Position numbers and translations under genes: made by a program. Positions 1 to 64,000 of a stretch of 64,000 nt of DNA are shown here, piece after piece; position 1 is the first letter of the stretch; the number at the start of each line of letters is the position of its first letter. The DNA is taken from positions 1,937,591-2,001,590 of the forward strand of contig LN717261.1 of assembly GCA_001244265.2 (NCBI GenBank), written 5' to 3'. The notes under the pieces are model-generated. The model made no database searches. It saw nothing but the letters and a program-made list of their open reading frames with translations, and was not told the DNA's origin. Source of the stretch: Microbotryum violaceum (taxonomy: Eukaryota).

Positions 1-591
1 GAAGCCCTTGTCCTGACGTTCGGGAATCCGAGGGCCGAGTCTTGCGTGTCGATGGTCCTATGGGAGCACAACATACGGGAGATGAGAACGGCACCCTTTT
101 TTTGGATAGCATGAAGGTAGGTGCGGGTCCCCAAAGAGCAAGAGGAACGTACTTGTCGGCCATCTCACTTGCCCACGAGATCTTGGCCAACGAATTGGCG
201 GACCAGAGTAGGCCTATTGTGAGGAGGGCGAACGCAGCTAGGACTTGTAATATGACCTGTTGTGTAAACAGATGCAACAGAGGTGGGACGGGTCAGCTGG
301 AGCAGTCGGAGCAGTCGGAGAAGAGCAGTCATTCCGAATCTCACGAAGACGAAGCGCCAACGTACGGGTAGAGGTAAGGGGATAGCTTGAGAGAAACGAT
401 GCGAAGGTGGAGGGATCCATTCGGCTTTGATTGAAGATCGAGCTGTGTAGGAATGAAATCGAATCTATCAGTACAAGCCTCGAGTAGGGACCATCGACGC
501 GGGTCTTGGACTGACCATCCCATGCGATAAAGGCCGAGTAGAGGAAGCCCAGTGAGGCGAGTTGGATCAGCAGTCTCGGGAGGACCGCCAT
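1..591 (-). CDS. EMC5: ER membrane protein complex subunit 5 / MMgT-family membrane protein (4 exons visible; 3' end runs off the window)
   Basis: Manual splicing from ATG 591 across three GT..AG introns gives MAVLPRLLIQLASLGFLYSAFIAWD-ARSSIKAEW...LPLPVILQVLAAFALLTIGLLWSANSLAKISWASEMADK-TIDTQDSALGFPNVRTRA. It has two TM helices and the LP..I.LQ.L / SWASEM..TID..D..LGF pattern of EMC5/MMGT1. Confidence 0.8.
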
Positions 592-815
592 GGGATGATG
601 CAGAGGGAGCGAGTAGGGGGGTTCCGGACAAGGAGGAGACAGGAGGAGACGAAAGACGAGGTAGCTCATCCAAGGCGCGCTCGTTGTTGCGCTGCAGTGC
701 GCTGCTTGCTCTCCTCCGTACGAATAGCGTGTGGGGCCGGGCCAGACCCGACCGCGAAAAACGATGGCACCTCCCTCGGGCGCACGCAAGCGATGGACCG
801 CACGCAAAGCCACCC

Positions 816-3800
816 ATGGGCAACGTAGGCGGTGGACTTATCACCACCCCTTTACCGGTGCCGACTCCGCCTACGCGCTCGAACCAGGAAGCCCCCTTCT
901 TTCTCTCCCATGACGACGACGACGATGACGACTCGGATGAGATGGACATGGTCACGGGCCTTTTCCCCTCCACCACGGTTGAGTTGAATGGACAAATCAG
1001 TCGCCCTTCGGTCTCTGCTACGACACTGGCTCAACGGCGGCTGCGGGAAGGCTCGCTCGATTCGAACGCTCTCGATCTCGAAGACGACGATCCTGACCGG
1101 GCCTCCTCAGCTTCGGCTTTGCCCCCTCCGCCTCCAAAACGACCCAAAACGACCAAAGCCACGACAGCCAAGACAGAATAATTCAAGGGGAAACAAAATG
1201 AATTGCTGTTCATCCCTCGGTCGAGTTCCCACCTCATTTCGTCAAGTTGGAAAAGACGTTCAAGGTGGGGCACCCGCGCGTCTTGACATCGCGTCGGCCG
1301 CGTCGAAATTTGACATTCGCGGGAGGAGGCATTGTCGGTTCCTTTGCCAGCGGCTGACCATTCTTTGTACGACCAGGCACTCAATACGGTCTACACGTTC
1401 GTACAGACGCGTAAATCTTTGGCTACGACGTTCGACATCCTCAAAGGATCCGTCGAATCCCTCATAAAGAGGTGAGCCTATCCTCTCCTCTCCTCTCACA
1501 CCTCGTTCTTCCCCTGAGGAACACACTGGTCTCACAACGCAGACCCCTCGAGATGCACGACATTGCGCAAATCAAATCACTTCTTCTTCAACTCATCACC
1601 TTTGCCTACATCGACGCCGAGATGTTACGTATTCATTCCACCTCCGCCAACCCATCCGGTCACGATGGAGCAGAGGACGATGCTCGGTCAAGACGGATGA
1701 AGAAAGCGAGGGAACTGGACGGGGCGTATGCTGAGGCGGCTGCTCAAGTACAAGAGGTTGGAGGTAGTGATAATAAGAAGGAATCAGTCGCATTAATGTT
1801 CTCGTTCAATGATGGAGAGCTCAAGTCAAGTAACGGGGTCGGGAAAGTGATCACGAGGAAGTGGCAGTGAGTGGCGCGAATTGTCTTGGGAGATGAAGCA
1901 GAATTCAAGGCTGCTCACGTGACGCTTGAGCCTCAGACGCAAGAAGCATGAAAAACATCAACAAGAGATGCAGAGACAAAACTCGGCCGAGGGCAAAACG
2001 CCCGTCCGAAGCAGCTCATGCGATAAAGTCCCACAATATTCGAAGGAGTCCATGACGTCCCTGATCGAACGAAGGAATGCCAAATTCTCCGCCGCCGTAT
2101 CCGAGCTTCTCGTAGCCTGTGCAGCGGCCGTACCACCCGAAGATCCCGTCACTCTTCTGCTCGCAGCGACAGATGATAATTTTCCTGTGAAGCCGGGGGA
2201 TGAAGACGTGGAGAGGAAACGTCTAACCGAGAAGAGGGAGGATCTCGAGTTTTATCAGAGAAACCCGGACTGGAGGCCGAGTATTGAGAAGATTGTGATC
2301 GAGTTGATGCATCAGAAGGAGTATAGGGGACAGATCGTTGAGAATGGACATAGGATCTTTGATGCTCGCAAGGGCGTGTATTGTATGTTCCCTTTCCGGC
2401 GCTTGTTCGTGCGATCCTGAGCTGACGATGAAACCTCTAACCTCCCCTAGGCGATCTCGACCTCCCTCTCTCCACCTCCGTCTGGGACGCCCTCTACACG
2501 ACCAAAGAAATCACCCAACTGTATTCCCACCAAGCCCAAGCGATCAACACCCTCGATGCAGGCCACAACGTCATCGTATCCACCTCCACTTCATCCGGAA
2601 AGTCCCTCATTTATCAACTTCCCGCGTTGAAGGAGTTGGAGAAGGATAATGATGCGACGGCGATGTATATATTTCCCACTAAGGCGCTGGCGCAAGATCA
2701 GAAACGCGCGCTGGCGGAGTTGTTGGCTGCTTGTGGAGGATTGGAAGATGTCAAGGTGAGGCTTGAGATCCGGGCTCAGATGGAAAGGACGTGCACGGTG
2801 ACTCACTGGCATGAGTACCAAACGGCAGATCGCGACGTTCGACGGTGATACTCACCGGGAAGACAGAGACTACCTGCGAGAGAATGCGAACATTGTGTGT
2901 TCTCTTCGTTCTGCACCCAAATAACGGATCACTGACTTGGGAGCCGATGCCCGACTTGACATATCTTCACCAACCCGGACATGCTCCATCTCACCATCCT
3001 CCCCGCGAAGAAAGCTGGCGCCGCTACTTCAGCAACCTCAAATTCGTCGTTGTCGATGAGTTGCATTACTACGCCGGACTATTCGGATCCCACGTCGCCT
3101 TCATCATGCGGAGGTTGAGGAGGATCTGCGCAGCGGTGGGGAATGATAAGGTCAAGTTCATCTCGTGTAGTGCGACGATCGCAAATCCGAAGGAACACAT
3201 GCAGACGATGTTTGGACTGGAAGATGTTGTGGTCGTTGATGTCGATGGATCGCCGACGGGGAAGAAAGTGAGTCGGGCTCTCTTTGCACAGGAGGCGTAG
3301 ATGCGGCTGACGGATGTCAGCTTTTGATGCGCAGGAATATCTCATCTGGAACCCACCTTTTATCGATGACCAAGATCCCAAACAAGGACGGCTCAACAAC
3401 ATGTACGAAGCATCGAGGATCTTCCGGTTCTTGATGGACCGAGGCATTCGGGCAATCGTGTTCTGCAAGGTGAGATATGTTCATCCTGTACCCACTTGCC
3501 AGCTGAACAAGCTGACTCGGGATACTACCCTCAGGTTCGCGCGCAATGTGAGCTGTTGATGCGACAAGTCCGCACGGATCTTATGGTCGAAGGGCGCAGT
3601 GATATGGCCTCCCGTGTCATGTCTTATCGATCTGGGTACAGCGCTGCTGTGAGTATTCAATCAAGGACCCTTAATCTATTTGGAAAAGGAAGGCTGAAAT
3701 GACAGATCCACAGGATCGTCGTCGCATTGAACAAGAAATGTTCTCCGGCCAACTGCTCGGGGTAATTGCCACGACCGCCCTCGAATTAGGCGTCGATATC

Positions 3801-5539
3801 GGATCCCTCGACGCGGTAATCACCGTCGGATTCCCCTACACGCTCCCCGGTCTTCGGCAACAAGCGGGACGAGCCGGTCGACGCAACAAGGATTCTCTAG
3901 CGATGTTGATCTGCGACCCTTGGCCTTTGGACCAGCATTACGCTCGGAACCCGGATCAGATTTTTACTTCGCCTTTCAGTGAACTAGGCATCGATCTGAC
4001 GAACCCGATCGTCATGGAAGCGCATCTCCAATGCGCAGCGCACGAGATGCCCATCCAAATCGAAGTCGATACACACTACTTCGGACCCGAATTAGCACGC
4101 GTGGTAAGAGATCGCCTCGTCGTGGATGAAGAAGGTTTCTACCATTGTCATCCGAAACATAAACCTTACCCCGCTAAGGCGGTGCCGATTAGGAGTACGG
4201 AGGAGGACTCGTATACGATTGTTGACATTTCGGAAGGAAGGCACGAGGTCAGGGAGGAGATTGAGACGAGTCGGGCTATCTTTACAACGTACGAGGGTGC
4301 GATTTACCACCACATGGGCAGGACATTACTCGTTCGTGAAGTCAATCACGATCGCAAGATTGCGCGGGTCGAGCTTGCGCAGGTGGAATGGCGCACACGC
4401 CAACGTGACTTTACCAACATCGACCCCTTGGAGCCCTTGACCATTCGGGAGATCACAGGGTCTCCGTGTACGGCGTCGTATGGTCTTGTCGATAGTACGT
4501 TTCTATCTGCAAGTTACCACCATTGTCTTAGTGACTCATTCAAATTCCCCCGGAATTGCAGTTACCTCGATCGTCTTCGGTTACTTTAAAACCGACAAGC
4601 GCAACAACATCCTCGACACGGTCAACATTTCCTCCCCACCCTTCATCCGCCGTTCCCACGGGCTCTGGATCGACGTCCCGGCCTCAGCCTTGGAAATCCT
4701 ATTGTTAAAGAACTTTCACCCCGCCGCGTCGATCCATACGGCCGAACATGCGTTGATGAGTTTGACCCCCATCGTCGCGATGTGCACCGAAGGTGACGTG
4801 AGGACGGAGTGTCAACAGCCTGAGAAGAAATTTGCGAGTATGCCTAGTAGTCGAAAACGACCGGCGAGGTGAGCGATCGTGCTCTCTTCCACCATCCACT
4901 ACGCCCCGGCGCTGATCTAGAACCGACCGTCCTTGCGCAGATTGATCCTGTATGACTCGGCCGGCATGTCGGGAGGGATCTGTGCCAAGGCGTTCGATCA
5001 CATATCCGTACTGATACGGCAAGCAGCAGATACGATCGCGAATTGCATATGCACCGAAGGGTGTCCATCCTGCGTCGCTTCCCACATGTGTTCGGGAGCC
5101 AGTACGAGTGAGTGCGAGCCGTGGGAGTTGATTTCCTTAGGGAAGAACCGCCTTGACGAAACCTCTCTATTCCTTCAGTCGTCTCCAAGCTCGGCACACT
5201 CGTCGTGCTCGACTCGATCCTCAACCGCCCCATCGACATCGATGCAATACCCCTCCAAGAACCCGCCCAAGGAATCGTCCCGGGCGGTTCGATCGATCTC
5301 GCCGGCGCAGGCGTCCGAAGATCCCTCATCGACGCTCAACAACTGAGGACGGTGGAGAAAGAGGGTGTTATGGAAGAGGAGGAAATTTCGGAGGCTGGAG
5401 TGAGGGAAAGGGATTGCGTGCTTGCGGAGCTGTTGGGTGGGGGACCTGGTTCGGAGATACCACAGGTTCCGCGATGGCAGAAGTCCAAGAAAGGACGAGG
5501 TACGACATCACCAAAGGGGGTGGTTTCATGTCTCGCTGA
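816..5539 (+). CDS. HRQ1: Hrq1 (RecQ4-like) DEAH-box DNA helicase with C-terminal DUF1998 Zn-binding domain; multi-exon, with apparent lesions; start and stop approximate
   Basis: Motifs in order: FPPHFVKLEKTFK/ALNTVYTF, Q-motif LYSHQAQAI, Walker A STSTSSGKS (~2580-2600), FPTKALAQDQ, FTNPDMLH, VVDELHYY, CSATIANP, ATTALELGVDIG, QQAGRAGRR, HTAEHAL, LILYD, CICTEGCPSCV..C. Most introns are canonical. Confidence 0.93.
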
Positions 5540-5937
5540 TCGATGCTCTTGCGTATCTCTACATCGTGCGCCTTGTTAGATGTATCACATTTCTAAGCGA
5601 AGCGAGAGTATATAGGACTATAAGGAGTGACTATGCAACTGCAAGGAAACCATGTCGCGACTGATATATCAAGGAGAGCGACGGCGCACTCATTTAGTTT
5701 GAGGTGGTGAGCCTAGAAGGGTAAAGACATCAGGGTAGAGTAGCCAGCTGAAGAGAGAAAACACGAAGCGACACCAAAGTCACGACCCAATCATGATCGG
5801 GGAGTCGGGAACGTTCCTTGATCGTGATTGGCATCCAGATTGAACCAGTCCGTGAGAATGTGATCACCGTTCTCGTGCTGCTGTCGGCTTTGTCTTGGAT
5901 TTTTGAGCGGCTGCCCACCATACGTGTGTGTGATCTA

Positions 5938-7389
5938 TCAGAACCAAAATCCTGGTGAGCACGATCTAGGAAAAGCATAAAGACTTGCAGGATAACTGCT
6001 CACCATGTCGCATGACATGCCATTGCTCGGACCACGGGTGGAACTCTCGCCCAAGGAACCAGTTGAGCCATCGCATCGCCGAGTACTTGGGGACTTGCAA
6101 CGCCGCGATCGGCAAGAGCAAGACGTCACCTATCCGAATAGGTTCGGTCGTATGCGCCAAAGAGCTCAACGAAATACCGTAGCATGTTTGAAGATACCTG
6201 AGGGCGCCAAAGCACATCAATGGGTGAGCACATCTGAGTTCAGTGGCCCAGCTAAGAGCGGCCAACTTTACCTAGCGACGCAGTCTGTGAACACAGCCGG
6301 CCCTGACCACTCCAACACCAATGGCTTGGTCTTATCCTGGGCCGGATTGAACGGCAACATATCCTCCGGCCCTTTGCCTTCCCGAGCGTCCCAGTCCCGC
6401 CTCGACGATCTCACCGAGTTCTCCAACACCCTCTTGGCCGACTCGATCAACACGGGATGCCCTTGACTCGCCCCGAATCCCCATTGCACGATCCCCAACT
6501 TGCGCCCAAAGAGGACATTCCTTAGATTGTTCTGTCTCCCAGTCCATTCAACGCCGACGACCAATCCCGGTGGTGCGGTCGGATCATGGTCGGGAACGAG
6601 TAATCGATCGGTGCGGTCAATCACTTTTTGAAATGGTTGGGCCGAGAGCAATGCATCCAGCGACTTGAGAGGGTAGGTATCGACGTCGGCGTAGAAGCCC
6701 CCGTATAACCCGACGGCAAGGTAGCGGAACCAGTCGTACTTGATAATCTCGAGTGGCAAGGTGTCAAAGACTTTGGATACAGAGGAGGATTCGGGCGGGA
6801 AGTGGTCGTGGACAAAGGCAAAGACCTGTTCGTCGGTGTAGAAGTTCATCGCGTAGCCTGGGTTGATGCGTTGCCACTCGAGCATGTTGGGGGTCGAGAA
6901 GGCGGAGGTTTTGGAAGCGGTCGCGAAGAGGCCTCTCCGGACCGCATTGGCTGTGGCGGAGGCCGCGCGACACCTTAGTTCGAGGTGGCATTCGAGCGAA
7001 CGGACGAGCGAAGGTGTGTTGATGTGCGGTAATGTTCCGCTCGGACTGGGAACGTCCTTGGAGGTGAGGTTGATGGCGCGGACAAAGTCGACCAATTCCT
7101 CGCGGTACCGAGCCAGATCCGCGGAGCCGACGCCAAACCCATCGTATCGGCCAGGGGTATAGTCGGCATTGAGCTCCTGCAGCCGCTCCTCTGGTGTCGG
7201 GACCCGCTCATTGAATTGCCACGATGGTGTTCCGTCGTGACCAAATCGCGTGGAGCGGTGGGAGGTGAGATTGTGTTGGAGTCGGAGCAGCACGAGCGAG
7301 ACAACGCTCAGGAACATCGCCGCCAAGACGAACGCGGTTCCGTGTCGACGCGCTTTGCTGAGGGGCGTCGTCATGTTGGGGCAATTCAT
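5938..7389 (-). CDS. Glycosyltransferase family 32 (DXD motif), OCH1-like type II membrane mannosyltransferase; 3' end uncertain
   Basis: N-terminal TM (FVLAAMFLSVVSLVLL), WQRINPGY..FYTDE, KYDWFRYLAVGLYGGFYADVDT (DXD), LVVGVE, IVQWGFGASQGHPVL, VLEWSGPAVFTD, then after an intron PIRIGDVLLLP. Confidence 0.88.
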
Positions 7390-8136
7390 CGCGGAAGCAA
7401 AGGCTCGCGAGTGGGTGTCGCCAAGTTCGAAAGTATGACTTGCTACACCTCCGTCGTCGAGGCGCCGATGTGAAGCCCGACCAAACAAACGGAGGCACGC
7501 AGGACCGTGCGAAAGTTCGTGCCGGAGTTGTTACGTTGCCGCGAGATTTCCGTGAGAACGGCTCGCGGGGAGCGATAGCGAGCTGCTGAGTCGCTCGCAG
7601 CTCCGGCGGACTTGTGGCGAAGCTCTGGCTGACGAAAGCTCACGAGCGCGTACGGGCCAATGTGAGAACCCAACCTGGCGCCAACCTGGCGCTTTGTAGA
7701 GCGTACACGTCGGTCGTGCCCGGGCTATTCAGCCGGCGTTTGCGGCTCAGGGCGAGGGAGGCGTGAGTTGAAGTCCGTGGAAGGGTAAGCCTGTCAGCCT
7801 GAACTCGAATAAGCGGAAGCGGAGGCGTATGGTCAGACAGGGCCTAGACAGGGTTGGACCCTGGTCGGACCTTGAATCAACAGCGACTAACCTGGCAAGA
7901 CGACGCAGGCGGAAAGGAGGTACGAGTTTGGTTTGTAATCAAATCAAAGAAAGGCAGGAATACACAATTTTCATTGAAGACAACAAAGAATGTGCGATAC
8001 AACACAAAAAACGGGGGATTTACGGCACCGGCCGATCCTCGTGTTCATCTGTCACAGCGAGGCCCCCGCGTCATTCGAGAATCTCCCATCCAGAGTCATC
8101 CAGCATCCGACCTCGCGGATATGACACTGAGCGACG

Positions 8137-8415
8137 ATTTTGGCGGGGACTACCCATCTGAATGGGTATTCCCTGGGCTGCGGTATTACCCACGTGACGA
8201 TGGTATTACCCAAGCAGACGGTATTCCCTTCGGTTCAGGTATTTTCAATTTTAATGGGTAATACCATCCAAAAGTCTCAATAGGGGCTCTTTTCGGGAGC
8301 GCGATCGAGCTTAATTCATATTAGCTTGCACATTAGGTTCTATATCATTAATTGCTAGTGCGAGCTTAATTGGCATTAGCCTACTCACTAGGGTCTGTAT
8401 CATAAATTACTAATG
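8137..8415. repeat. Transposon-end-like region: clustered GGTATT(A)CCC motifs followed by a two-copy ~55-bp imperfect tandem repeat
   Basis: Five GGTATT motifs at 8160-8245, a TACCCAT..ATGGGTA hairpin, and CGAGCTTAATT...TAATTGCTAGTG / CGAGCTTAATT...AAATTACTAATG at 8306-8415. Confidence 0.45.
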
Positions 8416-9587
8416 CTCGCGTTTATATTACTAATGTTGATGCAGCCATTTTATATTGCACGCCAGATGTTGTACATATTGTGGTATGTATTATCTAGCA
8501 TATCTAGCAAGTGTCTACCTCCGTTACCATCTCTGACCCGTAGCCGGATGGTTGCGTCCAAATCATCCGCAGCTGCCGCGCGTGCTCCGCATCCTCAAGT
8601 CCTTCAACTCCTTGACGTCTTCTTCGTCCTGTCCCTGATCCTCGTCTTGTTCCTCTTCGTTTCGACGGTTGCCAAGGTTCCTGTTGTAGATGATCTGTTG
8701 GCTTCTGTTAGGGTTTTGATCGGTCTTCTTGCTTCTTGACGGGCCCGGGCCTCTAGAGCCGGTCATCCGATGTGACCGCGAGGAAACATGTCCATTCTGC
8801 AAGGGCCGAGGAGAAGTGATTGGTCAGCGCGCAAGCGAGCGCACAGTTAAGGTAAGGACCGGCGCGTTACTTACATACTTGACGATTTCCTATTGCTTCG
8901 AAGGGGCATGTTCCTCCACAATAGTGTAGGTGCTTGTTCTGGCAGACGAGTCTGCACGCCCTTGGGATGATATCACCTACTGTGTCGAGGAATGTTACGA
9001 GTGGTGCAGGGAACTCAGAGCTAGTCGGTGGTCGGGTTCTGCTCGTTGAAGTTGCCGGCGCCTACGCGAAGCCGATTGATTGTAAGGGACGTTGTCAGTT
9101 TGCTCGTGCTTGCAAGTATACTCACACAAGCTCATATCGCCTTTGTCGTTTCGTACGTACATGCCATCCGCATCGAGGTACTTTCTGGCTGCAGGGAGTG
9201 GACCGAGGCGACACGTCAGCGAAAAGTTGGCCGACTTAGCCCGAACGTGGCGAAGCACACCCTTGAGTCAGAACAATTACTCCAAGCTGAGCTCACCAGT
9301 GCCCTTCCCATTCAGACTTTGAATATTCTCGTCCTTCCCGGATGTAGATCCTCCCATTGCTGAGCTCCCGTGTGGAGGGAGACAGAAAGGTGGGTGGGAG
9401 AAGGACTGAACACGTGAACGGAAAGAGGCAGAGGCAAAGGGAGGAACGGAGGCGCGCGCCCGGGCTTTGCGCAGGCTCACATAGCTTGATTGGATTTTGA
9501 GTTACTGCTCATTAATGTGCACGACTACTGAGAAAATGTCCGCGACTGCGCCCATTGCTCCACGATTTTCGCTAAGTCTTCTCCCAA

Positions 9588-9779
9588 AAAGCCCAGCCGG
9601 AGGCGCTTTTTTTTTTTTTTACATTTTGAAGACCCAAAATCCTGAAAATCGTCGAGGCGCATTGCAAAATTTTGACATTTTGGGACGAAACACATGTTTG
9701 CCCCCGAGGCGCCTGTGCCGATTTTGACATTTTTCCTTTGGGTCGACGCGATTTTGGCCTACCCTGAGCAGCCTTCGGC
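9588..9779 (+). mobile_element. Terminal region of an AGGACCCCCGAAAGCCCAGCC-type TIR DNA transposon (outermost ~10 nt missing)
   Basis: Diverged inverted copy of 21777-21978; repeated (T)GACATTTT and CGAGGCGC subterminal motifs. Confidence 0.7.
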
Positions 9780-10808
9780 GGGGTACGGTCGAGAGTGGGC
9801 TCCGGTGCGGACAGGGTACTACAGGTGATATAGGGCCTCTATGGGCATCTCTGCTGGCTCTATCATGCTCTACTACACTCAAAAAGTATGTATACGGCAA
9901 GGGAAGACGATACATGCAGATCAGCGGAAGCTGTAGCAATTTCGTTTTTTTCGGGGCGTTCCGCACATTTGTTGGCGCAGAGTACGCCCCAAACGGCTCA
10001 CGCTCCGCCCTAAAAGGCGTACTGGGTCCGAGGTCGGTACGCCCGGGGCCTACGTGAATTGGCACACGTACGCTCCAAAACTTTAGATCGCATTTGTGGC
10101 TGCTACAGCGCACTGTATGCACTCTGATAGTCACCAGTTCGGTCTAAGGGTGTGGCTGTACAACCTTTTAGCAGATGAAGCAAATTAACGCACCGCGGGG
10201 CGGCGACCAGTCCCTGAACCTCCAGTGATCCAGTGCCGTCTATAAAGTCACACTACCATCCATGGCTCGAGGATAGGCAGTACCTCCTACTTAGCTGAAA
10301 GCGAATAACCACCTCAAGACAAGGCTAGAAACTCTAACGACAAATCACAACTCCACATTTGATTCAATTTCGAGTCCATTTCGACTTTTCTTATCATCAT
10401 CCAGACATATCTCTCTCTTTCGGTTTATCAAGCACGAGCCTTCCCGATCCTGCGGCTGGACCCAGCCGCGCGTCCCGAAGAGACTTCACGATCCTTGTCA
10501 GCGGCCTCTTCTCCGAAGTCATCGACTGCGTCGCGTGAGTTGGACTTACTGTTGATTTCAGTGACTGTAAAACCCCAAGAAATGACCGGGCATAAAAGAC
10601 GACGACCCTGCGGAGCGTGATCCGCCTCTACCTCCTGACGATGGTCACGAGTACCGGCCTTATCGTGTCGGTCGCACCCCGAGCCTGCTCGAGAACATTA
10701 ACGAGGGCAACACTCTACCGGTTCGCACGCGTGCTCAGCGTCGCGTCGCCGCCCTCAGTATTGTGTCCACAACCAGAGCTCATCGCTTTGGTTTTCACTC
10801 GTCATCAA

Positions 10809-11140
10809 CCGCTTCCCAAGACCTTCAAGGATGCGATGGCTTCGCCCGATGCCGAGTCCTGGTACGCTGCGTCGGTCAAGGAACTTAACTCCATGGGCTT
10901 GCACAAGGCGTTCAAGCAAGTTTCGAGTTCACCTACTGGGGCTCGTGCCCTGGACTATCGTTGGGTGTTTACTCGAAAGGAAGGCGTCGAGGGCAACATC
11001 ATCAGCTACAAGGTTCGGTTAGTCGTCCAAGACTTTGCTCCACGACTGGGGATCGACTACAGCAAGACGCTTGCTCTTGTCTCGTCGATCACGACGGTCT
11101 TGTTCGTCGTTCGCCTTTGTGCCGCTCGTGGACTGGTCCT
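10809..11140 (+). mobile_element. Ty1/Copia reverse transcriptase N-terminal fragment (degenerate)
   Basis: PKTFKDAMASPDAESWYAASVKELNSM...RWVFTRK..GNIISYKVRLVVQDF..GIDYSKT, the characteristic start of Copia RT; truncated before YVDD. Confidence 0.88.
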
Positions 11141-11499
11141 GACTTCTCGGCGTCGCTGCCTCTCTTCTATCAGAAGTCTATCTTCCGCGCTCGCATGTTT
11201 TCTGCGATAGTTGTCAGTGAATGTAAAGCGCAAGAAACCGAAACCGGCAGTAGTGAGTCGGTATAAAAGGTGTCGTTGCGATTTGCGGGCTTGAACTCAC
11301 TACCATGACCTTCGGTGTCGACAAGTCAATATTCAGCTCGGCGTCCATTGCCGAGCGCTTGACAGGGGAGGCGATGAACCGCTTGGACTGAGTTGGACGG
11401 TCGGCGGGGGCGTGGTCTGGCATGTCATCTGCCGCACATCAGGCACATGCAATATGCACAAAATATGTATTCAAGAAGTACTCTCGTCGTTCTGGCGGT

Positions 11500-13790
11500 G
11501 CACGCGAATCCTGAGGGGCACGAAGTTTAGGCGCCCGTGCCACTGCATTTGCCGGAGGACCTGTCCCTCCAAGCGCGAGCCTCGACGGTGCAGACAAGCG
11601 CACACAGATCACCTTCACGGGGGATGGTGTGTGCAAATCGCCCGGGGTGCCCATGGACAGTCACGGGGAGTGGCTTCGGAGATCCTTCGGCGCACTTGCG
11701 ACCGGTTAAAAGCCCCTCTCGGACATCCGCATAAAATCGACTGTAATCGGGCAGGTCAAGAAAGTTCTCCCAAGCGGTTCGCCCCCTGTGCATTTTCCCA
11801 ATGACTGCAAACACGCTTGTCAGCCCAATCATCAGATCCTGGAGCCTACAAAAGCAAAAATGTAAATTACTACTTACACCTTGGGGATGATTAACTGGTG
11901 GTGGATGAAGACCACCTGCGGCTTCGCCGTTAGGTTTGGCATGTTGACTTCGATCGCTGGCCGGGCCGGGTGAGGATGAGAAAAGGGAAGGAGTCAGGTT
12001 TCTGCAACGGATTCGATACAAGAGATACCACGGCTTACATTGACCGTTCCCCAAGTTCCACGCCGTTGCCGCATGTTCAGACAACAAGCATCGCAACTTG
12101 GACTCCATGCCCTGAGTCGCAAGCGCCTCGGACGTCACGAGCTCGAGGCCGATCTCACGGATCAAATGCTGCGGCTGCTGTCTTTCCGGAGGCAAGTGCT
12201 CGCGACTGAACGCACAAACGTGGCTCAACCACTCCAACATTCGTTTCACCTTCCCTTGCCTCACAATCATCGGTCGACACTTCTCTAGTTCGGTCAAATT
12301 AGCTTTAGCGCCGCAAAACAATACGCACACATGCACTGTCGGCTAATTGCTCGACTGACATCGGAAGAATGTCCGTGAACGCGGCAGTATTCTGACTGAA
12401 AATTAAGGTATTTCCCGAGTACACTTTTGCTGCGCCTTTAGGTCGCCAAACTTTGTAATCTTGTAGACGAATCTATAAGCGCGGGCCCGGGCAGTGACCA
12501 ACACGCCTCACGGCTTCGCCGAACCACTCAAGCTTCGCAGGCTGAGCGGTCCTCGCCCTATACTCCTGCGTCCGCCCGACTCCAAGCTGAGATCCGTGCC
12601 GAATGGAATCAGTACTTCACAGATGCCAATTTTCGAGTTTTCTGCTGCTTGGTTTGCTCTGAGAGGGTCTTCGGGCACGAGGCACAGTGGGTTGCGAAGA
12701 GCGTTCTCAAGTGCAGAGATCGCGGCATCCTGGAGGTGCTCACAGATATTCATTTGCGCTCTGACTTGCGGCCTACAACGTATGATTTCGAGGAATGGCG
12801 TGCTGCAATCATTGATCCGCGTGGTCTACATCGGCGGAACGACCTAGAGGGCTAGCCCATCTACTTCGCCACGGATGAGTCCTCCGTCCAGTGTTCGGTT
12901 TGCCCCGGCTGTTATCAAAGTCTCTTCACCTGTAAGGGCTGCGCCTACTAAGCGCGCTCGTTCATTGAGTAGTCGTCTTTACCGGGCCGTCGATCATCTG
13001 CCTCCGAATGTCAAGGGCTGTTTCTCAGGTGCAAGTCAGCTCGAACTGAGCCGTGTGTCGTCGTCAGCGCGGCTGTCATTGATGGTCGCCGCTCGTCGTC
13101 TGACATCTTTTCTGAGTCGCATTTTCTGTCAATGACATTTCCTCTCGTTCACAAATCTCCTTGCTCAGTTCTGCTTGACACGACTCTAATGTTTAGTGCC
13201 GGTAGACCGTGTGGCGGGGTACGCAATGCCGTCTGGGGACCAGAATGTCATTGGCTGTGCTTCGCTTGAAGATGTAGCCGCTCTCACATGCTGGACAACT
13301 CTCAGTGCCCGAAGACAATATATTACGCAAAAACAGTTCTCTAGCCCTTGATCGCCGAAGAGAGTAGCCTTGCAAGTTGTGAGTCTGACAAAGAATCTGC
13401 AGTTGTTCCAAACGAAGTTTGACGTTGGACAAGACGAGCTGTCGCAATGAGCACCTGATCACTAGATCGTCGTCAAGCGAATGTGAGGCAACAATTCTGT
13501 TCGGTCCATGATAAGTGTACTGTACTTGTTCGCCATGTTGGCAAGAGCGACTGCCTCTTGTCAAGCCAAGCTCCGAGATGCTGTCTAATGACTCGGCGTC
13601 GGGAGGCACGACTAAGACACGTAAACTGGGAGAGATCGACATCGCCGCAGGGTGGGTGGACATAAATGCCACTTGATAGGAATGACTAGTGTGTCGGACC
13701 GACTGAGCACCGTTCGTGACTGATGAACTACTCCACGGTCGAGGAGGGCTGTACCATGAGCTACTGAGATGTTGATGTTCGCACACAGCT
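11500..13790 (-). mobile_element. Degenerate Helitron-type fragment with a DUF6570-like segment
   Basis: Minus strand ~12470-12220 reads QQKCTRGNTLIFSQ..ILP..CVLFCG..PMIVRQGKVKRMLEWL across frameshifts, matching the GN.I.FPQ..LP..V.F.G..VR..V..L.WL pattern. Cys/His-rich ORF upstream at 13193-13786. Confidence 0.55.
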
Positions 13791-13859
13791 ATCAGACGAG
13801 GCCGAAACGCACGCCTAGTACAAGACTTGGCACTCCGTGCTATTCGCCGCCGTTCCGCG

Positions 13860-15055
13860 AGGACCCCCGAAAGCCCAGCCAGAGGCGGCCCGCAAATTTG
13901 GACATTCTGGGGACCGGAAAATCGGCTAGGCAGCCCGCAAATTTGGACATTTTTGGCTCAAAAGGGGTCGAGGCTCACCCCATTTTTGGACATTTTCCTC
14001 CCTCCGGTCGAACTTTGAAGCGCAGACCAGGGTAGCGGGAGGCGCAGGGCCGCAGGGCATAGCCGGGCCCAGCTGCGCGGCGCGGTGAACAGTCGCGCTG
14101 TTTGCGTTTGGAGCGCGTTAGTGTCTGTATTTGCTGTAAGGTATGTGCCTCTGATGTACAACGATAGGCTAAAAGCAAGTTGTAACTAGAACTACTCAGA
14201 GGCTACTTATTGGGCTGTTCCTGTAAGACATTTGCGATCGTTTATCGTTTTTTGATCGTCTCTCGCTCGGAACGCCGACTTGTCGAGCTACGTCTCCTCT
14301 TCTTCCTTTCGATCTGGAAGCTCTCTCGCCGAGAAATATCTTTTTTTCCTAGTCGTATCTTTCTTTTCCTAGTCGGTCAAAGATTCCCAGGGTTCGCCGC
14401 CGCCGATACACGTCGGATTCTTTGGAACCGATCACCCGATCGCGCGATCACCGAAATGGCATTCGAAGAGCTTTGGGCATCAATTCAGGAGTGCAAGGCT
14501 GGCCTTGTGTCTCTGTAAAACACCTAAGGGGGATTTGGTGGGTATGATCGATTCTGATTCAGGGTCAAAGAGTCCTACACTACTGGCCTAGCCAGTGTGC
14601 TTACCTGCATTTCCTCCGACTTTCCCAGATATTTCTAGGCACATACATATTAGGATATGGCGCGCGGCTGAGAACCTTATTTTGGCGTGCATTCTTCCAT
14701 GTAGATGTAAGTTATATTTATTTTGATCCATCAAATGAATGACAAACAAAAATGAGATCCTATTCGAGTTCATTTCATTTTGAAAAGGCTCGTTGGCGGT
14801 CGCGCTGGCACCGCTCTTGGTGCTCGGTGCGCGCGCGCGCAATCTTTCCCGCCCGCGCGAGGAATGCAGTCTGCGCGTAGCGCAGAAACTTTTCTGAGCA
14901 TTGTACAGCTTGTAGAGTAATTTTGAGAAATTATTCAACACTAGGCGGCCCTCTTTTTTGGACATTCTCAGTCAGAATCCGGAAAAAAATTGGACATTTT
15001 GCCTCGAAAAGGCCGGTTTTAGAGGGCCGCCTATGGCTGGGCTTTCGGGGGTCCT
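13860..15055. mobile_element. Complete non-autonomous TIR DNA transposon, 1196 bp, 32-bp TIRs, 8-bp TSD
   Basis: TIR AGGACCCCCGAAAGCCCAGCCA(G/T)AGGCGGCCC at 13860-13891 and inverted at 15024-15055. TSD GTTCCGCG at 13852-13859 and 15056-15063. No transposase ORF inside. Confidence 0.92.
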
Positions 15056-15570
15056 GTTCCGCGCCGGTCTGTGCAGGTCTGTGCCGGCTTTTGCCGGCTG
15101 GCTGTAATGTTGAGACCGTCGTCAATTTCCCAAACTCGCCGCGCCTCGCCAGCCGCCCCCCGGCGTTGAGATCGTCGTCAATTTCCCAAGCCCGCGCCGC
15201 CGAATTTTTCTGGAACAAACCTTCAGCTCTAAAGAGCTTCAGGAATACCAGATCGATGTCACAAAGTCGAAGCTGTTACTCGGAGCACCGCGCAACGACT
15301 GAGGCCGGCCTGCCCTAGGCTCTGTACGAACGCTGATATGTGTGCTGTAGCAATCAAGGGGGTAAGACGATACCTAGCTCCAGCATTAATTGCTGTCAAC
15401 CCTGCAAAGTCGCACTTAGCCGTGACGGATAAGTCAACCTGGCGACTTGACTCAGAGGACTAATTTTTCCGACAAATTAGGTCTCACTTTGGCGTCAGTG
15501 CTACACGCGGCCATCTGCGGGCCCGCTTCGGAAGGTGCTTCCTTTGAGTCGACCACCCAGGCCACCAACG

Positions 15571-18500
15571 ATGGCCCGTGGAAGACGAAAGAAATGGACG
15601 CCAAAGGCTCATGCCCCACCTCCGACATCTGAGCGTGAAGCAAGACTTCAATCGCGGCGGACGCGTCTCCAAGTCCTCGACCTACCCGGTGCCGTTGCGT
15701 CGCCACCGGCGTTCTCAGCTCCTTTCCCCTCGGAGCCAACACACATACATAAATCGAGCTCGAAGCCTCATTGGAAATCGAGCCTCGAAGACGTGTTTGA
15801 AGATGTTGAGCCCGCCGGGTCCTCCCAGCGAGGCTTCTCCGACGACGTTGACGCGACCCATTCACATTCACCGGTCAGACTGCGAAGGGTGCGTACTGCG
15901 TCAGTCACCATCGTTACTTCCACCCCTAATTTTCTGTACTGCTTCTAGTCTACCAATGAAGTGGAACTGTCTCCTGGATCGGAGAAAAAGCTTTACGAGC
16001 CACAGATTCGCCAACGAGTAGACTACAGCTCGGTGAGCAAACGGACATTCCCGTGGTCGCGGCTGCCCGTTCACTGTCCATCGTCAGGGGCCATTCCTGA
16101 ACTGACATGATGGCACATTCCACCCATGGCCCGTTCCACCCAAATCGACCATTTGAGCGCTCTAGTTACAATCGAGGAGGTCAATGACTTCGCTCCAAGG
16201 GGACAATCCGAAGTCTTTGGAACCGCCTGTCCCCGAGTCGCGACCGCGCGGCGAGACGAGCGATTACGGTACCGTTGCAGGTTCTGCTGGGGCCGATCCT
16301 GAGGAACGAGACGACACGTTGGATTATGCTCGAATGGACAGCAAAGTATTCTGCGCGGAACTCGTACAAACCGCACGAGTTCGCGACTCCGAGTCGCCTT
16401 CGTCTCATCAATTCAGCGTCGCGTCATCAATCTGTTCTTCGGAAGAATCGAACACCCATGAATCTGATGACCTCTTGGGTCACGACGACAGTGTTCTGAA
16501 TATGGAAGGTGGGCGAGGCTTCAGTGCGCAACTGCTACAGGCTCACTCAATCGTTGAATCTATCCTCAGAAAGCCCCCTTGGCAAATTTGACCTCGACTT
16601 CGACGATGTGACATCATCCGTGACCGAGCGCCTTTCGCCACGCCCCTTCAAGTCTATTCTGCTGGGTACGTTACAAGCATTTCATTACAAAGGGAGGAGC
16701 ACGTAGCCCATGCTTCCGTCTTGGCCCTAACGAACCTGCGTTTGTTATAGTGCATCGCTGTGAGGTTCCAACCATCTGGCCATCGCCAAGCAAATTTCGG
16801 TCCGCCACATGTGGTGTAACCGCATACGAATATAACGGCGATTTGTTTCTGTCGCTTCCAGATGTATTCACCGGTGCCCGCAATATGTGTCTTTGGAAGT
16901 GCCCACACCCACGTCAGTCAACTGTCTCGCCATTTGCGATCGAGCGAAATACTGACACTAATTCGACATTTGACTGGGTACCCATAGCTGATGATGCCTG
17001 CGGACGCTACTCCCTTGGCGGGTTCTCTGGAACTGGATCACAAAATGTGATTTTTGATACGGATGTATTTCATGCGCTAGAGGCTAGCCCTGCAACCGAT
17101 ACTGAACTCTGCCCAATTCGTTCGACGGGCCAAAGGCCCAACAGCTTCGGATCCTCCACCCCTCTGGATACAGGTACATTTTCACTCCCCTGTTGCTTCT
17201 CTTCTGGCGGTACTTTTCGCAAATTATATTCACACGCTTTGGTCTCATGTGAAACAGATGTTCTTCACCGAAGCTCAACGGAGAGAGGTGCTCGGCGACT
17301 TGTTGTGCACTGTCGATCTACCGCCAATTGGTCACAGCCAAGATCCTGTCGTCCTGCGCGCATCTGCAACCAACCCCAAGCGAGGGGTGTTGCTCACTAC
17401 GACTTGCCCTCCTCAAAGCGAGGTGTTGGAACGGTTGGAACCCGACAGTTGTCCAACCTCGGCGCCTTCCGTTGGATCTACCGCGCCGGCACTGCATGCA
17501 GCTAAGGCGCAAGATGCTCCGGATTACCCTGCGACTCTGCCCTTCTGCATGCGCCTTGATGCTTCAGGTGCCCCCCTCTTCGATCTCTTTCTCTCAGAAT
17601 CGAAGCCCGAGGAAATTTGGAACGCCTACGTTCCCAATGGAACATGGACGACCCCAATTCGCGTCGAGCGTCATGGATCGAACACCAGCCCGATCATTCA
17701 GCCCATCTTCGCTTACAGTAAACAGTCTGGCTCGAGGTACCGCAAACGTCCACACCACAACAAGTACCCTCATATTTCAACAAAGGTCATGACCGTCAAA
17801 CCGAAATGCTTGGGAGCGCATATATGCGCGAATTCTGACTGCCTTGGTATCGACCGACCCAAAGGAACGTCATCAGTCGGGTCGCGTTCCAACACCGTTC
17901 CGGCTGGGGACGGACCCAAACGACACACGCATTCGACTTGTACGGCGCACTCGCTTCGGCGAGAATGTGATATATGCCACGGTCCTTTGATACACAAGAC
18001 ATGCGAAGCGTGCACTCTCGTGGCGCAACTGGACGATTCGGATCTCACGGCAGCCGAGCTTACGGATCCTAAGTGAGTATTGCCCTTTTCGCGGCCTCAA
18101 CAACCCCAAATATAGTCATCTCATGATTACCTTACGCTGCAGCTTCGATAGATCTAAGTTTTGAAACCTGTGGCATGGCGGCAACCATGGTCATCGTCTG
18201 CCACCAGCTAACGCACCCAATTCCGCTGCTGCGCAAGTTTATGCCGCAACCTTACGTTACCGCACAAGCATCCACCCTGCTGTATTGCGCCAGGGGGACG
18301 ATGTGCTTGACCCTCAGTCTCCTACATATCAGCGACCCGCGTTTGAGTGGGATCCACGGTGGGTTTCGCTTGCCAACTTCGAAGAGATATGGACAAATTT
18401 CATGGCCGTCACGATTCTTCACCCGACCTCGATACCGCCGCTCCAGACAGCGCAAACACGACTCCAGTATGGATCGAACTCCAAGGGCTCGTACGAATTC

Positions 18501-18730
18501 AGCCACATTACCTGGCCTACCAAACGGCGGACAAGAAGGGCGATCTATTGTCGCTCGGTATCCAAACTCCCGAGATGCGTGCCTGGGCTGTCGATGACCA
18601 AAGTTTCGCTCAGGAAATGGGACGTGGCGGCATTCCCACCGACGCCCACAACTCGTTTTTTACTGATGGCCTCATATTGATCACTTCGGTCGTGCTACAT
18701 CCGCTTCTGGAGCGGCGGGTTCCCACCGAC
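15571..18730 (+). mobile_element. Degenerate GCM-like Zn-domain protein / Mutator-type fungal transposase, 3'-truncated by a Helitron fragment
   Basis: KCLGAHICANSDCLGIDRP...ECDICHGPLIHKTC...WHGGNHGHRLPP resembles the GCM/WRKY-like Cys/His spacing. It is followed by IQTPEMR..TDAHNSFF..LITSVV..LLERRVP, resembling the first catalytic-D region of fungal MULE-like transposases. Confidence 0.55.
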
Positions 18731-18759
18731 ACTCAACTGGGACCCGACGGCGCAGACAG

Positions 18760-19815
18760 TCGCATACGAAGATCTACTTTGGCCAAGCTCGATTCTACGT
18801 TGCGTACCGGCAATCGCTTTGTGAGGGAATTTGCATCGGCCAAAGCTCGCGCAGGTTAGCCCAAAGAGTGGGTCCTGCGCCTCTGCCTACCAGCTGGCCG
18901 AGACCGACGTACCCACAACCTTCCTATGTCGAGCACCGAAATGGCGATGCTTATCTGCGATTCCGACACCAACACGGGAGATCGTGGACGTCAAGACCTT
19001 ATTCTCCAGGTGCACGGTGATCGATGTCCCGATGGTCGGCCCAAGTACCAAATCGTTAGCTCGCTCCATCCGTCTGCGATGCCTCTCCGTTACCCACTAC
19101 TCTTCCCCGCAGAGGAAGATAGCTTCCACCTCAACATTCCTCTTTGCGCGTTCAACCAAATTGGGCCACTCTTTGCCAAAAGACCGCGACGAGGAGGAAG
19201 GGGACGCAGAGAATGGTGATGGTGAACGTAAGCCCTTTCGGCTCTTTCTCGGATGTTTCATTCTGTTAAGGCGCACGCACAGACTGACATTGAGCGTTTG
19301 AACACCTAGAACGAAGCTCAAATAAAGGGGATCGAGGTGACGAGTCTCGCGTTCACACTTATTAGCGTACGACTTGCACAAACGCGACGAGTACTTCTCA
19401 ATCCCGCATTGCACCCAACGTGCCTTCCTGGCGTCGTAATGACGGATACTCCCAGGTCGAGACCGATCGACTCAACTTACCTCCAGTTTGATCAAGAAAA
19501 CCTCCGCCTTACCACGGGCCAAGGCATCATCAGCTTGACCCCGGATCAAGTTGGATGTTCGGTGATTTTGGGCTCAACGTTCAAGAATAGACCGCGCGAG
19601 AGCACGCAGCGTTAACAAGATGATATGACGCGTGCGTCGTAAAATATGGAAAGCCTTCGTTGTTCATCACGGTGACGTGCCACCCGAATGGCCTGAAATC
19701 AAGGCTGCACTGGGGCCGAACGACCAAGCAAGCAACCGACCGGAACTCATTGCACGAGCGTTTGAATCCAAGTTGAACCGACTCTGCGACGACAACGTTT
19801 TTGGCAACAAGCAAC
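18760..19815 (+). mobile_element. Helitron Rep (Helitron_like_N) fragments, pseudogenised
   Basis: LRTGNRFVREF, HPSAMPLRYPLLFP, VILGSTF..PR..QD, YGKPSLFITVTCHPEWPEI..L.PNDQASNRPELIARAFESKL, with stops and frameshifts. Confidence 0.9.
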
Positions 19816-21002
19816 GGGCAGGCTGTTTGTGAATGGAGAACTGTTTCTTTGCTGTACTTCGTAGTGTGTTTATTCAACCTCTGTTGAAATCATTTAGACT
19901 GATCAATCCTCCTGCTATTTGAATTTCACCCTCCGTTAATTTAACGGGTTCCCACTGGTTTTGTCAAAGTTTTGTACCCTATTTTGGCCCCAAAATGTCA
20001 AAATTTCGCATGCGCCTCGGAAATATTATTAAAATGTGTTCTACATGCTCCAAACATCGCTCAAAAGTCCTCGAAAACGCGTTCCAAGCGTTTGCGGGCG
20101 CGCGGCGGCCTATCGAAAGTGGCTTGCGGCGCGCGTCGCTTCGGCTGGTGTTGCGCGTGGCTCCACGCTTCAAACAAGCCTTCCTTGCTTTGCTGGCTGG
20201 CTCGCTGCTTCGTTTTCAGACTTCCTTTTTGCTGAAGCTAAGCTCCTTGTTTCCGCGATGGCATTTGTGCGGCTTGTAGATGTTCTGCCGGCGGCATCTC
20301 GCAGGCCGTGCACTGCACGCTCCGAAGGGCGGCAAACCTTTGCTCGGCATGTGCGCTCGTGCTGATTAGGCGCTCGTCCGGGTAAGATGAGGTAAAGTCC
20401 GTGGTTGAACGATATGTAGTCGTTGACGGGCCTAATGACTCGATGACCTGTCGACCATCAATCATGCGGAACGGCATAGTGCCATCAATGAGGTGTGTGG
20501 AATAGCATGTTTTCTTGATGAGGCGAAGCTCCTGTACGACGACATTTGAGAGTAGAACCAACGAGGCAAGCGTGTCTTGGTTGCAGTGGTTTGTTGTCAC
20601 TTTGCTGTAGATGTGTCGCACTGTAGGACACAAGACTTGTGTCAAACGAGAACTTCCTCAACTGCCACTCAAAACAACGTACCAATTCCGATAGACAGCG
20701 CTTCTTCTCCATAAACAGTTTGATCGCAGCTGAGTGAATGCATGCCACACTTGAGGCCAAAGCAGATCAGAGATCCGATCTTCGATGTTGTGGTAGTGGT
20801 TACAGCTCCGCCGTCAAGCGCTCCAAAATGAGGATAGCGTTGTGCAAGTGCTCCGTTTGCTTGTTTCTCCAAACATTAGATCCAGTTGCCTTCGCTCCTA
20901 AATTCAGCGACAACTCGCTTGAATGCGGCCATCCTCAGTATAGACATTCTTCTGGATCCTCGTGTGTTGTGAGCGCTCGGTCCATCTGGTCACCTCCAGT
21001 CC

Positions 21003-21651
21003 AGCGAAAGCTCCTTGTCGTGCCCGCCATGTCTTCGCAGCGATGTGGTCCCATGGACTGTACCAACCCTTTCTAGACGCATGAATGTGCTGCACTGCGT
21101 CCTTCCTCTGTATTGCTAACCCCTACTACGCCTGCCTCTCCCCGAGTTGGGTCGCTCGATTCCATCGGCCTCCCTCGAGTAGAACAGCTTGAGGTGGCCA
21201 CACTTTTGAGCAGCTTGATGGGCAATCAGGTTGGCCAGTTCAGCGAGAAATTGGTATCACGAGCATCGATAACTTGAGGCGCAGTTGAAGTTTCAAGTGT
21301 GTGGGCTGTGTAGAACCGAACACGCGTGAGCTTAGACCGAAATTTCGATAGTTGAGCTTGGTAGACGCACGATTGGTCGGGAGAAGCTGTTTGCCTTCTC
21401 AACGGCATCGAGTAGATGATAAGGTCGAGTAGTGGGTGAGCTCGTCTTTGGACAACTCGATGTGAAGAGACGCGTCGGCGGGAGCGACATCGAAGGCGAG
21501 GAGCTCGGCGATCGTCATGTTCATGTTGGTGAGTGGCAATGATCAATCGAAAGCATCGTTCAAGGCCTGCATGGGATGATGTTGTCGTGCTATGCTCCAA
21601 TCTCGGACCGAAGTGAAGCGGAACGGAACCTGCGCCCTTTCAATATCTAAT
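21003..21651 (-). repeat. Dispersed repeat, near-identical inverted copy of 63347-64000
   Basis: Reverse complement matches throughout, with a few substitutions and a 5-bp indel; the ORF track shows duplicated peptides (MEHSTTTSSHAG..., MLQSRTEVKRNG...). Confidence 0.92.
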
Positions 21652-21776
21652 CGGCCTAATCCCTCACAGCCACTTAACTCAAGTGATTACCGAAGATGGC
21701 TAGTACTAAGTGACTCGTTCAAGCGCGAGCATCGCGAAACGCGTCTCGAAGCGAAGGCAAACGGGCCCAATGTCAT

Positions 21777-21978
21777 GCCGTAGGCTGCTCAGGGTAGGCC
21801 AAAATTGGGCCAACTCACGGGAAAATGTCAAAATCTGGACATGCGCCTCGGGGGCGAAACGTGTGTTTCGTCCCAAAATGTCAATTTTTTGCAATGCGCC
21901 TCGGAGATTTTCAGGATTTTGGGTCCTCAAAATGTCAAAAAAAAAAAATGCGCCTCCGGCTGGGCTTTCGGGGGTCCT
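21777..21978 (-). mobile_element. Right-hand terminal region of an AGGACCCCCGAAAGCCCAGCC-type TIR transposon
   Basis: Ends in GGCTGGGCTTTCGGGGGTCCT (21978), the same terminal 21-mer as element 13860-15055; inverted partner of 9588-9779. Confidence 0.8.
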
Positions 21979-24900
21979 CAGGCAGGCCAGGCCGGGCCAT
22001 GGTACGGTAATGGCCAGCCCTTTTGGATGAGGATTTCGCACGGATCCGCTCCTGATTTCCGCAGGGTCTGACTGGCGCTAGCCTCGCGGTGCTGGATCAT
22101 ACGGATTCCACGGTGGACACGAGAAGAAGTTGAGATTGTCATTTTCTGAGCGCATGAAACCTATTGCAGACAGTTAATCAACTGTTTGGGGATGCTTAAC
22201 ATCTACTCCATTCTTAGCAACCGCTAGTGAGCTGATGCTGTAATGTTTCTACATACCATATAGATTCCAGAGTACCAAAATCTCAGTTTTGCAGAAGGGT
22301 TTCATAAGAAATGCGTACTGGGTACGGACTCATGTTATCCGTACACATGCGTGCACGAAAATTATGGCACCCTTAAGGCATCCCTATGGCCCATATATGG
22401 CCAGCCCATAGGCACGAATACGTGCGAGCCATACGGCAGCCATAGGGCGGTTTGATATAGACTCCCGAAGGAAGCCATAGTGGGACGGTAGGGTGGCCCT
22501 AATGTAGAAGCATGGACGCAATGTGGTACACGTAGGGTATCAATAAGGAGACCAGGCGGCCGCTGTAGTAAATGCTGGACCAGGTGCTGTAGGTACATAT
22601 TGCTCTCTTCTTGCTCCTGTAGACTTATCACACGAAGCACAACACTCTAAAAACATGTTGATACAAGTCTAAAAAACCCCGTTACAAGGTCTCAGAAAGC
22701 CCCCCCCCCATGGTCCACCCCCACTCCACCCCAAGTCGCGCCCGAGTGCCCCTTGCACACGTCGAAGGCTCCAGAGAGCCTGTTCGATAGCGCGTTGCTT
22801 AGGGTTACCCGTCCTCGATCTGCTCCTCATCTTTGAGGGTCTTCCGTCCTCTTCTTCTTCCTTGCCTTTCCCGAATTTTCACCTATCTCCTGGACTGCGT
22901 CCTGTGTTCGCTCAGGGGATCGTTCGTCAGTCCAAGTTCGGCATGTGGTGGACTGAGGGCGCCACTCACGGCTACTCGGCTTGCAAAGCTGAGGTTGTTT
23001 GCTGGGTCATCGACGACTTCAGAACAGACCGCCTGCATTGTGTGGTCGCTGAGGGTGTTCTGGCCAGTCGTGCGGATGCCGGAATGTCGCTTCATCTTCG
23101 ATGCGACCATATCGAAGAGGGACCTTGTACGCGCCAAGAAAGTCACCAAGTGTCAGCATATTCGATTATGCCATGTATCTCACCATGAAGTATGAATCTC
23201 ACGCGTGATGGTCAATCTTCCATTCCTCTTGTAGCCGCCCGCGAGGTGCGTTGTCGCGGCGTCTGCGGCGAGGCTGTCACCATAACGCTTGAGCTTGCTT
23301 GCGAAGCTGTTGGCTTTGGAGTCGCTGGGGTTCGAAACGTTCGGCACCTTCATCGCCTGCCACTGGTATAGCGAATACAAGCGCAGGTCAGGATCGAGGG
23401 TGGAGGCGGGCTCTTCATATATACGCACCAATATACTCCACCAGGTCACGTGCCCTTCCGTGACGGCAACCTGTTGGCCTTTGTACCATTGATTGATGGT
23501 ACGGCCTAGAGTAGCTTTGTCCTTTTGGGATTTATAGATCTGGGAAGAGTTACGATTTTGTCAGGACCGCTCGGAGACCACAAGACGCGAGGCGTCTGCT
23601 CACGTGTCGGAGGAGATCACTACGACCCTGCACCAACAGAGCCGGAATGTTTGAAAGCAGATTGTGGCGGAACGGGAGATTCTTTTTGTACGCTTCGGTA
23701 GGGACGAGGCCGCTTTTCGTCAAGACCAACTGCAGGTGATGAAGCCTGTATGAGACAATCGTGCGCTGGTACCGAAGTGAAGGTCACGTACTGCAAAAGA
23801 CTCCGCCGAAGCCAAGTGCTTGTAAAAGAAGGGGGTAGCCACAAAGATCTTCACCGCGGGGGGGAGTAGGCTCTGCCAATGGTTGTGGAATACGTCTCGT
23901 CAGTTGAATCTAGGCTTCGCGTCCTCACGCGTGGAAATCACACGTACCTTGAGATGGTCGATGCTTGGCGTGTTAATGAGCGTAATCTCTGGCTCGAGCA
24001 TGGCACGTAATGCCTGGAGGTCGCGTCGTATCTGGCCAAGCTGATCTTCAAGGCTCTTGACATCGAGTTCTTCGGTCGAGGACTGTAAGCTTGGCAGGCC
24101 AACGACGGTCGATGCCAGAGAGCAATGGGTCATGACTCTTGTCAGTGGCGCGAAGCGTGGCGGATGATCGCATCGGGCACAGCTCACCTTGCGAGAGTTA
24201 TCGATATACGCTTGTGCGCCTTTCAACTGGCGAATACAGACCTGCAGGAGGGGCAATGACAGTCAGCAGGGTGCGGATTCATCTCAAGGCACACAAGAGC
24301 GCACCCCGAACGTGTCGTCGGGTTCGTCGTCTACGTCCAAGCAGACGACCTTCGTCTTAGTTTGGACCAATCTTCATCTAAGGCCGTCTCGGATGGTAGG
24401 TTGCCATCCATATCACTGCCGTCCCCGTCACCAAAAGCTTCAGAGCTCTGTGTGGGTTTACACTTCGTCAGTGTCGTCTCACTGCTAGACTAGAGGAAAG
24501 CCAGGCCGGGCTCGGACGTACGTCGGATTCCGAGCTTAGATTCAAGCGAGAGGAAGATGAGTCGGGCTTGGTATCGACCTTCTGCACGTCCAGGCGTTCC
24601 CGATTGGTGGGAGATTTAGCTTGGGAGATTTCGCTTTTAGACAATTATCTATGATCGACCTTACCTCTGATTCTGTATTGACCTCATCGACCTCATCGGC
24701 AACTCCCCAGGCACGTTTGCGCTTGGTATCGGTTTCTGAGGAAGCCTGTTTGCGCTGCACCTTGGATAAACGACAGGATGTCAGCCGAGACAAAACCAGA
24801 TCACAAGGTCGCATTCTCAGCTTGTGCGACATACCACCGAGTCCTCGAGGTTGAGGCCATGCGATGCTTCGGGTTCGAGGTGCGTGGAGGCCGCGTGGTG

Positions 24901-25583
24901 AGCGGATGGGCCGACATCGGCGACATGGCTCTTTCCATCAGAAATCGGCTCAAACAGAGGTGAGGCACTGGTTTTCGCGGTAGTGGTGCCAACCGTCAAG
25001 GTCTTCGTGTGAGGGGTGGGGACGCCAAGTGGCGGTGTGATGATGGTGGGTCGACGTAGTGGTAGTGTCGTCCGCAGGCGCATCTTGGGACTTCTTGGCC
25101 GGGTCTTCGTTGATCACGTCTTTAGTCAATTACCCGTGGTCTTGGGAGCTGCCACTTTCTATTGCGTCGTTCGGGGTCGACGAGCAGACGCACGCTGGAT
25201 TGGACGTGTCGGTCAGCCGGTATGGACCCAAGTTGAGTGGAGGTCGCCAGAAAAGGTCGAATCGAGCACGTGGGGTATGATTTTGAAGCACAGGGGTGAA
25301 AAGGACCCACCATGGTGTCGGAGGCAGCGCCTCGAACGCGAAGACGCCTGTGGTTGATCAGAAGTAGGAGGTACGACGTCAAAGGCGAATCAGCAGAGGT
25401 CACGCGGTCACGCGGTCACGCTCGTAGCCCCGTGTGCGACCCGTGCAAAATTTAGCGCAAGGCCTGACGTCATCCCGCAGGCCGCAGGATGCCGGGTTCA
25501 GCCAAAACCTGCAACTTGACTGGCTTTACCGGCTAACTTGGCTCCGCTCGCGCGCTCTACGAAGGAGTCGACAGGCTCTAGTA

Positions 25584-26018
25584 CTACATGTCGATAGCGC
25601 GGCAAAATTGACGGATTCGCGATAGAGTGGCGTGCGTTGGATCAAACGCCTTCTCGTGTACGAGTTTGTGTTCGACGACATTTACAATGGCAGGACCGCA
25701 CGAGAAGGTATCTTGTTGTTGAGGTGCCCTTGTCGTCGTACCGTGATTCACATCAATGATGAGATTAAATACTTTGAAAAGTGCCTCCAGAGCGTTTAGA
25801 GCGGCGACCGTGAGCGTCCTTGAGGAAAGTGAATTGTGTATGGACCAGGCTCCATGTTTCACATCAATCCTTCCCAGGAACCAGTGGTTCTCGTCACAGA
25901 TTGGCAAGAACCAGACCGAGTTGGGGTGTGCCCTGATGAACTGGGCGGTGCTCGCGATCCCGACGCAGTCGTGCCTTGCCCAGTCGGCTAAGCCACAATT
26001 CGAGCTGATATTGTCCAA
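25584..26018 (-). CDS. Ulp1/SENP-like (peptidase C48) domain fragment carried inside the transposon
   Basis: WFLPICDENHWFLGRID...IHNSL...PQQQDTFSCG: catalytic His (HW), oxyanion Gln and Cys (Q..SCG) present; the usual YDS Asp reads as N. Confidence 0.75.
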   Translation of the reverse strand: MDNISSNCGLADWARHDCVGIASTAQFIRAHPNSVWFLPICDENHWFLGRIDVKHGAWSIHNSLSSRTLTVAALNALEALFKVFNLIIDVNHGTTTRAPQQQDTFSCGPAIVNVVEHKLVHEKAFDPTHATLSRIRQFCRAIDM

Positions 26019-27758
26019 GCAAACCTTAACATCAGATGAGTAAGCGTGGGCGTGAAAAGGGTGAACTTACTGAGCAACTTAGTTCACAAGTCGCTTATGC
26101 CCCAGCTGAGCTCGTTGCCCACTGGCCCGCACGGTAACTCGTGCCACGGCAGGTTTAAAAGTGCTTCTTTAGCCTTGCTGATGTAAAATTCGTCGACTAC
26201 GCACTTCTTTTCGACCCTCTTCATCCACTCGAGCGTGTCTTTGATTCTCCTCCGCGCTTCGCACGAGAGGGGTCAATGAAGGCGTTGCAAAATGCTGCCC
26301 AGAATTGTTCGTTCCCGGAAACGATTCAGTCAAAGGCATTCGACCACTGACACGGAATCGCAGGGACCTACCGCAGCGATGTAATCGCGAGGCGACACCA
26401 CGCGAAGGGAGCGTCCGTGAGTCCTCCTTCGTATACTGGCGGGGCTTGAAGAGCGGAATTTCTTTTTCCACGTTGGCCAGAAACTTTTCGACGGAAGACG
26501 CCGCAGGAAGACCCTGCACGCCGAAGGCCTTGGCGAATGCAAGCATGTCATCCAGCGAATGCACGCCGACCCGGCGTTTGTGGGATCTGAAAAACACGAC
26601 GATGATCATCAGCTATGTTCACAAGGGGGTCACCTCCTGGCCGATCGCGTGATTCCGGAGCAACGAGAGTAGATCGGCCCACGTTCTGACTGGGGAAGGG
26701 AAACCAAGGATGCGACGAATCGGGCACGCTTGTGTAGTTGCGCACGCCCAGCCGTGTCCGCATCTCGGGGGTGCCTGTCACCACAGCTACAGACAATAGT
26801 TGGGAAATACTTGCGTTAGTGGGAAATGCACGAGGTGCGTTGCATCATTGCTCGTCCCCACTCACTGATGGAGCCCGCAGTGGCCCAAGTCTGCACCCAG
26901 TCATCCGACTCTTCTTCCTCCGCCCCGCCATCAATCTCGACTTCGCTGTCGGACTTGGAGCCAGTGCCCTGGGAATAGGGCGAGCAACTGCCTTCTGGAA
27001 GGAAGAGGGCGTGGTCGAGAACGGAATCCTCGTGATCACTTGGCGGGGACGGACTGGAAGCAGGCACGCTTTCAGACGACTTGATGATCTCGCCAGCGAC
27101 AGCAAGCAGAGAGTGGCCTACTGTTCCGGTCTCTGCCGAATTTTGATTGAAATCGACCAAGTCCGCCTCGTCGCTGCTCGAGAGCGCCCGAGGCGTGGGG
27201 TGCAGTAACCGGTTGGTCCAATTTACAGCGGGATCGGCTCGACTGTTGTACGCGTCGAGGTGCTTCTTGGTCGTGGCGTGTCGAACGTCACGACGATACC
27301 ACATGCGCTCGCCACCACAGTACCGGCACACATAACCGGCAGAAGCTCGCTGAGAGGACCATTCCAAAACAAAGTATGTGGATTATGGCGATGAGGATGA
27401 TGACATGATGAAAGTGTTCACGTCAACGCGACTTCGAGCCGGCGGCCGGGCGTGGGTCCGAGTGCCGCAAGGAGTCGCTACCACCCAGGTCGGCCGGGAA
27501 CCATGACGTCGTTAGCACCCACCATTCTCCATGACTTGTTCCAAGTCCCTCGACTGAACGGACATCGTGTTGGCTGTCGAGGGGTGTGTTGTGCCCGGGA
27601 CTGTCAAATGGGCAAACGAAAGAGAGGGTGCCAGGGCTCCGCGAAGGCGCCAGGGCCGCTCCAACTGGCTCCTCTCGCCTCCTCTCACAAACGGTCGCTC
27701 TCAGCCACCGCCCCGGGCACGGCCGGAGCCACCCGCAAGCCGCAGACAAGCTCCGAGG

Positions 27759-29279
27759 CAGGGTTCCCCATTAGATAAGATGATCTCGCAGATATTAGAT
27801 ATCTATCTAAAAAAACCGGGCTCTGGCCCTTATCTATCTATCTCCCATCTTAGTCAGATATCTTAGATAGATGCCTAGATATCTAATAGATATCTAAGTG
27901 GGTTAATATGAGATAGAGATAGACACCAAAGGGGGTTTTGGTGGGTATGGTTGATCCTGGTTCAGGGTCAATGAGTCCTACACTATTGGCTTCTGCCAGT
28001 GTGCGTAACAGCATTCCCTCCGACTTTTCCGAAGATTTCTAGGTATTAATATAATTATGCTGTTAATGAAGTCTATCAAATAAATAAAAAGATATCTTAG
28101 GAGATAAGATGCCAGATATCTTCGCTTGGAGGCGGTCGTTTGGGACGCGTGGGAGCCTGTTGGGTGGCCAGTACCACAATTTAAGTATCACAAAATGTGG
28201 ATGAACAGGCAAAGCTGGCTTTCTGTCCACTGTTTTCTGATTCTCTTGTATTGATAAGTGCTGGGAAGACGGATTATTGCTTGGTCAAGCGGGAGAATGC
28301 GTTGAGGCCGATCGTTGTGCTAATCAGTGTCGTCTGAAATCTCCACCTCTGCTGTGAACAACCGCCATGACGTCTTTAACTTTACCTTCTCAGCTGAACT
28401 AGCCAGCTTGCCAGCGATCGTTTGCAGAGCCTCCTCTCAGTCGAAAGTAGTAAGTCTGTGCCTCATCGTTGGTGGCGAATTTTGTACTCGCAAGCTCCTC
28501 CTCAGCCGTGGGGACGTCCGACTCCAAGCTGCTTTAGCAAAGACTGTCGACTACTAGTATAGTCGTTCAGCGAGGTGTGAGAGTGCGAGTGTGCGACGAA
28601 AGAAGAGTAAACGGCGCGGGTACATTGCGAAGTTCCCAAAATGTCGCAATTGCACCTCCTTTCTTTGTGTGATTTGTGTGGTTAGTTGATAAGCACCCTC
28701 AATTGGAAAACAAAGGAAAGTTTGGCTGAACTGAGAATTGAACTCAGGTCCACTCTATTAATCAGAGTTGCTCTGACCGCTGAGCTACTCAACCAGTAGG
28801 AATAGATGAATATGACGGTGCACCCAAGTCACACCGGCGGTGGTTCTACCACACATTGGGAGCCATGGCGGGCGGACTGGTGCACGGTCACATTGACTTC
28901 TACTCCCTCTGGCAGCAAAAACGTCTGAAGGCCTCAGCTCCCAAATTGGCCCGTCGGCAGGCCGTCCCGCCTCACCCGCCTCACCCGCGGTTAGCGCTTG
29001 GGCCAAACCATGCGGCACAAACATGGGGATTGAGCCGAATACGATTTGAAATTCGATGTCCTCGCTAGGGAGCAAGAACCTCCTTAGGGGAAACTACAAC
29101 TTCCAACGCAACAGGAGTCTGTACCAGACACAAAAAAAGTTAAGATATCTAAAGATATCTAAGGAAACCCCCGGGGCCTTATCTATCTATCTAAGATATT
29201 TGGCCCCTAGATAAGATGTCATCTATATCTTAGCAAGATGTGCTAAGATAGATATCTAGACATCTAATGGGGAACCCTG
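27759..29279. mobile_element. Complete non-autonomous hAT-like element, 1521 bp, 18-bp TIRs, 8-bp TSD
   Basis: TIR CAGGGTTCCCCATTAGAT at 27759-27776 and inverted at 29262-29279. TSD CTCCGAGG at 27751-27758 and 29280-29287. Dense AGATATCTA/ATCTATCT subterminal repeats at both ends. Confidence 0.92.
28723..28794 (-). tRNA. tRNA-like gene (72-nt cloverleaf; anticodon position reads TTA; non-canonical anticodon loop), probably a pseudo-tRNA
   Basis: GGTTGAG TA GCTC-AGCGGTCA-GAGC A ACTCT-GATTAAT-AGAGT GGAC CTGAG-TTCAATT-CTCAG TTCAGCC A. All four stems pair, A-box and B-box are recognisable, and a T-run lies just downstream. Confidence 0.8.
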
Positions 29280-29971
29280 CTCCGAGGGACCGAGTCGCCC
29301 CTCGGAGGCTGATCGGCCTCGTACGCGGTGTTGAGCTTGAGGATGCAAGAAAACATAGTCGTGTGACACAAGGGTGGAAACCCACTGTACAATGAGCCCT
29401 GTAGACCGGAGTACTATCTGCGACCGAACGGGACTCTTGGGCTGACAACCATGGCTTCCGTATGGCAGCATATTTATTCTACTGTAGTGCGACCTCATCG
29501 AGCCCGTACGGCATCCCTGCGTGTGCCATATGGCCCGTCGTTATAGAGCCATAAAACGATCCCTATTGCTCCCATATGGCTGCACGACGGACGCCGTAGG
29601 GCTCCCCAACCCCGATGCCTGAAGGATTTTCCCGATGGCCGCCGTATGAAAGCACTATGCGCGCGCTAGGGGAAAATCCTTATGGCTCCGCCGCTAGGGA
29701 AGCCCTACGGAGGCCTTAAGGATTTTATTCCTATCGAGGCATTACAAAATGCCTTATGGAATCCCGAAACTTGCCTCATGGGCCTCATAGGGCAAAAGCT
29801 GCCTTATGCCCTCCATAATTTTCCTACCGCAGGTTCACCTCTGGCTATATATATACGGAATTAGGTTAATCGCGCGAATAGCAGAGCACTTTGGTCCCGA
29901 GGATGGCAACTCTGGTCCCACATCGGAGGCGACTTTGGGATCACATCGGAGCGGACTTTGGGATCACGTCG

Positions 29972-32047
29972 ATGCGGACTTTGGGATCACATCCGAAGAC
30001 CATTCTTGTACCACGTTCATGGGGACTTTGGTACCACATAGTGTAGACCCCTGTATCTCCTGCAATATGTGATGTATCACTCTGGGAACAGTAGTTTGGT
30101 GTATATATAAATCTATAGCACTTCTGGCCGGTGAGACGAGACGGACGAAGCAGTAGTTGCTACATCGATGTTCTGACCCGCTTGGCCTCTCCGCGCCGGT
30201 GGTGTCAGCGGTCCGGCGCCCGAACCGCCAAGGCCGACACTCCCGAACGTGATTGCGCCGACTCGGATTAGACCAGAATTGGCACCGGTCCCTCGCTTCT
30301 CTCATCCATGAAGAACAGTTCATAGAGATCGAGCCAAGATACGGATTCTAATAAGTCACGCTTCGACCTCGGCGGACTTGTGCTTGTATGATCATTGCAG
30401 TTGAACAATGTTCAAACCCCCCCCCCCGATCTCTTTTGCAGGCCCCGAGCAACGACGGCCATCCGCAGAACCTCCACAACAGGTCGACCTTCGCGGGTTG
30501 ACTCCAAGCTTCTAGAAGAGTGATGGGCAGTTTTGGACGTCATCAGATCCCCACTGCCACGTCCGACGGCTGTTGATGATGAGTAGACGAGGGCGCCTTA
30601 CCGTAAGGTCGCTCGACGACAGCGAGACAGCATTTATATTTGCGTGGAGCCCAGTCATGCGTCTGTTGATATATCTCACGAATAAGAGTTAGTTCGATCA
30701 CAGGACGAAACAAAACGTAGCGCAGCACGCAGCTTCGACACACCTCTGTAGCTATGAACCTTGGAGCTCCAGGACAGGGAGGTTGCTTACAAAGTTCCAT
30801 TCGGATTTTTGCTTGCGAGGAACGAGCGGCCTGAGACGGAGCTCGTTGTGCTCTGCAGTGGTGAAGATGATGTTTGAGAGAAATGCCTCCGTGCTTCGTG
30901 TTCGACAGTTCGTCGGTCTGCGTTCCGCCGAGAGAGCTCGCAGGTATGCCGGTCCAAATCTTCTTGTCTCTCCGAGCCAGGAGTGGTGCGGAGACGACGT
31001 TGTCAGGTAATGCCTCCTCTGATCTGTCTTCTTCGACTCCGTAGTATAAATCGCTTGTCGAATCCTCTTCGGAGTCGCTGGAACAGTTCTTGCGAGAGTT
31101 CGAAAGCCCCGAGGCTGAGGAGGTGCGAGACATCGAGGATTTGGGGGAAACCGCGACCAAAGCTGCCGAGAGTTTCGAATCATCCTCATCCTCATATGAA
31201 TCCGATTCATCATCCGATAGGTATGGCTCTGGCGAGCTTTGTTGTCGCAGCGCAATGGGTGAACGGTCCACTTTGTATTTGACTTGCAGTTGGTTCATCG
31301 CTTAAGTTGTTGACATGAGCGTACTTGGCGTCGTTTAGAAGGTACCCCATCCAGGCGTTGTTGTGCTCGAAATGGACGAAGTATCCGCTCAACAAGGAAG
31401 GAAAGGAGTGCTTTGTGTGAGGATTGTATGTGTACGAGTGGGCGAGTGGGGTGTAAAGACGAGGAGCATACGAAGCTTCAATGTTTTTTTTTTTTTTTTT
31501 TTGCTTGTTTGTTTGCTCGCTTGTTTGTTTGTTCGCTTCAGCGGCATTGGTGAGTTTGCCGGTTTCTAATAAGGGTCCTAACGGTTGCAGGCCTTATAAA
31601 GCTAGAGCTCACCCGTGTGGTTTATGTGATGGCGTCACTGAAATGGTTAGTGATAAGGACGTTACAGTGACAAGGCATAGGGAAAAAAGGGTTTACTCCA
31701 CCCTACGATGTTTGTTGCATGCAACGCCTGCTGCCTCGTCACTGCCAGACGTTGGCAGTCCGACAGTCGTCCGGATTGAGGAATCGCTGACACCACCGAC
31801 ACCACCGCCGGGCGCCGGAGCGGCCAAGCAGGCCGGGGAAGAGTAGAGCCCCGATGTAGCAACTACTGCATTGTCCGCCTTGTCTCACCGGCCAGAAGTA
31901 CTATAGCCCTGTACATGCATCAAACTACTGTTCCCAGAGTGCTACATCACACATTGCAAGAGAACCAGGCGTCTACACTATATGTGGTACCAAAGTCCCC
32001 TATGAACGTGGTACAAGAATAACCTCGGATGTGATCCCAAAGTCCGC
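29972..32047. mobile_element. Non-autonomous element bounded by ~240-bp imperfect inverted repeats
   Basis: 29972-30215 is an inverted match to ~31775-32047 (shared blocks include GCGGACTTTGGGATCACATCCGA, ATTCTTGTACCACGTTCAT, CTCTGGGAACAGTAGTTTG, CTTCTGGCCGGTGAGAC, GCAGTAGTTGCTACATCG). There are three tandem GACTTTGGGATCAC units at 29929-29990 and a Ser/Asp-rich ORF 30543-31298 inside. Confidence 0.75.
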
Positions 32048-32647
32048 ACCCCGGAGCCCCACCTTCGGGCCTCCAGTGACGGACTCGATGGATGGTATCC
32101 GAATCCGGCGATCGAGTCGTTGCGATGGTCACTGTCAGTTATAGCGTTAGAGCACAATCATACTGATAACTAGAAATCTTAGAAAAAGTAGGAGGAATGG
32201 TATATGCTTCTATTGATGTGAAAATAGCTTGCTTAGTAGCTGGGTTCATTTAGAAAAGATGTGAATTCCTTCTGGGATCCGGGCAGCCAGTTTGGGATCC
32301 ATTTCAGCAAATGAATTGCAATCTGATTCTCGTTTTACGAACAAGCTCTTAGTCATTTCTCCGAGCTGTCAGAATTCCGTCCTGACTCCTAATGGGTTCG
32401 TAGCCTGGTCAGGCTCGGCGCACTGCTGTACGAGGTACTCACTGGCTAAGTTGCTTAGATGTCATTAGTATGTGTATGTGGGTGGCGCTGTGACGCGTCG
32501 AGCCCGAAGCAGACCAAAATTCAATGCATGGACTGAGTCATCTTTGTCTTGCCGCCGTCTTTCGACTCTTTCGCACGCTTTCCAAGCAAAGTGTCCTATT
32601 TTTGAGCTCTCTCAAGGTCTCCGCTTCGCTCCGACCCCATCATCGTC

Positions 32648-34573
32648 ATGACGGTCGATCCTTTTAGCGACGGCTACGTTCCGCCCGCCTGGGACGCTGC
32701 GCGCCCGATCCCTACCTCCGGCCACCATACGGAGAAGGCGCTTTTGCGAATCGCGGAGGTATGGAGCGACGCAGACGCTGGCCTCCTCACGGAGGCGGAT
32801 GTACTGCTCATCAAGACGGAGGTCGAGAAGCAGTCACTCGATCCTGCAGCCCTCAACTTCTGGGAGAATCAAATCAACATGCTTCCCTTAGGTGTCGAGC
32901 TCAGCATCGAGTCGCTCGCAGATGCCGACATGCATCCCATCCTCGCGCACGCTTTAGGCTCATCTCGTCCAGCCGACTACATCGCTAGCTACGGAACTCG
33001 ATACTGGACAAAGAATCTGCAGTCGTATCGACTCCGCCGCCAGTCATCAGCAGGAGCTCTGTCAGCGAATCAAGCTTACAACGAGGAAGACGAAGCTGAG
33101 GACAACAGCGAGGACGCACACGATGACGCAGCACGCCGTGTCGCATCTATTCGAGGATTGGGGGACCTACCAATTTATGCCCCCAGCGAACTCGACACCG
33201 ATCACGACGGACGTCTCATCGTGCGCTCCAACCTGTTCATCGAAGGCGAACTTCCTTTATCTTCATTGCCTGCCGGCGATGAGGTGATGTACAAATACTC
33301 CTCCCTGCCTCGAGGATGGATCGTTACCGTCACCGCACCGGCCGCGACTCCTGCGGCTCTTCGTGCTTCGAAGCATCTGAAGCGCCCTACTCGGGAGGAC
33401 GACCAGTGGGATACCGAGGAGGAATCCGCCGACGAAACTTCGGAGGAAGCCCAACGTGAAGAGCTAATGGCGCAACTTAATCGACTTGCTCCTCAGGCCA
33501 GGAAGAAGAAGAAAAGCTTACCCGTCCCTTCGACCCGTCGGGCTCCAACCGCGTACCGCCCTTCCGCGCTCGCTCGCGGTACTCGCTCGCGCCAGGACGA
33601 AGACACAGACGACGAGGACGCCCCTTCTTCCATGTCACCCACTCAGGATCGGGACAAGGCAGCGCGGATGTACGAACAGACCTTGGCGATTCCCCCAACG
33701 GCCTACTCCGAGCTCCCCGACTACGTCCTCAAGCGAAGGGATAAGGAAGACATGTACAAGGAAGCCCTGACTTTCCACCGCTCGCACGTCTACCGACTGG
33801 ACAAACAGGCAGCTACCCTCAAAAAGAACCACGGTCTCAAACTCGACGTCATCGAAATCATGAAGGTCCTTACCGGCCAATTCGTGAGCGCTGTTGATGC
33901 CGACAATCCCGCACCCTCGGATTTGTTCTATATGTTCCAGCACTCCTCCGGTAGCAAGTTCTACGGGATCGAAGCTATGATCCAATCGAAAGCGTCCCTT
34001 CCCAAGAAGACGCTCTCGTATGCTGGACACACCGAAGCTTTAATGGAACTCGAACGACTTGAAGGGGTGGTCTTCAACTATCACCAAGGCCGGGATTGGA
34101 AGCACTACACGCGCTTCCTACGCGAGCTGGCGAAGGACTCCCAACTGGGTTTTGACTTCATGGTTCTCTACGACGACGAGTACCGTAAACAGCTCGCCGA
34201 CCCCGACAAGTCGGTCCACTCGCTGCTCGACGCGCATCTAGGCGACAGTGTCTACGCGAAACTGATCAGCAGGTGGCTAGCTCAGACGACTCCCTTTCGC
34301 AATGAGGGCCCGCCTGCGGCGAACCGCGGCTCCTCATCGCACTCTCGTCAGGGTTCAATCCCACCCAAGAAAAAGCGCAACAACGCCTGCAAAAGGTTCA
34401 ACAGAGGCGAGAACCACATTGAGGAGGACTGCCTTTATAGGCATATCTGCTCATCTTGCAAGGGTGGGCACGCAGCTAATAGTGCTGTCTGCCCGAACCG
34501 TCACCTCCAACATGGAGGACGTCTTGTCGTGGCAGCGGCCGGATCAGCGGCTGGTTCTGCCTCTCGGCAGTAG
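32648..34573 (+). CDS. Gag-like ORF1 of the YR retrotransposon (641 aa)
   Basis: Uninterrupted ORF; YDDEYRK segment and C-terminal CKRFN...CLYRHICSSCKGGH....C Zn finger typical of DIRS/Ngaro ORF1. Confidence 0.85.
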   Translation: MTVDPFSDGYVPPAWDAARPIPTSGHHTEKALLRIAEVWSDADAGLLTEADVLLIKTEVEKQSLDPAALNFWENQINMLPLGVELSIESLADADMHPILAHALGSSRPADYIASYGTRYWTKNLQSYRLRRQSSAGALSANQAYNEEDEAEDNSEDAHDDAARRVASIRGLGDLPIYAPSELDTDHDGRLIVRSNLFIEGELPLSSLPAGDEVMYKYSSLPRGWIVTVTAPAATPAALRASKHLKRPTREDDQWDTEEESADETSEEAQREELMAQLNRLAPQARKKKKSLPVPSTRRAPTAYRPSALARGTRSRQDEDTDDEDAPSSMSPTQDRDKAARMYEQTLAIPPTAYSELPDYVLKRRDKEDMYKEALTFHRSHVYRLDKQAATLKKNHGLKLDVIEIMKVLTGQFVSAVDADNPAPSDLFYMFQHSSGSKFYGIEAMIQSKASLPKKTLSYAGHTEALMELERLEGVVFNYHQGRDWKHYTRFLRELAKDSQLGFDFMVLYDDEYRKQLADPDKSVHSLLDAHLGDSVYAKLISRWLAQTTPFRNEGPPAANRGSSSHSRQGSIPPKKKRNNACKRFNRGENHIEEDCLYRHICSSCKGGHAANSAVCPNRHLQHGGRLVVAAAGSAAGSASRQ

Positions 34574-34618
34574 ATACCTTGAGGACGGCGTCGACTCACT
34601 AACCCCGGACGAGTCGTC

Positions 34619-36163
34619 ATGTCAGACGACAATGGACCTCCGGGCCATCCCTCTCTCTCTCACCTTTCGGGCCTCGGGCTGGCACCCAGGTACCAGAGGC
34701 AATTCCACTTCGACACACCCTCGAAAGACTACCCAACCACTCCTCTCTTTTCTTCGACTTCGTCGCTGGGCAGGCTCCCAGGACCACTCGCTCGCGCATC
34801 CTTCACCGTCGAGCGACTCGCAACCATCGCGGAAACTCAACGACTTTATCCCTCTCAATTCAATCTCACTCGAACGATTGACGATCGATATTTGGGGCGG
34901 CTTCTGGCAGAGCACCCCAACTCGATCCTGGTCAACTCCTTCATCTCCGCTTTCCGTACGGACGGATTTGAGCCACAGCATGATGGCAGTCATGCTCGCG
35001 GCGACGATCCCTCCACCGTACGGTTCCCAAAAAGCGAGCACCACCGCAACTTCATTCAAGCAACCATCGACGAAGAAGTTACGAAGCGCTGGGTCTCCCC
35101 GGGCTCCGCGTTCCCTCTACCCGGAGTCACCTACAATTCGATCTTTGTAGTCAAATCGGCCAACCATAGGATGCGTGTGGTGGCAGACCACACCTCCTCT
35201 GGCCTCAACGATGGGATCCAACGATCTGATTGTCCGACGGTGTACGATACTATCATCGATTTCATTCGCCTGCTTCGTTGGCATCGCTTCTCCTCAAAGC
35301 TCCTTACGGACAGCTCAGTCCTCTGGAAGCTCGACGTCTCTTCGGCGTTCAAAATTTTGGTCATGTCCAAGCGTTGGCAGGCGCGACAAGGCATAGCGAT
35401 CAAGCGAAAATTTTCCGACGGCAGCGTGCACACCTGGTACTACATTGAATGGCGCGGCGTCTTTGGCTGCCGAGCAATGCCGTTCCTCTGGACTAGGTTC
35501 ATGTCACTCCTAATGTGGGCGGCCAACAACACCTTTGGCATCGAGCACCCTCTCGCATACATGGACGACGCGTTCGGGATTGATCTGGGAGGATCAATGG
35601 TCCCCTTCGCGCACAATGGGGCGATTCACATAATCCCGGCCCAGCAAGCAGCGATGGCAACGCTGTGGGGCGGCTTGAAGATACCCTTCAAACTTTCACA
35701 AGAGAAGGCACCACACGGCAGGTGTATTACCATCACAGGCATTCGGTGTAACCTGGCCTCATTCTCGGTATCTCTCCCCGAAAAGTCGATATCCGACCTC
35801 ATCACGGAGATCGATGCTTTCCTCCTCGAACCAACCCGTCACCCGACGCTTCGCAAATGGCGCCAAATGATCGATCTCAAAGTCATCCACGTCCATGGGA
35901 AAGAGAACACTCTGGCGGATGACCTCTCTCGGCTGCACGAGGACCAGCTCCTAAAACGCTTCCATCCCTCAAGCAATTCGACCCCTTCATTCCAGGACTG
36001 GAGGGGACGTTGCTATGACCGCTATCAGACGAGAGGACGGACGGATTCTTGCTTTTGCGCCCCGTCCTCTCCTGGAGCATGGCCGTCGAGCGCAGCCCAT
36101 GCTTCCACTTGGCGAACTTCGTCGCCTGCGCGACGAAACCGCCCTCGATGCGCTCGAACCTAA
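34619..36163 (+). CDS. DIRS/Ngaro-type reverse transcriptase; RNase H core apparently deleted
   Basis: RVVADHTSSGLN, LWKLDVSSAFK, VFGCRAMP, YMDD. LRKWRQMI is then joined directly to DLKVIHVHGKENTLADDLSR, the RNase H C-terminal motif. Confidence 0.9.
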   Translation: MSDDNGPPGHPSLSHLSGLGLAPRYQRQFHFDTPSKDYPTTPLFSSTSSLGRLPGPLARASFTVERLATIAETQRLYPSQFNLTRTIDDRYLGRLLAEHPNSILVNSFISAFRTDGFEPQHDGSHARGDDPSTVRFPKSEHHRNFIQATIDEEVTKRWVSPGSAFPLPGVTYNSIFVVKSANHRMRVVADHTSSGLNDGIQRSDCPTVYDTIIDFIRLLRWHRFSSKLLTDSSVLWKLDVSSAFKILVMSKRWQARQGIAIKRKFSDGSVHTWYYIEWRGVFGCRAMPFLWTRFMSLLMWAANNTFGIEHPLAYMDDAFGIDLGGSMVPFAHNGAIHIIPAQQAAMATLWGGLKIPFKLSQEKAPHGRCITITGIRCNLASFSVSLPEKSISDLITEIDAFLLEPTRHPTLRKWRQMIDLKVIHVHGKENTLADDLSRLHEDQLLKRFHPSSNSTPSFQDWRGRCYDRYQTRGRTDSCFCAPSSPGAWPSSAAHASTWRTSSPARRNRPRCART

Positions 36164-37052
36164 AACCCGTTCAGACTACGCTCGCGCACTACGGCAGTGG
36201 ATTGATTTCATCACCTACTATCGTAGTATGGGCCACCACCTACCCTACGACCCCACTGAGGATACTCTCTCCGCCTTTATTTGCCACCGCTATCGGACGG
36301 TATCCTCGGTCTCCCAAACACTCTCAGGCCTGGCGTTCACCTTTCGCCCAAGGCTCGGTACGGAATGGGAAAGGGTTCGCACCTCGCAACTAGTCACGAA
36401 CACGATTGTCGGCGGCATCAAGTTGTGGCGACGCCCTCGGAAGCAAGCCAAACCACTAAGTTTCCGCTCAGTCGCTTTCGCGCTTCGCACGGCAGTGAGT
36501 AACCCTCGTCTTGACTACGACTCGTTACTGTTCGTGGCAATGGTCGCCTTGGGCTTTGCCTCCTGCGCTCGTAGCGCGGAGCTTGCGTTACCATCAACAA
36601 TCCGATTCCGCGACCCGGCCAAGCTCCCACGTCGGAGTACCGTACAAATGAAGGACGGTGGGTTCTCGGTCCATTTACCGTACCACAAGGCGGACCGCCG
36701 CTGGCAAGGCTCGTACCTCTACTTCACTTGCAACACCACCGCCCCCGTTTTCATCACTATTCTGCGTCGCTACCTTTACGCTAGGGATCAAAGGTGCCCG
36801 ACTTCCCCGCTCCTGTTTGTGACGAAGGCGGGGCTCCCACCCACCCGCACCTGGTTTGTCAGCCGCCTGCGTCGCGCCTTTGGACCGAGCTACAGCGGCC
36901 ACTCTCTGCGCTCGGGCGGCGCCACTCACTATGCTCTCAGAGGCCTCCCTGCAGAAGTCATCAAACGTCTCGGTCGCTGGCGCTCCACTGCTTGGGAGGA
37001 TTACGTTCGGGTCTCCCCTCAGCTGCAGCAAGCCCTCCTGAGCTCGGCATAA
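36015..37052 (+). CDS. Tyrosine recombinase (345 aa)
   Basis: CARSAEL (R), YHKAD (K), YSGHSLRSGGA (HxxR), LGRWRS (W), WEDYVR (Y): complete catalytic set. Confidence 0.95.
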   Translation: MTAIRREDGRILAFAPRPLLEHGRRAQPMLPLGELRRLRDETALDALEPKTRSDYARALRQWIDFITYYRSMGHHLPYDPTEDTLSAFICHRYRTVSSVSQTLSGLAFTFRPRLGTEWERVRTSQLVTNTIVGGIKLWRRPRKQAKPLSFRSVAFALRTAVSNPRLDYDSLLFVAMVALGFASCARSAELALPSTIRFRDPAKLPRRSTVQMKDGGFSVHLPYHKADRRWQGSYLYFTCNTTAPVFITILRRYLYARDQRCPTSPLLFVTKAGLPPTRTWFVSRLRRAFGPSYSGHSLRSGGATHYALRGLPAEVIKRLGRWRSTAWEDYVRVSPQLQQALLSSA

Positions 37053-37094
37053 ACCCCGTATCTTCCATCTCCCGATCATCAACAACAATACACA

Positions 37095-38014
37095 TTACGG
37101 GATGCCGGGTTTCATGCCTGATACTGCAACTCGACTCAAATCCCGCTACCTAGCCGCGCTTCTACGAAAGAGTCGATCGCTTTTCGGCTTTTGCTGCAAG
37201 AGTTTGACGCTGAGGACTTTAGCGCGCGCGACTTCAACACCCGCAGCCGTAAGCCGTGCCCGCACGCAGGCCTCTCGCTGTAAGCCGTGCCCGCACGCAG
37301 GCCTCCCGCAGTAAGCCGTGCTCGCACGCCTGCCTCGAGCATAAGCCTTGGCCCGTAAGCCGCACCCGCGCAGGAATCTCCCCAAGCACGCTCCCGCCGC
37401 ACTGGGTCAGTTCCGCACTGCCTGCTGTTGCCGTACCAGTATTCGCTGCGTACCTTTGCCACCTCCTGCCAAGGTTGGTTGCCGTCCTAGATCTCTTCCT
37501 GCCCTCACGCCTTCTGGCTGACAGGTTCCGAGCATCTCACAGGACCTCCCAGCGATACAAACACGCAACTGCCTCCCAGTCTTCTGCCCTGCCAGACTAC
37601 GACGGACAGCTGCCTACTGCGTACGCCTCTTCTTCTCAACCTTCCTTGTTGGATTGTTGACTGACTGTTCATACCCTGTATGCAGCCGTTTCTGCCCTAC
37701 ACCTGCCAGTGTAGCCGCACCTTATTTTCCTGAGTACCGAGTCACGCTCCCGGAGCTAAGGTACATCACTCCCCCGCATCAGGCTCTACCTTTTGGTACT
37801 CCTGCTCACAACTGTCCTTGTTGGGCATGTTGGCTTACTTGGCTACCTTGCGCTACAGACTACACTTGCCACCCAACGTGCCAGCGTTCAGGGTCGGTTT
37901 CCTTCTTTCAAGTGTGTCACGCTTTCCAAGCAAAGGTATGCCAAGCCTCCCAGTCTTTGCAAGCGAGATTTGAGTCGAGTTGCAGTATCAGGCATGAAAC
38001 CCGGCATCCCGTAA
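37095..38014. repeat. 53-bp inverted repeat pair (37095-37147 / 37962-38014)
   Basis: TTACGGGATGCCGGGTTTCATGCCTGATACTGCAACTCGACTCAAATC(C/T)CGCT, one mismatch. Confidence 0.93.
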
Positions 38015-38987
38015 CAAACGGAATGGGTTGAAAGAAAGTACCCACAAGACAAGAGACCCAGAGATCAGAAGAGAGATAATAAAAGAGAGAAAAGATACCA
38101 AAAAGGTTATTTTATTTTATTTTTAGGGTGGGTGGGAGGAGCTCAAAAATAGGACACTTTGCTTGGAAAGCGTGGATGCTATTAGTACTCAGAAATACTG
38201 CAAAGACTGGGAGGCTTGGCATACCTTTGCTTGGAAAGCGTGACACACTTGAAAGAAGGAAACCGACCCTGAACGCTGGCACGTTGGGTGGCAAGTGTAG
38301 TCTGTAGCGCAAGGTAGCCAAGTAAGCCAACATGCCCAACAAGGACAGTTGTGAGCAGGAGTACCAAAAGGTAGAGCCTGATGCGGGGGAGTGATGTACC
38401 TTAGCTCCGGGAGCGTGACTCGGTACTCAGGAAAATAAGGTGCGGCTACACTGGCAGGTGTAGGGCAGAAACGGCTGCATACAGGGTATGAACAGTCAGT
38501 CAACAATCCAACAAGGAAGGTTGAGAAGAAGAGGCGTACGCAGTAGGCAGCTGTCCGTCGTAGTCTGGCAGGGCAGAAGACTGGGAGGCAGTTGCGTGTT
38601 TGTATCGCTGGGGAGGTCCTGTGAGATGCTCGGAACCTGTCAGCCAGAAGGCGTGAGGGCAGGAAGAGATCTAGGACGGCAACCAACCTTGGCAGGAGGT
38701 GGCAAAGGTACGCAGCGAATACTGGTACGGCAACAGCAGGCAGTGCGGAACTGACCCAGTGCGGCGGGAGCGTGCTTGGGGAGATTCCTGCGCGGGTGCG
38801 GCTTACGGGCCAAGGCTTATGCTCGAGGCAGGCGTGCGAGCACGGCTTACTGCGGGAGGCCTGCGTGCGGGCACGGCTTACAGCGAGAGGCCTGCGTGCG
38901 GGCACGGCTTACGGCTGCGGGTGTTGAAGTCGCGCGCGCTAAAGTCCTCAGCGTCAAACTCTTGCAGCAAAAGCCGAAAAGCGATCG
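37174..38987. repeat. ~788-bp near-perfect inverted repeat (37174-37961 / 38199-38987) with internal ~31-bp tandem units
   Basis: Direct reverse-complement match, with one C-run indel seen. GTAAGCCGTGCCCGCACGCAGGCCTC units at 37249-37373 are mirrored at 38788-38912. Confidence 0.95.
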
Positions 38988-39222
38988 TCTGTCTCATACT
39001 TTTTACTACTGCCGGATCTGGGCTCCGAATAACATGATCATGGGGGATGCTACCCAAAACCAGAACATTGGCATTGCACTGCAGCCATAGTCTGCGCACT
39101 ACACTGAGCGCTCTAAACAGTTACCTATCATAAGATGTCATGACGAGATCACAAGAACAGTAGTCAGGCTTCGCTGAAGCATTCGACTTTTCCGACCATT
39201 TATAGGCGCTCAGAAATTGTGC

Positions 39223-41495
39223 TCCGCCCATGTGATCTAGCTCGAATCACTCAGCCCTCTGCGCCTGCACCTCGAAAGAGGTCCGACTGGAACGCGTTCC
39301 AATACAGCAAATATGCCGACAGACTAGCGGCAGAGGAAGGTATCGAGTGTGCATCCCCAATTCAAGCGTTCGTAAACTTCGGAAGTGCCTTGATGAAGTG
39401 CTCTGACATCAAATCTGCTACTCTGCAGTGCCACCCGGCCTGATGGACAGGCAGCCGACCACGACTAGGTATTGGAGACGCATCGCTGGGACAGAAGCCG
39501 ATCGGCTCGAGTGCGCGAAGATCCTTGCTCTCGAATACCCCCCGGAAGAGCGCGATGCGGACGAAGCAAACGACGCGGACAATGTGGACGAGGCTGCTGT
39601 CAGCATCGCATATCAGCGACCTTCTAGTCTGGTCGCGAGTGACAAGGCAGCCGCACTAGCGGCTAAGGAACTGGCCTCAAAACTACAAGAGCTGGTAAGT
39701 TGCAAGCTTCTGGCCCAAGCTGATGGTCCGTCGAAGAACCATGTCTATTATCCTTCTACTCACACAACTTCATTCTCGTACACTTCGTTTATACCTTTGC
39801 CAGGCCGACTCTTATTCCGCGAATTTAATCTTGAAACCTTTGTGCTGGTCGCTTCTAGCCGCGTGGAGCGCCGTGACGATCGCTTCATTGTGTCTTCTCC
39901 AGGAGGGAAAGCGTTCGCGCAGCGCATGGGATGGGACGACAAAGACGGAACGTTCGGGATACTGAAGTCTCTGACCAAGTGTGTGACTGGTCGTTCCGCG
40001 CTCGAGGAACAGGCACAAGATCAGAAGCGGTTAGGTGCGGAACAAAATCTTACCTTGATGAGGCGCGCTCACGCGTCACCGCGTAACCCTTGCTCTTCGC
40101 CCTGTCCACTATTAATGATACGTGGCTTGCTCTGATATTTCCGTAGTCTGGGAGGCCGACGTCAACGACAAGCGGTATCAGCTTGCAGATCTTGTGGAGT
40201 GGTACTCTCGATTGGTGAGACACTTCTTCAGTAAGTACTGTTTGCTTGCTTGCTCGCGATCCCGACATGTCTGGGAGTTTTTCCTCTCCGTCCTGACCTA
40301 ATTCATGCTCTCATTCTCATCTAGCTACCGCACTGCAGAATCGATGCGCTCGAGACCATGTCGCTGTACCCGAAAAACCGCGGTTTTGGTACGATAGGAC
40401 CAAACTTCTTTCTCAGCACGGCATGACTGTCCATTTCAGCGGGGATTTGGGCCTCAAGGACTTCCGCAGTCCAACTGGCACGCCCAAGATGAATTTGGAC
40501 GACCTTCGACGAATTATCCCCCTTTTGCGCGACAAGAAACTGGAATTCAGGTTGGCGCAAGGCCGACCGGCCGACTCTGACAGTTCTGAAGACGACCTGT
40601 GATTGGGGTATTCTTCAGGATGTCCATAACCTCGAGCACTGTGTGACAAAGAGACTTTGGTGTAAGCTTAGGCACTCAGTGGGCGCTATGATGGAAGTGC
40701 AAGGCTGCAGTGTTGCCCCACCGAATACACGGTCGCCGCCTCTCAGTTTGCAGGCTCGATTTGCTGGGGATCAATTTCAATATCGCGGTATTCCACTGAA
40801 AGACTGCCTCTTATCATAATCAAAGAGAAAGGGCTGTACAGTCACTTCAAATCGAACGCTAAACAGCTCGTATCAAGACTATTCACATGAGCGAATGCTC
40901 ACACTTTTACTCGCTAGCCCATTTGTAGCGGACACTGGCCTGCCAGGGGCGACGGGCCACGGCGGCCGGCATAGTGTTCAATGTCTTGAAGCCTCCCCTT
41001 AAAGCCCATCCAAGTCCGACGGCGAGGTATCATCAATCATCGATCACATTATAAACGAAGGCGTGAGACAAGCTTCCAATGAGCGAAGAGAAAAGCCACA
41101 AATGCATCTATACTTAGCCTGACTCGGGGTACGGATCACCATTGGAAATATCTTAGCGTTCAATGCGACTGAGACTGAGAGAGAGATTTAAAGATCAGCC
41201 CGCGCACTCGAGCCGATCGGCTTCTGTCCCAGCGATGCGTCTCCAATACCTAGTCGTGGTCGGCTGCCTGTCCATCAGGCCAGGTGGCACTGCAGAGTAG
41301 CAGATTTGATGTCAGAGCACTTCATCAAGGCACTTCCGAAGTTTACGAACGCTTGAATTGGGGATGCACACTCGATACCTTCCTCTGCCGCTAGTCTGTC
41401 GGCATATTTGCTGTATTGGAACGCGTTCCAGTCGGACCTCTTTCGAGGTGCAGGCGCAGAGGGCTGAGTGATTCGAGCTAGATCACATGGGCGGA
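39223..41495. repeat. 295-bp inverted duplication (39223-39517 / 41201-41495) within a transposon accessory-type gene
   Basis: Reverse-complement match with one substitution seen; peptide RPCDLARITQPSAPAPRKRSDWNAFQ appears on both strands. Confidence 0.93.
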
Positions 41496-42907
41496 TGTCG
41501 TTCTTATCACAGTAGTCGAGTTTTTGAATGTACAAGGCTTGGTCGAACGCGCGGTGTCTTTGGACATCAGCTGAGGGGACGGAGCGTTTAGTCTTCTTGC
41601 TGTGCGCGCGCTCAAACAAGCCTCGAGGGACTTTCGGTGCCGGGATCGGTGCCTTGCGACGGCGTTTCTGGCTGGTGGCGCTGGCTGTCGATCTTTCACC
41701 GAAAGTCGAGGATGAGCTGGAGTCAGGATGCTGCCTAGGTAGGGACGGGTGAGGGGCAGGAATGCCAGCCGGGGCGTTGAGAACGACGGGACCAAACAAA
41801 GACTGCATTGAGGCGTTCATTGAGGATGAAGTATACGGAGGCTGGGAATAAAATCAAATTCGGATCACAATTGACATAGTTAGCATGAGCCATGGCAGGT
41901 AGGGTCCAACTGATCGCCGTTGAACAATCAAGTCGAGATGTGTGCCACAGCACAGCGAAGGAGCAACGCGACCCGACGCGACCTACCAGTGCTTGGATCA
42001 GTCGGTCACGCCCTGTAATACCGCTTGAGGAAGGTGAATGTCGAGAACGTCACTATCACAAAGCAATGAAGCTGAGCAAGCCAAAGATGAACTACAATGA
42101 ACTACTGGGTCAGTCAGATGGTACCTCCATAACAACAACCTGGACGCGTCAAAGTTTCCAGAGCTCCGTGACTCGCGATTGATGTCCACAGCTAAGACGT
42201 GTTTGGACTCACTGGGGACAATCCTGGAGAGTGTTTAACACAGACGATCGGTCGAACGCGCAAGACGGAGGTAGAAGATCAGAAAGAAGCGATGTTGATC
42301 GCCAGGAAGCCTTGGAAGGGACGCGGGTTGCAGCTGCAAACGAGAACACGCGCGTCTGCTCAGCGCTGGCGTAGGCTCGCGTCACGTGAGGCCGTGAGGT
42401 CACGTTCAATTTTGACTAACTATCATAATTTAAGTCACCCAGCCAGTACTAAGTCCTCACGGAGAAGGGTTTTAAACTCCTGATCGAGGCTCCCAGCGCG
42501 CAGACATGTTGATAGTTAACAAGATGCGAGAGATAAAAAGATGTCATGTAAAGGCGATTGTATACTGAAGAGCTTCAGTATGAAGCCATAAGGCCATTGT
42601 GACATCTTTCATCTCTCGTGCCAACTGCTCCGAGACTAGAAGCTCCCAACTATGGTACTGGACCCAAAACCGCCGGGAAACCCGTTAAGAAACGAGGTTT
42701 GGCAAGCGCGCTTCGCGCCGCTACCGGGCGTGTACCTTTGGGCACGCCTGAGGTGCGCGAGTCGCCGCTGCCCAGCGCTACCCGGTGGACTGCCGGTGGA
42801 TGCTCGGGCTCTCTTTACGTCTCATAAGAGCACCCACACCATCTCCTCCCCTCCTCCCCACTTGTGGCCACATTTTTCTCTCGGCGCCACAAGCCTCATA
42901 CATCGAT

Positions 42908-42935
42908 ATGCCTCCCCGATCCTACCCCAACAACA

Positions 42936-42971
<36 letters not shown>

Positions 42972-45559
42972 TTGACGTGACGCCCTCCGCGGATGGGGAC
43001 TCGCTGATCCTGATCGCCTCGGTCGAACAATCCAAGTTCGAATCGCCCGTACCCGGCTCAGCAGGGGATACGCGCAACTTGGGCCTGGCGAAACCGACCA
43101 AATTCCAGTCGATGATTGCGCAGGCTTCGGGGAAAGGGAGGGAAGATCCGTTCGAACAAGAGGACGACGACGACGAGGACGAGGAGGAAGCGGGGGGGGA
43201 GGGCGATGAGAACGACGACGACGAGGAAGGTGGGATCGGGAGAACGAGGAAGAGAAAGAGGAGGTATGCGAATAAACGGAATGCGACCTCGACGGGCAGG
43301 AGGAAGATCGATATCGAGTATATCGATGACAAGGCGAAGCGGCACGTCAGCTTTACGAAACGCAAGCAAGGGCTGATGAAGAAGGTGCAGTCCAGGTCGG
43401 CGTGGCAGTGGATTACTTGGGCGCTTTGGCGCTGAACTCGATCCTTCCGCACAGGCATTCGAACTGAGTACATTGACGGGCACGAACTGCTTGGTCTTGG
43501 TCGTGTCCGAGTCGGGATTGGTCTATCATTACGCGACGCCGGGTTTCGAAGGGATGGTCGAGCACCGAAGGGGCAAGGAGCTCATCGCCGCTTCCCTCAA
43601 TGGAGAGCTCCACAGCGACGACAACATCGACAACCGAAACCCCGTTGCTTTGACGTCGAAAGGATCTGCAAGAAAGAGTAATAGCAATAACGCACAACCA
43701 AAACAGAGTCGAACCTCGTCGGCTCCGACCCCGATCGCCGGGCCGAGCGGTTCGACTTCCAGGACCAACCGAGGACGAAAGCCTTCGACCTCCTCGCCCG
43801 CCTCACCCGACGTCATCATGGTCGACGGCTCTTCCTCACAGAATACTGCGGCGGCCTACACCTCGAACTCGCAAGCGTCAACCTCGTCAGCGGCGGTGGA
43901 GAGGGTTCGTTCCTCCCCCGCAGATGGGCTCGTCGACCCCGCATCCAACGGGATCCTCGGCATCAACCACCTCTTCCAACCTTCCTCCAACGGCGGCCCG
44001 CCTTCCATGGTCGAACTCGTACAACAATCCTTACCCCCTCTAGCCTTCCCAGCCCATTCCGAATCCCACACCTACGCCTTACCCCCTCTCGATCGACCCA
44101 TCGTCCCCGGCGCTCAATCAACGGTCCAAACACCCTTCGAAAGAGCTCTAGGTGAACATGCCCCTGCCCTAGCCCTCTTTCGCGATCAAACCGAAAGGGA
44201 AAGAACGAGGAATCTCGTTCAAGGGCTCAACGTCGCTTCTTCGATGGGACCCCTAACAACGTCCATGGAAGCTCCAGCTGCGATCGCTTCGAGTACGAGT
44301 CGGTATGGGTCGCAGGATTTAATGGAGGCGGCGAAAGGGTGGAAAGGACCATTTACCGTTTCGGTTAGGAGGGCATCGGATACGATCGCCGAGACTCTGT
44401 TGGATGCTTATAATCCGGGTATGGGCGGAGGCGGTGGGGGTGGGGGTGGGGCACAAGCAGAGGCGGAACAGGCGTTAGCGACGGCTCGTGAGGTAGGTCG
44501 TGTGGAACTCTTTGCTCTACCCAAGAGGCTTCGTGCTCATATTTGTATTCCTTTCACGTAGATGCGAACCGTCTCGTCTTTTGTCGTCGCTCACCTCGCC
44601 ACAATTCGGAGAAATGGATCCTTGCTCCCTGCGACCGAATCGACTTTAAAGGCTTTCGGAGAGTGGGTCATCGAAACGGGCATTGAATCCGCTGACTACA
44701 TCGACCTTGCCATTAAGACGTTCCTTACACATAGTCAGTAGCCATCTAACGACGACATGGTGTTCAAAAGGCATGAGAGCGAGCTGATCATCGACGACGT
44801 TCTTCTCGGCCCTTAGCTGCGATCTCCACGAGCTACCTTAACTACGATCAAATGCGGCAACACCTCTTGACATGGTTCGACTATTTGCGCGACCGTCAAC
44901 TGATCACCACCGACGTACACGACGCTTTATCCTCCTTCCATTACTTGCCCCGTGAAGCCAAGCTGGCGTATGGGATCAAGAAATGGATTGAGCAAGTAGA
45001 GAGAATGTATTCGGCTCAGGACCTGGGGGGCATGAGGAAGGTTTCGGGGGTTTTTGAGGTCTATCGCGTGAGGGGAAACTATGTACTTTTGAGGGGAAAG
45101 AATCTGAGTGAGTTACCCACGCGCCCGTCCGGACTGAGAGTGGTCACTCTTTCGTGAAGGTCTTTTAACACCTTCTCCCGTGATTCTAAAGAAGGGAACG
45201 AAGACGAACTGCGTTCGCTCTCCCCCTTCAAAGTCCGTCTACCTCGGGAAATGACCTCCCTCCTCGAGATCGAAGACGAACTCACCCTCTCGATCACCCA
45301 AATTCCCGCCTCGGAGAAGAACCACTACAAACCGCATTGGACCCCTGGGGCATTCCACGCGATCGAGACGTCGTCGAATGCAGATAATGTCGAGTCGGAT
45401 ATTGAACCAGAGGTCTACAAAGAGGAACTGGATAGGTTGTTAGCGAGTGGGAGTGGGAGGAGCGATGGGGAAGAGGAGAAGATTAGGTTCACGAGGGAGG
45501 TGATTGCGCTTCTGGAGAGGGCAAAAGAGTTGTTGAAGCAGGGCGATTTGGTCGATTGA
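42908..45559 (+). CDS. SRF/MCM1-type MADS-box transcription factor with long C-terminal region; multi-exon
   Basis: GRRKIDIEYIDDKAKRHVSFTKRKQGLMKK, intron 43385-43455, then AFELSTLTGTNCLVLVVSESGLVYHYATPGFEGMV..RGKELIAASLN (MADS plus SAM). Acidic N-terminus. Downstream exons are inferred to run to TGA 45559. Confidence 0.88.
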
Positions 45560-45800
45560 ATATTGAGGGTCTGATTTGTTTGCAAATTGTGTAGTGTACG
45601 TTTGTTGCGCAAGGAGAAGGTTGGGTATTCGATAGCAAAACGAAGTTGATCGTAAAAACAGGCTAGGAATGCACAAAACACACAGAAGAGGCTACACAGT
45701 GAAAGCCCATCAACGACGAAAACTTTATTATACCCGACCACAAAATCAATACGCCGTGCCACGACTCTACGATCGTATAAGCCACGCCTTCCACGCCCTC

Positions 45801-47298
45801 TCAGAGCTTGGAGGTCGCATCTCGAGTGACGTTGGCGATGATGAGACCGGACGGAGCATCGACGGGCATGAAGACTTCGGCATCCTTGGGATCCGTGTTC
45901 TTGAGGCCGAAAAAGGCCATGTCAACGGCGAAGTAGTGCTGCAAAGTTCGTCGAGGCGTTATGGTCCTCAGCGCGGGTGGCGAGGCCTAGATCGAAGACA
46001 TATAAGCTCACCTTGTTGGGCAGCTTGTACGACACCTCCGCGACCTGCTTGTGATCAGCCAAAATCTTTTCGCACATCTGATACAACGTCGCTTGGACCG
46101 AAGCCGAGTTGTGCGTCGCAAATATCTCCAAAGTCGTCGTTTCGACGGATTTGAAGATGCGTTCGAAGTCGATGCCGAGCTTGGGGATCGAGGCGGAGGT
46201 CAGAGCTGAAGTCGGGATGGGAATCGAGTAGGAGCAGTCGACGGAGGTGGAGAAGATCCGGTCGTCAACGGCTGTGGAGGGAAGACCTAGTGATGATCAG
46301 CCTCTGCGCGAATAGGAGAAACGTGCTCCAGGTTTGGAAACTCGGGAGAGTAGCGGACTTACGCTTCAAAGTCGTGAACTTGTCAAAAACATAGTTCTCG
46401 AACGAGCTCTCGGTCGTTTTGAGCACCAACAACTCCGAGATACCGGACGTGACTGTCGCGGTCGCCACGTTCTTGCCCTTGGTGGCATCAACCGTGACGT
46501 TCGTGAAGCGCTTCTCATCGCCATTCCGAACGAAGGAATGCTTGTGGGCCTTACCCGCGACGGGGATGCGCGACCATTTCAGTTGAATGACGTTGACGTG
46601 CGCTTTGTGGATATGGCTCTGCAAAGCAAAGAAGAAGGGGAGATTTTAGTCCACAAGTAGTCAGGAGGTCATCCGAGATTAGGGCCGTTAAATCCGGAGT
46701 CCGGTTAGCTCGAAGAGGCAACTCACGTAAGTCTCAACAAAGTGGGAAGCAAGATCGAGAGCGAATGACTCGGGCTGCAAAACGTGGGGGGATTGCTTGG
46801 CGAACAGATACCTGAAGAAGAGGGGGTGGACGTGGGAAGGACGGGGAAGGTGCTGATAAGCGACCGAGGTACGATACATACTCCCAAATCGCGAGTCTCA
46901 CGCACGTTGTGTTCTTGATCGAGTCGGTCGCGACAATCACAGAGTTGTCCGACTTCGTATAGGATGTCTCGATATCACTGCGGATGCAATTTTTTTTGTC
47001 AGGACTGTTCCCCACATACTGATGAGGGAGGCAACTGCGGGAGCAGACTGACCCTTCGAGCAGAGCCTGGACGATATACTCGGCGATGTCATGGATTCCG
47101 TCCTTGTTGCGGACGATTCGGAATGTTCGGACCTTGTCTTTTCCATCTGTGTTCGGTGAGGATAGGGCGCATCGGCAGGGATGGAGTGCACGAGACAGAG
47201 TTAGCCCATACAGGCTTATCGGGCCGCCCAATGGCGAGCACAGCACGTCACCGGCCCACAAGAAGAAGCTCACATTTAGCGTGCTTGAGATAAGGCAT
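45801..47298 (-). CDS. Uricase (urate oxidase), peroxisomal; 6 exons, apparently intact
   Basis: YGKDKVR, DNSVIVATDSIKNT, LLVLKTTESSFENY..DKFTTL, DRIFST, SASVQATLY, LPNKHYF, VFMPVDAPSGLI, C-terminal SKL (PTS1). All introns read GT..AG in frame. Confidence 0.96.
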
Positions 47299-48424
47299 GT
47301 TGAGGCTGGAAGCTATTCAAAAGGCAGGGAGATGGTCAGAACAATGCGAGAAGGCAATGAAGGTGTGCCGAGAGAGCGGAAGAGCTAGTAAGCGCCACTG
47401 CAGTACCGGAGCGAGCGGCGACCTGGACTAACAGAAGCTCACAGAGACTCACTGATTGACGAGAGCTGACGGGGGGGTCAGTGGGTCACCGGGAGAGTCG
47501 AAGGCGATTGGGCCAGGCGACGTTGAGCAAGTTTTGAAGCGGGAGCTTGAGCGGGCTGAGCGTTGAAGTGGGGCACACTCCAACAATAACCTGCCTGCAG
47601 CACAGGAGCTGTCTACGATCACAGACCGCCGGGATGAGTTCGGACAGCAGCGGCAGCAGTGGATGAGTCCGAAAGCCGCGACTCGGCCGAGTCGGGTTCC
47701 GCCTTCTCCGTCGGCCGGCGCCAACTGCATTGGGCATCATTAGCCCGGCGCCGAGGTTCAGGCGTAGCAGCGGAGTAAGCGGGAACAAGTCCGGGCGACA
47801 CCTGAGGGGTATTTTTTTTTTTTGTAGAAAACGTTCATCATATTGCCCCCAATTCCTGTTCCCCCTGTTTCGGCCGGAAAAACTAGATGGAAGACTACGA
47901 TGATAACACAAACCGCCCGCAAAAGTGCGAGAAACGAGCCAAGTCCACCAATCCGAGATTCGGATTCAAATGCCCTAGCCAAGCGGTTGCTCCCCCCCAG
48001 GAGACGAATGAGAGAGAGAAAGAGAGATGAAGAGAAAGAGAAAGAAAAGAAATGTACTAACGACAGAAGGCCCACCCCACAGTCACTTCCCACTCGGTCG
48101 AGACGAAGACAAGAGCACGACTGCGCAACCACCATGACCCTCGACGCTCCAAGTCTCTGCTCAGTCACAACAAGACGGGGTGAAGGTCCCTCAAACCCCC
48201 CCCCCCCCCTCGGCAGTCCCTGGCCCCTCAAAGCCGACTTTCTGCCTGTGTCCGCTGAGCCCTCCCTTGACTCAGAACCCCGAAGCCGAAGAGCGCGAGC
48301 CCCACCAAGTCGACGCCAAATCGCGAGATGGTCCATGATCCGCAACGGTGAACCTGTAAAAAATGAAAGAGGAAAGCGAACTATTTAGTGTACAGTAGGA
48401 GAAAATGATTTCACGAGAATTTGG

Positions 48425-50684
48425 TGTGTGTGTGTGTGGTGGTGGGGGGAAAGTTGAACCCAGCCTCTACTGCCCTCTCCTCCCCCAAGCTCCTCCCGCC
48501 CTCAGCTTCAACCTCTCCTCCAAGATGATCCTCCTCCTCACAACACCCTCCATCCTCGTCCCCCACTTTTGCATCCCCCACCTCCCGCTGCTGATCATCT
48601 CCAAGACCAGCCCGGTGAATATTTCGATCGTCCTGCCCGCTCCTTCTTGATCGCGTAGACTGGCCTTGAGCTTCGGAAGTCCGAACATGCGTTGAACAGC
48701 CGTGTAATGCGTGTTGTCGATCGTGTCGAGCCCCAGTGCGTCGCAGAGCACGCTCCTTGCCGCGATCCAAACATTCCCAGAGTCAACGCAGTCGAAGAAG
48801 TAGTGCTCCCGATCGTCCTTAGGCGCTCCACAGACGAGGCACGCGGGCGAGTCGTCGTGCTTTTGATGAAACTGCAGACTCCGAGTCGGGATGAAGTTTC
48901 TGACGAGCTTGAACCACACCTCGCGTTCCCTCGCCGTCAATGCCTTCGAGTTGACCCCCTTCCAGAATCCCTTGATATCGTCGGGCTGCAGCGAGTCCCT
49001 GAAACCGATCGTGTCGGTGAAGGCCTTTGCATTCAAGACTCGGCGGACGCGACGGATGGTGTATGGCCAATCCATGCTGAGCAAGTTGTATTGTGTTGAT
49101 TGGTCTGGGAGAGCCGGTCTCGGAAGGCGCTGCGGCGGGTCGATCGGATGGGGCAGGATCGACTCGAGCGGCGTGGTGGGGCGGACCTCGGATCTGGGGC
49201 GGACTCGGGAGGCCCGTTGATTCGTACTGCCGCCACCGGTTGAGCTATTGGTGTGAACCTTAATCGATTGATCGCATGCCGGTACCATGCCACAATGTGC
49301 TCTCGTTGTGGGCGGCCCCGTTGATCGTATTCGCTGTTGCTGACGACCACATCCGTCGGCGGCGTCCAGAGATGAAAGCCCCCGCCCGGGTACAGCTCGC
49401 GTCGAAACAGGTCCGCTACCTTGGCGTAATTGGCAAACGCAGCATAGTCGGCGTCGTAGGGTGATCGCGACACAGCTGGTGCTCCCGGTAGTAGTGAAGG
49501 GTGTGCAACTTGATCGGAAGAGCGAGAAGATTCGCGAGCGTCAACGTCCTCGGTTTGACTTGCGCATTGTGCGTCGATGGTACCTTCAGCACGGCCTGCC
49601 ATCTTGGGTGTAGATCGGTTCGGATTGGAGTGTAGTCGCAAGGCCACGCATCAGTTGCCAAGTCAAAGTCGGGGGCGGGATGGGCTCGTACAATTGCCGC
49701 GCGCGCAAGTCCCTGCCAGATCGCATCCGAACCGCCAAGAAGCACATCCCAGACGCGTGCCGCAACCGAGTCGACGACGTCCTGCATCCGCATGACCCCA
49801 AGACCCCCCTTGAACCTCGGTGTGAAGACGACGTCCTTGCCATAGCACGACCTCCTCTTGCCGCCGCCGACAAAGTCGACAAGAATGCGATCAAGCTCCT
49901 TGACGACCTCGAGCGGTGGGATGTCAGCGGAGAGGATGTGCAGAATCTTGGGAATGGCGTATCGGTTGACGTAGAACGCTCGGGTGTGGTGTGTGAGCCC
50001 CCGGTCCCGTGCCGAATCGAGCACCGCTTCGAGCCGTGCGACGAGATTCACGTTGGCGAGTTCGGTGTTGCCGGTGGGGTCGAAAGATAGGCCGATCCAC
50101 TCGAGCGACTCGCCCTCGGCCTTGACGACGAGCGGACGATCGCCAGCCTCCCAGCGACACCCGATGGTCAGTACGACGGTCTTTTCGGTGTTGAGCCGGC
50201 CATTGGTTGCGAGCCTCCAGTCGAGCGCCAGGTCGTTGAGCAAGGTGAGTGACTCCGAGCCCGCGACGGCGACGACGATGTCATCAGCAAACGCAAGAGA
50301 TGTAATGGCGCGGCTCTGTGGGTAGGGGTGAATGGTAGGAAGCGAGAGGTTCAGCGCGATGCCTCGACGGTGCAGAGCATCCAGGAACGGCTGGAACACG
50401 ACATCCCAGACCGACGACGACGCCGGGTCCCCTTGGCCGAGCCCACACGTCAGCCGCACCGGCGGAGTCAAGAAGCCGTTGATGATATATCGCGCCGTAG
50501 TCGAGTCACCCGAGTAGAGCATCCTCAGAACGCGTTGGAAGGCGGCAGGAGCGCCGAGAGCGTCGAAGATGGCGAAGATCCATTCGTGCTCGACGAGGTC
50601 GTAAGCCGACGATTGGTCTAGAGACAAGAGCGCCGCGTCAGGGAACTCGGTGCCGCGCGCGCCCAGCTCCTCGATCAAGCACCT
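48425..50684 (-). mobile_element. 5'-truncated LINE (L1/Tx1-like RT plus zf-RVT), frameshifted
   Basis: LSLDQSSAYDLV, GLGQGDPAS, FADD, LNTEKT, KGGLGV, then CLVCGAPKDDREHYFFDC. (CA)n-like tail near 48425-48445. Confidence 0.9.
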
Positions 50685-50921
50685 ATGCGGGTCAAAATAA
50701 GCTTAACAAATATACTACCCCGTGCGTGGCGAGTTAAGGGAGCTTTTTGGATATTTGGCCCAGGAAAACGTTGGTACGGGCTAGGTGCACCATTGCCCTG
50801 CCAAACCCCAGCCCCCCGGAGGCAAAAGTGGTCACTAATTCGGGCACTTGCTACCTATCTCCGCTAATGGTCCATCTGCCTCAGCACGACGAGTTCCCCG
50901 CACTTCCCTCCACCCAATGCC

Positions 50922-53900
50922 TTGCAGGCTTGCACCCATTGCTTCAAGCATGGACATCCTACCACACACACCACCACCTCTACAACCTCGCTCAGCATCG
51001 CCAGTCGGAACAGAGAAGGGAAAACGCCTGACAAGACCAAGCGCAAGAAGAGCACGACCGTGAGGAGGAGGAGGAGGAAGAAGGTGACCAGCAGCAACAA
51101 GGACACGTTCGAGAATGGGGCCACGACGTCGGTCGGAACGGAGGAGGAGGCGAAGACGAAGAAGATGAAGAGGAGGAAATTATGGACCAAGCGAGTACGG
51201 AAAAGGGAGCCATCGTTGTCCCCGGATAGCGAGCTGTTCGACAAGACGTTCGGCTTCAACTTCGGCATTTTCCGCTCTGCAACGAAGAGGCGTCCGAAAC
51301 GTCAGCCGGGCCCTCCCCTATCACCATCAGTCCAGAGGTCAACGCGTCGTCGGAAGGAGCATTCGGAGAAATCCATTGCCGGCCTCCACAAATCATCGTC
51401 CGAGCTTTGGCCTGACACTGCCGATGGCGCAACGGCGTGGCCTCTAGACACCGAGACCGACGGCTTCGAGCACAATTTCAAGCCTGACAGCGCGCCCGAC
51501 TTTGAGCCCGACTACGACTTCGGTCGCGACTTCGGCGGTGGATACTCATCTGGACCGGAGCATTCGCCATTCCACCCAGACGGTGCTTCTCAAGACCAAG
51601 CGCCCTCTTCACTTAAGCCATCGCAGATCGAGAGGAACGCCAAGAAGCAGCGCAATCGTCGCCGGAATGCGAGGGCCAAAGCCAAGACTAGGGCGTCAAA
51701 ACGAGCTGAACTTCTCCAGGTGTACCTATTGATGAAGAAAAAGGCCAAAGGAGTGCATCGACAGAGCGGGTTTGTCCCTTCCCCGGACGACGAGGAGTGG
51801 TGCGACGCATGTCATGAACGCCGAGTCACCAGAAAGGTCCGGGTTGTCAACCTGTTTTTTGCAGGTAGGTGCTTCTGTTGCACATCTTTTGTCAATCACC
51901 CCTACGCTATCGTCTTGGACTGATTTGATATCCCCCAACCATGAGCAGGCATGCGAGAACTACGATACTGCCCATGCTATCCCGAGATCCAAACCCTGGC
52001 AGCTCACGGTCTTCTCCCGACGTCGTCATCTTCAATCCGAAAAAGAGAAAGCATCACCGCATTCACCTTTCGCACGATCGAATATCTCGACACCTACTGG
52101 GGGTAGATCCTTTTGGTATCTATGACATGTCCAAAGCGCTCATTCTCTTTTGGTCCTCTGAATTATCTCCGGAGGATCCTTTTAACAAGGTGGGCTCTGG
52201 ACAGGGACAGGCCGGAAACATTCACTGTTTCTTACAGAAAATATTGGAAGCTTCCCAGGGTCCAACCGTGCGTCAGCATCTTCAAGCCGCAATGGATGAA
52301 TATTCATTTATGCAACAGCTGCAGGCAACTTTTACCGCCGAAATTCTCGGCCTCTCCCCGCGCGAGCGTCTGGCCGACGTTAGTCTGGCATGTTTTGGGC
52401 CTCGGATCGATGAAGCCGGCAAGAGCGAGAATGACCTCGATGTCATCATTGCTGTCGACGGCAATTTTCAGCATCGACGATTCGCGCGGGCAACTGCTGA
52501 ACCTCTCAAGTCACGTCCAGCGTTATTCCTGCCACCAGACAAGATTCGAAACGAGCAAGCTTTGATCGACGGATCGACTGAAGCGGGCGAGAAGGTACCT
52601 TGGTGCTGCTGATGCCGGGTCACCCGAACCCAATAATGCGTTGACCCGACTGCCTGTGATTGCTAAACGGGCTATTCTATCATACAGGCCGAATGCACAG
52701 CCAACTGGAAGGCCGCAGATGGTGGTGTGACATCCGCTTCATCAAATGTAGTGGCCAACACAGGCCTCGTTGCTGCAGTGTGCCGTCATGATCATTGCCT
52801 GCGACTTTGCAACCTTCATCAATCAGGTGAAAAGTATGTGTGGACCGGCCATCTGTGACTCCAGGCAAGGACACTACTAAGCGAATTTGGTCTACCGCAG
52901 GTTAGTATATCCCGTGTCGCTGTTGAAATGGATTCTCGAAGAAGTTGAAGTCGGAGAAACGGATTGTACTACGGGGCCTGCGCGTACCAGTGACGCTACA
53001 AACGTCGGATCCAGCTCGGGATCGGGCTCCCACCAAAGTTCGAGTCAGGATCGAAGTCGCGTCAGAGTCGCGTATGATTTCGCCTGCAACTTATCGTCGC
53101 ACTTACGCCGTGTGAGTTTGTTCGTGACACTCAGCCTGAGCATTGGCTTAGTCCGTAGCTGAGCAGCTCATCTCTCCCCGGTATGCGCAGCGCAATCTTC
53201 TGGCAGACCACTTACCGCGTCTAGAATTTGCTCTCTCGTCGATGCATGCCTATGCGCACAAGTGGTCCTGCCAGGTTGACTTTGATCCGCGCTTTCTACC
53301 CAATTTTGGTTTGACTGATGCCGAGGGAGCCGAGCGCTTGTGGTCGCAGCTTTGAGGCATGATACCCATGAATGGATCATCCAGTGCCTCCCATCGGCTG
53401 GAGAACATCAATCGTCGAGCGTCTGCTTATAACAAGCAGCATCTGGCCGAACTTGGTTCGCCTAAGCGTCCAGTCTTTCATGCACTACCTTACCATGTCG
53501 CTGATCTTTGGCGTATCGATCATGCCAGTGACCAAACTTATTTATCGACTCAAAAACGCAATCAAGCTCAAGGCCGAAGCCGACAGTCATTGCTGAGGTC
53601 GTTAATCGCTCCGCCGAATGGACGGTCGCTACCCTCCTTGAACAATGACACGCGCAACGTGCAGCGTCCAAGCAGATCCCTCTGAAAGAGCAGCGCAAAG
53701 AGGTAGCCGAGATGCGCAACGTCATGTTCAAGCTTGAGCTGATTAACGGAGACATCGCAGCAAGCCGGTGAGTCTGAGCTATCGTCGTCGTTTGGGAGTG
53801 AGACACGAACCGGTAACCTAAATTCGGTATTCATTTTTCGATTGCTACAGGGGAGACCTAGCCTGCGTGAACACCATAGATACGAACAAGCTTATAGAAC

Positions 53901-55122
53901 AGTCGACTAAACTTCAACAGCTGGTCAAACAACGGCAGGTTCTTGATGATCGACTGAACTCCTTACGCACGTCGGACATAAACATCAGTGTCCTGGACCC
54001 TGGTATGTCACTCCCTTCTTCCATTCTGACCCTCTGGTGTGATCCCCGTTGTCCTCGCTTAAATATTTCAATACCTTTGATTGGCACACACTATGAATCT
54101 GCCTGCACATTGAGTGTCGCATCTCGCTCGCTGTGGGACTTGGTCGTACAATATCGACGGGAGCCGAGAAGCTGCGGCTCCCGCGCCTAGGCGGTAAAGC
54201 CCTCGGTAGGAAATCCCGGGTACGAGTCTTCTGCGCCGGCAGAAGGAACGCTGATGTGTAGCAATGCCAGCTCATAGGTACGAAAGCGGCTGGTCTCCTG
54301 GTCAAGAATCTTAATTCTTTGCGTCCACGACTCATGAAGGCAGTGGCGATGTATAACGACGAGGTGAAAAAGTATGCTGCCATCCTCGCCAATTCTCAGG
54401 ATTCCTATCCGATCTTGAGAACCCGAAGGATACCGCCATCAGCCCCAGAGGATCGCAACGAAGTGCTCAAACTCAACATCTTCGTGCCGCTCTGGAACAA
54501 CAGATTATATAGTCATCCCACTGAGCCGTGGGCCTACGATGATGATGTTCGTGTCGGCATTCCAGCAGTATTGTCTCGCGCAAGATGCCAGCAAAAAATC
54601 AAGCGACTTGGATAGGAAGTGCGTCGCATTGGACGGTGGCTGATAAGCCGTCGCAAGAGGTTTCAGCAAGTTCGCAAGCAATTACCCCAACTAGATGAGC
54701 AGGATGACTCTGCGATGATGCTGCTCGAGCAAGTTGAAGAAGAGCGTCTTAGAACTATTGCGCGCCGATGGTTTTCGAAGGGCGACCTAGATCACCTGTG
54801 GGAATGCACCCGGCAAACCGGCAAACCGCAAATGGAGGAGTGGGTCGAGCTTCAAATGTGGTGCACCGACGACGTTGATGTTTTTCAACGAACCACAGCG
54901 GGTGGCTTGCCGGATCACACATGGCCAGATTGCATCAATGATGGGATGGTTGGAGAGTCGGACGACATCACCACGGATCATGACACCCTTCTTGACATCA
55001 GTGATCATTTGAGCGATGATCTGAATCATCATTCCGTCGACACTACCGATTACGGCGCCTTCAGTGACGAGATCAACGAGAACTTTGATGAAGACGATGG
55101 CGATGTTTTTTGGGGGATTTGA
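50922..55122 (+). mobile_element. KDZ (Kyakuja-Dileera-Zisupton) transposase gene, intron-containing, pseudogenised; start approximate
   Basis: LACFGP..IIAVDGNFQHRR, GLVAAVCRHD..CNL.QSGEK, YDFACNL, MHAYAHKWSCQ.....GLTDAEGAERLWS. In-frame TGA at 53353-53355; acidic C-terminus. Confidence 0.9.
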
Positions 55123-58100
55123 TATTGATCATATATAGTTGCAGTCTTTTGCCCAGTTGCTACTTGCAATAGTAAAGAGATCAATGATGTGTTCATTTCG
55201 CTAGTAATTCTACCCGTTATACGACGCTTTGCCAGGAAGTGCAACAAGGGCGATCAGACATCCAAGACCCGGCATCGCTAAATCGCTCGATCTTGCGGTG
55301 GCTCGCCTAATGTCGCTCGAGTAAAGCTGGCAGCCGGAGCCCAACACGACCGGTAAGATTTAGAGGAAGAGCGCGCTACACTGAGGGAGTGAACACAAGC
55401 GTTCATTGCATCTTCTGTGCTGACTGCGCTGAGATCTCCTACATGTAGAATTCACCGCGCTCCCTGCCAGTCAGTCTCATGCGCAGTCCGTGTCGTGCCT
55501 TGGGTGACACTTCCCGAACAGGCAGCAGGGATTGCAAAAGTACTTATTATATTCCAACATTGCCGACTACATTTTGATGTATACTTGAACGAAGTCCTGA
55601 TCCGGCTCACAGCCCCAACGTCGTACAAAGGTCTTCTGTGGTGTTGCCACGGCCACTCCGAGGCTCACACTCGCCCAGCTCCGTAGAGTGTTTGCCTCGG
55701 CACTTGGTTGATGACTTTTCAAACGCAAGGACCAGAAGTTGATCACCCCTAACAGTCTTTTTCGATATGATGTAATGAGTTATACATTGGTGGCACTTTA
55801 ATGAGCTCTGTGCTAAGTTGCTTATAGCCAGCGTACTGCTTTGTCGCAATTCCTTCCTGCGTAGTTCACACGCTCACTGTAATCTCGATGCGAAGTACAT
55901 CATCACGGGCGCTTGCGTTTCAACAGTCGAACTGCAGCAAGTCATAGTCACCCATACCCAAAGTATTGTGCTGTATATGACTGAATGAAGCCACGAGGGA
56001 GTCAGATTTACCTGATACACCCCTTGCTCTGTCGTTGCTCTACGTTTTCTTATCGCATTAGGCGGCTTGAGAGTTCTGCACGCTGTTGTGGCCTAGGCCT
56101 CCTTCTAATATCGACCGACCGACCGCCCTGCCGTGGTTTTCGGCGATGGCAGGTCATATAGTCTTTTGTGACACCAATCAGGGTTCAAATTCAAGGTGGA
56201 CAACACGTCGTGTTGGAGTCAGACTGAAAGTACCCAAACCGGGAGGGTGTTTTCAAAGTTCTTCTCGACAGGACATACCGTCTTGTCATCATTGTGATGG
56301 TGATCTTCTTGGTCTTCAGTTGGGTCTTATAGTTGCGACGATGGGTGAATTTAGGATGGGACATGGAAGGAGAGGTCGAGCTGTCGCCTGACCCCTGTAT
56401 TGCAGTCCCACCGAATGCCCTCACAGTTGTCCACCGTCCGGGTTTGCGGCGCGCAGGCAATTGAGGGTTATGCAGTGGCAACCGGTCCGACCTGAAGGTG
56501 AAGTCAGATTGTATCTAAGGGAAGAAGACAACGGTAGGCCAAAAGGTCAAACAGGCTTATGCAACGAGACCCGGTCAATGGTACGGCGCCTTCGGACGAA
56601 GCATGGATACATGGATATGATAATGATTAGGAGGGATCGGTTCCCAAGTGTGTTTGAAACGGGAGGCGCAAGAAACGGCGATGAGGTCGAAGTTGGAAAA
56701 GGTGTATGGCCATTTCGTTGTGCATCACAAGTTCAGAAGAAGAAGAAGAAAGAGGAGATGCGTCGGCCCGAGAGCCATTCTAATTTCGTTGACCCAAAGG
56801 TAAATAGATGCGCAGAGATGTCACCTGCATGGATGCGAGCGCCAGGCTGTTGTGCTGCGGCCCATGCGGTGCGCCCCGAGTCCTTGTAGGACAAAGGTGC
56901 GAAACGATTGGTTGTGAAGGAAGACTCCAGCGTAATCTCTGGAAGGGGGGCCGTAGATGAACGGGATGCCGGCGCCGGGAGCACACAGGGGCCCCCGGGC
57001 CTTGACGTAGGAAACGGTCCGCTGGGGGGGGGGTCGAGTATACCCAGTGATCTTGGCGGAGCCTGACAGAATGAGCATTTTGATCATATTAATTTGCAAT
57101 CCTGTTAAGATTAATCGCCACAATCAAGATGGCAGCTGAGACGCTGTATGCGTGCATGACAATCATCTGAAACTAAACTCAAGAATCTATACTGAAAGAC
57201 GCGTCACAAACCACAGAGACATAACAAATATCGGTCATCTTGCAGACCGACTCAGAGCATAGTATGCCCAAAGAAAGACATAAGAACGGTCTCAATCCAT
57301 CGACGATGTTTTGCTTCATTCATCCTCCGGTCTCATCCGCCACCGCAAATCAGCCAGTGATAATCGCTCTGCGGTTGCACTATAGTCAGGCGCGATTGGC
57401 ATATGGGATGTTCGATCCGGAAAGTATGGGCCGGACTAAAGTCGCGTTCATGGCCACCACCGTACTCGCTGTGACGTTCATCATCCCAATCCATCCCACT
57501 CGGGTTGGCGGCTTCGTCGAAATCGGCCTGAATCGGAGGGCCCATTGGAGGCCGAGGAGACGGCGAGCTAGCTTCGCCACGAGCATGTTCATTGAAGGTT
57601 CTTTGCTGAATTTGGCGCGCAGTGTACGTAACCATGTGCCGGGTTCCGGGGATGTTGGTGCGGAGTCGAGCGTCCGAACGAAGGCCTCGGGGCTTTTAGT
57701 CAAGATGTCCGACAGTCCCTCGAAGTAGTTAGGTCGGAACTTGAAGCGATTTCATTTATGCCTGCCCATTGTCTGATACAGATTCGAGAACGCGTTACTG
57801 TGTGTTACAATAGTTGGTGCTCGTCTTAGAACTGAGGCGGGTCTGATTTGGCCAGATCGGCAGGTCCATTAAGCCAGCCAAAAAAACTCGTGCGCGCACG
57901 CGCGATAAGGCAGCTTTTCTGTTTTTTGGCCCGGGGGGAGCTTGGCAAAGGGATGGTGTACCATTGCTCCCCCCTCGCACACTCTGGCACGGTGCACCTC
58001 TCTGGGCGTCCCACGAGCCGTGAAGCGAAGCTTATCAGCTAATTGGTATTAGAGTTATCCCTATAGATAATACCAATCCTCATTTACCAATGTTCCCAAG

Positions 58101-60689
58101 AGTCGAATTCGGAACCGAAATGCGATATACACCCAATACCGCCTGCTGACGAGATGGAGGATACAACTAATGCACAGGTAAGACAGCTGCTGTATTGACC
58201 TTCTGCCCCCCCGCCCCCCTCCCTCCTAATTTTCTGTTTCTCTTCACTCACTACTTACTACCCCTGATTTTTTTAATTAATTCAACAGCAGTACAATCAT
58301 AGGGAAAGTCGGAGCGAATGCAGTTGAGCACACTGACTAGTAGGTCAGCTTCGGAGCTTCGGATCTCGAGATGGGAGTTTCCTTTTGCCCAGTCATCTTG
58401 GGCCCTACTGGGTCTTAAGGGTATTAATGGTGGGACCAAAAAGCTGACTGGTCACTTGCTGTGAAGTGTATTAGATATATAAAAAATGTGGCTCACGGTT
58501 TCCCTCCCGCACTTTGAAGCTTTGACCTTGGCCCAAGCACGTGCACATCGACGCGTCGATGCACACTGTGTGACTAAATGCTCCTCAAATTGAGTCGGAC
58601 CAGGTTCATGATTGGTCCCACTTCTTGTTTCATGTTCCTGTTCTTGTTCTTTTGCAATGATTGATTGGGAGCGATCTTACACCTTGTCCAAACACGACCT
58701 CATCGCTGTCTCTCGCGCCTCGCATCTTAACCAATCGGATCATTTTGTGATAAGTTGTTCCGCATCTCGATAGTTGACACAAAGCACGCAAGGGGACCAC
58801 ACCGGTGACATTTCCGGTAGGACGTTTCAGAATTTGGGTGTGTAGCTCTTCATTCTTTCATCACCTGATTGTGTCCTGTTCTCTGAAGTGCGACTTGATT
58901 TCTGACAAATCGCACTTTTCAGAGTGCATGCATGACACGGGACTTCTCGCTTGACCCTCAGCTGCGCACCCAACGCAGCATCGGACAGTGCAGTAGAAGG
59001 CTGTGGGCAAATCGATGGGAAGTGCAATACAGAGGGCGACTGGTAAATCTCAGGTTCTATCTGCCATGTGGAAACCCGAGTATTCAAGACGATTTCGATC
59101 GCAATGTTGACCACCGGTGGATTTTCCCCGCGCCGGGTACCCTGACTCAAAAACCTAGTCACTTTCAGTGCCACTACAATATGATCTGGTGATGACCCTC
59201 GTTCTTACAAAGATGATTTCAAGCAAACAAAACCGAGGAGACCGATTGAGATACCACCAGAACTGTCATCTGCAAAGGCTGCGTTGGTCGACAGTAGAAA
59301 CAGTCGGAGGCCAGCAATAGCTCGCAGGCCACTCGTGCACTCTGATGCGAGGAGGAATGGTAGAGTACGAAGAACAACATCGTGATCCTGACTCAATGAT
59401 GTTCGTTCAGGTGTATACATTCCACTTTTCTGTCCATAGCTAACTCCGAGCTTCCGCCTTTACGATGTAACAGTAGTACATGTACCGGTGAGAGCACGCA
59501 ACGGATCGGGCCACACGGCAGAGAGCACATGAAAGGCGCAGGTGTGATTGGCATCAAAGTCACCTTTTTCTCAGCACCGGGACAGATATCATTGGTATAT
59601 TGTCAAACTCATTCCTCGTTATCAAACTAGAATGAGTTCAATGATACACGAACATCCTGTCAGGGGTATTAAGTGCGTCGTCATGTATCTGAAATGTCGA
59701 GAATCCGATAATGTCGACGCAAACATACAACTGTCTAAGTGGCTGCGTGGCTTAAAGTGGCCAAGACAACAGATCGAGCTAATCTATTTTCCCTTATACT
59801 TTTTGGCTTTTTTAGTGCCGAGACTAAAATAAATAAAAAACCTTGTTCTAGTTTATGACCTAATACAGCCATGATGTATTTTTTTCCAAAAATAAAAAAT
59901 AAAAAGGACTCTCTTTTTTCATCTTTAATTAGTCGGCTCTAAAATAAATCGAGGGCATTAACTGATAATCCGATAATTAGCACCTAGGTAGTGCAGAAAG
60001 CGTTACAATTGATTCTACAAGCAATCTGGGAACCTACTTTCAGTCCCCTGTTTTCATTCCCTTTTTATTTTATTTTCGACAGTTTATTAGCTCATGCTAT
60101 ATCAAATTTTCATTGAAAAGCACCGAAAAACAGATCGAGTATGGGACCAGATTAGCCTTTGTTCGAGTACACATTAGAGTGTGGGGATAAATGGAGTCTG
60201 ATAATTAGCAATGTGATCTCTGCTGAGATCTCAGGAAGTATCAACAAAGACCTGGCACGGACTTCGGGCAGCTGACTGGCCTGACTGCGCACGCTATAAA
60301 CACCAAACGCAATGGCGGAAGTTTGAAAGCGCACTAACTAAGCGCAGCCAAGAAGAATGCCCGCTTATCTTATCGCCAGAAGCAGAGAGCTTTCCTTCTG
60401 GATCTTTAGCTGACCTGTTAGACCTCCAGCTGTCGGCACTACTGCTGGGCAGTAACCTTTTCAAGCAAGCTAGAGCGCATTCAAGCGGTAGCCAAACCCT
60501 GTCAGCGTTGGTTGCTTCTCGGTCGTATGGTTGCTACTTTGCATTCCCTGCACTTCCGAGGGAAGGGCAATATTGTAAGACATGAAGAGACACTAGTCAA
60601 TGAAAAGGCAAAAGCACGCGAGCGCTCGCAGCATCTGTTTGGATTAAGGCTTTTGGAACAAGAGCCTTCGATTCCAGACAGCTATTAAA

Positions 60690-61140
60690 AATTTCCCAAG
60701 TTTCGTCATCACTGCCATCATCTTCCGCATTGAGCTCCCACTCCTCAAGCACAAATGCACCGTTGTTTGTGGCGTCGATAGAGTGATGACTCAAATCGTC
60801 GCTCGAATGATCACTCATGTCAAAGTCAACTCCTTCGTTCGTGTTGTCGTCCTTCCCATCAATCGTGTCACCAGGGCTGTGTAAGGCTCGGTTGCCTTAC
60901 GCTATTTAACTACCCTTCTGATTTCACTATGCATCTATTGAAATCGTCAGTCTTTTGGACCGTGTAAGCTAGTCGTGAAGGGCCTGGGGTATTACAGGCT
61001 GCGGGCAAACGAAGTCAAATCCGGCAGGCCATCCGCTGTCGTTTGCTCAGCGTCGTCGGTACATCAAAGCCCAAGCGCCACGCACCCCTCCACCTGTTGT
61101 TCGCCCATGTCATGGGTGCACTTCCACAGGTAGTAACCAA
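60690..61140 (-). pseudogene. Diverged 3' fragment of a second KDZ-type transposase
   Basis: MSDHSSDDLSHHSIDATNNGAF...TWEI parallels ISDHLSDDLNHHSVDTTDYGAF...FWGI at ~55000-55120; a YLWKCT segment parallels HLWECT. Confidence 0.7.
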
Positions 61141-62039
61141 GGCTCGGGATCGATGGCTCTGATGGAAGGGGCTCCGAGTCGGTCAACGTGTCGGACGCGG
61201 CCTCGTTGGGTTGCCGTAAATACTGTGGTACTCGGGATCCGGTCGCATCCGCTATTTCAATTTCTCAAGGCTAATAGAAGTCGTAGCGGCAGTAAGTTCT
61301 GGACTCGGGCGTCTCGACGAGTCATTCCCGGCGGCCACGAGAGGAGGGAGGCTAAAGCCGGCTTACGGGAGGGAGAGGAAGAGGATGTAATTTCGAAGGG
61401 GCCTTCACTTTTGCGCCGCAAAGACTCGGAAAATGACGAGCATTGGTGGGATCGGTAAGGCAGCATTTGGAAGGAAGACCGAGCCCGATATGCGGAGGAA
61501 GCGGTGAAGGGGAACGAACAGAAAGCAGCGGTTTGAACTGCCGGGACTTTTGAGGGGAGTTTTCTTCTTGTTTTCAGGAAAACTTCCAGGATCCAACACA
61601 ATTTTTTCTTGTCTCTCACTTTTTGCGTGTTTCAAGTCTCGTTTGGCATCGTGTCCAGCCTCCGACCTCAGCGTTTCGTTCTCGAACTCGGTCTCGCTTC
61701 TCGATTCTACCCCCACTGCAGTCTTTCGTGTCTCTCGCCTTGGCGTCTTAAAAGCTATTAGTAATACCTTAGCCTTTTATTAACGCACCGCGGGGCGGCG
61801 ACCAGTCCCGAGATGGCGTTGCTCCACACTCGACGCGGGTCTCGACGACGGTCTGAGCCCATCATTGTGCTCCCAGAGAACAAAAAAGGAGTTCAGTGAT
61901 GAAATGAAGGCTCTGTAAATCTGATCGTCGTCGCACGCTTCTCTACTGACTTCAACCACTACGCTTCCGTTACTCAGCAGTACCGCAGCTGTTGCAACCA
62001 AGTACATCACATTGCAGGTCAACGGTTACGGTGTGAGGT

Positions 62040-62270
62040 GGCGGCGCGCTCCACGCGCCGCCGAACCTAGTCTTTACCCTAACTAGTTACCCTAACTAGT
62101 AAAAAAAAAGTGAGTTAAGGAATGTACCTAATCAGAAAAGCTTTGACCACTAAGCTATCCGGCCCCTGATATCAGTGCAAGGTCTACTAACACCTTCAAC
62201 ACTTCCCCTTAGACCTTTGCACTGCTGCCAGGCTATTGCAATGTGTTGACTCTAAGTCCCAATTGGACTC
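62040..62270 (-). mobile_element. Possible Copia-type 3' end (PPT plus start of LTR)
   Basis: Minus strand ...QLGL-like codons, then AGGGGAAG immediately followed by TGTTGAAGG (62203); no matching second LTR found. Confidence 0.4.
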
Positions 62271-62532
62271 TGTGTCAAGCTTTTGCAGCAGCTCCGGTAA
62301 CTTTGTGCAGCGTCATTGGAAAGATTTACATGAAAGGTTCTATAATAGATCCTCGTAGAGGCCAGGGATTCTTGGGCTCAGTATTCATTAGAAAGTGACC
62401 AATTGGGTATTGCTTAGACGTTGTTAGGCTCCGCGTGCAGAAGCGGCTTAGTTTCTCCCCATCCGCTTCTCAATGTGCTTTTGCTGATCAAGGAGTTGAT
62501 TTCCTCAACGTCTCTAAGAACTCTATATTATG

Positions 62533-62809
62533 CACATCAGAGGCACATACCTTACAGCAAATACAGACACTAACGCGCTCCAAACGCAAACAGCGCGACT
62601 GTTCACCGCGCCGCGCAGCTGGGCCCGGCTATGCCCTGCGGCCTTGTGCTTCAAAGTTCGACCGGAGGGCGGAAAATGTCCAAAAATGAGGTGAGCCTCG
62701 ACCGCTTTTGAGCCAAAAATGTCCAAATTTGCGGGCTGCCTAGCCGATTTTCCGGTCCCCAAAATGTCCAAATCTGCGGGCCGCCTCTGGCTGGGCTTTC
62801 GGGGGTCCT
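62533..62809 (-). mobile_element. Solo terminal fragment of the 13860-15055 TIR family
   Basis: Inverted near-copy of 13860-14160 with a ~22-bp internal deletion; ends ...GGCTTTCGGGGGTCCT at 62809. Confidence 0.9.
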
Positions 62810-62970
62810 GCTATAGCATCTGTCATCGTGTACACTACATTGCAGGGGCGCTCTCAACTCCAGCATACGGAGATTGGGGGATGGGAACTCGGGCGCGCTC
62901 GGACCTCTTTAGATTCTGACTTAGATTACCCGAGGCAGCGACTAGCGCGGCTCTCCCTCTCTTTTCCCTT

Positions 62971-63267
62971 AACGTTCCCTATCCTCTTCTACTCGGCATC
63001 TTCGTTTGCTCACTGCGCTGCTCCTCATAGGTTAGTGTAATACATTTCGAACGTTCCCTATCCTCTTCTACTCGGCATCTTCGTTTGCTCACTGCGCTGC
63101 TCCTCATAGGTTAGTGTAATACATTTCGAACGTTCCCTATCCTCTTCTACTCGGCATCTTCGTTTGCTCACTGCGCTGCTCCTCATAGGTTAGTGTAATA
63201 CATTTCGAACGTTCCCTATCCTCTTCTACTCGGCATCTTCGTTTGCTCACTGCGCTGCTCCTCATAG
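62971..63267 (+). repeat. Perfect tandem array, 79-bp unit, ~3.8 copies
   Basis: AACGTTCCCT recurs at 62971, 63050, 63129 and 63208; the units are identical. Confidence 0.97.
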
Positions 63268-63346
63268 CATCCACGGGAGAGAGAGGGTTCGTGCGCGCAA
63301 GCCTGAATCGGCGCGTCAAATCCTTGCAGCAAAAGCCGAAAAGACC

Positions 63347-64000
63347 ATTAGATATTGAAGGGGCGCAGGTTCCGTTCCGCTTCACTTCGGTCCGAGATTG
63401 GAGCATAGCACGACAACATCATCCCATGCAGGCCTTGAACGATGCTTTCGATTGATCATTGCCACTCACCAACATGAACATGACGATCGCCGAGCTCCTC
63501 GCCTTCGATGTCGCTCCCGCCGACGCGTCTCTTCACATCGAGTTGTCCAAAGACGAGCACACCCAGTACTCGACCTTATCATCTACTCGAGGCCGTTGAG
63601 AAGGCAACTGAAACAGCTTCTCACGACCAATCGTGCGTCTACCAAGCTCAACTATCGAAATTTCGGTCTAAGCTCACGCGTGTTCGGTTCTACACAGCCC
63701 ACACACTTGAAACTTCAACTGCGCCTCAAGTTATCGATGCTCGTGATACCAATTTCTCGCTGAACTGGCCAACCTGATTGCCCATCAAGCTGCTCAAAAG
63801 TGTGGCCACCTCAAGCTGTTCTACTCGAGGGAGGCCGATGGAATCGAGCGACCCAACTCGGGGAGAGGCAGGCGTAGTAGGGGTTAGCAATACAGAGGAA
63901 GGACGCAGTGCAGCACATTCATGCGTCTAGAAAGGGTTGGTACAGTCCATGGGACCACATCGCTGCGAAGACATGGCGGGCACGACAAGGAGCTTTCGCT
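63347..64000 (+). repeat. Dispersed repeat, inverted copy of 21003-21651 (runs off the window)
   Basis: Direct reverse-complement match. Confidence 0.92.

Follow-up and report, generated by a model that had tools for sequence, protein, structure and literature searches.

A tRNA-like gene with a UUA anticodon in a short dispersed repeat nested within a hAT-type element of Microbotryum violaceum

The hAT-type element and its nested inserts

The window analysed here, a 64,000-nt stretch of the Microbotryum violaceum genome, contains a non-autonomous DNA transposon of the hAT type (27759–29279; 1521 bp) with no long ORF. The element is delimited by perfect 18-bp terminal inverted repeats, CAGGGTTCCCCATTAGAT (27759–27776 and 29262–29279; 100% inverted match), and flanked by 8-bp target-site duplications, CTCCGAGG, at 27751–27758 on the left and 29280–29287 on the right. 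The inverted repeats begin with CAGGG, and the start motif of hAT termini is YARNG. The window was compared with contig sets (runs) of related genomes, designated X1, X2, X12, and X15. A joint from 27749 to 29279, present in X2 and X12, skips 1529 nt, i.e., the element plus one duplication (the short sides of this joint are only 23 and 21 nt). The 8-bp duplication and the short terminal inverted repeats are those of the hAT superfamily, and the outer element resembles Ac/Ds-type transposons in these features, in the CAGGG start, in having no transposase ORF, and in the existence of element-free versions of the target. Scans of window ORFs (sets of 8, 16, and 47) revealed no domain of a hAT transposase. 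The flanks of the element reach a depth of 190–510 in X2, as compared to about 57 for single-copy sequence.

Two further repeats are inserted in the hAT-type element. The first (27921–28089, plus strand) is SINE-like, measures 169 bp, has an A-rich tail, and is separate from the tRNA-bearing unit. A joint from 27920 to 28090, in which this insert is absent, was found in all four runs, and the depth of the repeat in X2 is about 27,000 versus about 450 for the hAT body. Other copies of it are located in the window at 14520–14639 (84%), 32151–32199, and 58295–58335. The second insert is a dispersed repeat unit of 204 bp (28701–28904, minus strand), a candidate solo LTR which carries a tRNA-like gene. 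In total, three nesting events are recorded at this locus, with the SINE-like repeat and the tRNA-bearing unit lying in the hAT element, itself within repeated DNA. The tRNA-like locus is an ordinary case, neatly nested, and these nesting events can serve to mark recent activity of transposons in this fungal group.

The 204-bp unit is bordered on both sides by a 5-bp target-site duplication, CCCTC, at 28696–28700 (left) and 28905–28909 (right). Joints missing the unit were found in four distinct contigs, three of them in X1 (28669 to 28910, 28673 to 28907, and 28690 to 28905) and one in X2 (28674 to 28905). Based on the letters between the joints, the pentamer is present once in the unit-less hAT copies, in one of them as a one-letter variant, and the loose ends of X15 contigs at 28690 and 28905 agree with the borders of the unit. 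The 204-bp unit was inserted, with a 5-bp duplication, into one copy of a hAT element that has an 8-bp duplication of its own. The tRNA-like gene has no place in the ancestral hAT sequence and is a separate insertion.

The initial annotation had described a tRNA inside a transposon. The location stands, in two layers, but the gene is not cargo of that transposon: the insert is surrounded by a clean duplication and is absent at exactly that point from four other hAT copies. These observations bear directly on the idea that gap repair or transduplication brought a piece of a host tRNA locus (the gene together with its 5' flank and terminator) into the hAT element, which carries it as an ordinary decaying pseudogene. 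Capture would agree with the composition of the insert, which consists of a flank, a gene, and a T-run as in a genomic tRNA locus, and non-autonomous hAT elements often acquire filler DNA. It is nevertheless very improbable, as the unit, including its 110-nt upstream part, is also found with the same borders outside hAT sequence (in a single-copy contig and at a loose end of X12, and in a contig of X15), and conservation is not normally expected in the upstream flanks of tRNA genes that are independent of one another.

The tRNA-like gene and its anticodon loop

A search of the whole window with the Rfam tRNA model (RF00005; gathering score, 29) placed the 72-nt tRNA-like gene at 28723–28794 on the minus strand, with an alignment to model positions 1–71 of 71, a score of 49.9 bits, and an E-value of 1.1e-07. 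The only tRNA predicted by ARAGORN in the 64 kb, at 28722–28795 on the minus strand, was a tRNA-Stop with the anticodon tta; among 30 first-order-Markov random windows used as a control, a call of any kind was made in one, and it was a poor call with a four-letter anticodon. Both analyses confirmed the cloverleaf with a TTA anticodon that had been noted from the sequence. The alignment and the drawing likewise upheld the earlier description of four paired stems (7, 4, 5, and 5 bp, with two G–U pairs in the acceptor) and of A- and B-box letters, which are located at approximately 28787–28776 and 28743–28735, respectively. The D loop is AGCGGUCA (8 nt), the variable loop is GGAC (4 nt), and the T loop is UUCAAUU, whereas the discriminator is A and CCA is not encoded. 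The core tRNA letters U8, A14, G18 G19, G53 U54 U55 C56, A58, and C61 are all present (as numbered by us in the alignment and drawing), and folding of the gene gave −22.0 kcal/mol for the cloverleaf versus −23.8 kcal/mol for the minimum free energy structure. The combination of an 8-nt D loop, a 4-nt variable loop, and A73 is presumably the layout of the His/Asp/Glu/Gly class, to be taken only as a lead to the isotype of the parent tRNA. The T-run that had been reported downstream is present (TTTGTTTT; 28707–28714, minus strand, 9–16 nt past the discriminator), but is weak, with four T only; judged by its sequence, it is a possible weak Pol III terminator.

The anticodon loop GAUUAAU (28763–28757) reads G32 A33 U34 U35 A36 A37 U38. 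A37 is normal, but G32 and A33 replace the expected pyrimidine and U33, so the loop differs from that of a canonical elongator tRNA, and its initial characterisation as non-canonical and unfit for normal decoding was found to be correct. U33 has been described as almost invariant and as the basis of the U-turn, the known exceptions being C33 and G33 in special tRNAs (PMC5041475).

Like natural and laboratory ochre suppressor tRNAs, the gene has UUA at positions 34–36 and A37, and its structural and tertiary-pair positions, checked by eye, are all canonical; it could accordingly be asked whether the RNA is a working, weak suppressor of UAA that was spread by a mobile element. A fungal decoder without U33 exists, the Candida tRNA-Ser(CAG) with G33 (PMC5041475). 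This reading is, however, extremely unlikely. Ochre suppressor tRNAs have U33 and a pyrimidine at position 32, unlike the gene described here, which has A33 and G32 and is a member of a repeat family, and G32 opposite U38 could shrink the loop to 5 nt. TAA terminates 9 of the 34 long ATG-initiated ORFs of the window, which gives no sign of reassignment (these are raw ORFs, and the indication is weak). Moreover, the suppressor-type predictions in related fungi, according to Kojima 2024, all correspond to LTRs of Helenus elements and were judged to be non-functional (PMC10886601). The stop-codon "tRNA" is real in shape, but almost certainly does not decode.

Searches of metagenome and genome contig collections, mostly prokaryotic, with the D arm and T arm combined with any anticodon arm yielded no matches, and neither did a search of metagenome contigs (mostly prokaryotic) with the anticodon stem and any loop. 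The strings of the terminal inverted repeat and of the D arm had no match in the papers searched.

The hairpin region and the dispersed copies of the 204-bp unit

Read in the sense of the tRNA, the 204-bp unit consists of a 110-nt hairpin region, the 72-nt tRNA-like gene, and a 22-nt tail. It begins with AGTAG and ends with CAATT, so that its termini are AG...TT rather than TG...CA, and inspection of the unit ends revealed no clear terminal inverted repeat. As TC...CTRR ends are lacking too, judged by eye, the unit was rejected as a Helitron, a MITE, or a product of cut-and-paste transposition. The hairpin region (28795–28904, minus strand), an imperfect inverted repeat, lies directly 5' of the tRNA-like gene, and would be U3-like if the 204-bp unit is an LTR. 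The fold of the whole 204-nt unit has an energy of −68.3 kcal/mol (z, −4.33), and none of 200 shuffled sequences folded equally well; the 110-nt region folded as DNA gave a z of −2.91, with 2 of 200 shuffles as good.

As the hairpin ends at the base preceding tRNA position 1 and its stability exceeds that of shuffled sequences, the tRNA-like fold might be viewed as an RNA-processing handle: RNase P would cut a longer transcript through the unit exactly at the hairpin/tRNA junction and so free the hairpin of 110 nt, which could be, for instance, the precursor of a small RNA. This is highly unlikely, since the sequence shows no evident promoter for a transcript of this kind and the internal Pol III promoter would start transcription downstream of the hairpin. 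In addition, the hairpin has no Rfam family (no hit at E-values up to 1), and on the same result it was dismissed that the hairpin holds another degenerate tRNA or any other known RNA. The window contains no second copy of the 204-bp unit, and the unit ends and the hairpin match nothing else there, which also ruled out that the window holds a LINE or LTR partner of the unit.

In related genomes, the 204-bp unit is found in other contexts with the same two borders, at roughly 10–30 times the single-copy depth, and, in one high-depth contig, with the same aberrant loop. The X15 contig of record 20 (148 nt; depth, 97.2) covers 28757–28904, ends at 28904, and differs from the window at one position. 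The differing letter must be the one at 28798, because every X15 contig has G there; the loop at 28757–28763 is therefore identical in this high-depth contig. A diverged copy is present in X12 (record 14), where a contig of 4251 nt with a single-copy depth of 25.9 has 83% identity over 28761–28904, and the alignment again stops at 28904; a tRNA part better conserved than the hairpin, which would be a sign of constraint, is at most hinted at by this copy. The opposite border of the unit is seen in another context at a loose end of X12 that adjoins 28701. The summed depth at 28798 amounts to 923.5 in X2 and 778.5 in X12, as against a long-contig depth of about 55–60 and about 26 in the same runs, respectively, and is not to be read as a copy number. 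Variation inside the tRNA is seen only in small part among the copies, as the comparison covered 40 of the 282 variant rows and 32 of the 744 pieces. The depth ratios of X15 resemble those of DNA runs.

A mitochondrial origin of the unit was rejected, as contigs of single-copy depth contain copies that are diverged or have the G variant, and the sequence is not AT-rich.

It had been suggested initially that intact stems next to a non-canonical loop point to selection on the Pol III promoter or the structure, and that a comparison of genomic copies would be informative. In the copy of record 20, the odd loop is retained along with the rest of the sequence but for the single difference in 148 nt. 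Selection is not needed at this locus, which belongs to a young multi-copy repeat: since a near-identical copy exists in a high-depth contig, copying alone suffices to account for the intact tRNA-like gene. The same applies to the proposal that the unit is a Pol III/TFIIIC-bound site, retained by the host for a barrier or insulator function in the chromatin of a transposon-rich region. The A- and B-box letters are intact, and in yeasts, tRNA genes and B boxes can serve as barriers. An insulator function has also been mooted for TRIMp3 elements, to which, according to Kojima 2024, functions of SINEs, insulators included, could apply (PMC10886601). There is nothing locus-specific about the unit, however, as it is one among many near-identical copies whose intactness is explained by youth, and the host transposon copy is itself nested in repeated sequence; such a role is thus hardly to be expected. 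Neither a decoding nor a chromatin-barrier role of the tRNA-like gene is supported. By analogy with what has been proposed for Helenus/TRIMp3 in the same study, the beneficiary of the promoter-like module is likely to be the mobile element itself (PMC10886601).

Resemblance to Helenus-like TRIMp3 elements

TRIMp3-type elements are miniature, non-autonomous LTR retrotransposons with a tRNA-derived Pol III promoter in their LTRs. We consider the tRNA-like gene to be the part derived from a tRNA in a short, dispersed repeat of retroelement type, most probably a Helenus-like TRIMp3 element present as a solo LTR (probability of about 0.55). Kojima 2024 describes Helenus LTRs as 120 to 323 bp in length and as containing a tRNA-like sequence in which the A and B boxes are conserved; fungal Helenus families have 5-bp duplications, and many of their copies are solo LTRs flanked by such duplications (PMC10886601). 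The unit of 204 bp is likewise an LTR-sized repeat that holds a tRNA-like sequence with A- and B-box letters, and it is a solo copy with the 5-bp duplication of fungal Helenus, CCCTC, on both sides. The Helenus box motifs TRGCY, YGG, and GGTTC correspond to TAGCT, CGG, and AGTTC (4 of 5 letters) in the gene. The hosts are related in that the rust fungi, which are rich in Helenus, and the present host all belong to Pucciniomycotina. Furthermore, the unit gives rise to a suppressor-type tRNA prediction, and all of the tRNA-Sup-CTA predictions in Uromyces and Cronartium are reported to derive from Helenus (PMC10886601).

Another point of resemblance is the orientation of the tRNA-like part, which, as in Helenus, points toward a primer-binding-site-like sequence, here in another copy. 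The loose end of X12 that abuts 28701 starts, in the sense of the tRNA, with TGGTAGCG, which we take to resemble a primer-binding site matching the 3' end of the eukaryotic initiator tRNA-Met (a reading based on one contig end in one run). Initiator tRNA-Met is characterised by A1:U72, A73, and CCA. Priming from the 3' end of initiator tRNA-Met is attributed to some fungal Helenus families (PMC10886601). The single match of TGGTAGCG in the window, at 27476–27483 on the minus strand, was discarded as evidence because it is at chance level (at least one match in 75 of 100 shuffles). A function of the tRNA-like RNA as a retrotransposon primer was also rejected, as the remainder of the window has no complement of its 3' end (12–18 nt, tried both with CCA and without it).

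Several observations speak against the LTR reading. The termini of the unit are AG...TT without a clear terminal inverted repeat, unlike the TG...CA usual for LTRs, and neither the single window copy nor the contigs of related genomes showed a pair of LTRs around a primer-binding site and a polypurine tract. The run of four T lies inside the unit, 3' of the tRNA-like gene, and transcription from a 5' LTR would have to read through it. The window contains no Copia element with intact LTRs for comparison: the Copia-like stretch at 10.6–11.2 kb amounts to a short RVT_2 fragment, and 24 ORFs in its neighbourhood have no additional domains. Its cloverleaf being complete and high-scoring, the tRNA-like gene differs from most Helenus elements, whose predicted structures are said to give no support to a tRNA function (PMC10886601); the likeness to Helenus is drawn from published descriptions. 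Finally, no Helenus was reported to be found in Microbotryum (Kojima 2024; PMC10886601), which counts against the Helenus reading. Apart from this negative statement, the element is undescribed in the literature searched on hAT, SINE, and tRNA genes of Microbotryum.

The known systems closest to the unit otherwise are Cassandra and tRNA-derived SINEs. Cassandra is a plant TRIM with a 5S rRNA-derived Pol III promoter in its LTRs, the transcription of which was shown experimentally (PMC10886601). The unit would be comparable in that a small-RNA gene relic in an LTR supplies a Pol III promoter and terminator, but the relic is a tRNA rather than a 5S rRNA, and the host is a fungus rather than a plant. 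AfuSINE2 of Aspergillus fumigatus is a tRNA-derived SINE (SINE2), and fungal tRNA-related SINEs with duplications of 4–14 bp have been described (PMC5063351). Like these, the unit is short and dispersed, and has a non-decoding tRNA-related module, a putative Pol III promoter, and a short duplication. It is unlikely, though not negligibly so, that the 204-bp unit is a small mobile repeat of the non-LTR kind, either SINE-like and moved by a LINE or unclassified, in which case the tRNA-like part would still be a non-decoding, promoter-bearing relic. Termini other than TG...CA and dispersal with fixed borders and a short duplication are consistent with this, and a LINE-like reverse transcriptase with a zf-RVT domain is encoded in the window (48467–50702, minus strand). 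In a SINE, however, the tRNA head forms the 5' end, and the tail is A-rich or resembles a LINE. In the 204-bp unit, 110 nt precede the tRNA-like part, beyond the reach of transcription from an internal Pol III promoter, and the 22 nt that follow it include neither an A-rich nor a repeat tail; the unit also resembles neither the LINE nor any other sequence of the window, and in one other copy it is adjoined by the primer-binding-site-like sequence.

For the putative Helenus-like solo LTR, the retention of the A and B boxes and of the cloverleaf suggests that they serve, or lately served, Pol III transcription of the element, which would start in the 5' LTR and run toward the primer-binding site. 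The anticodon loop would be unconstrained, and UUA behind G32/A33 may be present here by happenstance. The window copy would then be a dead-end solo copy, any transcript of which would be a short pre-tRNA-like RNA. This RNA could be trimmed by RNase P and RNase Z, and its use by ribosomes would be poor or nil.

A more far-reaching version of the Helenus-type reading is improbable. It holds that the unit represents the first Helenus-type (TRIMp3) lineage in Microbotryales, with non-canonical LTR termini, an unusually perfect tRNA body, and a G32/A33–UUA loop that was fixed and copied. In its boldest form, the dispersed copies could be transcribed by Pol III into an RNA with an activity of its own, which, by analogy, could be a weak read-through of UAA (with the G33 of Candida as a precedent) or a role as a processing handle for the 110-nt hairpin.

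The locus looks like the anther-smut counterpart of the rust tRNA-Sup-CTA predictions, all of which come from Helenus LTRs (PMC10886601). In practical terms, fungal "suppressor tRNA" calls of this sort are repeat-derived and are not to be taken as recoding. If the LTR reading is true, TRIMp3 elements extend to Microbotryales, where they have been reported to be absent, and the unit belongs to a small young family (about ten to thirty depth-equivalents) that would be of use for testing Pol III-driven LTR retrotransposition.

The tRNA-like gene and its anticodon loop

The Rfam tRNA model covers positions 28723–28794 of the minus strand end to end (49.9 bits against a gathering score of 29; E-value for the window, 1.1e-07), and tRNA is the sole Rfam family at threshold within the 64-kb window. 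ARAGORN likewise predicts a single tRNA gene across the window, a tRNA-Stop with the anticodon tta; in a control of 30 randomized windows matched in first-order composition, one yielded a call of any kind, and that of poor quality. The cloverleaf is built of an acceptor stem of 7 bp, two of them G-U, a 4-bp D stem (loop AGCGGUCA), a 5-bp anticodon stem (loop GAUUAAU), a 4-nt variable loop, and a 5-bp T stem (loop UUCAAUU), with A as the discriminator. The canonical core (U8, A14, G18, G19, G53, U54, U55, C56, A58 and C61) was recognized by eye, and G32 and A33 were the only non-canonical residues among the positions checked. A T-run (TTTGTTTT, 28714–28707) is present downstream of the gene, but it contains four consecutive T only. 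Thus, the initial annotation, which described a fully paired cloverleaf with a TTA anticodon, G32/A33 in the loop and a downstream T-run, was accurate on each of these points.

In the ARAGORN drawing, an eighth acceptor pair is formed between the U preceding position 1 (28795) and the discriminator A (28723); together with the 4-nt variable loop, this is reminiscent of the layout of tRNA-His. The cloverleaf (−22.0 kcal/mol) competes with the minimum free energy fold (−23.8 kcal/mol), in which, at 28759–28778 of the minus strand (tRNA positions 17–35), D-arm GGUCAGAG pairs over 8 bp with CUCUGAUU, that is, the anticodon stem's 5' strand plus G32–U35. This alternative helix is extended by the odd loop letters.

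Decoding by the tRNA-like gene appears unlikely from its loop, because A33 stands in place of the almost invariant U33 and G32 could be paired with U38. U33 is described as the basis of the U-turn, and the known exceptions are eukaryotic initiators, which have C33, and Candida tRNA-Ser(CAG), which has G33 (PMC5041475). In view of the Candida case, a small probability is kept for weak decoding activity. A real ochre suppressor is regarded as extremely improbable. Nine of the 34 long ATG-initiated ORFs in the window end in TAA, so that no change of the code is evident, though raw ORFs are a weak guide.

A 204-bp insertion nested in a hAT-type element

The tRNA-like gene is enclosed, as initially annotated, in a transposon. 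This element (27759–29279) is 1521 bp long, is bounded by perfect terminal inverted repeats of 18 bp (CAGGGTTCCCCATTAGAT) and is flanked by an 8-bp direct target duplication (CTCCGAGG, 27751–27758 and 29280–29287). These features, the lack of a long ORF and the YARNG start motif are typical of non-autonomous hAT-type elements. Contigs from four public sequencing runs of related genomes, with four coded organism labels (X1, X2, X12 and X15), were aligned over 27500–29540. One contig each in X2 and X12 carries the joint 27749->29279, which skips 1529 nt, equivalent to the hAT element plus one duplication. Since the shorter side of these joints is 21–23 nt only and the flanks exceed single-copy contigs several-fold in depth, the "empty" version may represent a paralogous target rather than this very locus; in either case, the joints support a true insertion. 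The depth of the flanks (27500–27758 and 29288–29540) is 190–510 in X2, and the right flank of one "empty" contig carries four G>A changes; the hAT copy is therefore itself nested in yet another repeat.

Other hAT copies lack the region of the tRNA-like gene. Four joints, each on a contig of its own, lead from just left of 28696 to 28905–28910 (28669->28910, 28673->28907 and 28690->28905 in X1; 28674->28905 in X2), and between them the letters CCCTC occur a single time, once as a one-letter variant. In the window, CCCTC is found on either side of 28701–28904. This doubling indicates that the tRNA-like gene came with a 204-bp insertion that generated a 5-bp target duplication. In the tRNA sense, the 204-bp unit consists of a 110-nt imperfect hairpin, the 72-nt gene and a 22-nt tail with the T-run. 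The last base of the hairpin is the base preceding tRNA position 1; that the tRNA-like part acts as a processing handle for this hairpin is given a slight chance.

The borders of the unit recur outside this hAT context. In X15, a 148-nt contig corresponds exactly to 28757–28904 and has a depth of 97.2, compared with 2.5–9 for the flanking-sequence contigs. The X12 run has a contig of 4251 nt at single-copy depth (25.9) that shares 83% identity over 28761–28904 (25 differences from the window), with the alignment ending at 28904, and another contig that matches from 28701 onward, preceded by unrelated sequence. These non-hAT contexts, the 5-bp duplication and the hAT copies devoid of the unit all argue against the hAT element having captured a host tRNA locus, a reading that is accordingly improbable. 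Summed depth, which is not equal to copy number, at position 28798 (four bases upstream of the gene) is 923.5 for X2, where long contigs have ~55–60, and 778.5 for X12, where they have ~26; three X2 contigs, each of about single-copy depth, carry a G variant at this position. The unit, unique within the window, thus reaches some ten- to thirty-fold single-copy depth and occupies several distinct loci.

The X15 148-nt contig differs from the window by one letter, which must be that at 28798, as every X15 contig reads G at this position. Because the contig spans the whole anticodon loop, the high-depth form has the same GAUUAAU loop. The normal sense anticodon that the initial annotation considered for other copies was therefore not seen there, a comparison resting on at least one loop-covering piece among the 32 of 744 contig pieces (and 40 of 282 variant rows) listed. 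Judging from these sequences, the odd loop has been copied within the family and is not a local accident. The suggestion that the intact stems reflect selection was not upheld: the unit is multi-copy and the X15 copy is one letter off, so young copies would be intact without it. A role of the unit as a host chromatin barrier is improbable.

Similarity to Helenus elements

Miniature non-autonomous LTR retrotransposons with a tRNA-derived Pol III promoter in the LTR were defined as Helenus by Kojima (2024; PMC10886601) and grouped with Cassandra and Ajax as "TRIMp3". LTR sizes of 120 to 323 bp are reported there, and the fungal families have 5-bp duplications, with many copies being solo LTRs flanked by them, and were apparently moved by Copia elements. 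Priming mostly involves the anticodon loop of initiator tRNA-Met, in some families its 3' end. A working tRNA is judged to be beyond most Helenus; all of the tRNA-Sup-CTA predictions in Uromyces (109/109) and Cronartium (245/245) derive from these elements, and among the fungal copies, the few still functional in appearance are His or Thr. No Helenus was reported for Microbotryum (PMC10886601).

Compared with this published description, the unit falls within the LTR size range (204 bp) and is similar in its 5-bp duplication, in its box letters (TAGCT, CGG, and AGTTC for GGTTC) and in yielding a suppressor-type tRNA artefact. In X12, the sequence abutting the tail begins (tRNA sense) with TGGTAGCG, as we would expect of a candidate primer-binding site complementary to ...CGCUA-CCA of initiator tRNA; this reading assumes the initiator features A1:U72, A73 and an added CCA. 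It rests on one contig end, and the 8-mer occurs once in the window, which is at chance level. The tRNA-like part is oriented toward this site, as an element promoter should be. Unlike LTRs in general, the unit begins with AGTAG and ends with CAATT, without TG...CA, and it has no clear terminal inverted repeat. Transcription from a 5' LTR would also need read-through of the four-T run, and neither the window nor the contig pieces listed showed a copy carrying two LTRs plus a polypurine tract. Another class of short retroposon is an unlikely alternative that retains some weight.

The apparent ochre suppressor is most plausibly a tRNA relic carried by a repeat, of a type already known but so far not described from this lineage. 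The unit would represent an LTR whose tRNA-like module is kept as the Pol III promoter of the element, while the loop would be unconstrained and happen to read UUA; the window copy would be an inert solo LTR. If the LTR reading is right, this is a Helenus-type element where Kojima (PMC10886601) reported none, and hence of modest novelty; otherwise, it is another short retroposon.

Genes and other repeats in the window

A fungal origin is indicated by several ORFs in the window, which encode an HRQ1-type helicase, a GT32 mannosyltransferase, a MADS-box protein and a uricase. The GT32 product shares 98% identity with a protein assigned to Microbotryum silenes-dioicae; its next matches are also from Microbotryum. 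Mobile DNA is abundant, including a Copia reverse transcriptase fragment, an Ulp1 (C48) protease-domain fragment of a kind carried by some large DNA transposons (25584–26066, minus strand), and a LINE-like reverse transcriptase with a zf-RVT domain (48467–50702, minus strand).

A different, SINE-like repeat of 169 bp with an A-rich tail and no Rfam match forms a second insertion in this hAT copy (27921–28089). Other hAT copies lack it in each of the four runs. It reaches a depth of ~27,000 in X2 and ~12,900 in X12 (single-copy, ~57 and ~26), compared with ~450 for the hAT body in X2; further copies lie at 14520–14639, 32151–32199 and 58295–58335.

Just right of the hAT element, four imperfect ACTTTGGGATCACATCGGAGC-like repeats with 23-nt spacing (29909–30043) are located at the edge of 140-nt inverted repeats (30035–30174 and 31845–31984; 84%), which enclose a 252-aa ORF with no Pfam match. 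A DIRS-like retroelement (32606–38998) contains long ORFs with weak RVT_1 and Phage_int_SAM_4 matches, hinting at a reverse transcriptase and a tyrosine recombinase, after which lie inverted repeats 414 and 388 nt in length (37163–37961 and 38199–38998; 99–100% complementary). Perfect 295-nt inverted repeats (39223–39517 and 41201–41495), 1683 nt apart, flank a 242-aa ORF with no Pfam match, and 39223–41495 may represent a DNA transposon whose terminal inverted repeats are long. A further repeat of ~650 nt occurs twice in inverted orientation (98–100% identity), at 21003–21651 and at 63347–64000, the latter adjoined by 79-bp tandem repeats (62971–63267).

Follow-up and report, generated by a model that had tools for sequence, protein, structure and literature searches.

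The 64-kb window analysed here (the whole stretch of 64,000 nucleotides) is fungal DNA that is rich in transposons and also carries spliced host genes. Among its transposons are what we take, from familiar motifs, to be a copia reverse transcriptase (RT) remnant at 10200-11200 (plus strand), a Helitron remnant at 15500-19800 (plus strand) and a spliced KDZ-type transposase at 50868-55200 (plus strand). LINE-like RT and zf-RVT matches lie on the minus strand at 48470-50702, and a DIRS-like element, with RT and tyrosine-recombinase-type matches below cut-off, occupies 32574-38998, its end duplicated in inverted form (37163-37961 and 38199-38998). A terminal-repeat family with AAAATGTC subterminal motifs is present in both orientations (9583-9779, 13860-14024, 14943-15056, 19983-20017, 21777-21979 and 62645-62809) and has very many copies in public runs. 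ARAGORN reports a tRNA on the minus strand at 28722-28795 with anticodon TTA, which would read a stop codon, so that decay of a tRNA, or a repeat derived from one, is the probable explanation; an identical 31-nt GC-rich stretch occurs at 10184-10214 and 61779-61809; and 63347-64000 is an inverted copy of 21003-21651 (98.5% identical).

Near the right-hand end of the window lies a tandem array of three 79-nt units, 100% identical to one another, each of which is 67% pyrimidine, begins with GTTAGT, ends in CATAG, carries GCTCAC at unit positions 57-62 with 17 nt to follow, and contains AG at unit positions 4 and 78 only (Table 1). The initial annotation had described three phased GT...AG units with a pyrimidine-rich body, a branch-like GCTCAC about 17 nt from the end and a CATAG terminus, joined back to back with no exon between them, and on each count the letters bear it out: AG/GT joints of this kind occur at 63109/63110 and 63188/63189, and the same joint is also found at 63030/63031. 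It had placed the array at 63031-63267, of which the 3' limit holds, but the true start is 62971, a leading 60-nt copy having been overlooked (Tandem Repeats Finder gives 62971-63267, with 3.8 copies and 100% matches). This leading copy is the key to the structure of the array. Writing X for the 60-nt sequence and Y for a 19-nt spacer, the layout is X(YX)3, and the units abut as AG/GT because each is Y-X and X ends in AG. A minus-strand reading of the unit was rejected, there being no AG/GT in the unit on that strand. No other copy of the unit occurs within the 64-kb window, and a 26-nt piece of X gave no match in metagenome contigs. Folding of the array was not significant (z = -1.87), with a weak hairpin over each AG/GT joint.

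Table 1. Features of the array and its immediate surroundings, in window coordinates.
Feature	Position	Strand	Remarks
Multi-copy element end with subterminal repeats	62531-62809		not part of the LTR; ends 11 nt before it; inverted copy at 13860-14160; loose contig ends behind 62809-62813
Left target-site duplication, GCATC	62816-62820	+	LTR start fixed independently by contig ends at 62820/62821
Solo copia-type LTR	62821-63266	+	446 bp (288 bp with one unit); TGT ... CATA
Unique 5' part of LTR	62821-62970	+	would correspond to a U3-like part
Leading copy X	62971-63030	+	60 nt; identical to the last 60 nt of every unit; presumed exon copy
Branch-like GCTCAC in leading X	63008-63013	+	leading X ends in AG
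Unit 1	63031-63109	+	Y at 63031-63049 (donor GTTAGT), then X; branch-like motif 63087-63092; AG 63108-63109
Unit 2, identical	63110-63188	+	branch-like motif 63166-63171
Unit 3, identical	63189-63267	+	branch-like motif 63245-63250; last G outside the LTR
Right target-site duplication, GCATC	63267-63271	+	supplies the G of the final AG

The array almost certainly forms the 3' part of a solo copia-type LTR. The 5-bp duplication that brackets this LTR has a chance probability of about 0.001, and the LTR starts with TG; its end is CATA by contig ends, and the local letters are also compatible with an end in CA at 63264 and a duplication of 7 bp. We prefer the CATA end, which the contig ends favour, and atypical copia termini exist (PMC3701649). 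The array had been said to stop precisely at its last AG (63267), and the repeat does stop there, but the final G comes from the target duplication and the element itself ends at 63266: the stop coincides with an AG because the LTR ends there and the target duplication starts with G, and not through selection on the array. In a 5' LTR, the first G of the primer-binding site (PBS) would complete the AG, as the G of the target duplication does in the solo LTR. No TATA motif was found in the window LTR and no long frame crosses it (72 aa at most), the five frames tested from 60217-63760 had no Pfam match, and Rfam gave no match to E 0.1 over 62400-64000. A single expanded solo LTR is, by itself, probably inert. 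To the right of the LTR, 31 nt at 63313-63343 match the terminus of the DIRS-like element (37180-37210 and 38951-38981), and the flank has 9 nt in common with an acceptor-like site near 38175; the insertion target may have been a remnant of a related element. On the minus strand at 38224, the DIRS-like element itself shows an 18-nt terminal repeat followed by GTATGC, a second copy 68 nt on and a branch-like TACTAAT, a similar repeat-GT layout.

The family to which this LTR belongs can be followed in public sequencing runs, of which 20 of the 24 listed carry part of the sequence (best share 0.63), no RNA run being listed as a carrier; contigs, and contigs only, from four of the 24 (X4, X15, X16 and X19) were compared with the one-unit stretch 62700-63079. 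Loose contig ends with mixed flanks precede 62820/62821 in at least three contigs of X4, at least three of X15 and at least one of X19, runs that belong to three studies, and contigs of the same three runs stop at 63029, at the CATA end of X, such that the LTR behaves, among the contig ends listed in three runs, as a dispersed repeat with fixed ends and varied flanks. A purine tract precedes the LTR start in at least one contig of X16, and X is followed by PBS-like letters in one contig each of X15 and X19 among the pieces listed; family contigs thus show what full-length copies should have, a PBS behind the 5' LTR and a purine tract ahead of the 3' one. No copia gag-pol was seen for the window LTR family in the 30 letters in view past the PBS; elsewhere the same LTR-end/PBS motif precedes copia gag matches (below). 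The PBS motif presumably pairs with initiator tRNA-Met, and copia elements mostly use tRNA-Met, according to the part of PMC7773854 available. Contigs of X4 and X16 cover X-Y-X, and therefore the spacer Y belongs to the LTR family; the X16 copy has two differences in Y, and a contig from X16 has C at donor position +6. X-Y-X is the normal 3' end of this LTR family, with the unit normally present once.

Coverage was not counted as evidence in this comparison. As it stands, Y is covered by no contig of X15 and by a short piece only in X19, and in X4 the contig depth is 690 in Y versus 1443 in the unique part, depths likewise not counted as evidence. A mix of one-X and X-Y-X copies fits these gaps and depths and was set aside on that ground. 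Run X16 shows the purine tract, the unique part and a closed X-Y piece, and nothing of the neighbouring element, a pattern that was considered as an RNA 3' end and set aside, as low-cover DNA would look alike. No spliced joint is listed for the four runs; in 31-letter words, such a joint has the same sequence as the natural end of X. Among the pieces listed, none joins the LTR to its left flank and none spans the array. The latter, together with the perfect identity of the units, would suit an error of copy number in the assembly, the locus then having one or two units; we regard this as very improbable, given that both LTR ends and the target duplication are intact and that assemblers in general collapse such repeats more often than they expand them.

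The unit has the attributes of a U2 intron: a GT donor, a branch motif, an AG acceptor and a length in the host range, with AG directly followed by a GT donor at the array junctions, as for introns separated by exons of zero length. For comparison we assembled 16 introns of three host genes, which read as open frames of 844, 314 and 564 aa once the introns are taken out; the set is small, was picked by eye and checked by open frames, and two uricase boundaries had an alternative. These introns measure 49-127 nt (median 71.5, n = 16), and the size of 79 nt falls, as had been claimed, among those of host introns. (The shortest of them, a 49-nt GT..GAG gap at 2895-2943 with a poor branch site, is the only gap that restores the helicase frame and may be a frameshift rather than an intron.) With a donor, branch and acceptor matrix built from the 16 introns, the unit scores 16.7 bits, about the middle of the leave-one-out range of the host introns themselves (7.0-26.2). 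A score as high was reached by 65 of the 8961 79-mers taken from the window and by 120 of 20000 shuffled versions of the unit (0.6-0.7%), each null 79-mer being treated as a tandem unit and given its best rotation on either strand, in a test made after the unit had been seen. The unit is more intron-like than chance, and we think it probable that in the LTR family it serves as a spliced intron; judged on sequence, the units could be removed recursively, one step at a time.

The case against splicing holds that the unit is an ordinary variable LTR repeat whose AG/GT look stems from an old duplication of the LTR end and the first PBS bases in a pyrimidine-rich region. The letters that follow X are alike in the spacer and the PBS (GGTTA), the expected outcome of a duplication spanning the LTR/PBS junction; among local donors GTTAGT is not the most common, T at donor position +3 is found in none of the 16 host donors, and position +6 varies. 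We nevertheless judge an unspliced repeat to be unlikely, as the intron score is reached by only 0.6-0.7% in the two nulls and as two observations in other families, described below, tell against it: GT follows the upstream copy and not the downstream one in three loci, and in two clusters the downstream copy lacks a GT..AG intron exactly. A known model of intron birth is the tandem duplication of a segment containing AGGT, which puts AG/GT at both junctions and makes the intron wholly of duplicated sequence. AGGT stands at both ends in the window LTR family and in the metagenome loci L053 and L105, but in the one-unit form Y is present without duplication, and GT is missing behind the downstream copy of L005, L081 and L085.

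The initial annotation had also raised the possibility of a snapshot of intron multiplication. As a spread of introns into genes this is not supported, for the window holds no other copy of the unit, and the listed contig pieces place the unit inside the LTR family; nor, within the window, does the array resemble introners, which are near-identical introns at unrelated host-gene sites. The array is not an instance of intron spread into genes. Multiplication in the narrower sense, in which an excised intron or intron circle would be copied by a rolling mechanism or inserted back into the junction it came from, would account for the exact head-to-tail AG/GT joints and the perfect identity. We give it hardly any weight: both the leading X and the stop at the LTR limit belong to the normal LTR of the family, no dispersed copy occurs in the window, and nothing calls for a further mechanism. 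In particular, the idea of an intron circle copied by the rolling-circle route was dropped, both array ends being LTR features.

The same layout recurs in other copia families. A search with a 17-nt motif spanning the LTR end and PBS returned 107 metagenome loci and one locus from a viral collection, in 59 clusters, about half or more of which are probably chance or bacterial (several have bacterial domains), none being dropped from the counts; in 28 of the 108 loci the flank is only about 300 nt. Pfam was run on 54 cluster representatives, the five clusters without a 60-aa frame being left out, and a copia gag match lies behind the motif in 10 of the 54. Direct-repeat segments in the form of a copy ending in AG, then GT and a second copy ending in AG (the module, below) make up 13 of 37 on the LTR side of the motif versus 0 of 52 on the gag side (108 loci); the 13 are not independent, and two of them end at the motif used for the search, which by itself imposes the shared AG and GT. 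These 13 segments represent 10 loci in 4 of the 59 clusters, all end no more than 62 nt from the LTR end, and their donors are GTACGC, GTAAAC, GTACAC, GTATTT, GTATGT, GTAAAT and GTTAGT. Three of the four clusters are copia, with a gag match (L053, L017), an integrase-side match (L029) or copia polyprotein relatives (L005), the fourth being that of L081. The window LTR had no blastn hit to the module loci, which are therefore independent families.

At the threshold used, the module is absent from 8 of the 10 gag-positive clusters and is therefore not needed for copia life. None of the 10 module loci has more than two copies, so that gains are not common there. Y is richer in A than X in 9 of the 10 and in the window LTR. 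In L081 and L085 the repeat start is preceded, at 30-36 nt, by a TATA-like motif, and none was found in the other 8 (in L053 only 15 nt upstream are in view). In L005, L081 and L085, GT always follows the upstream copy and never the downstream one. L054, a one-X form, is 94% identical to what remains of L005 once the unit is taken out; the unit counts seen, in different families, are zero (L054), one (10 loci) and three (the window LTR). L021 and L022 lie on one contig with two PBS motifs facing away from each other, and L036 has a second PBS-like site 141 nt after the first.

More telling are L085, L053, L102 and L105, in which the repeat lies about 150 nt before the PBS motif and there are two introns. 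In L085, and likewise in L053, L102 and L105, the upstream copy holds an extra GT..AG intron of 47-53 nt, and the downstream copy lacks exactly that. Once the intron is removed, the upstream copy is 100% identical to the downstream copy in L085 (54 nt) and L053 (36 nt), and, over 42 nt, 88% identical in L102 and 95% identical in L105; the first intron of L105 ends in GG, not AG. The two copies of L053 are 100% identical to each other versus 71-79% to L102 or L105, as expected if one copy was remade from the other; L102 speaks against this, its downstream copy being 98% identical to that of L105 versus 88% to the upstream copy of L102 itself. In L017, which is related to L085, the first intron is kept and the second part differs. 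In two clusters, then, the downstream copy appears to be the spliced form of the upstream copy, which would need a spliced RNA at least once. These spliced copies come from families other than that of the window LTR, and suggest that the RNA is spliced at its 5' end and the intron restored in strand transfer. The initial annotation had proposed a splice-neutral expansion in a mobile element, and in outline this stands, in that the array lies in a solo copia-type LTR, the unit is intron-like, and the same layout occurs in unrelated copia LTRs with signs of past splicing, but removal of the units at this locus is a candidate only.

The explanation that we consider best, with a probability of roughly 0.45, is that the intron of a copia LTR is rebuilt at strand transfer, that the array records two gains in this process, and that a solo LTR was then formed. 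Y-X would be a spliceosomal intron in the 5' LTR. Transcription would start near the first X, and splicing would join the first X to the PBS; the copy in the 3' LTR would be left unspliced, the RNA ending within the second X. The steps of first strand transfer are taken to be the standard ones (as outlined in the available text of PMC12789967): strong-stop DNA would consist of spliced X, would jump to the last X at the RNA 3' end and, by copying on through Y, would rebuild X-Y-X. Were the 5' end left unspliced, strong-stop DNA would be X-Y-X and the same jump would add one unit, and a jump to the first X would leave one unit less. Two gains would give X(YX)3, after which the element would have integrated and recombination between its LTRs would have produced the solo LTR. 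If the solo LTR is transcribed on the plus strand, its units could be removed one by one, joining X to the flank. A downstream copy of spliced form is what such a cycle predicts, and would be hard to obtain by DNA duplication alone.

The main competitor accepts the same LTR and a real, rebuilt intron, and has the extra two units made in DNA after integration, by slippage, by unequal exchange between the 60-bp copies of X or by an out-of-register crossover as the solo LTR formed. Perfect direct repeats 79 bp apart are a substrate for such events, a solo LTR has by definition passed through recombination, and no expanded form is seen in the 10 module loci elsewhere; intron-containing repeats of ~107 nt that vary among Cryptococcus strains have been ascribed to slippage, unequal crossing over or conversion, in the part of PMC2395259 available. 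Against this, getting from one unit to three takes two gains, of which the first has no more than 60 bp of identity to work with, and a single out-of-register crossover between two one-unit LTRs would be expected to give two units, not three. Both routes give the same sequence, and the odds lean modestly to strand transfer: that the gain took place there rather than at the DNA level has, in our estimate, a slightly better than even chance, and the DNA-level account as a whole we hold to be rather unlikely.

Retroelements are expected to lose introns because they are copied through RNA, and the rebuilding of an intron at strand transfer, if real, would be a new answer to that loss. It might also answer how a short LTR avoids its own poly(A) signal at the 5' end: our guess is that the A-rich Y holds the signal, so that splicing would take it away from the 5' end and leave it in service at the 3' end. 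The array would be the predicted gain product, a by-product of the rebuilding cycle, and a natural substrate on which to study back-to-back removal of short fungal introns, should it be possible. More tentatively than for the locus itself, we suggest that several unrelated fungal copia families keep one or two LTR introns by a cycle of splicing and rebuilding, that unit number counts splicing failures in retrotransposition, and that the window locus is a three-unit product of reverse transcription, removable step by step.

Solo copia LTRs, repeats in LTRs and tandem gain of introns are already known. Recent copia bursts have occurred in Microbotryum (10.1101/2022.08.03.502670, the main text of which does not use the word 'intron'). 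Like Ty1/copia solo LTRs, the window LTR starts with TG, has a 5-bp target duplication, and belongs to a family with a purine tract and PBS in other copies and with dispersed near-identical copies; unlike them, it ends, in the preferred reading, in CATA and not CA, and carries an intron-like unit, threefold, after a copy of its own tail. Introns in maize retrotransposon LTRs average 1.3 kb and lie in LTR-contained non-coding RNAs, in a preprint whose available text terms its data the first evidence for LTR introns (bioRxiv 10.64898/2026.05.08.723830), and the pseudo-LTRs of Penelope, which is not an LTR element, have a 75-bp 5'-UTR intron (PMC8557442). In both systems a spliceosomal intron is retained within a retroelement's terminal repeat, or beside it, despite passage through RNA, but no exon-copy tail and no rebuilding at strand transfer are described for them in the text available. 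The Cryptococcus gene CNN00420 (PMC2395259) likewise has identical introns tandemly multiplied, in varying number, in a basidiomycete, but as far as the source at hand goes its ~107-nt repeat takes in the ends of exons and is part of a host gene, whereas in the window the period is the intron itself, with no exon between units, and the setting is an LTR.

A 5' splice site immediately behind a 3' splice site is also seen in S. pombe SPNCRNA.445 (10.1101/226894), by which stepwise removal at abutting AG/GT is known in a fungus, and in abutting U2 introns (PMC6616335); as given in the accessible parts of these reports, those cases are non-repetitive and proven by RNA, whereas the joints in the window arise from tandem copies and are known from sequence alone. 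Introners, which include copia solo LTRs acting as whole introns (PMC12130899, available text), are alike in that a transposon supplies the splice sites, and differ in being removed whole from host genes, whereas the window LTR interrupts no host gene and resembles an intron in an inner part only. In HIV-1 and foamy viruses, U1 at the splice donor suppresses the poly(A) site of the 5' LTR (PMC12789967), which suggests a possible reason for a donor in the R region; in those viruses, going by the text available there, the donor is downstream of the LTR and there is no rebuilding of an LTR intron. Neither an LTR intron that has an exon-copy tail nor its tandem gain is described in the literature searched, which is mostly outside subscription titles, and the intron-keeping cycle is apparently undescribed. 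What these findings add to the known systems is a module present in 4 of 59 metagenome clusters, in two of which the downstream copy reads as the spliced form of the upstream one.
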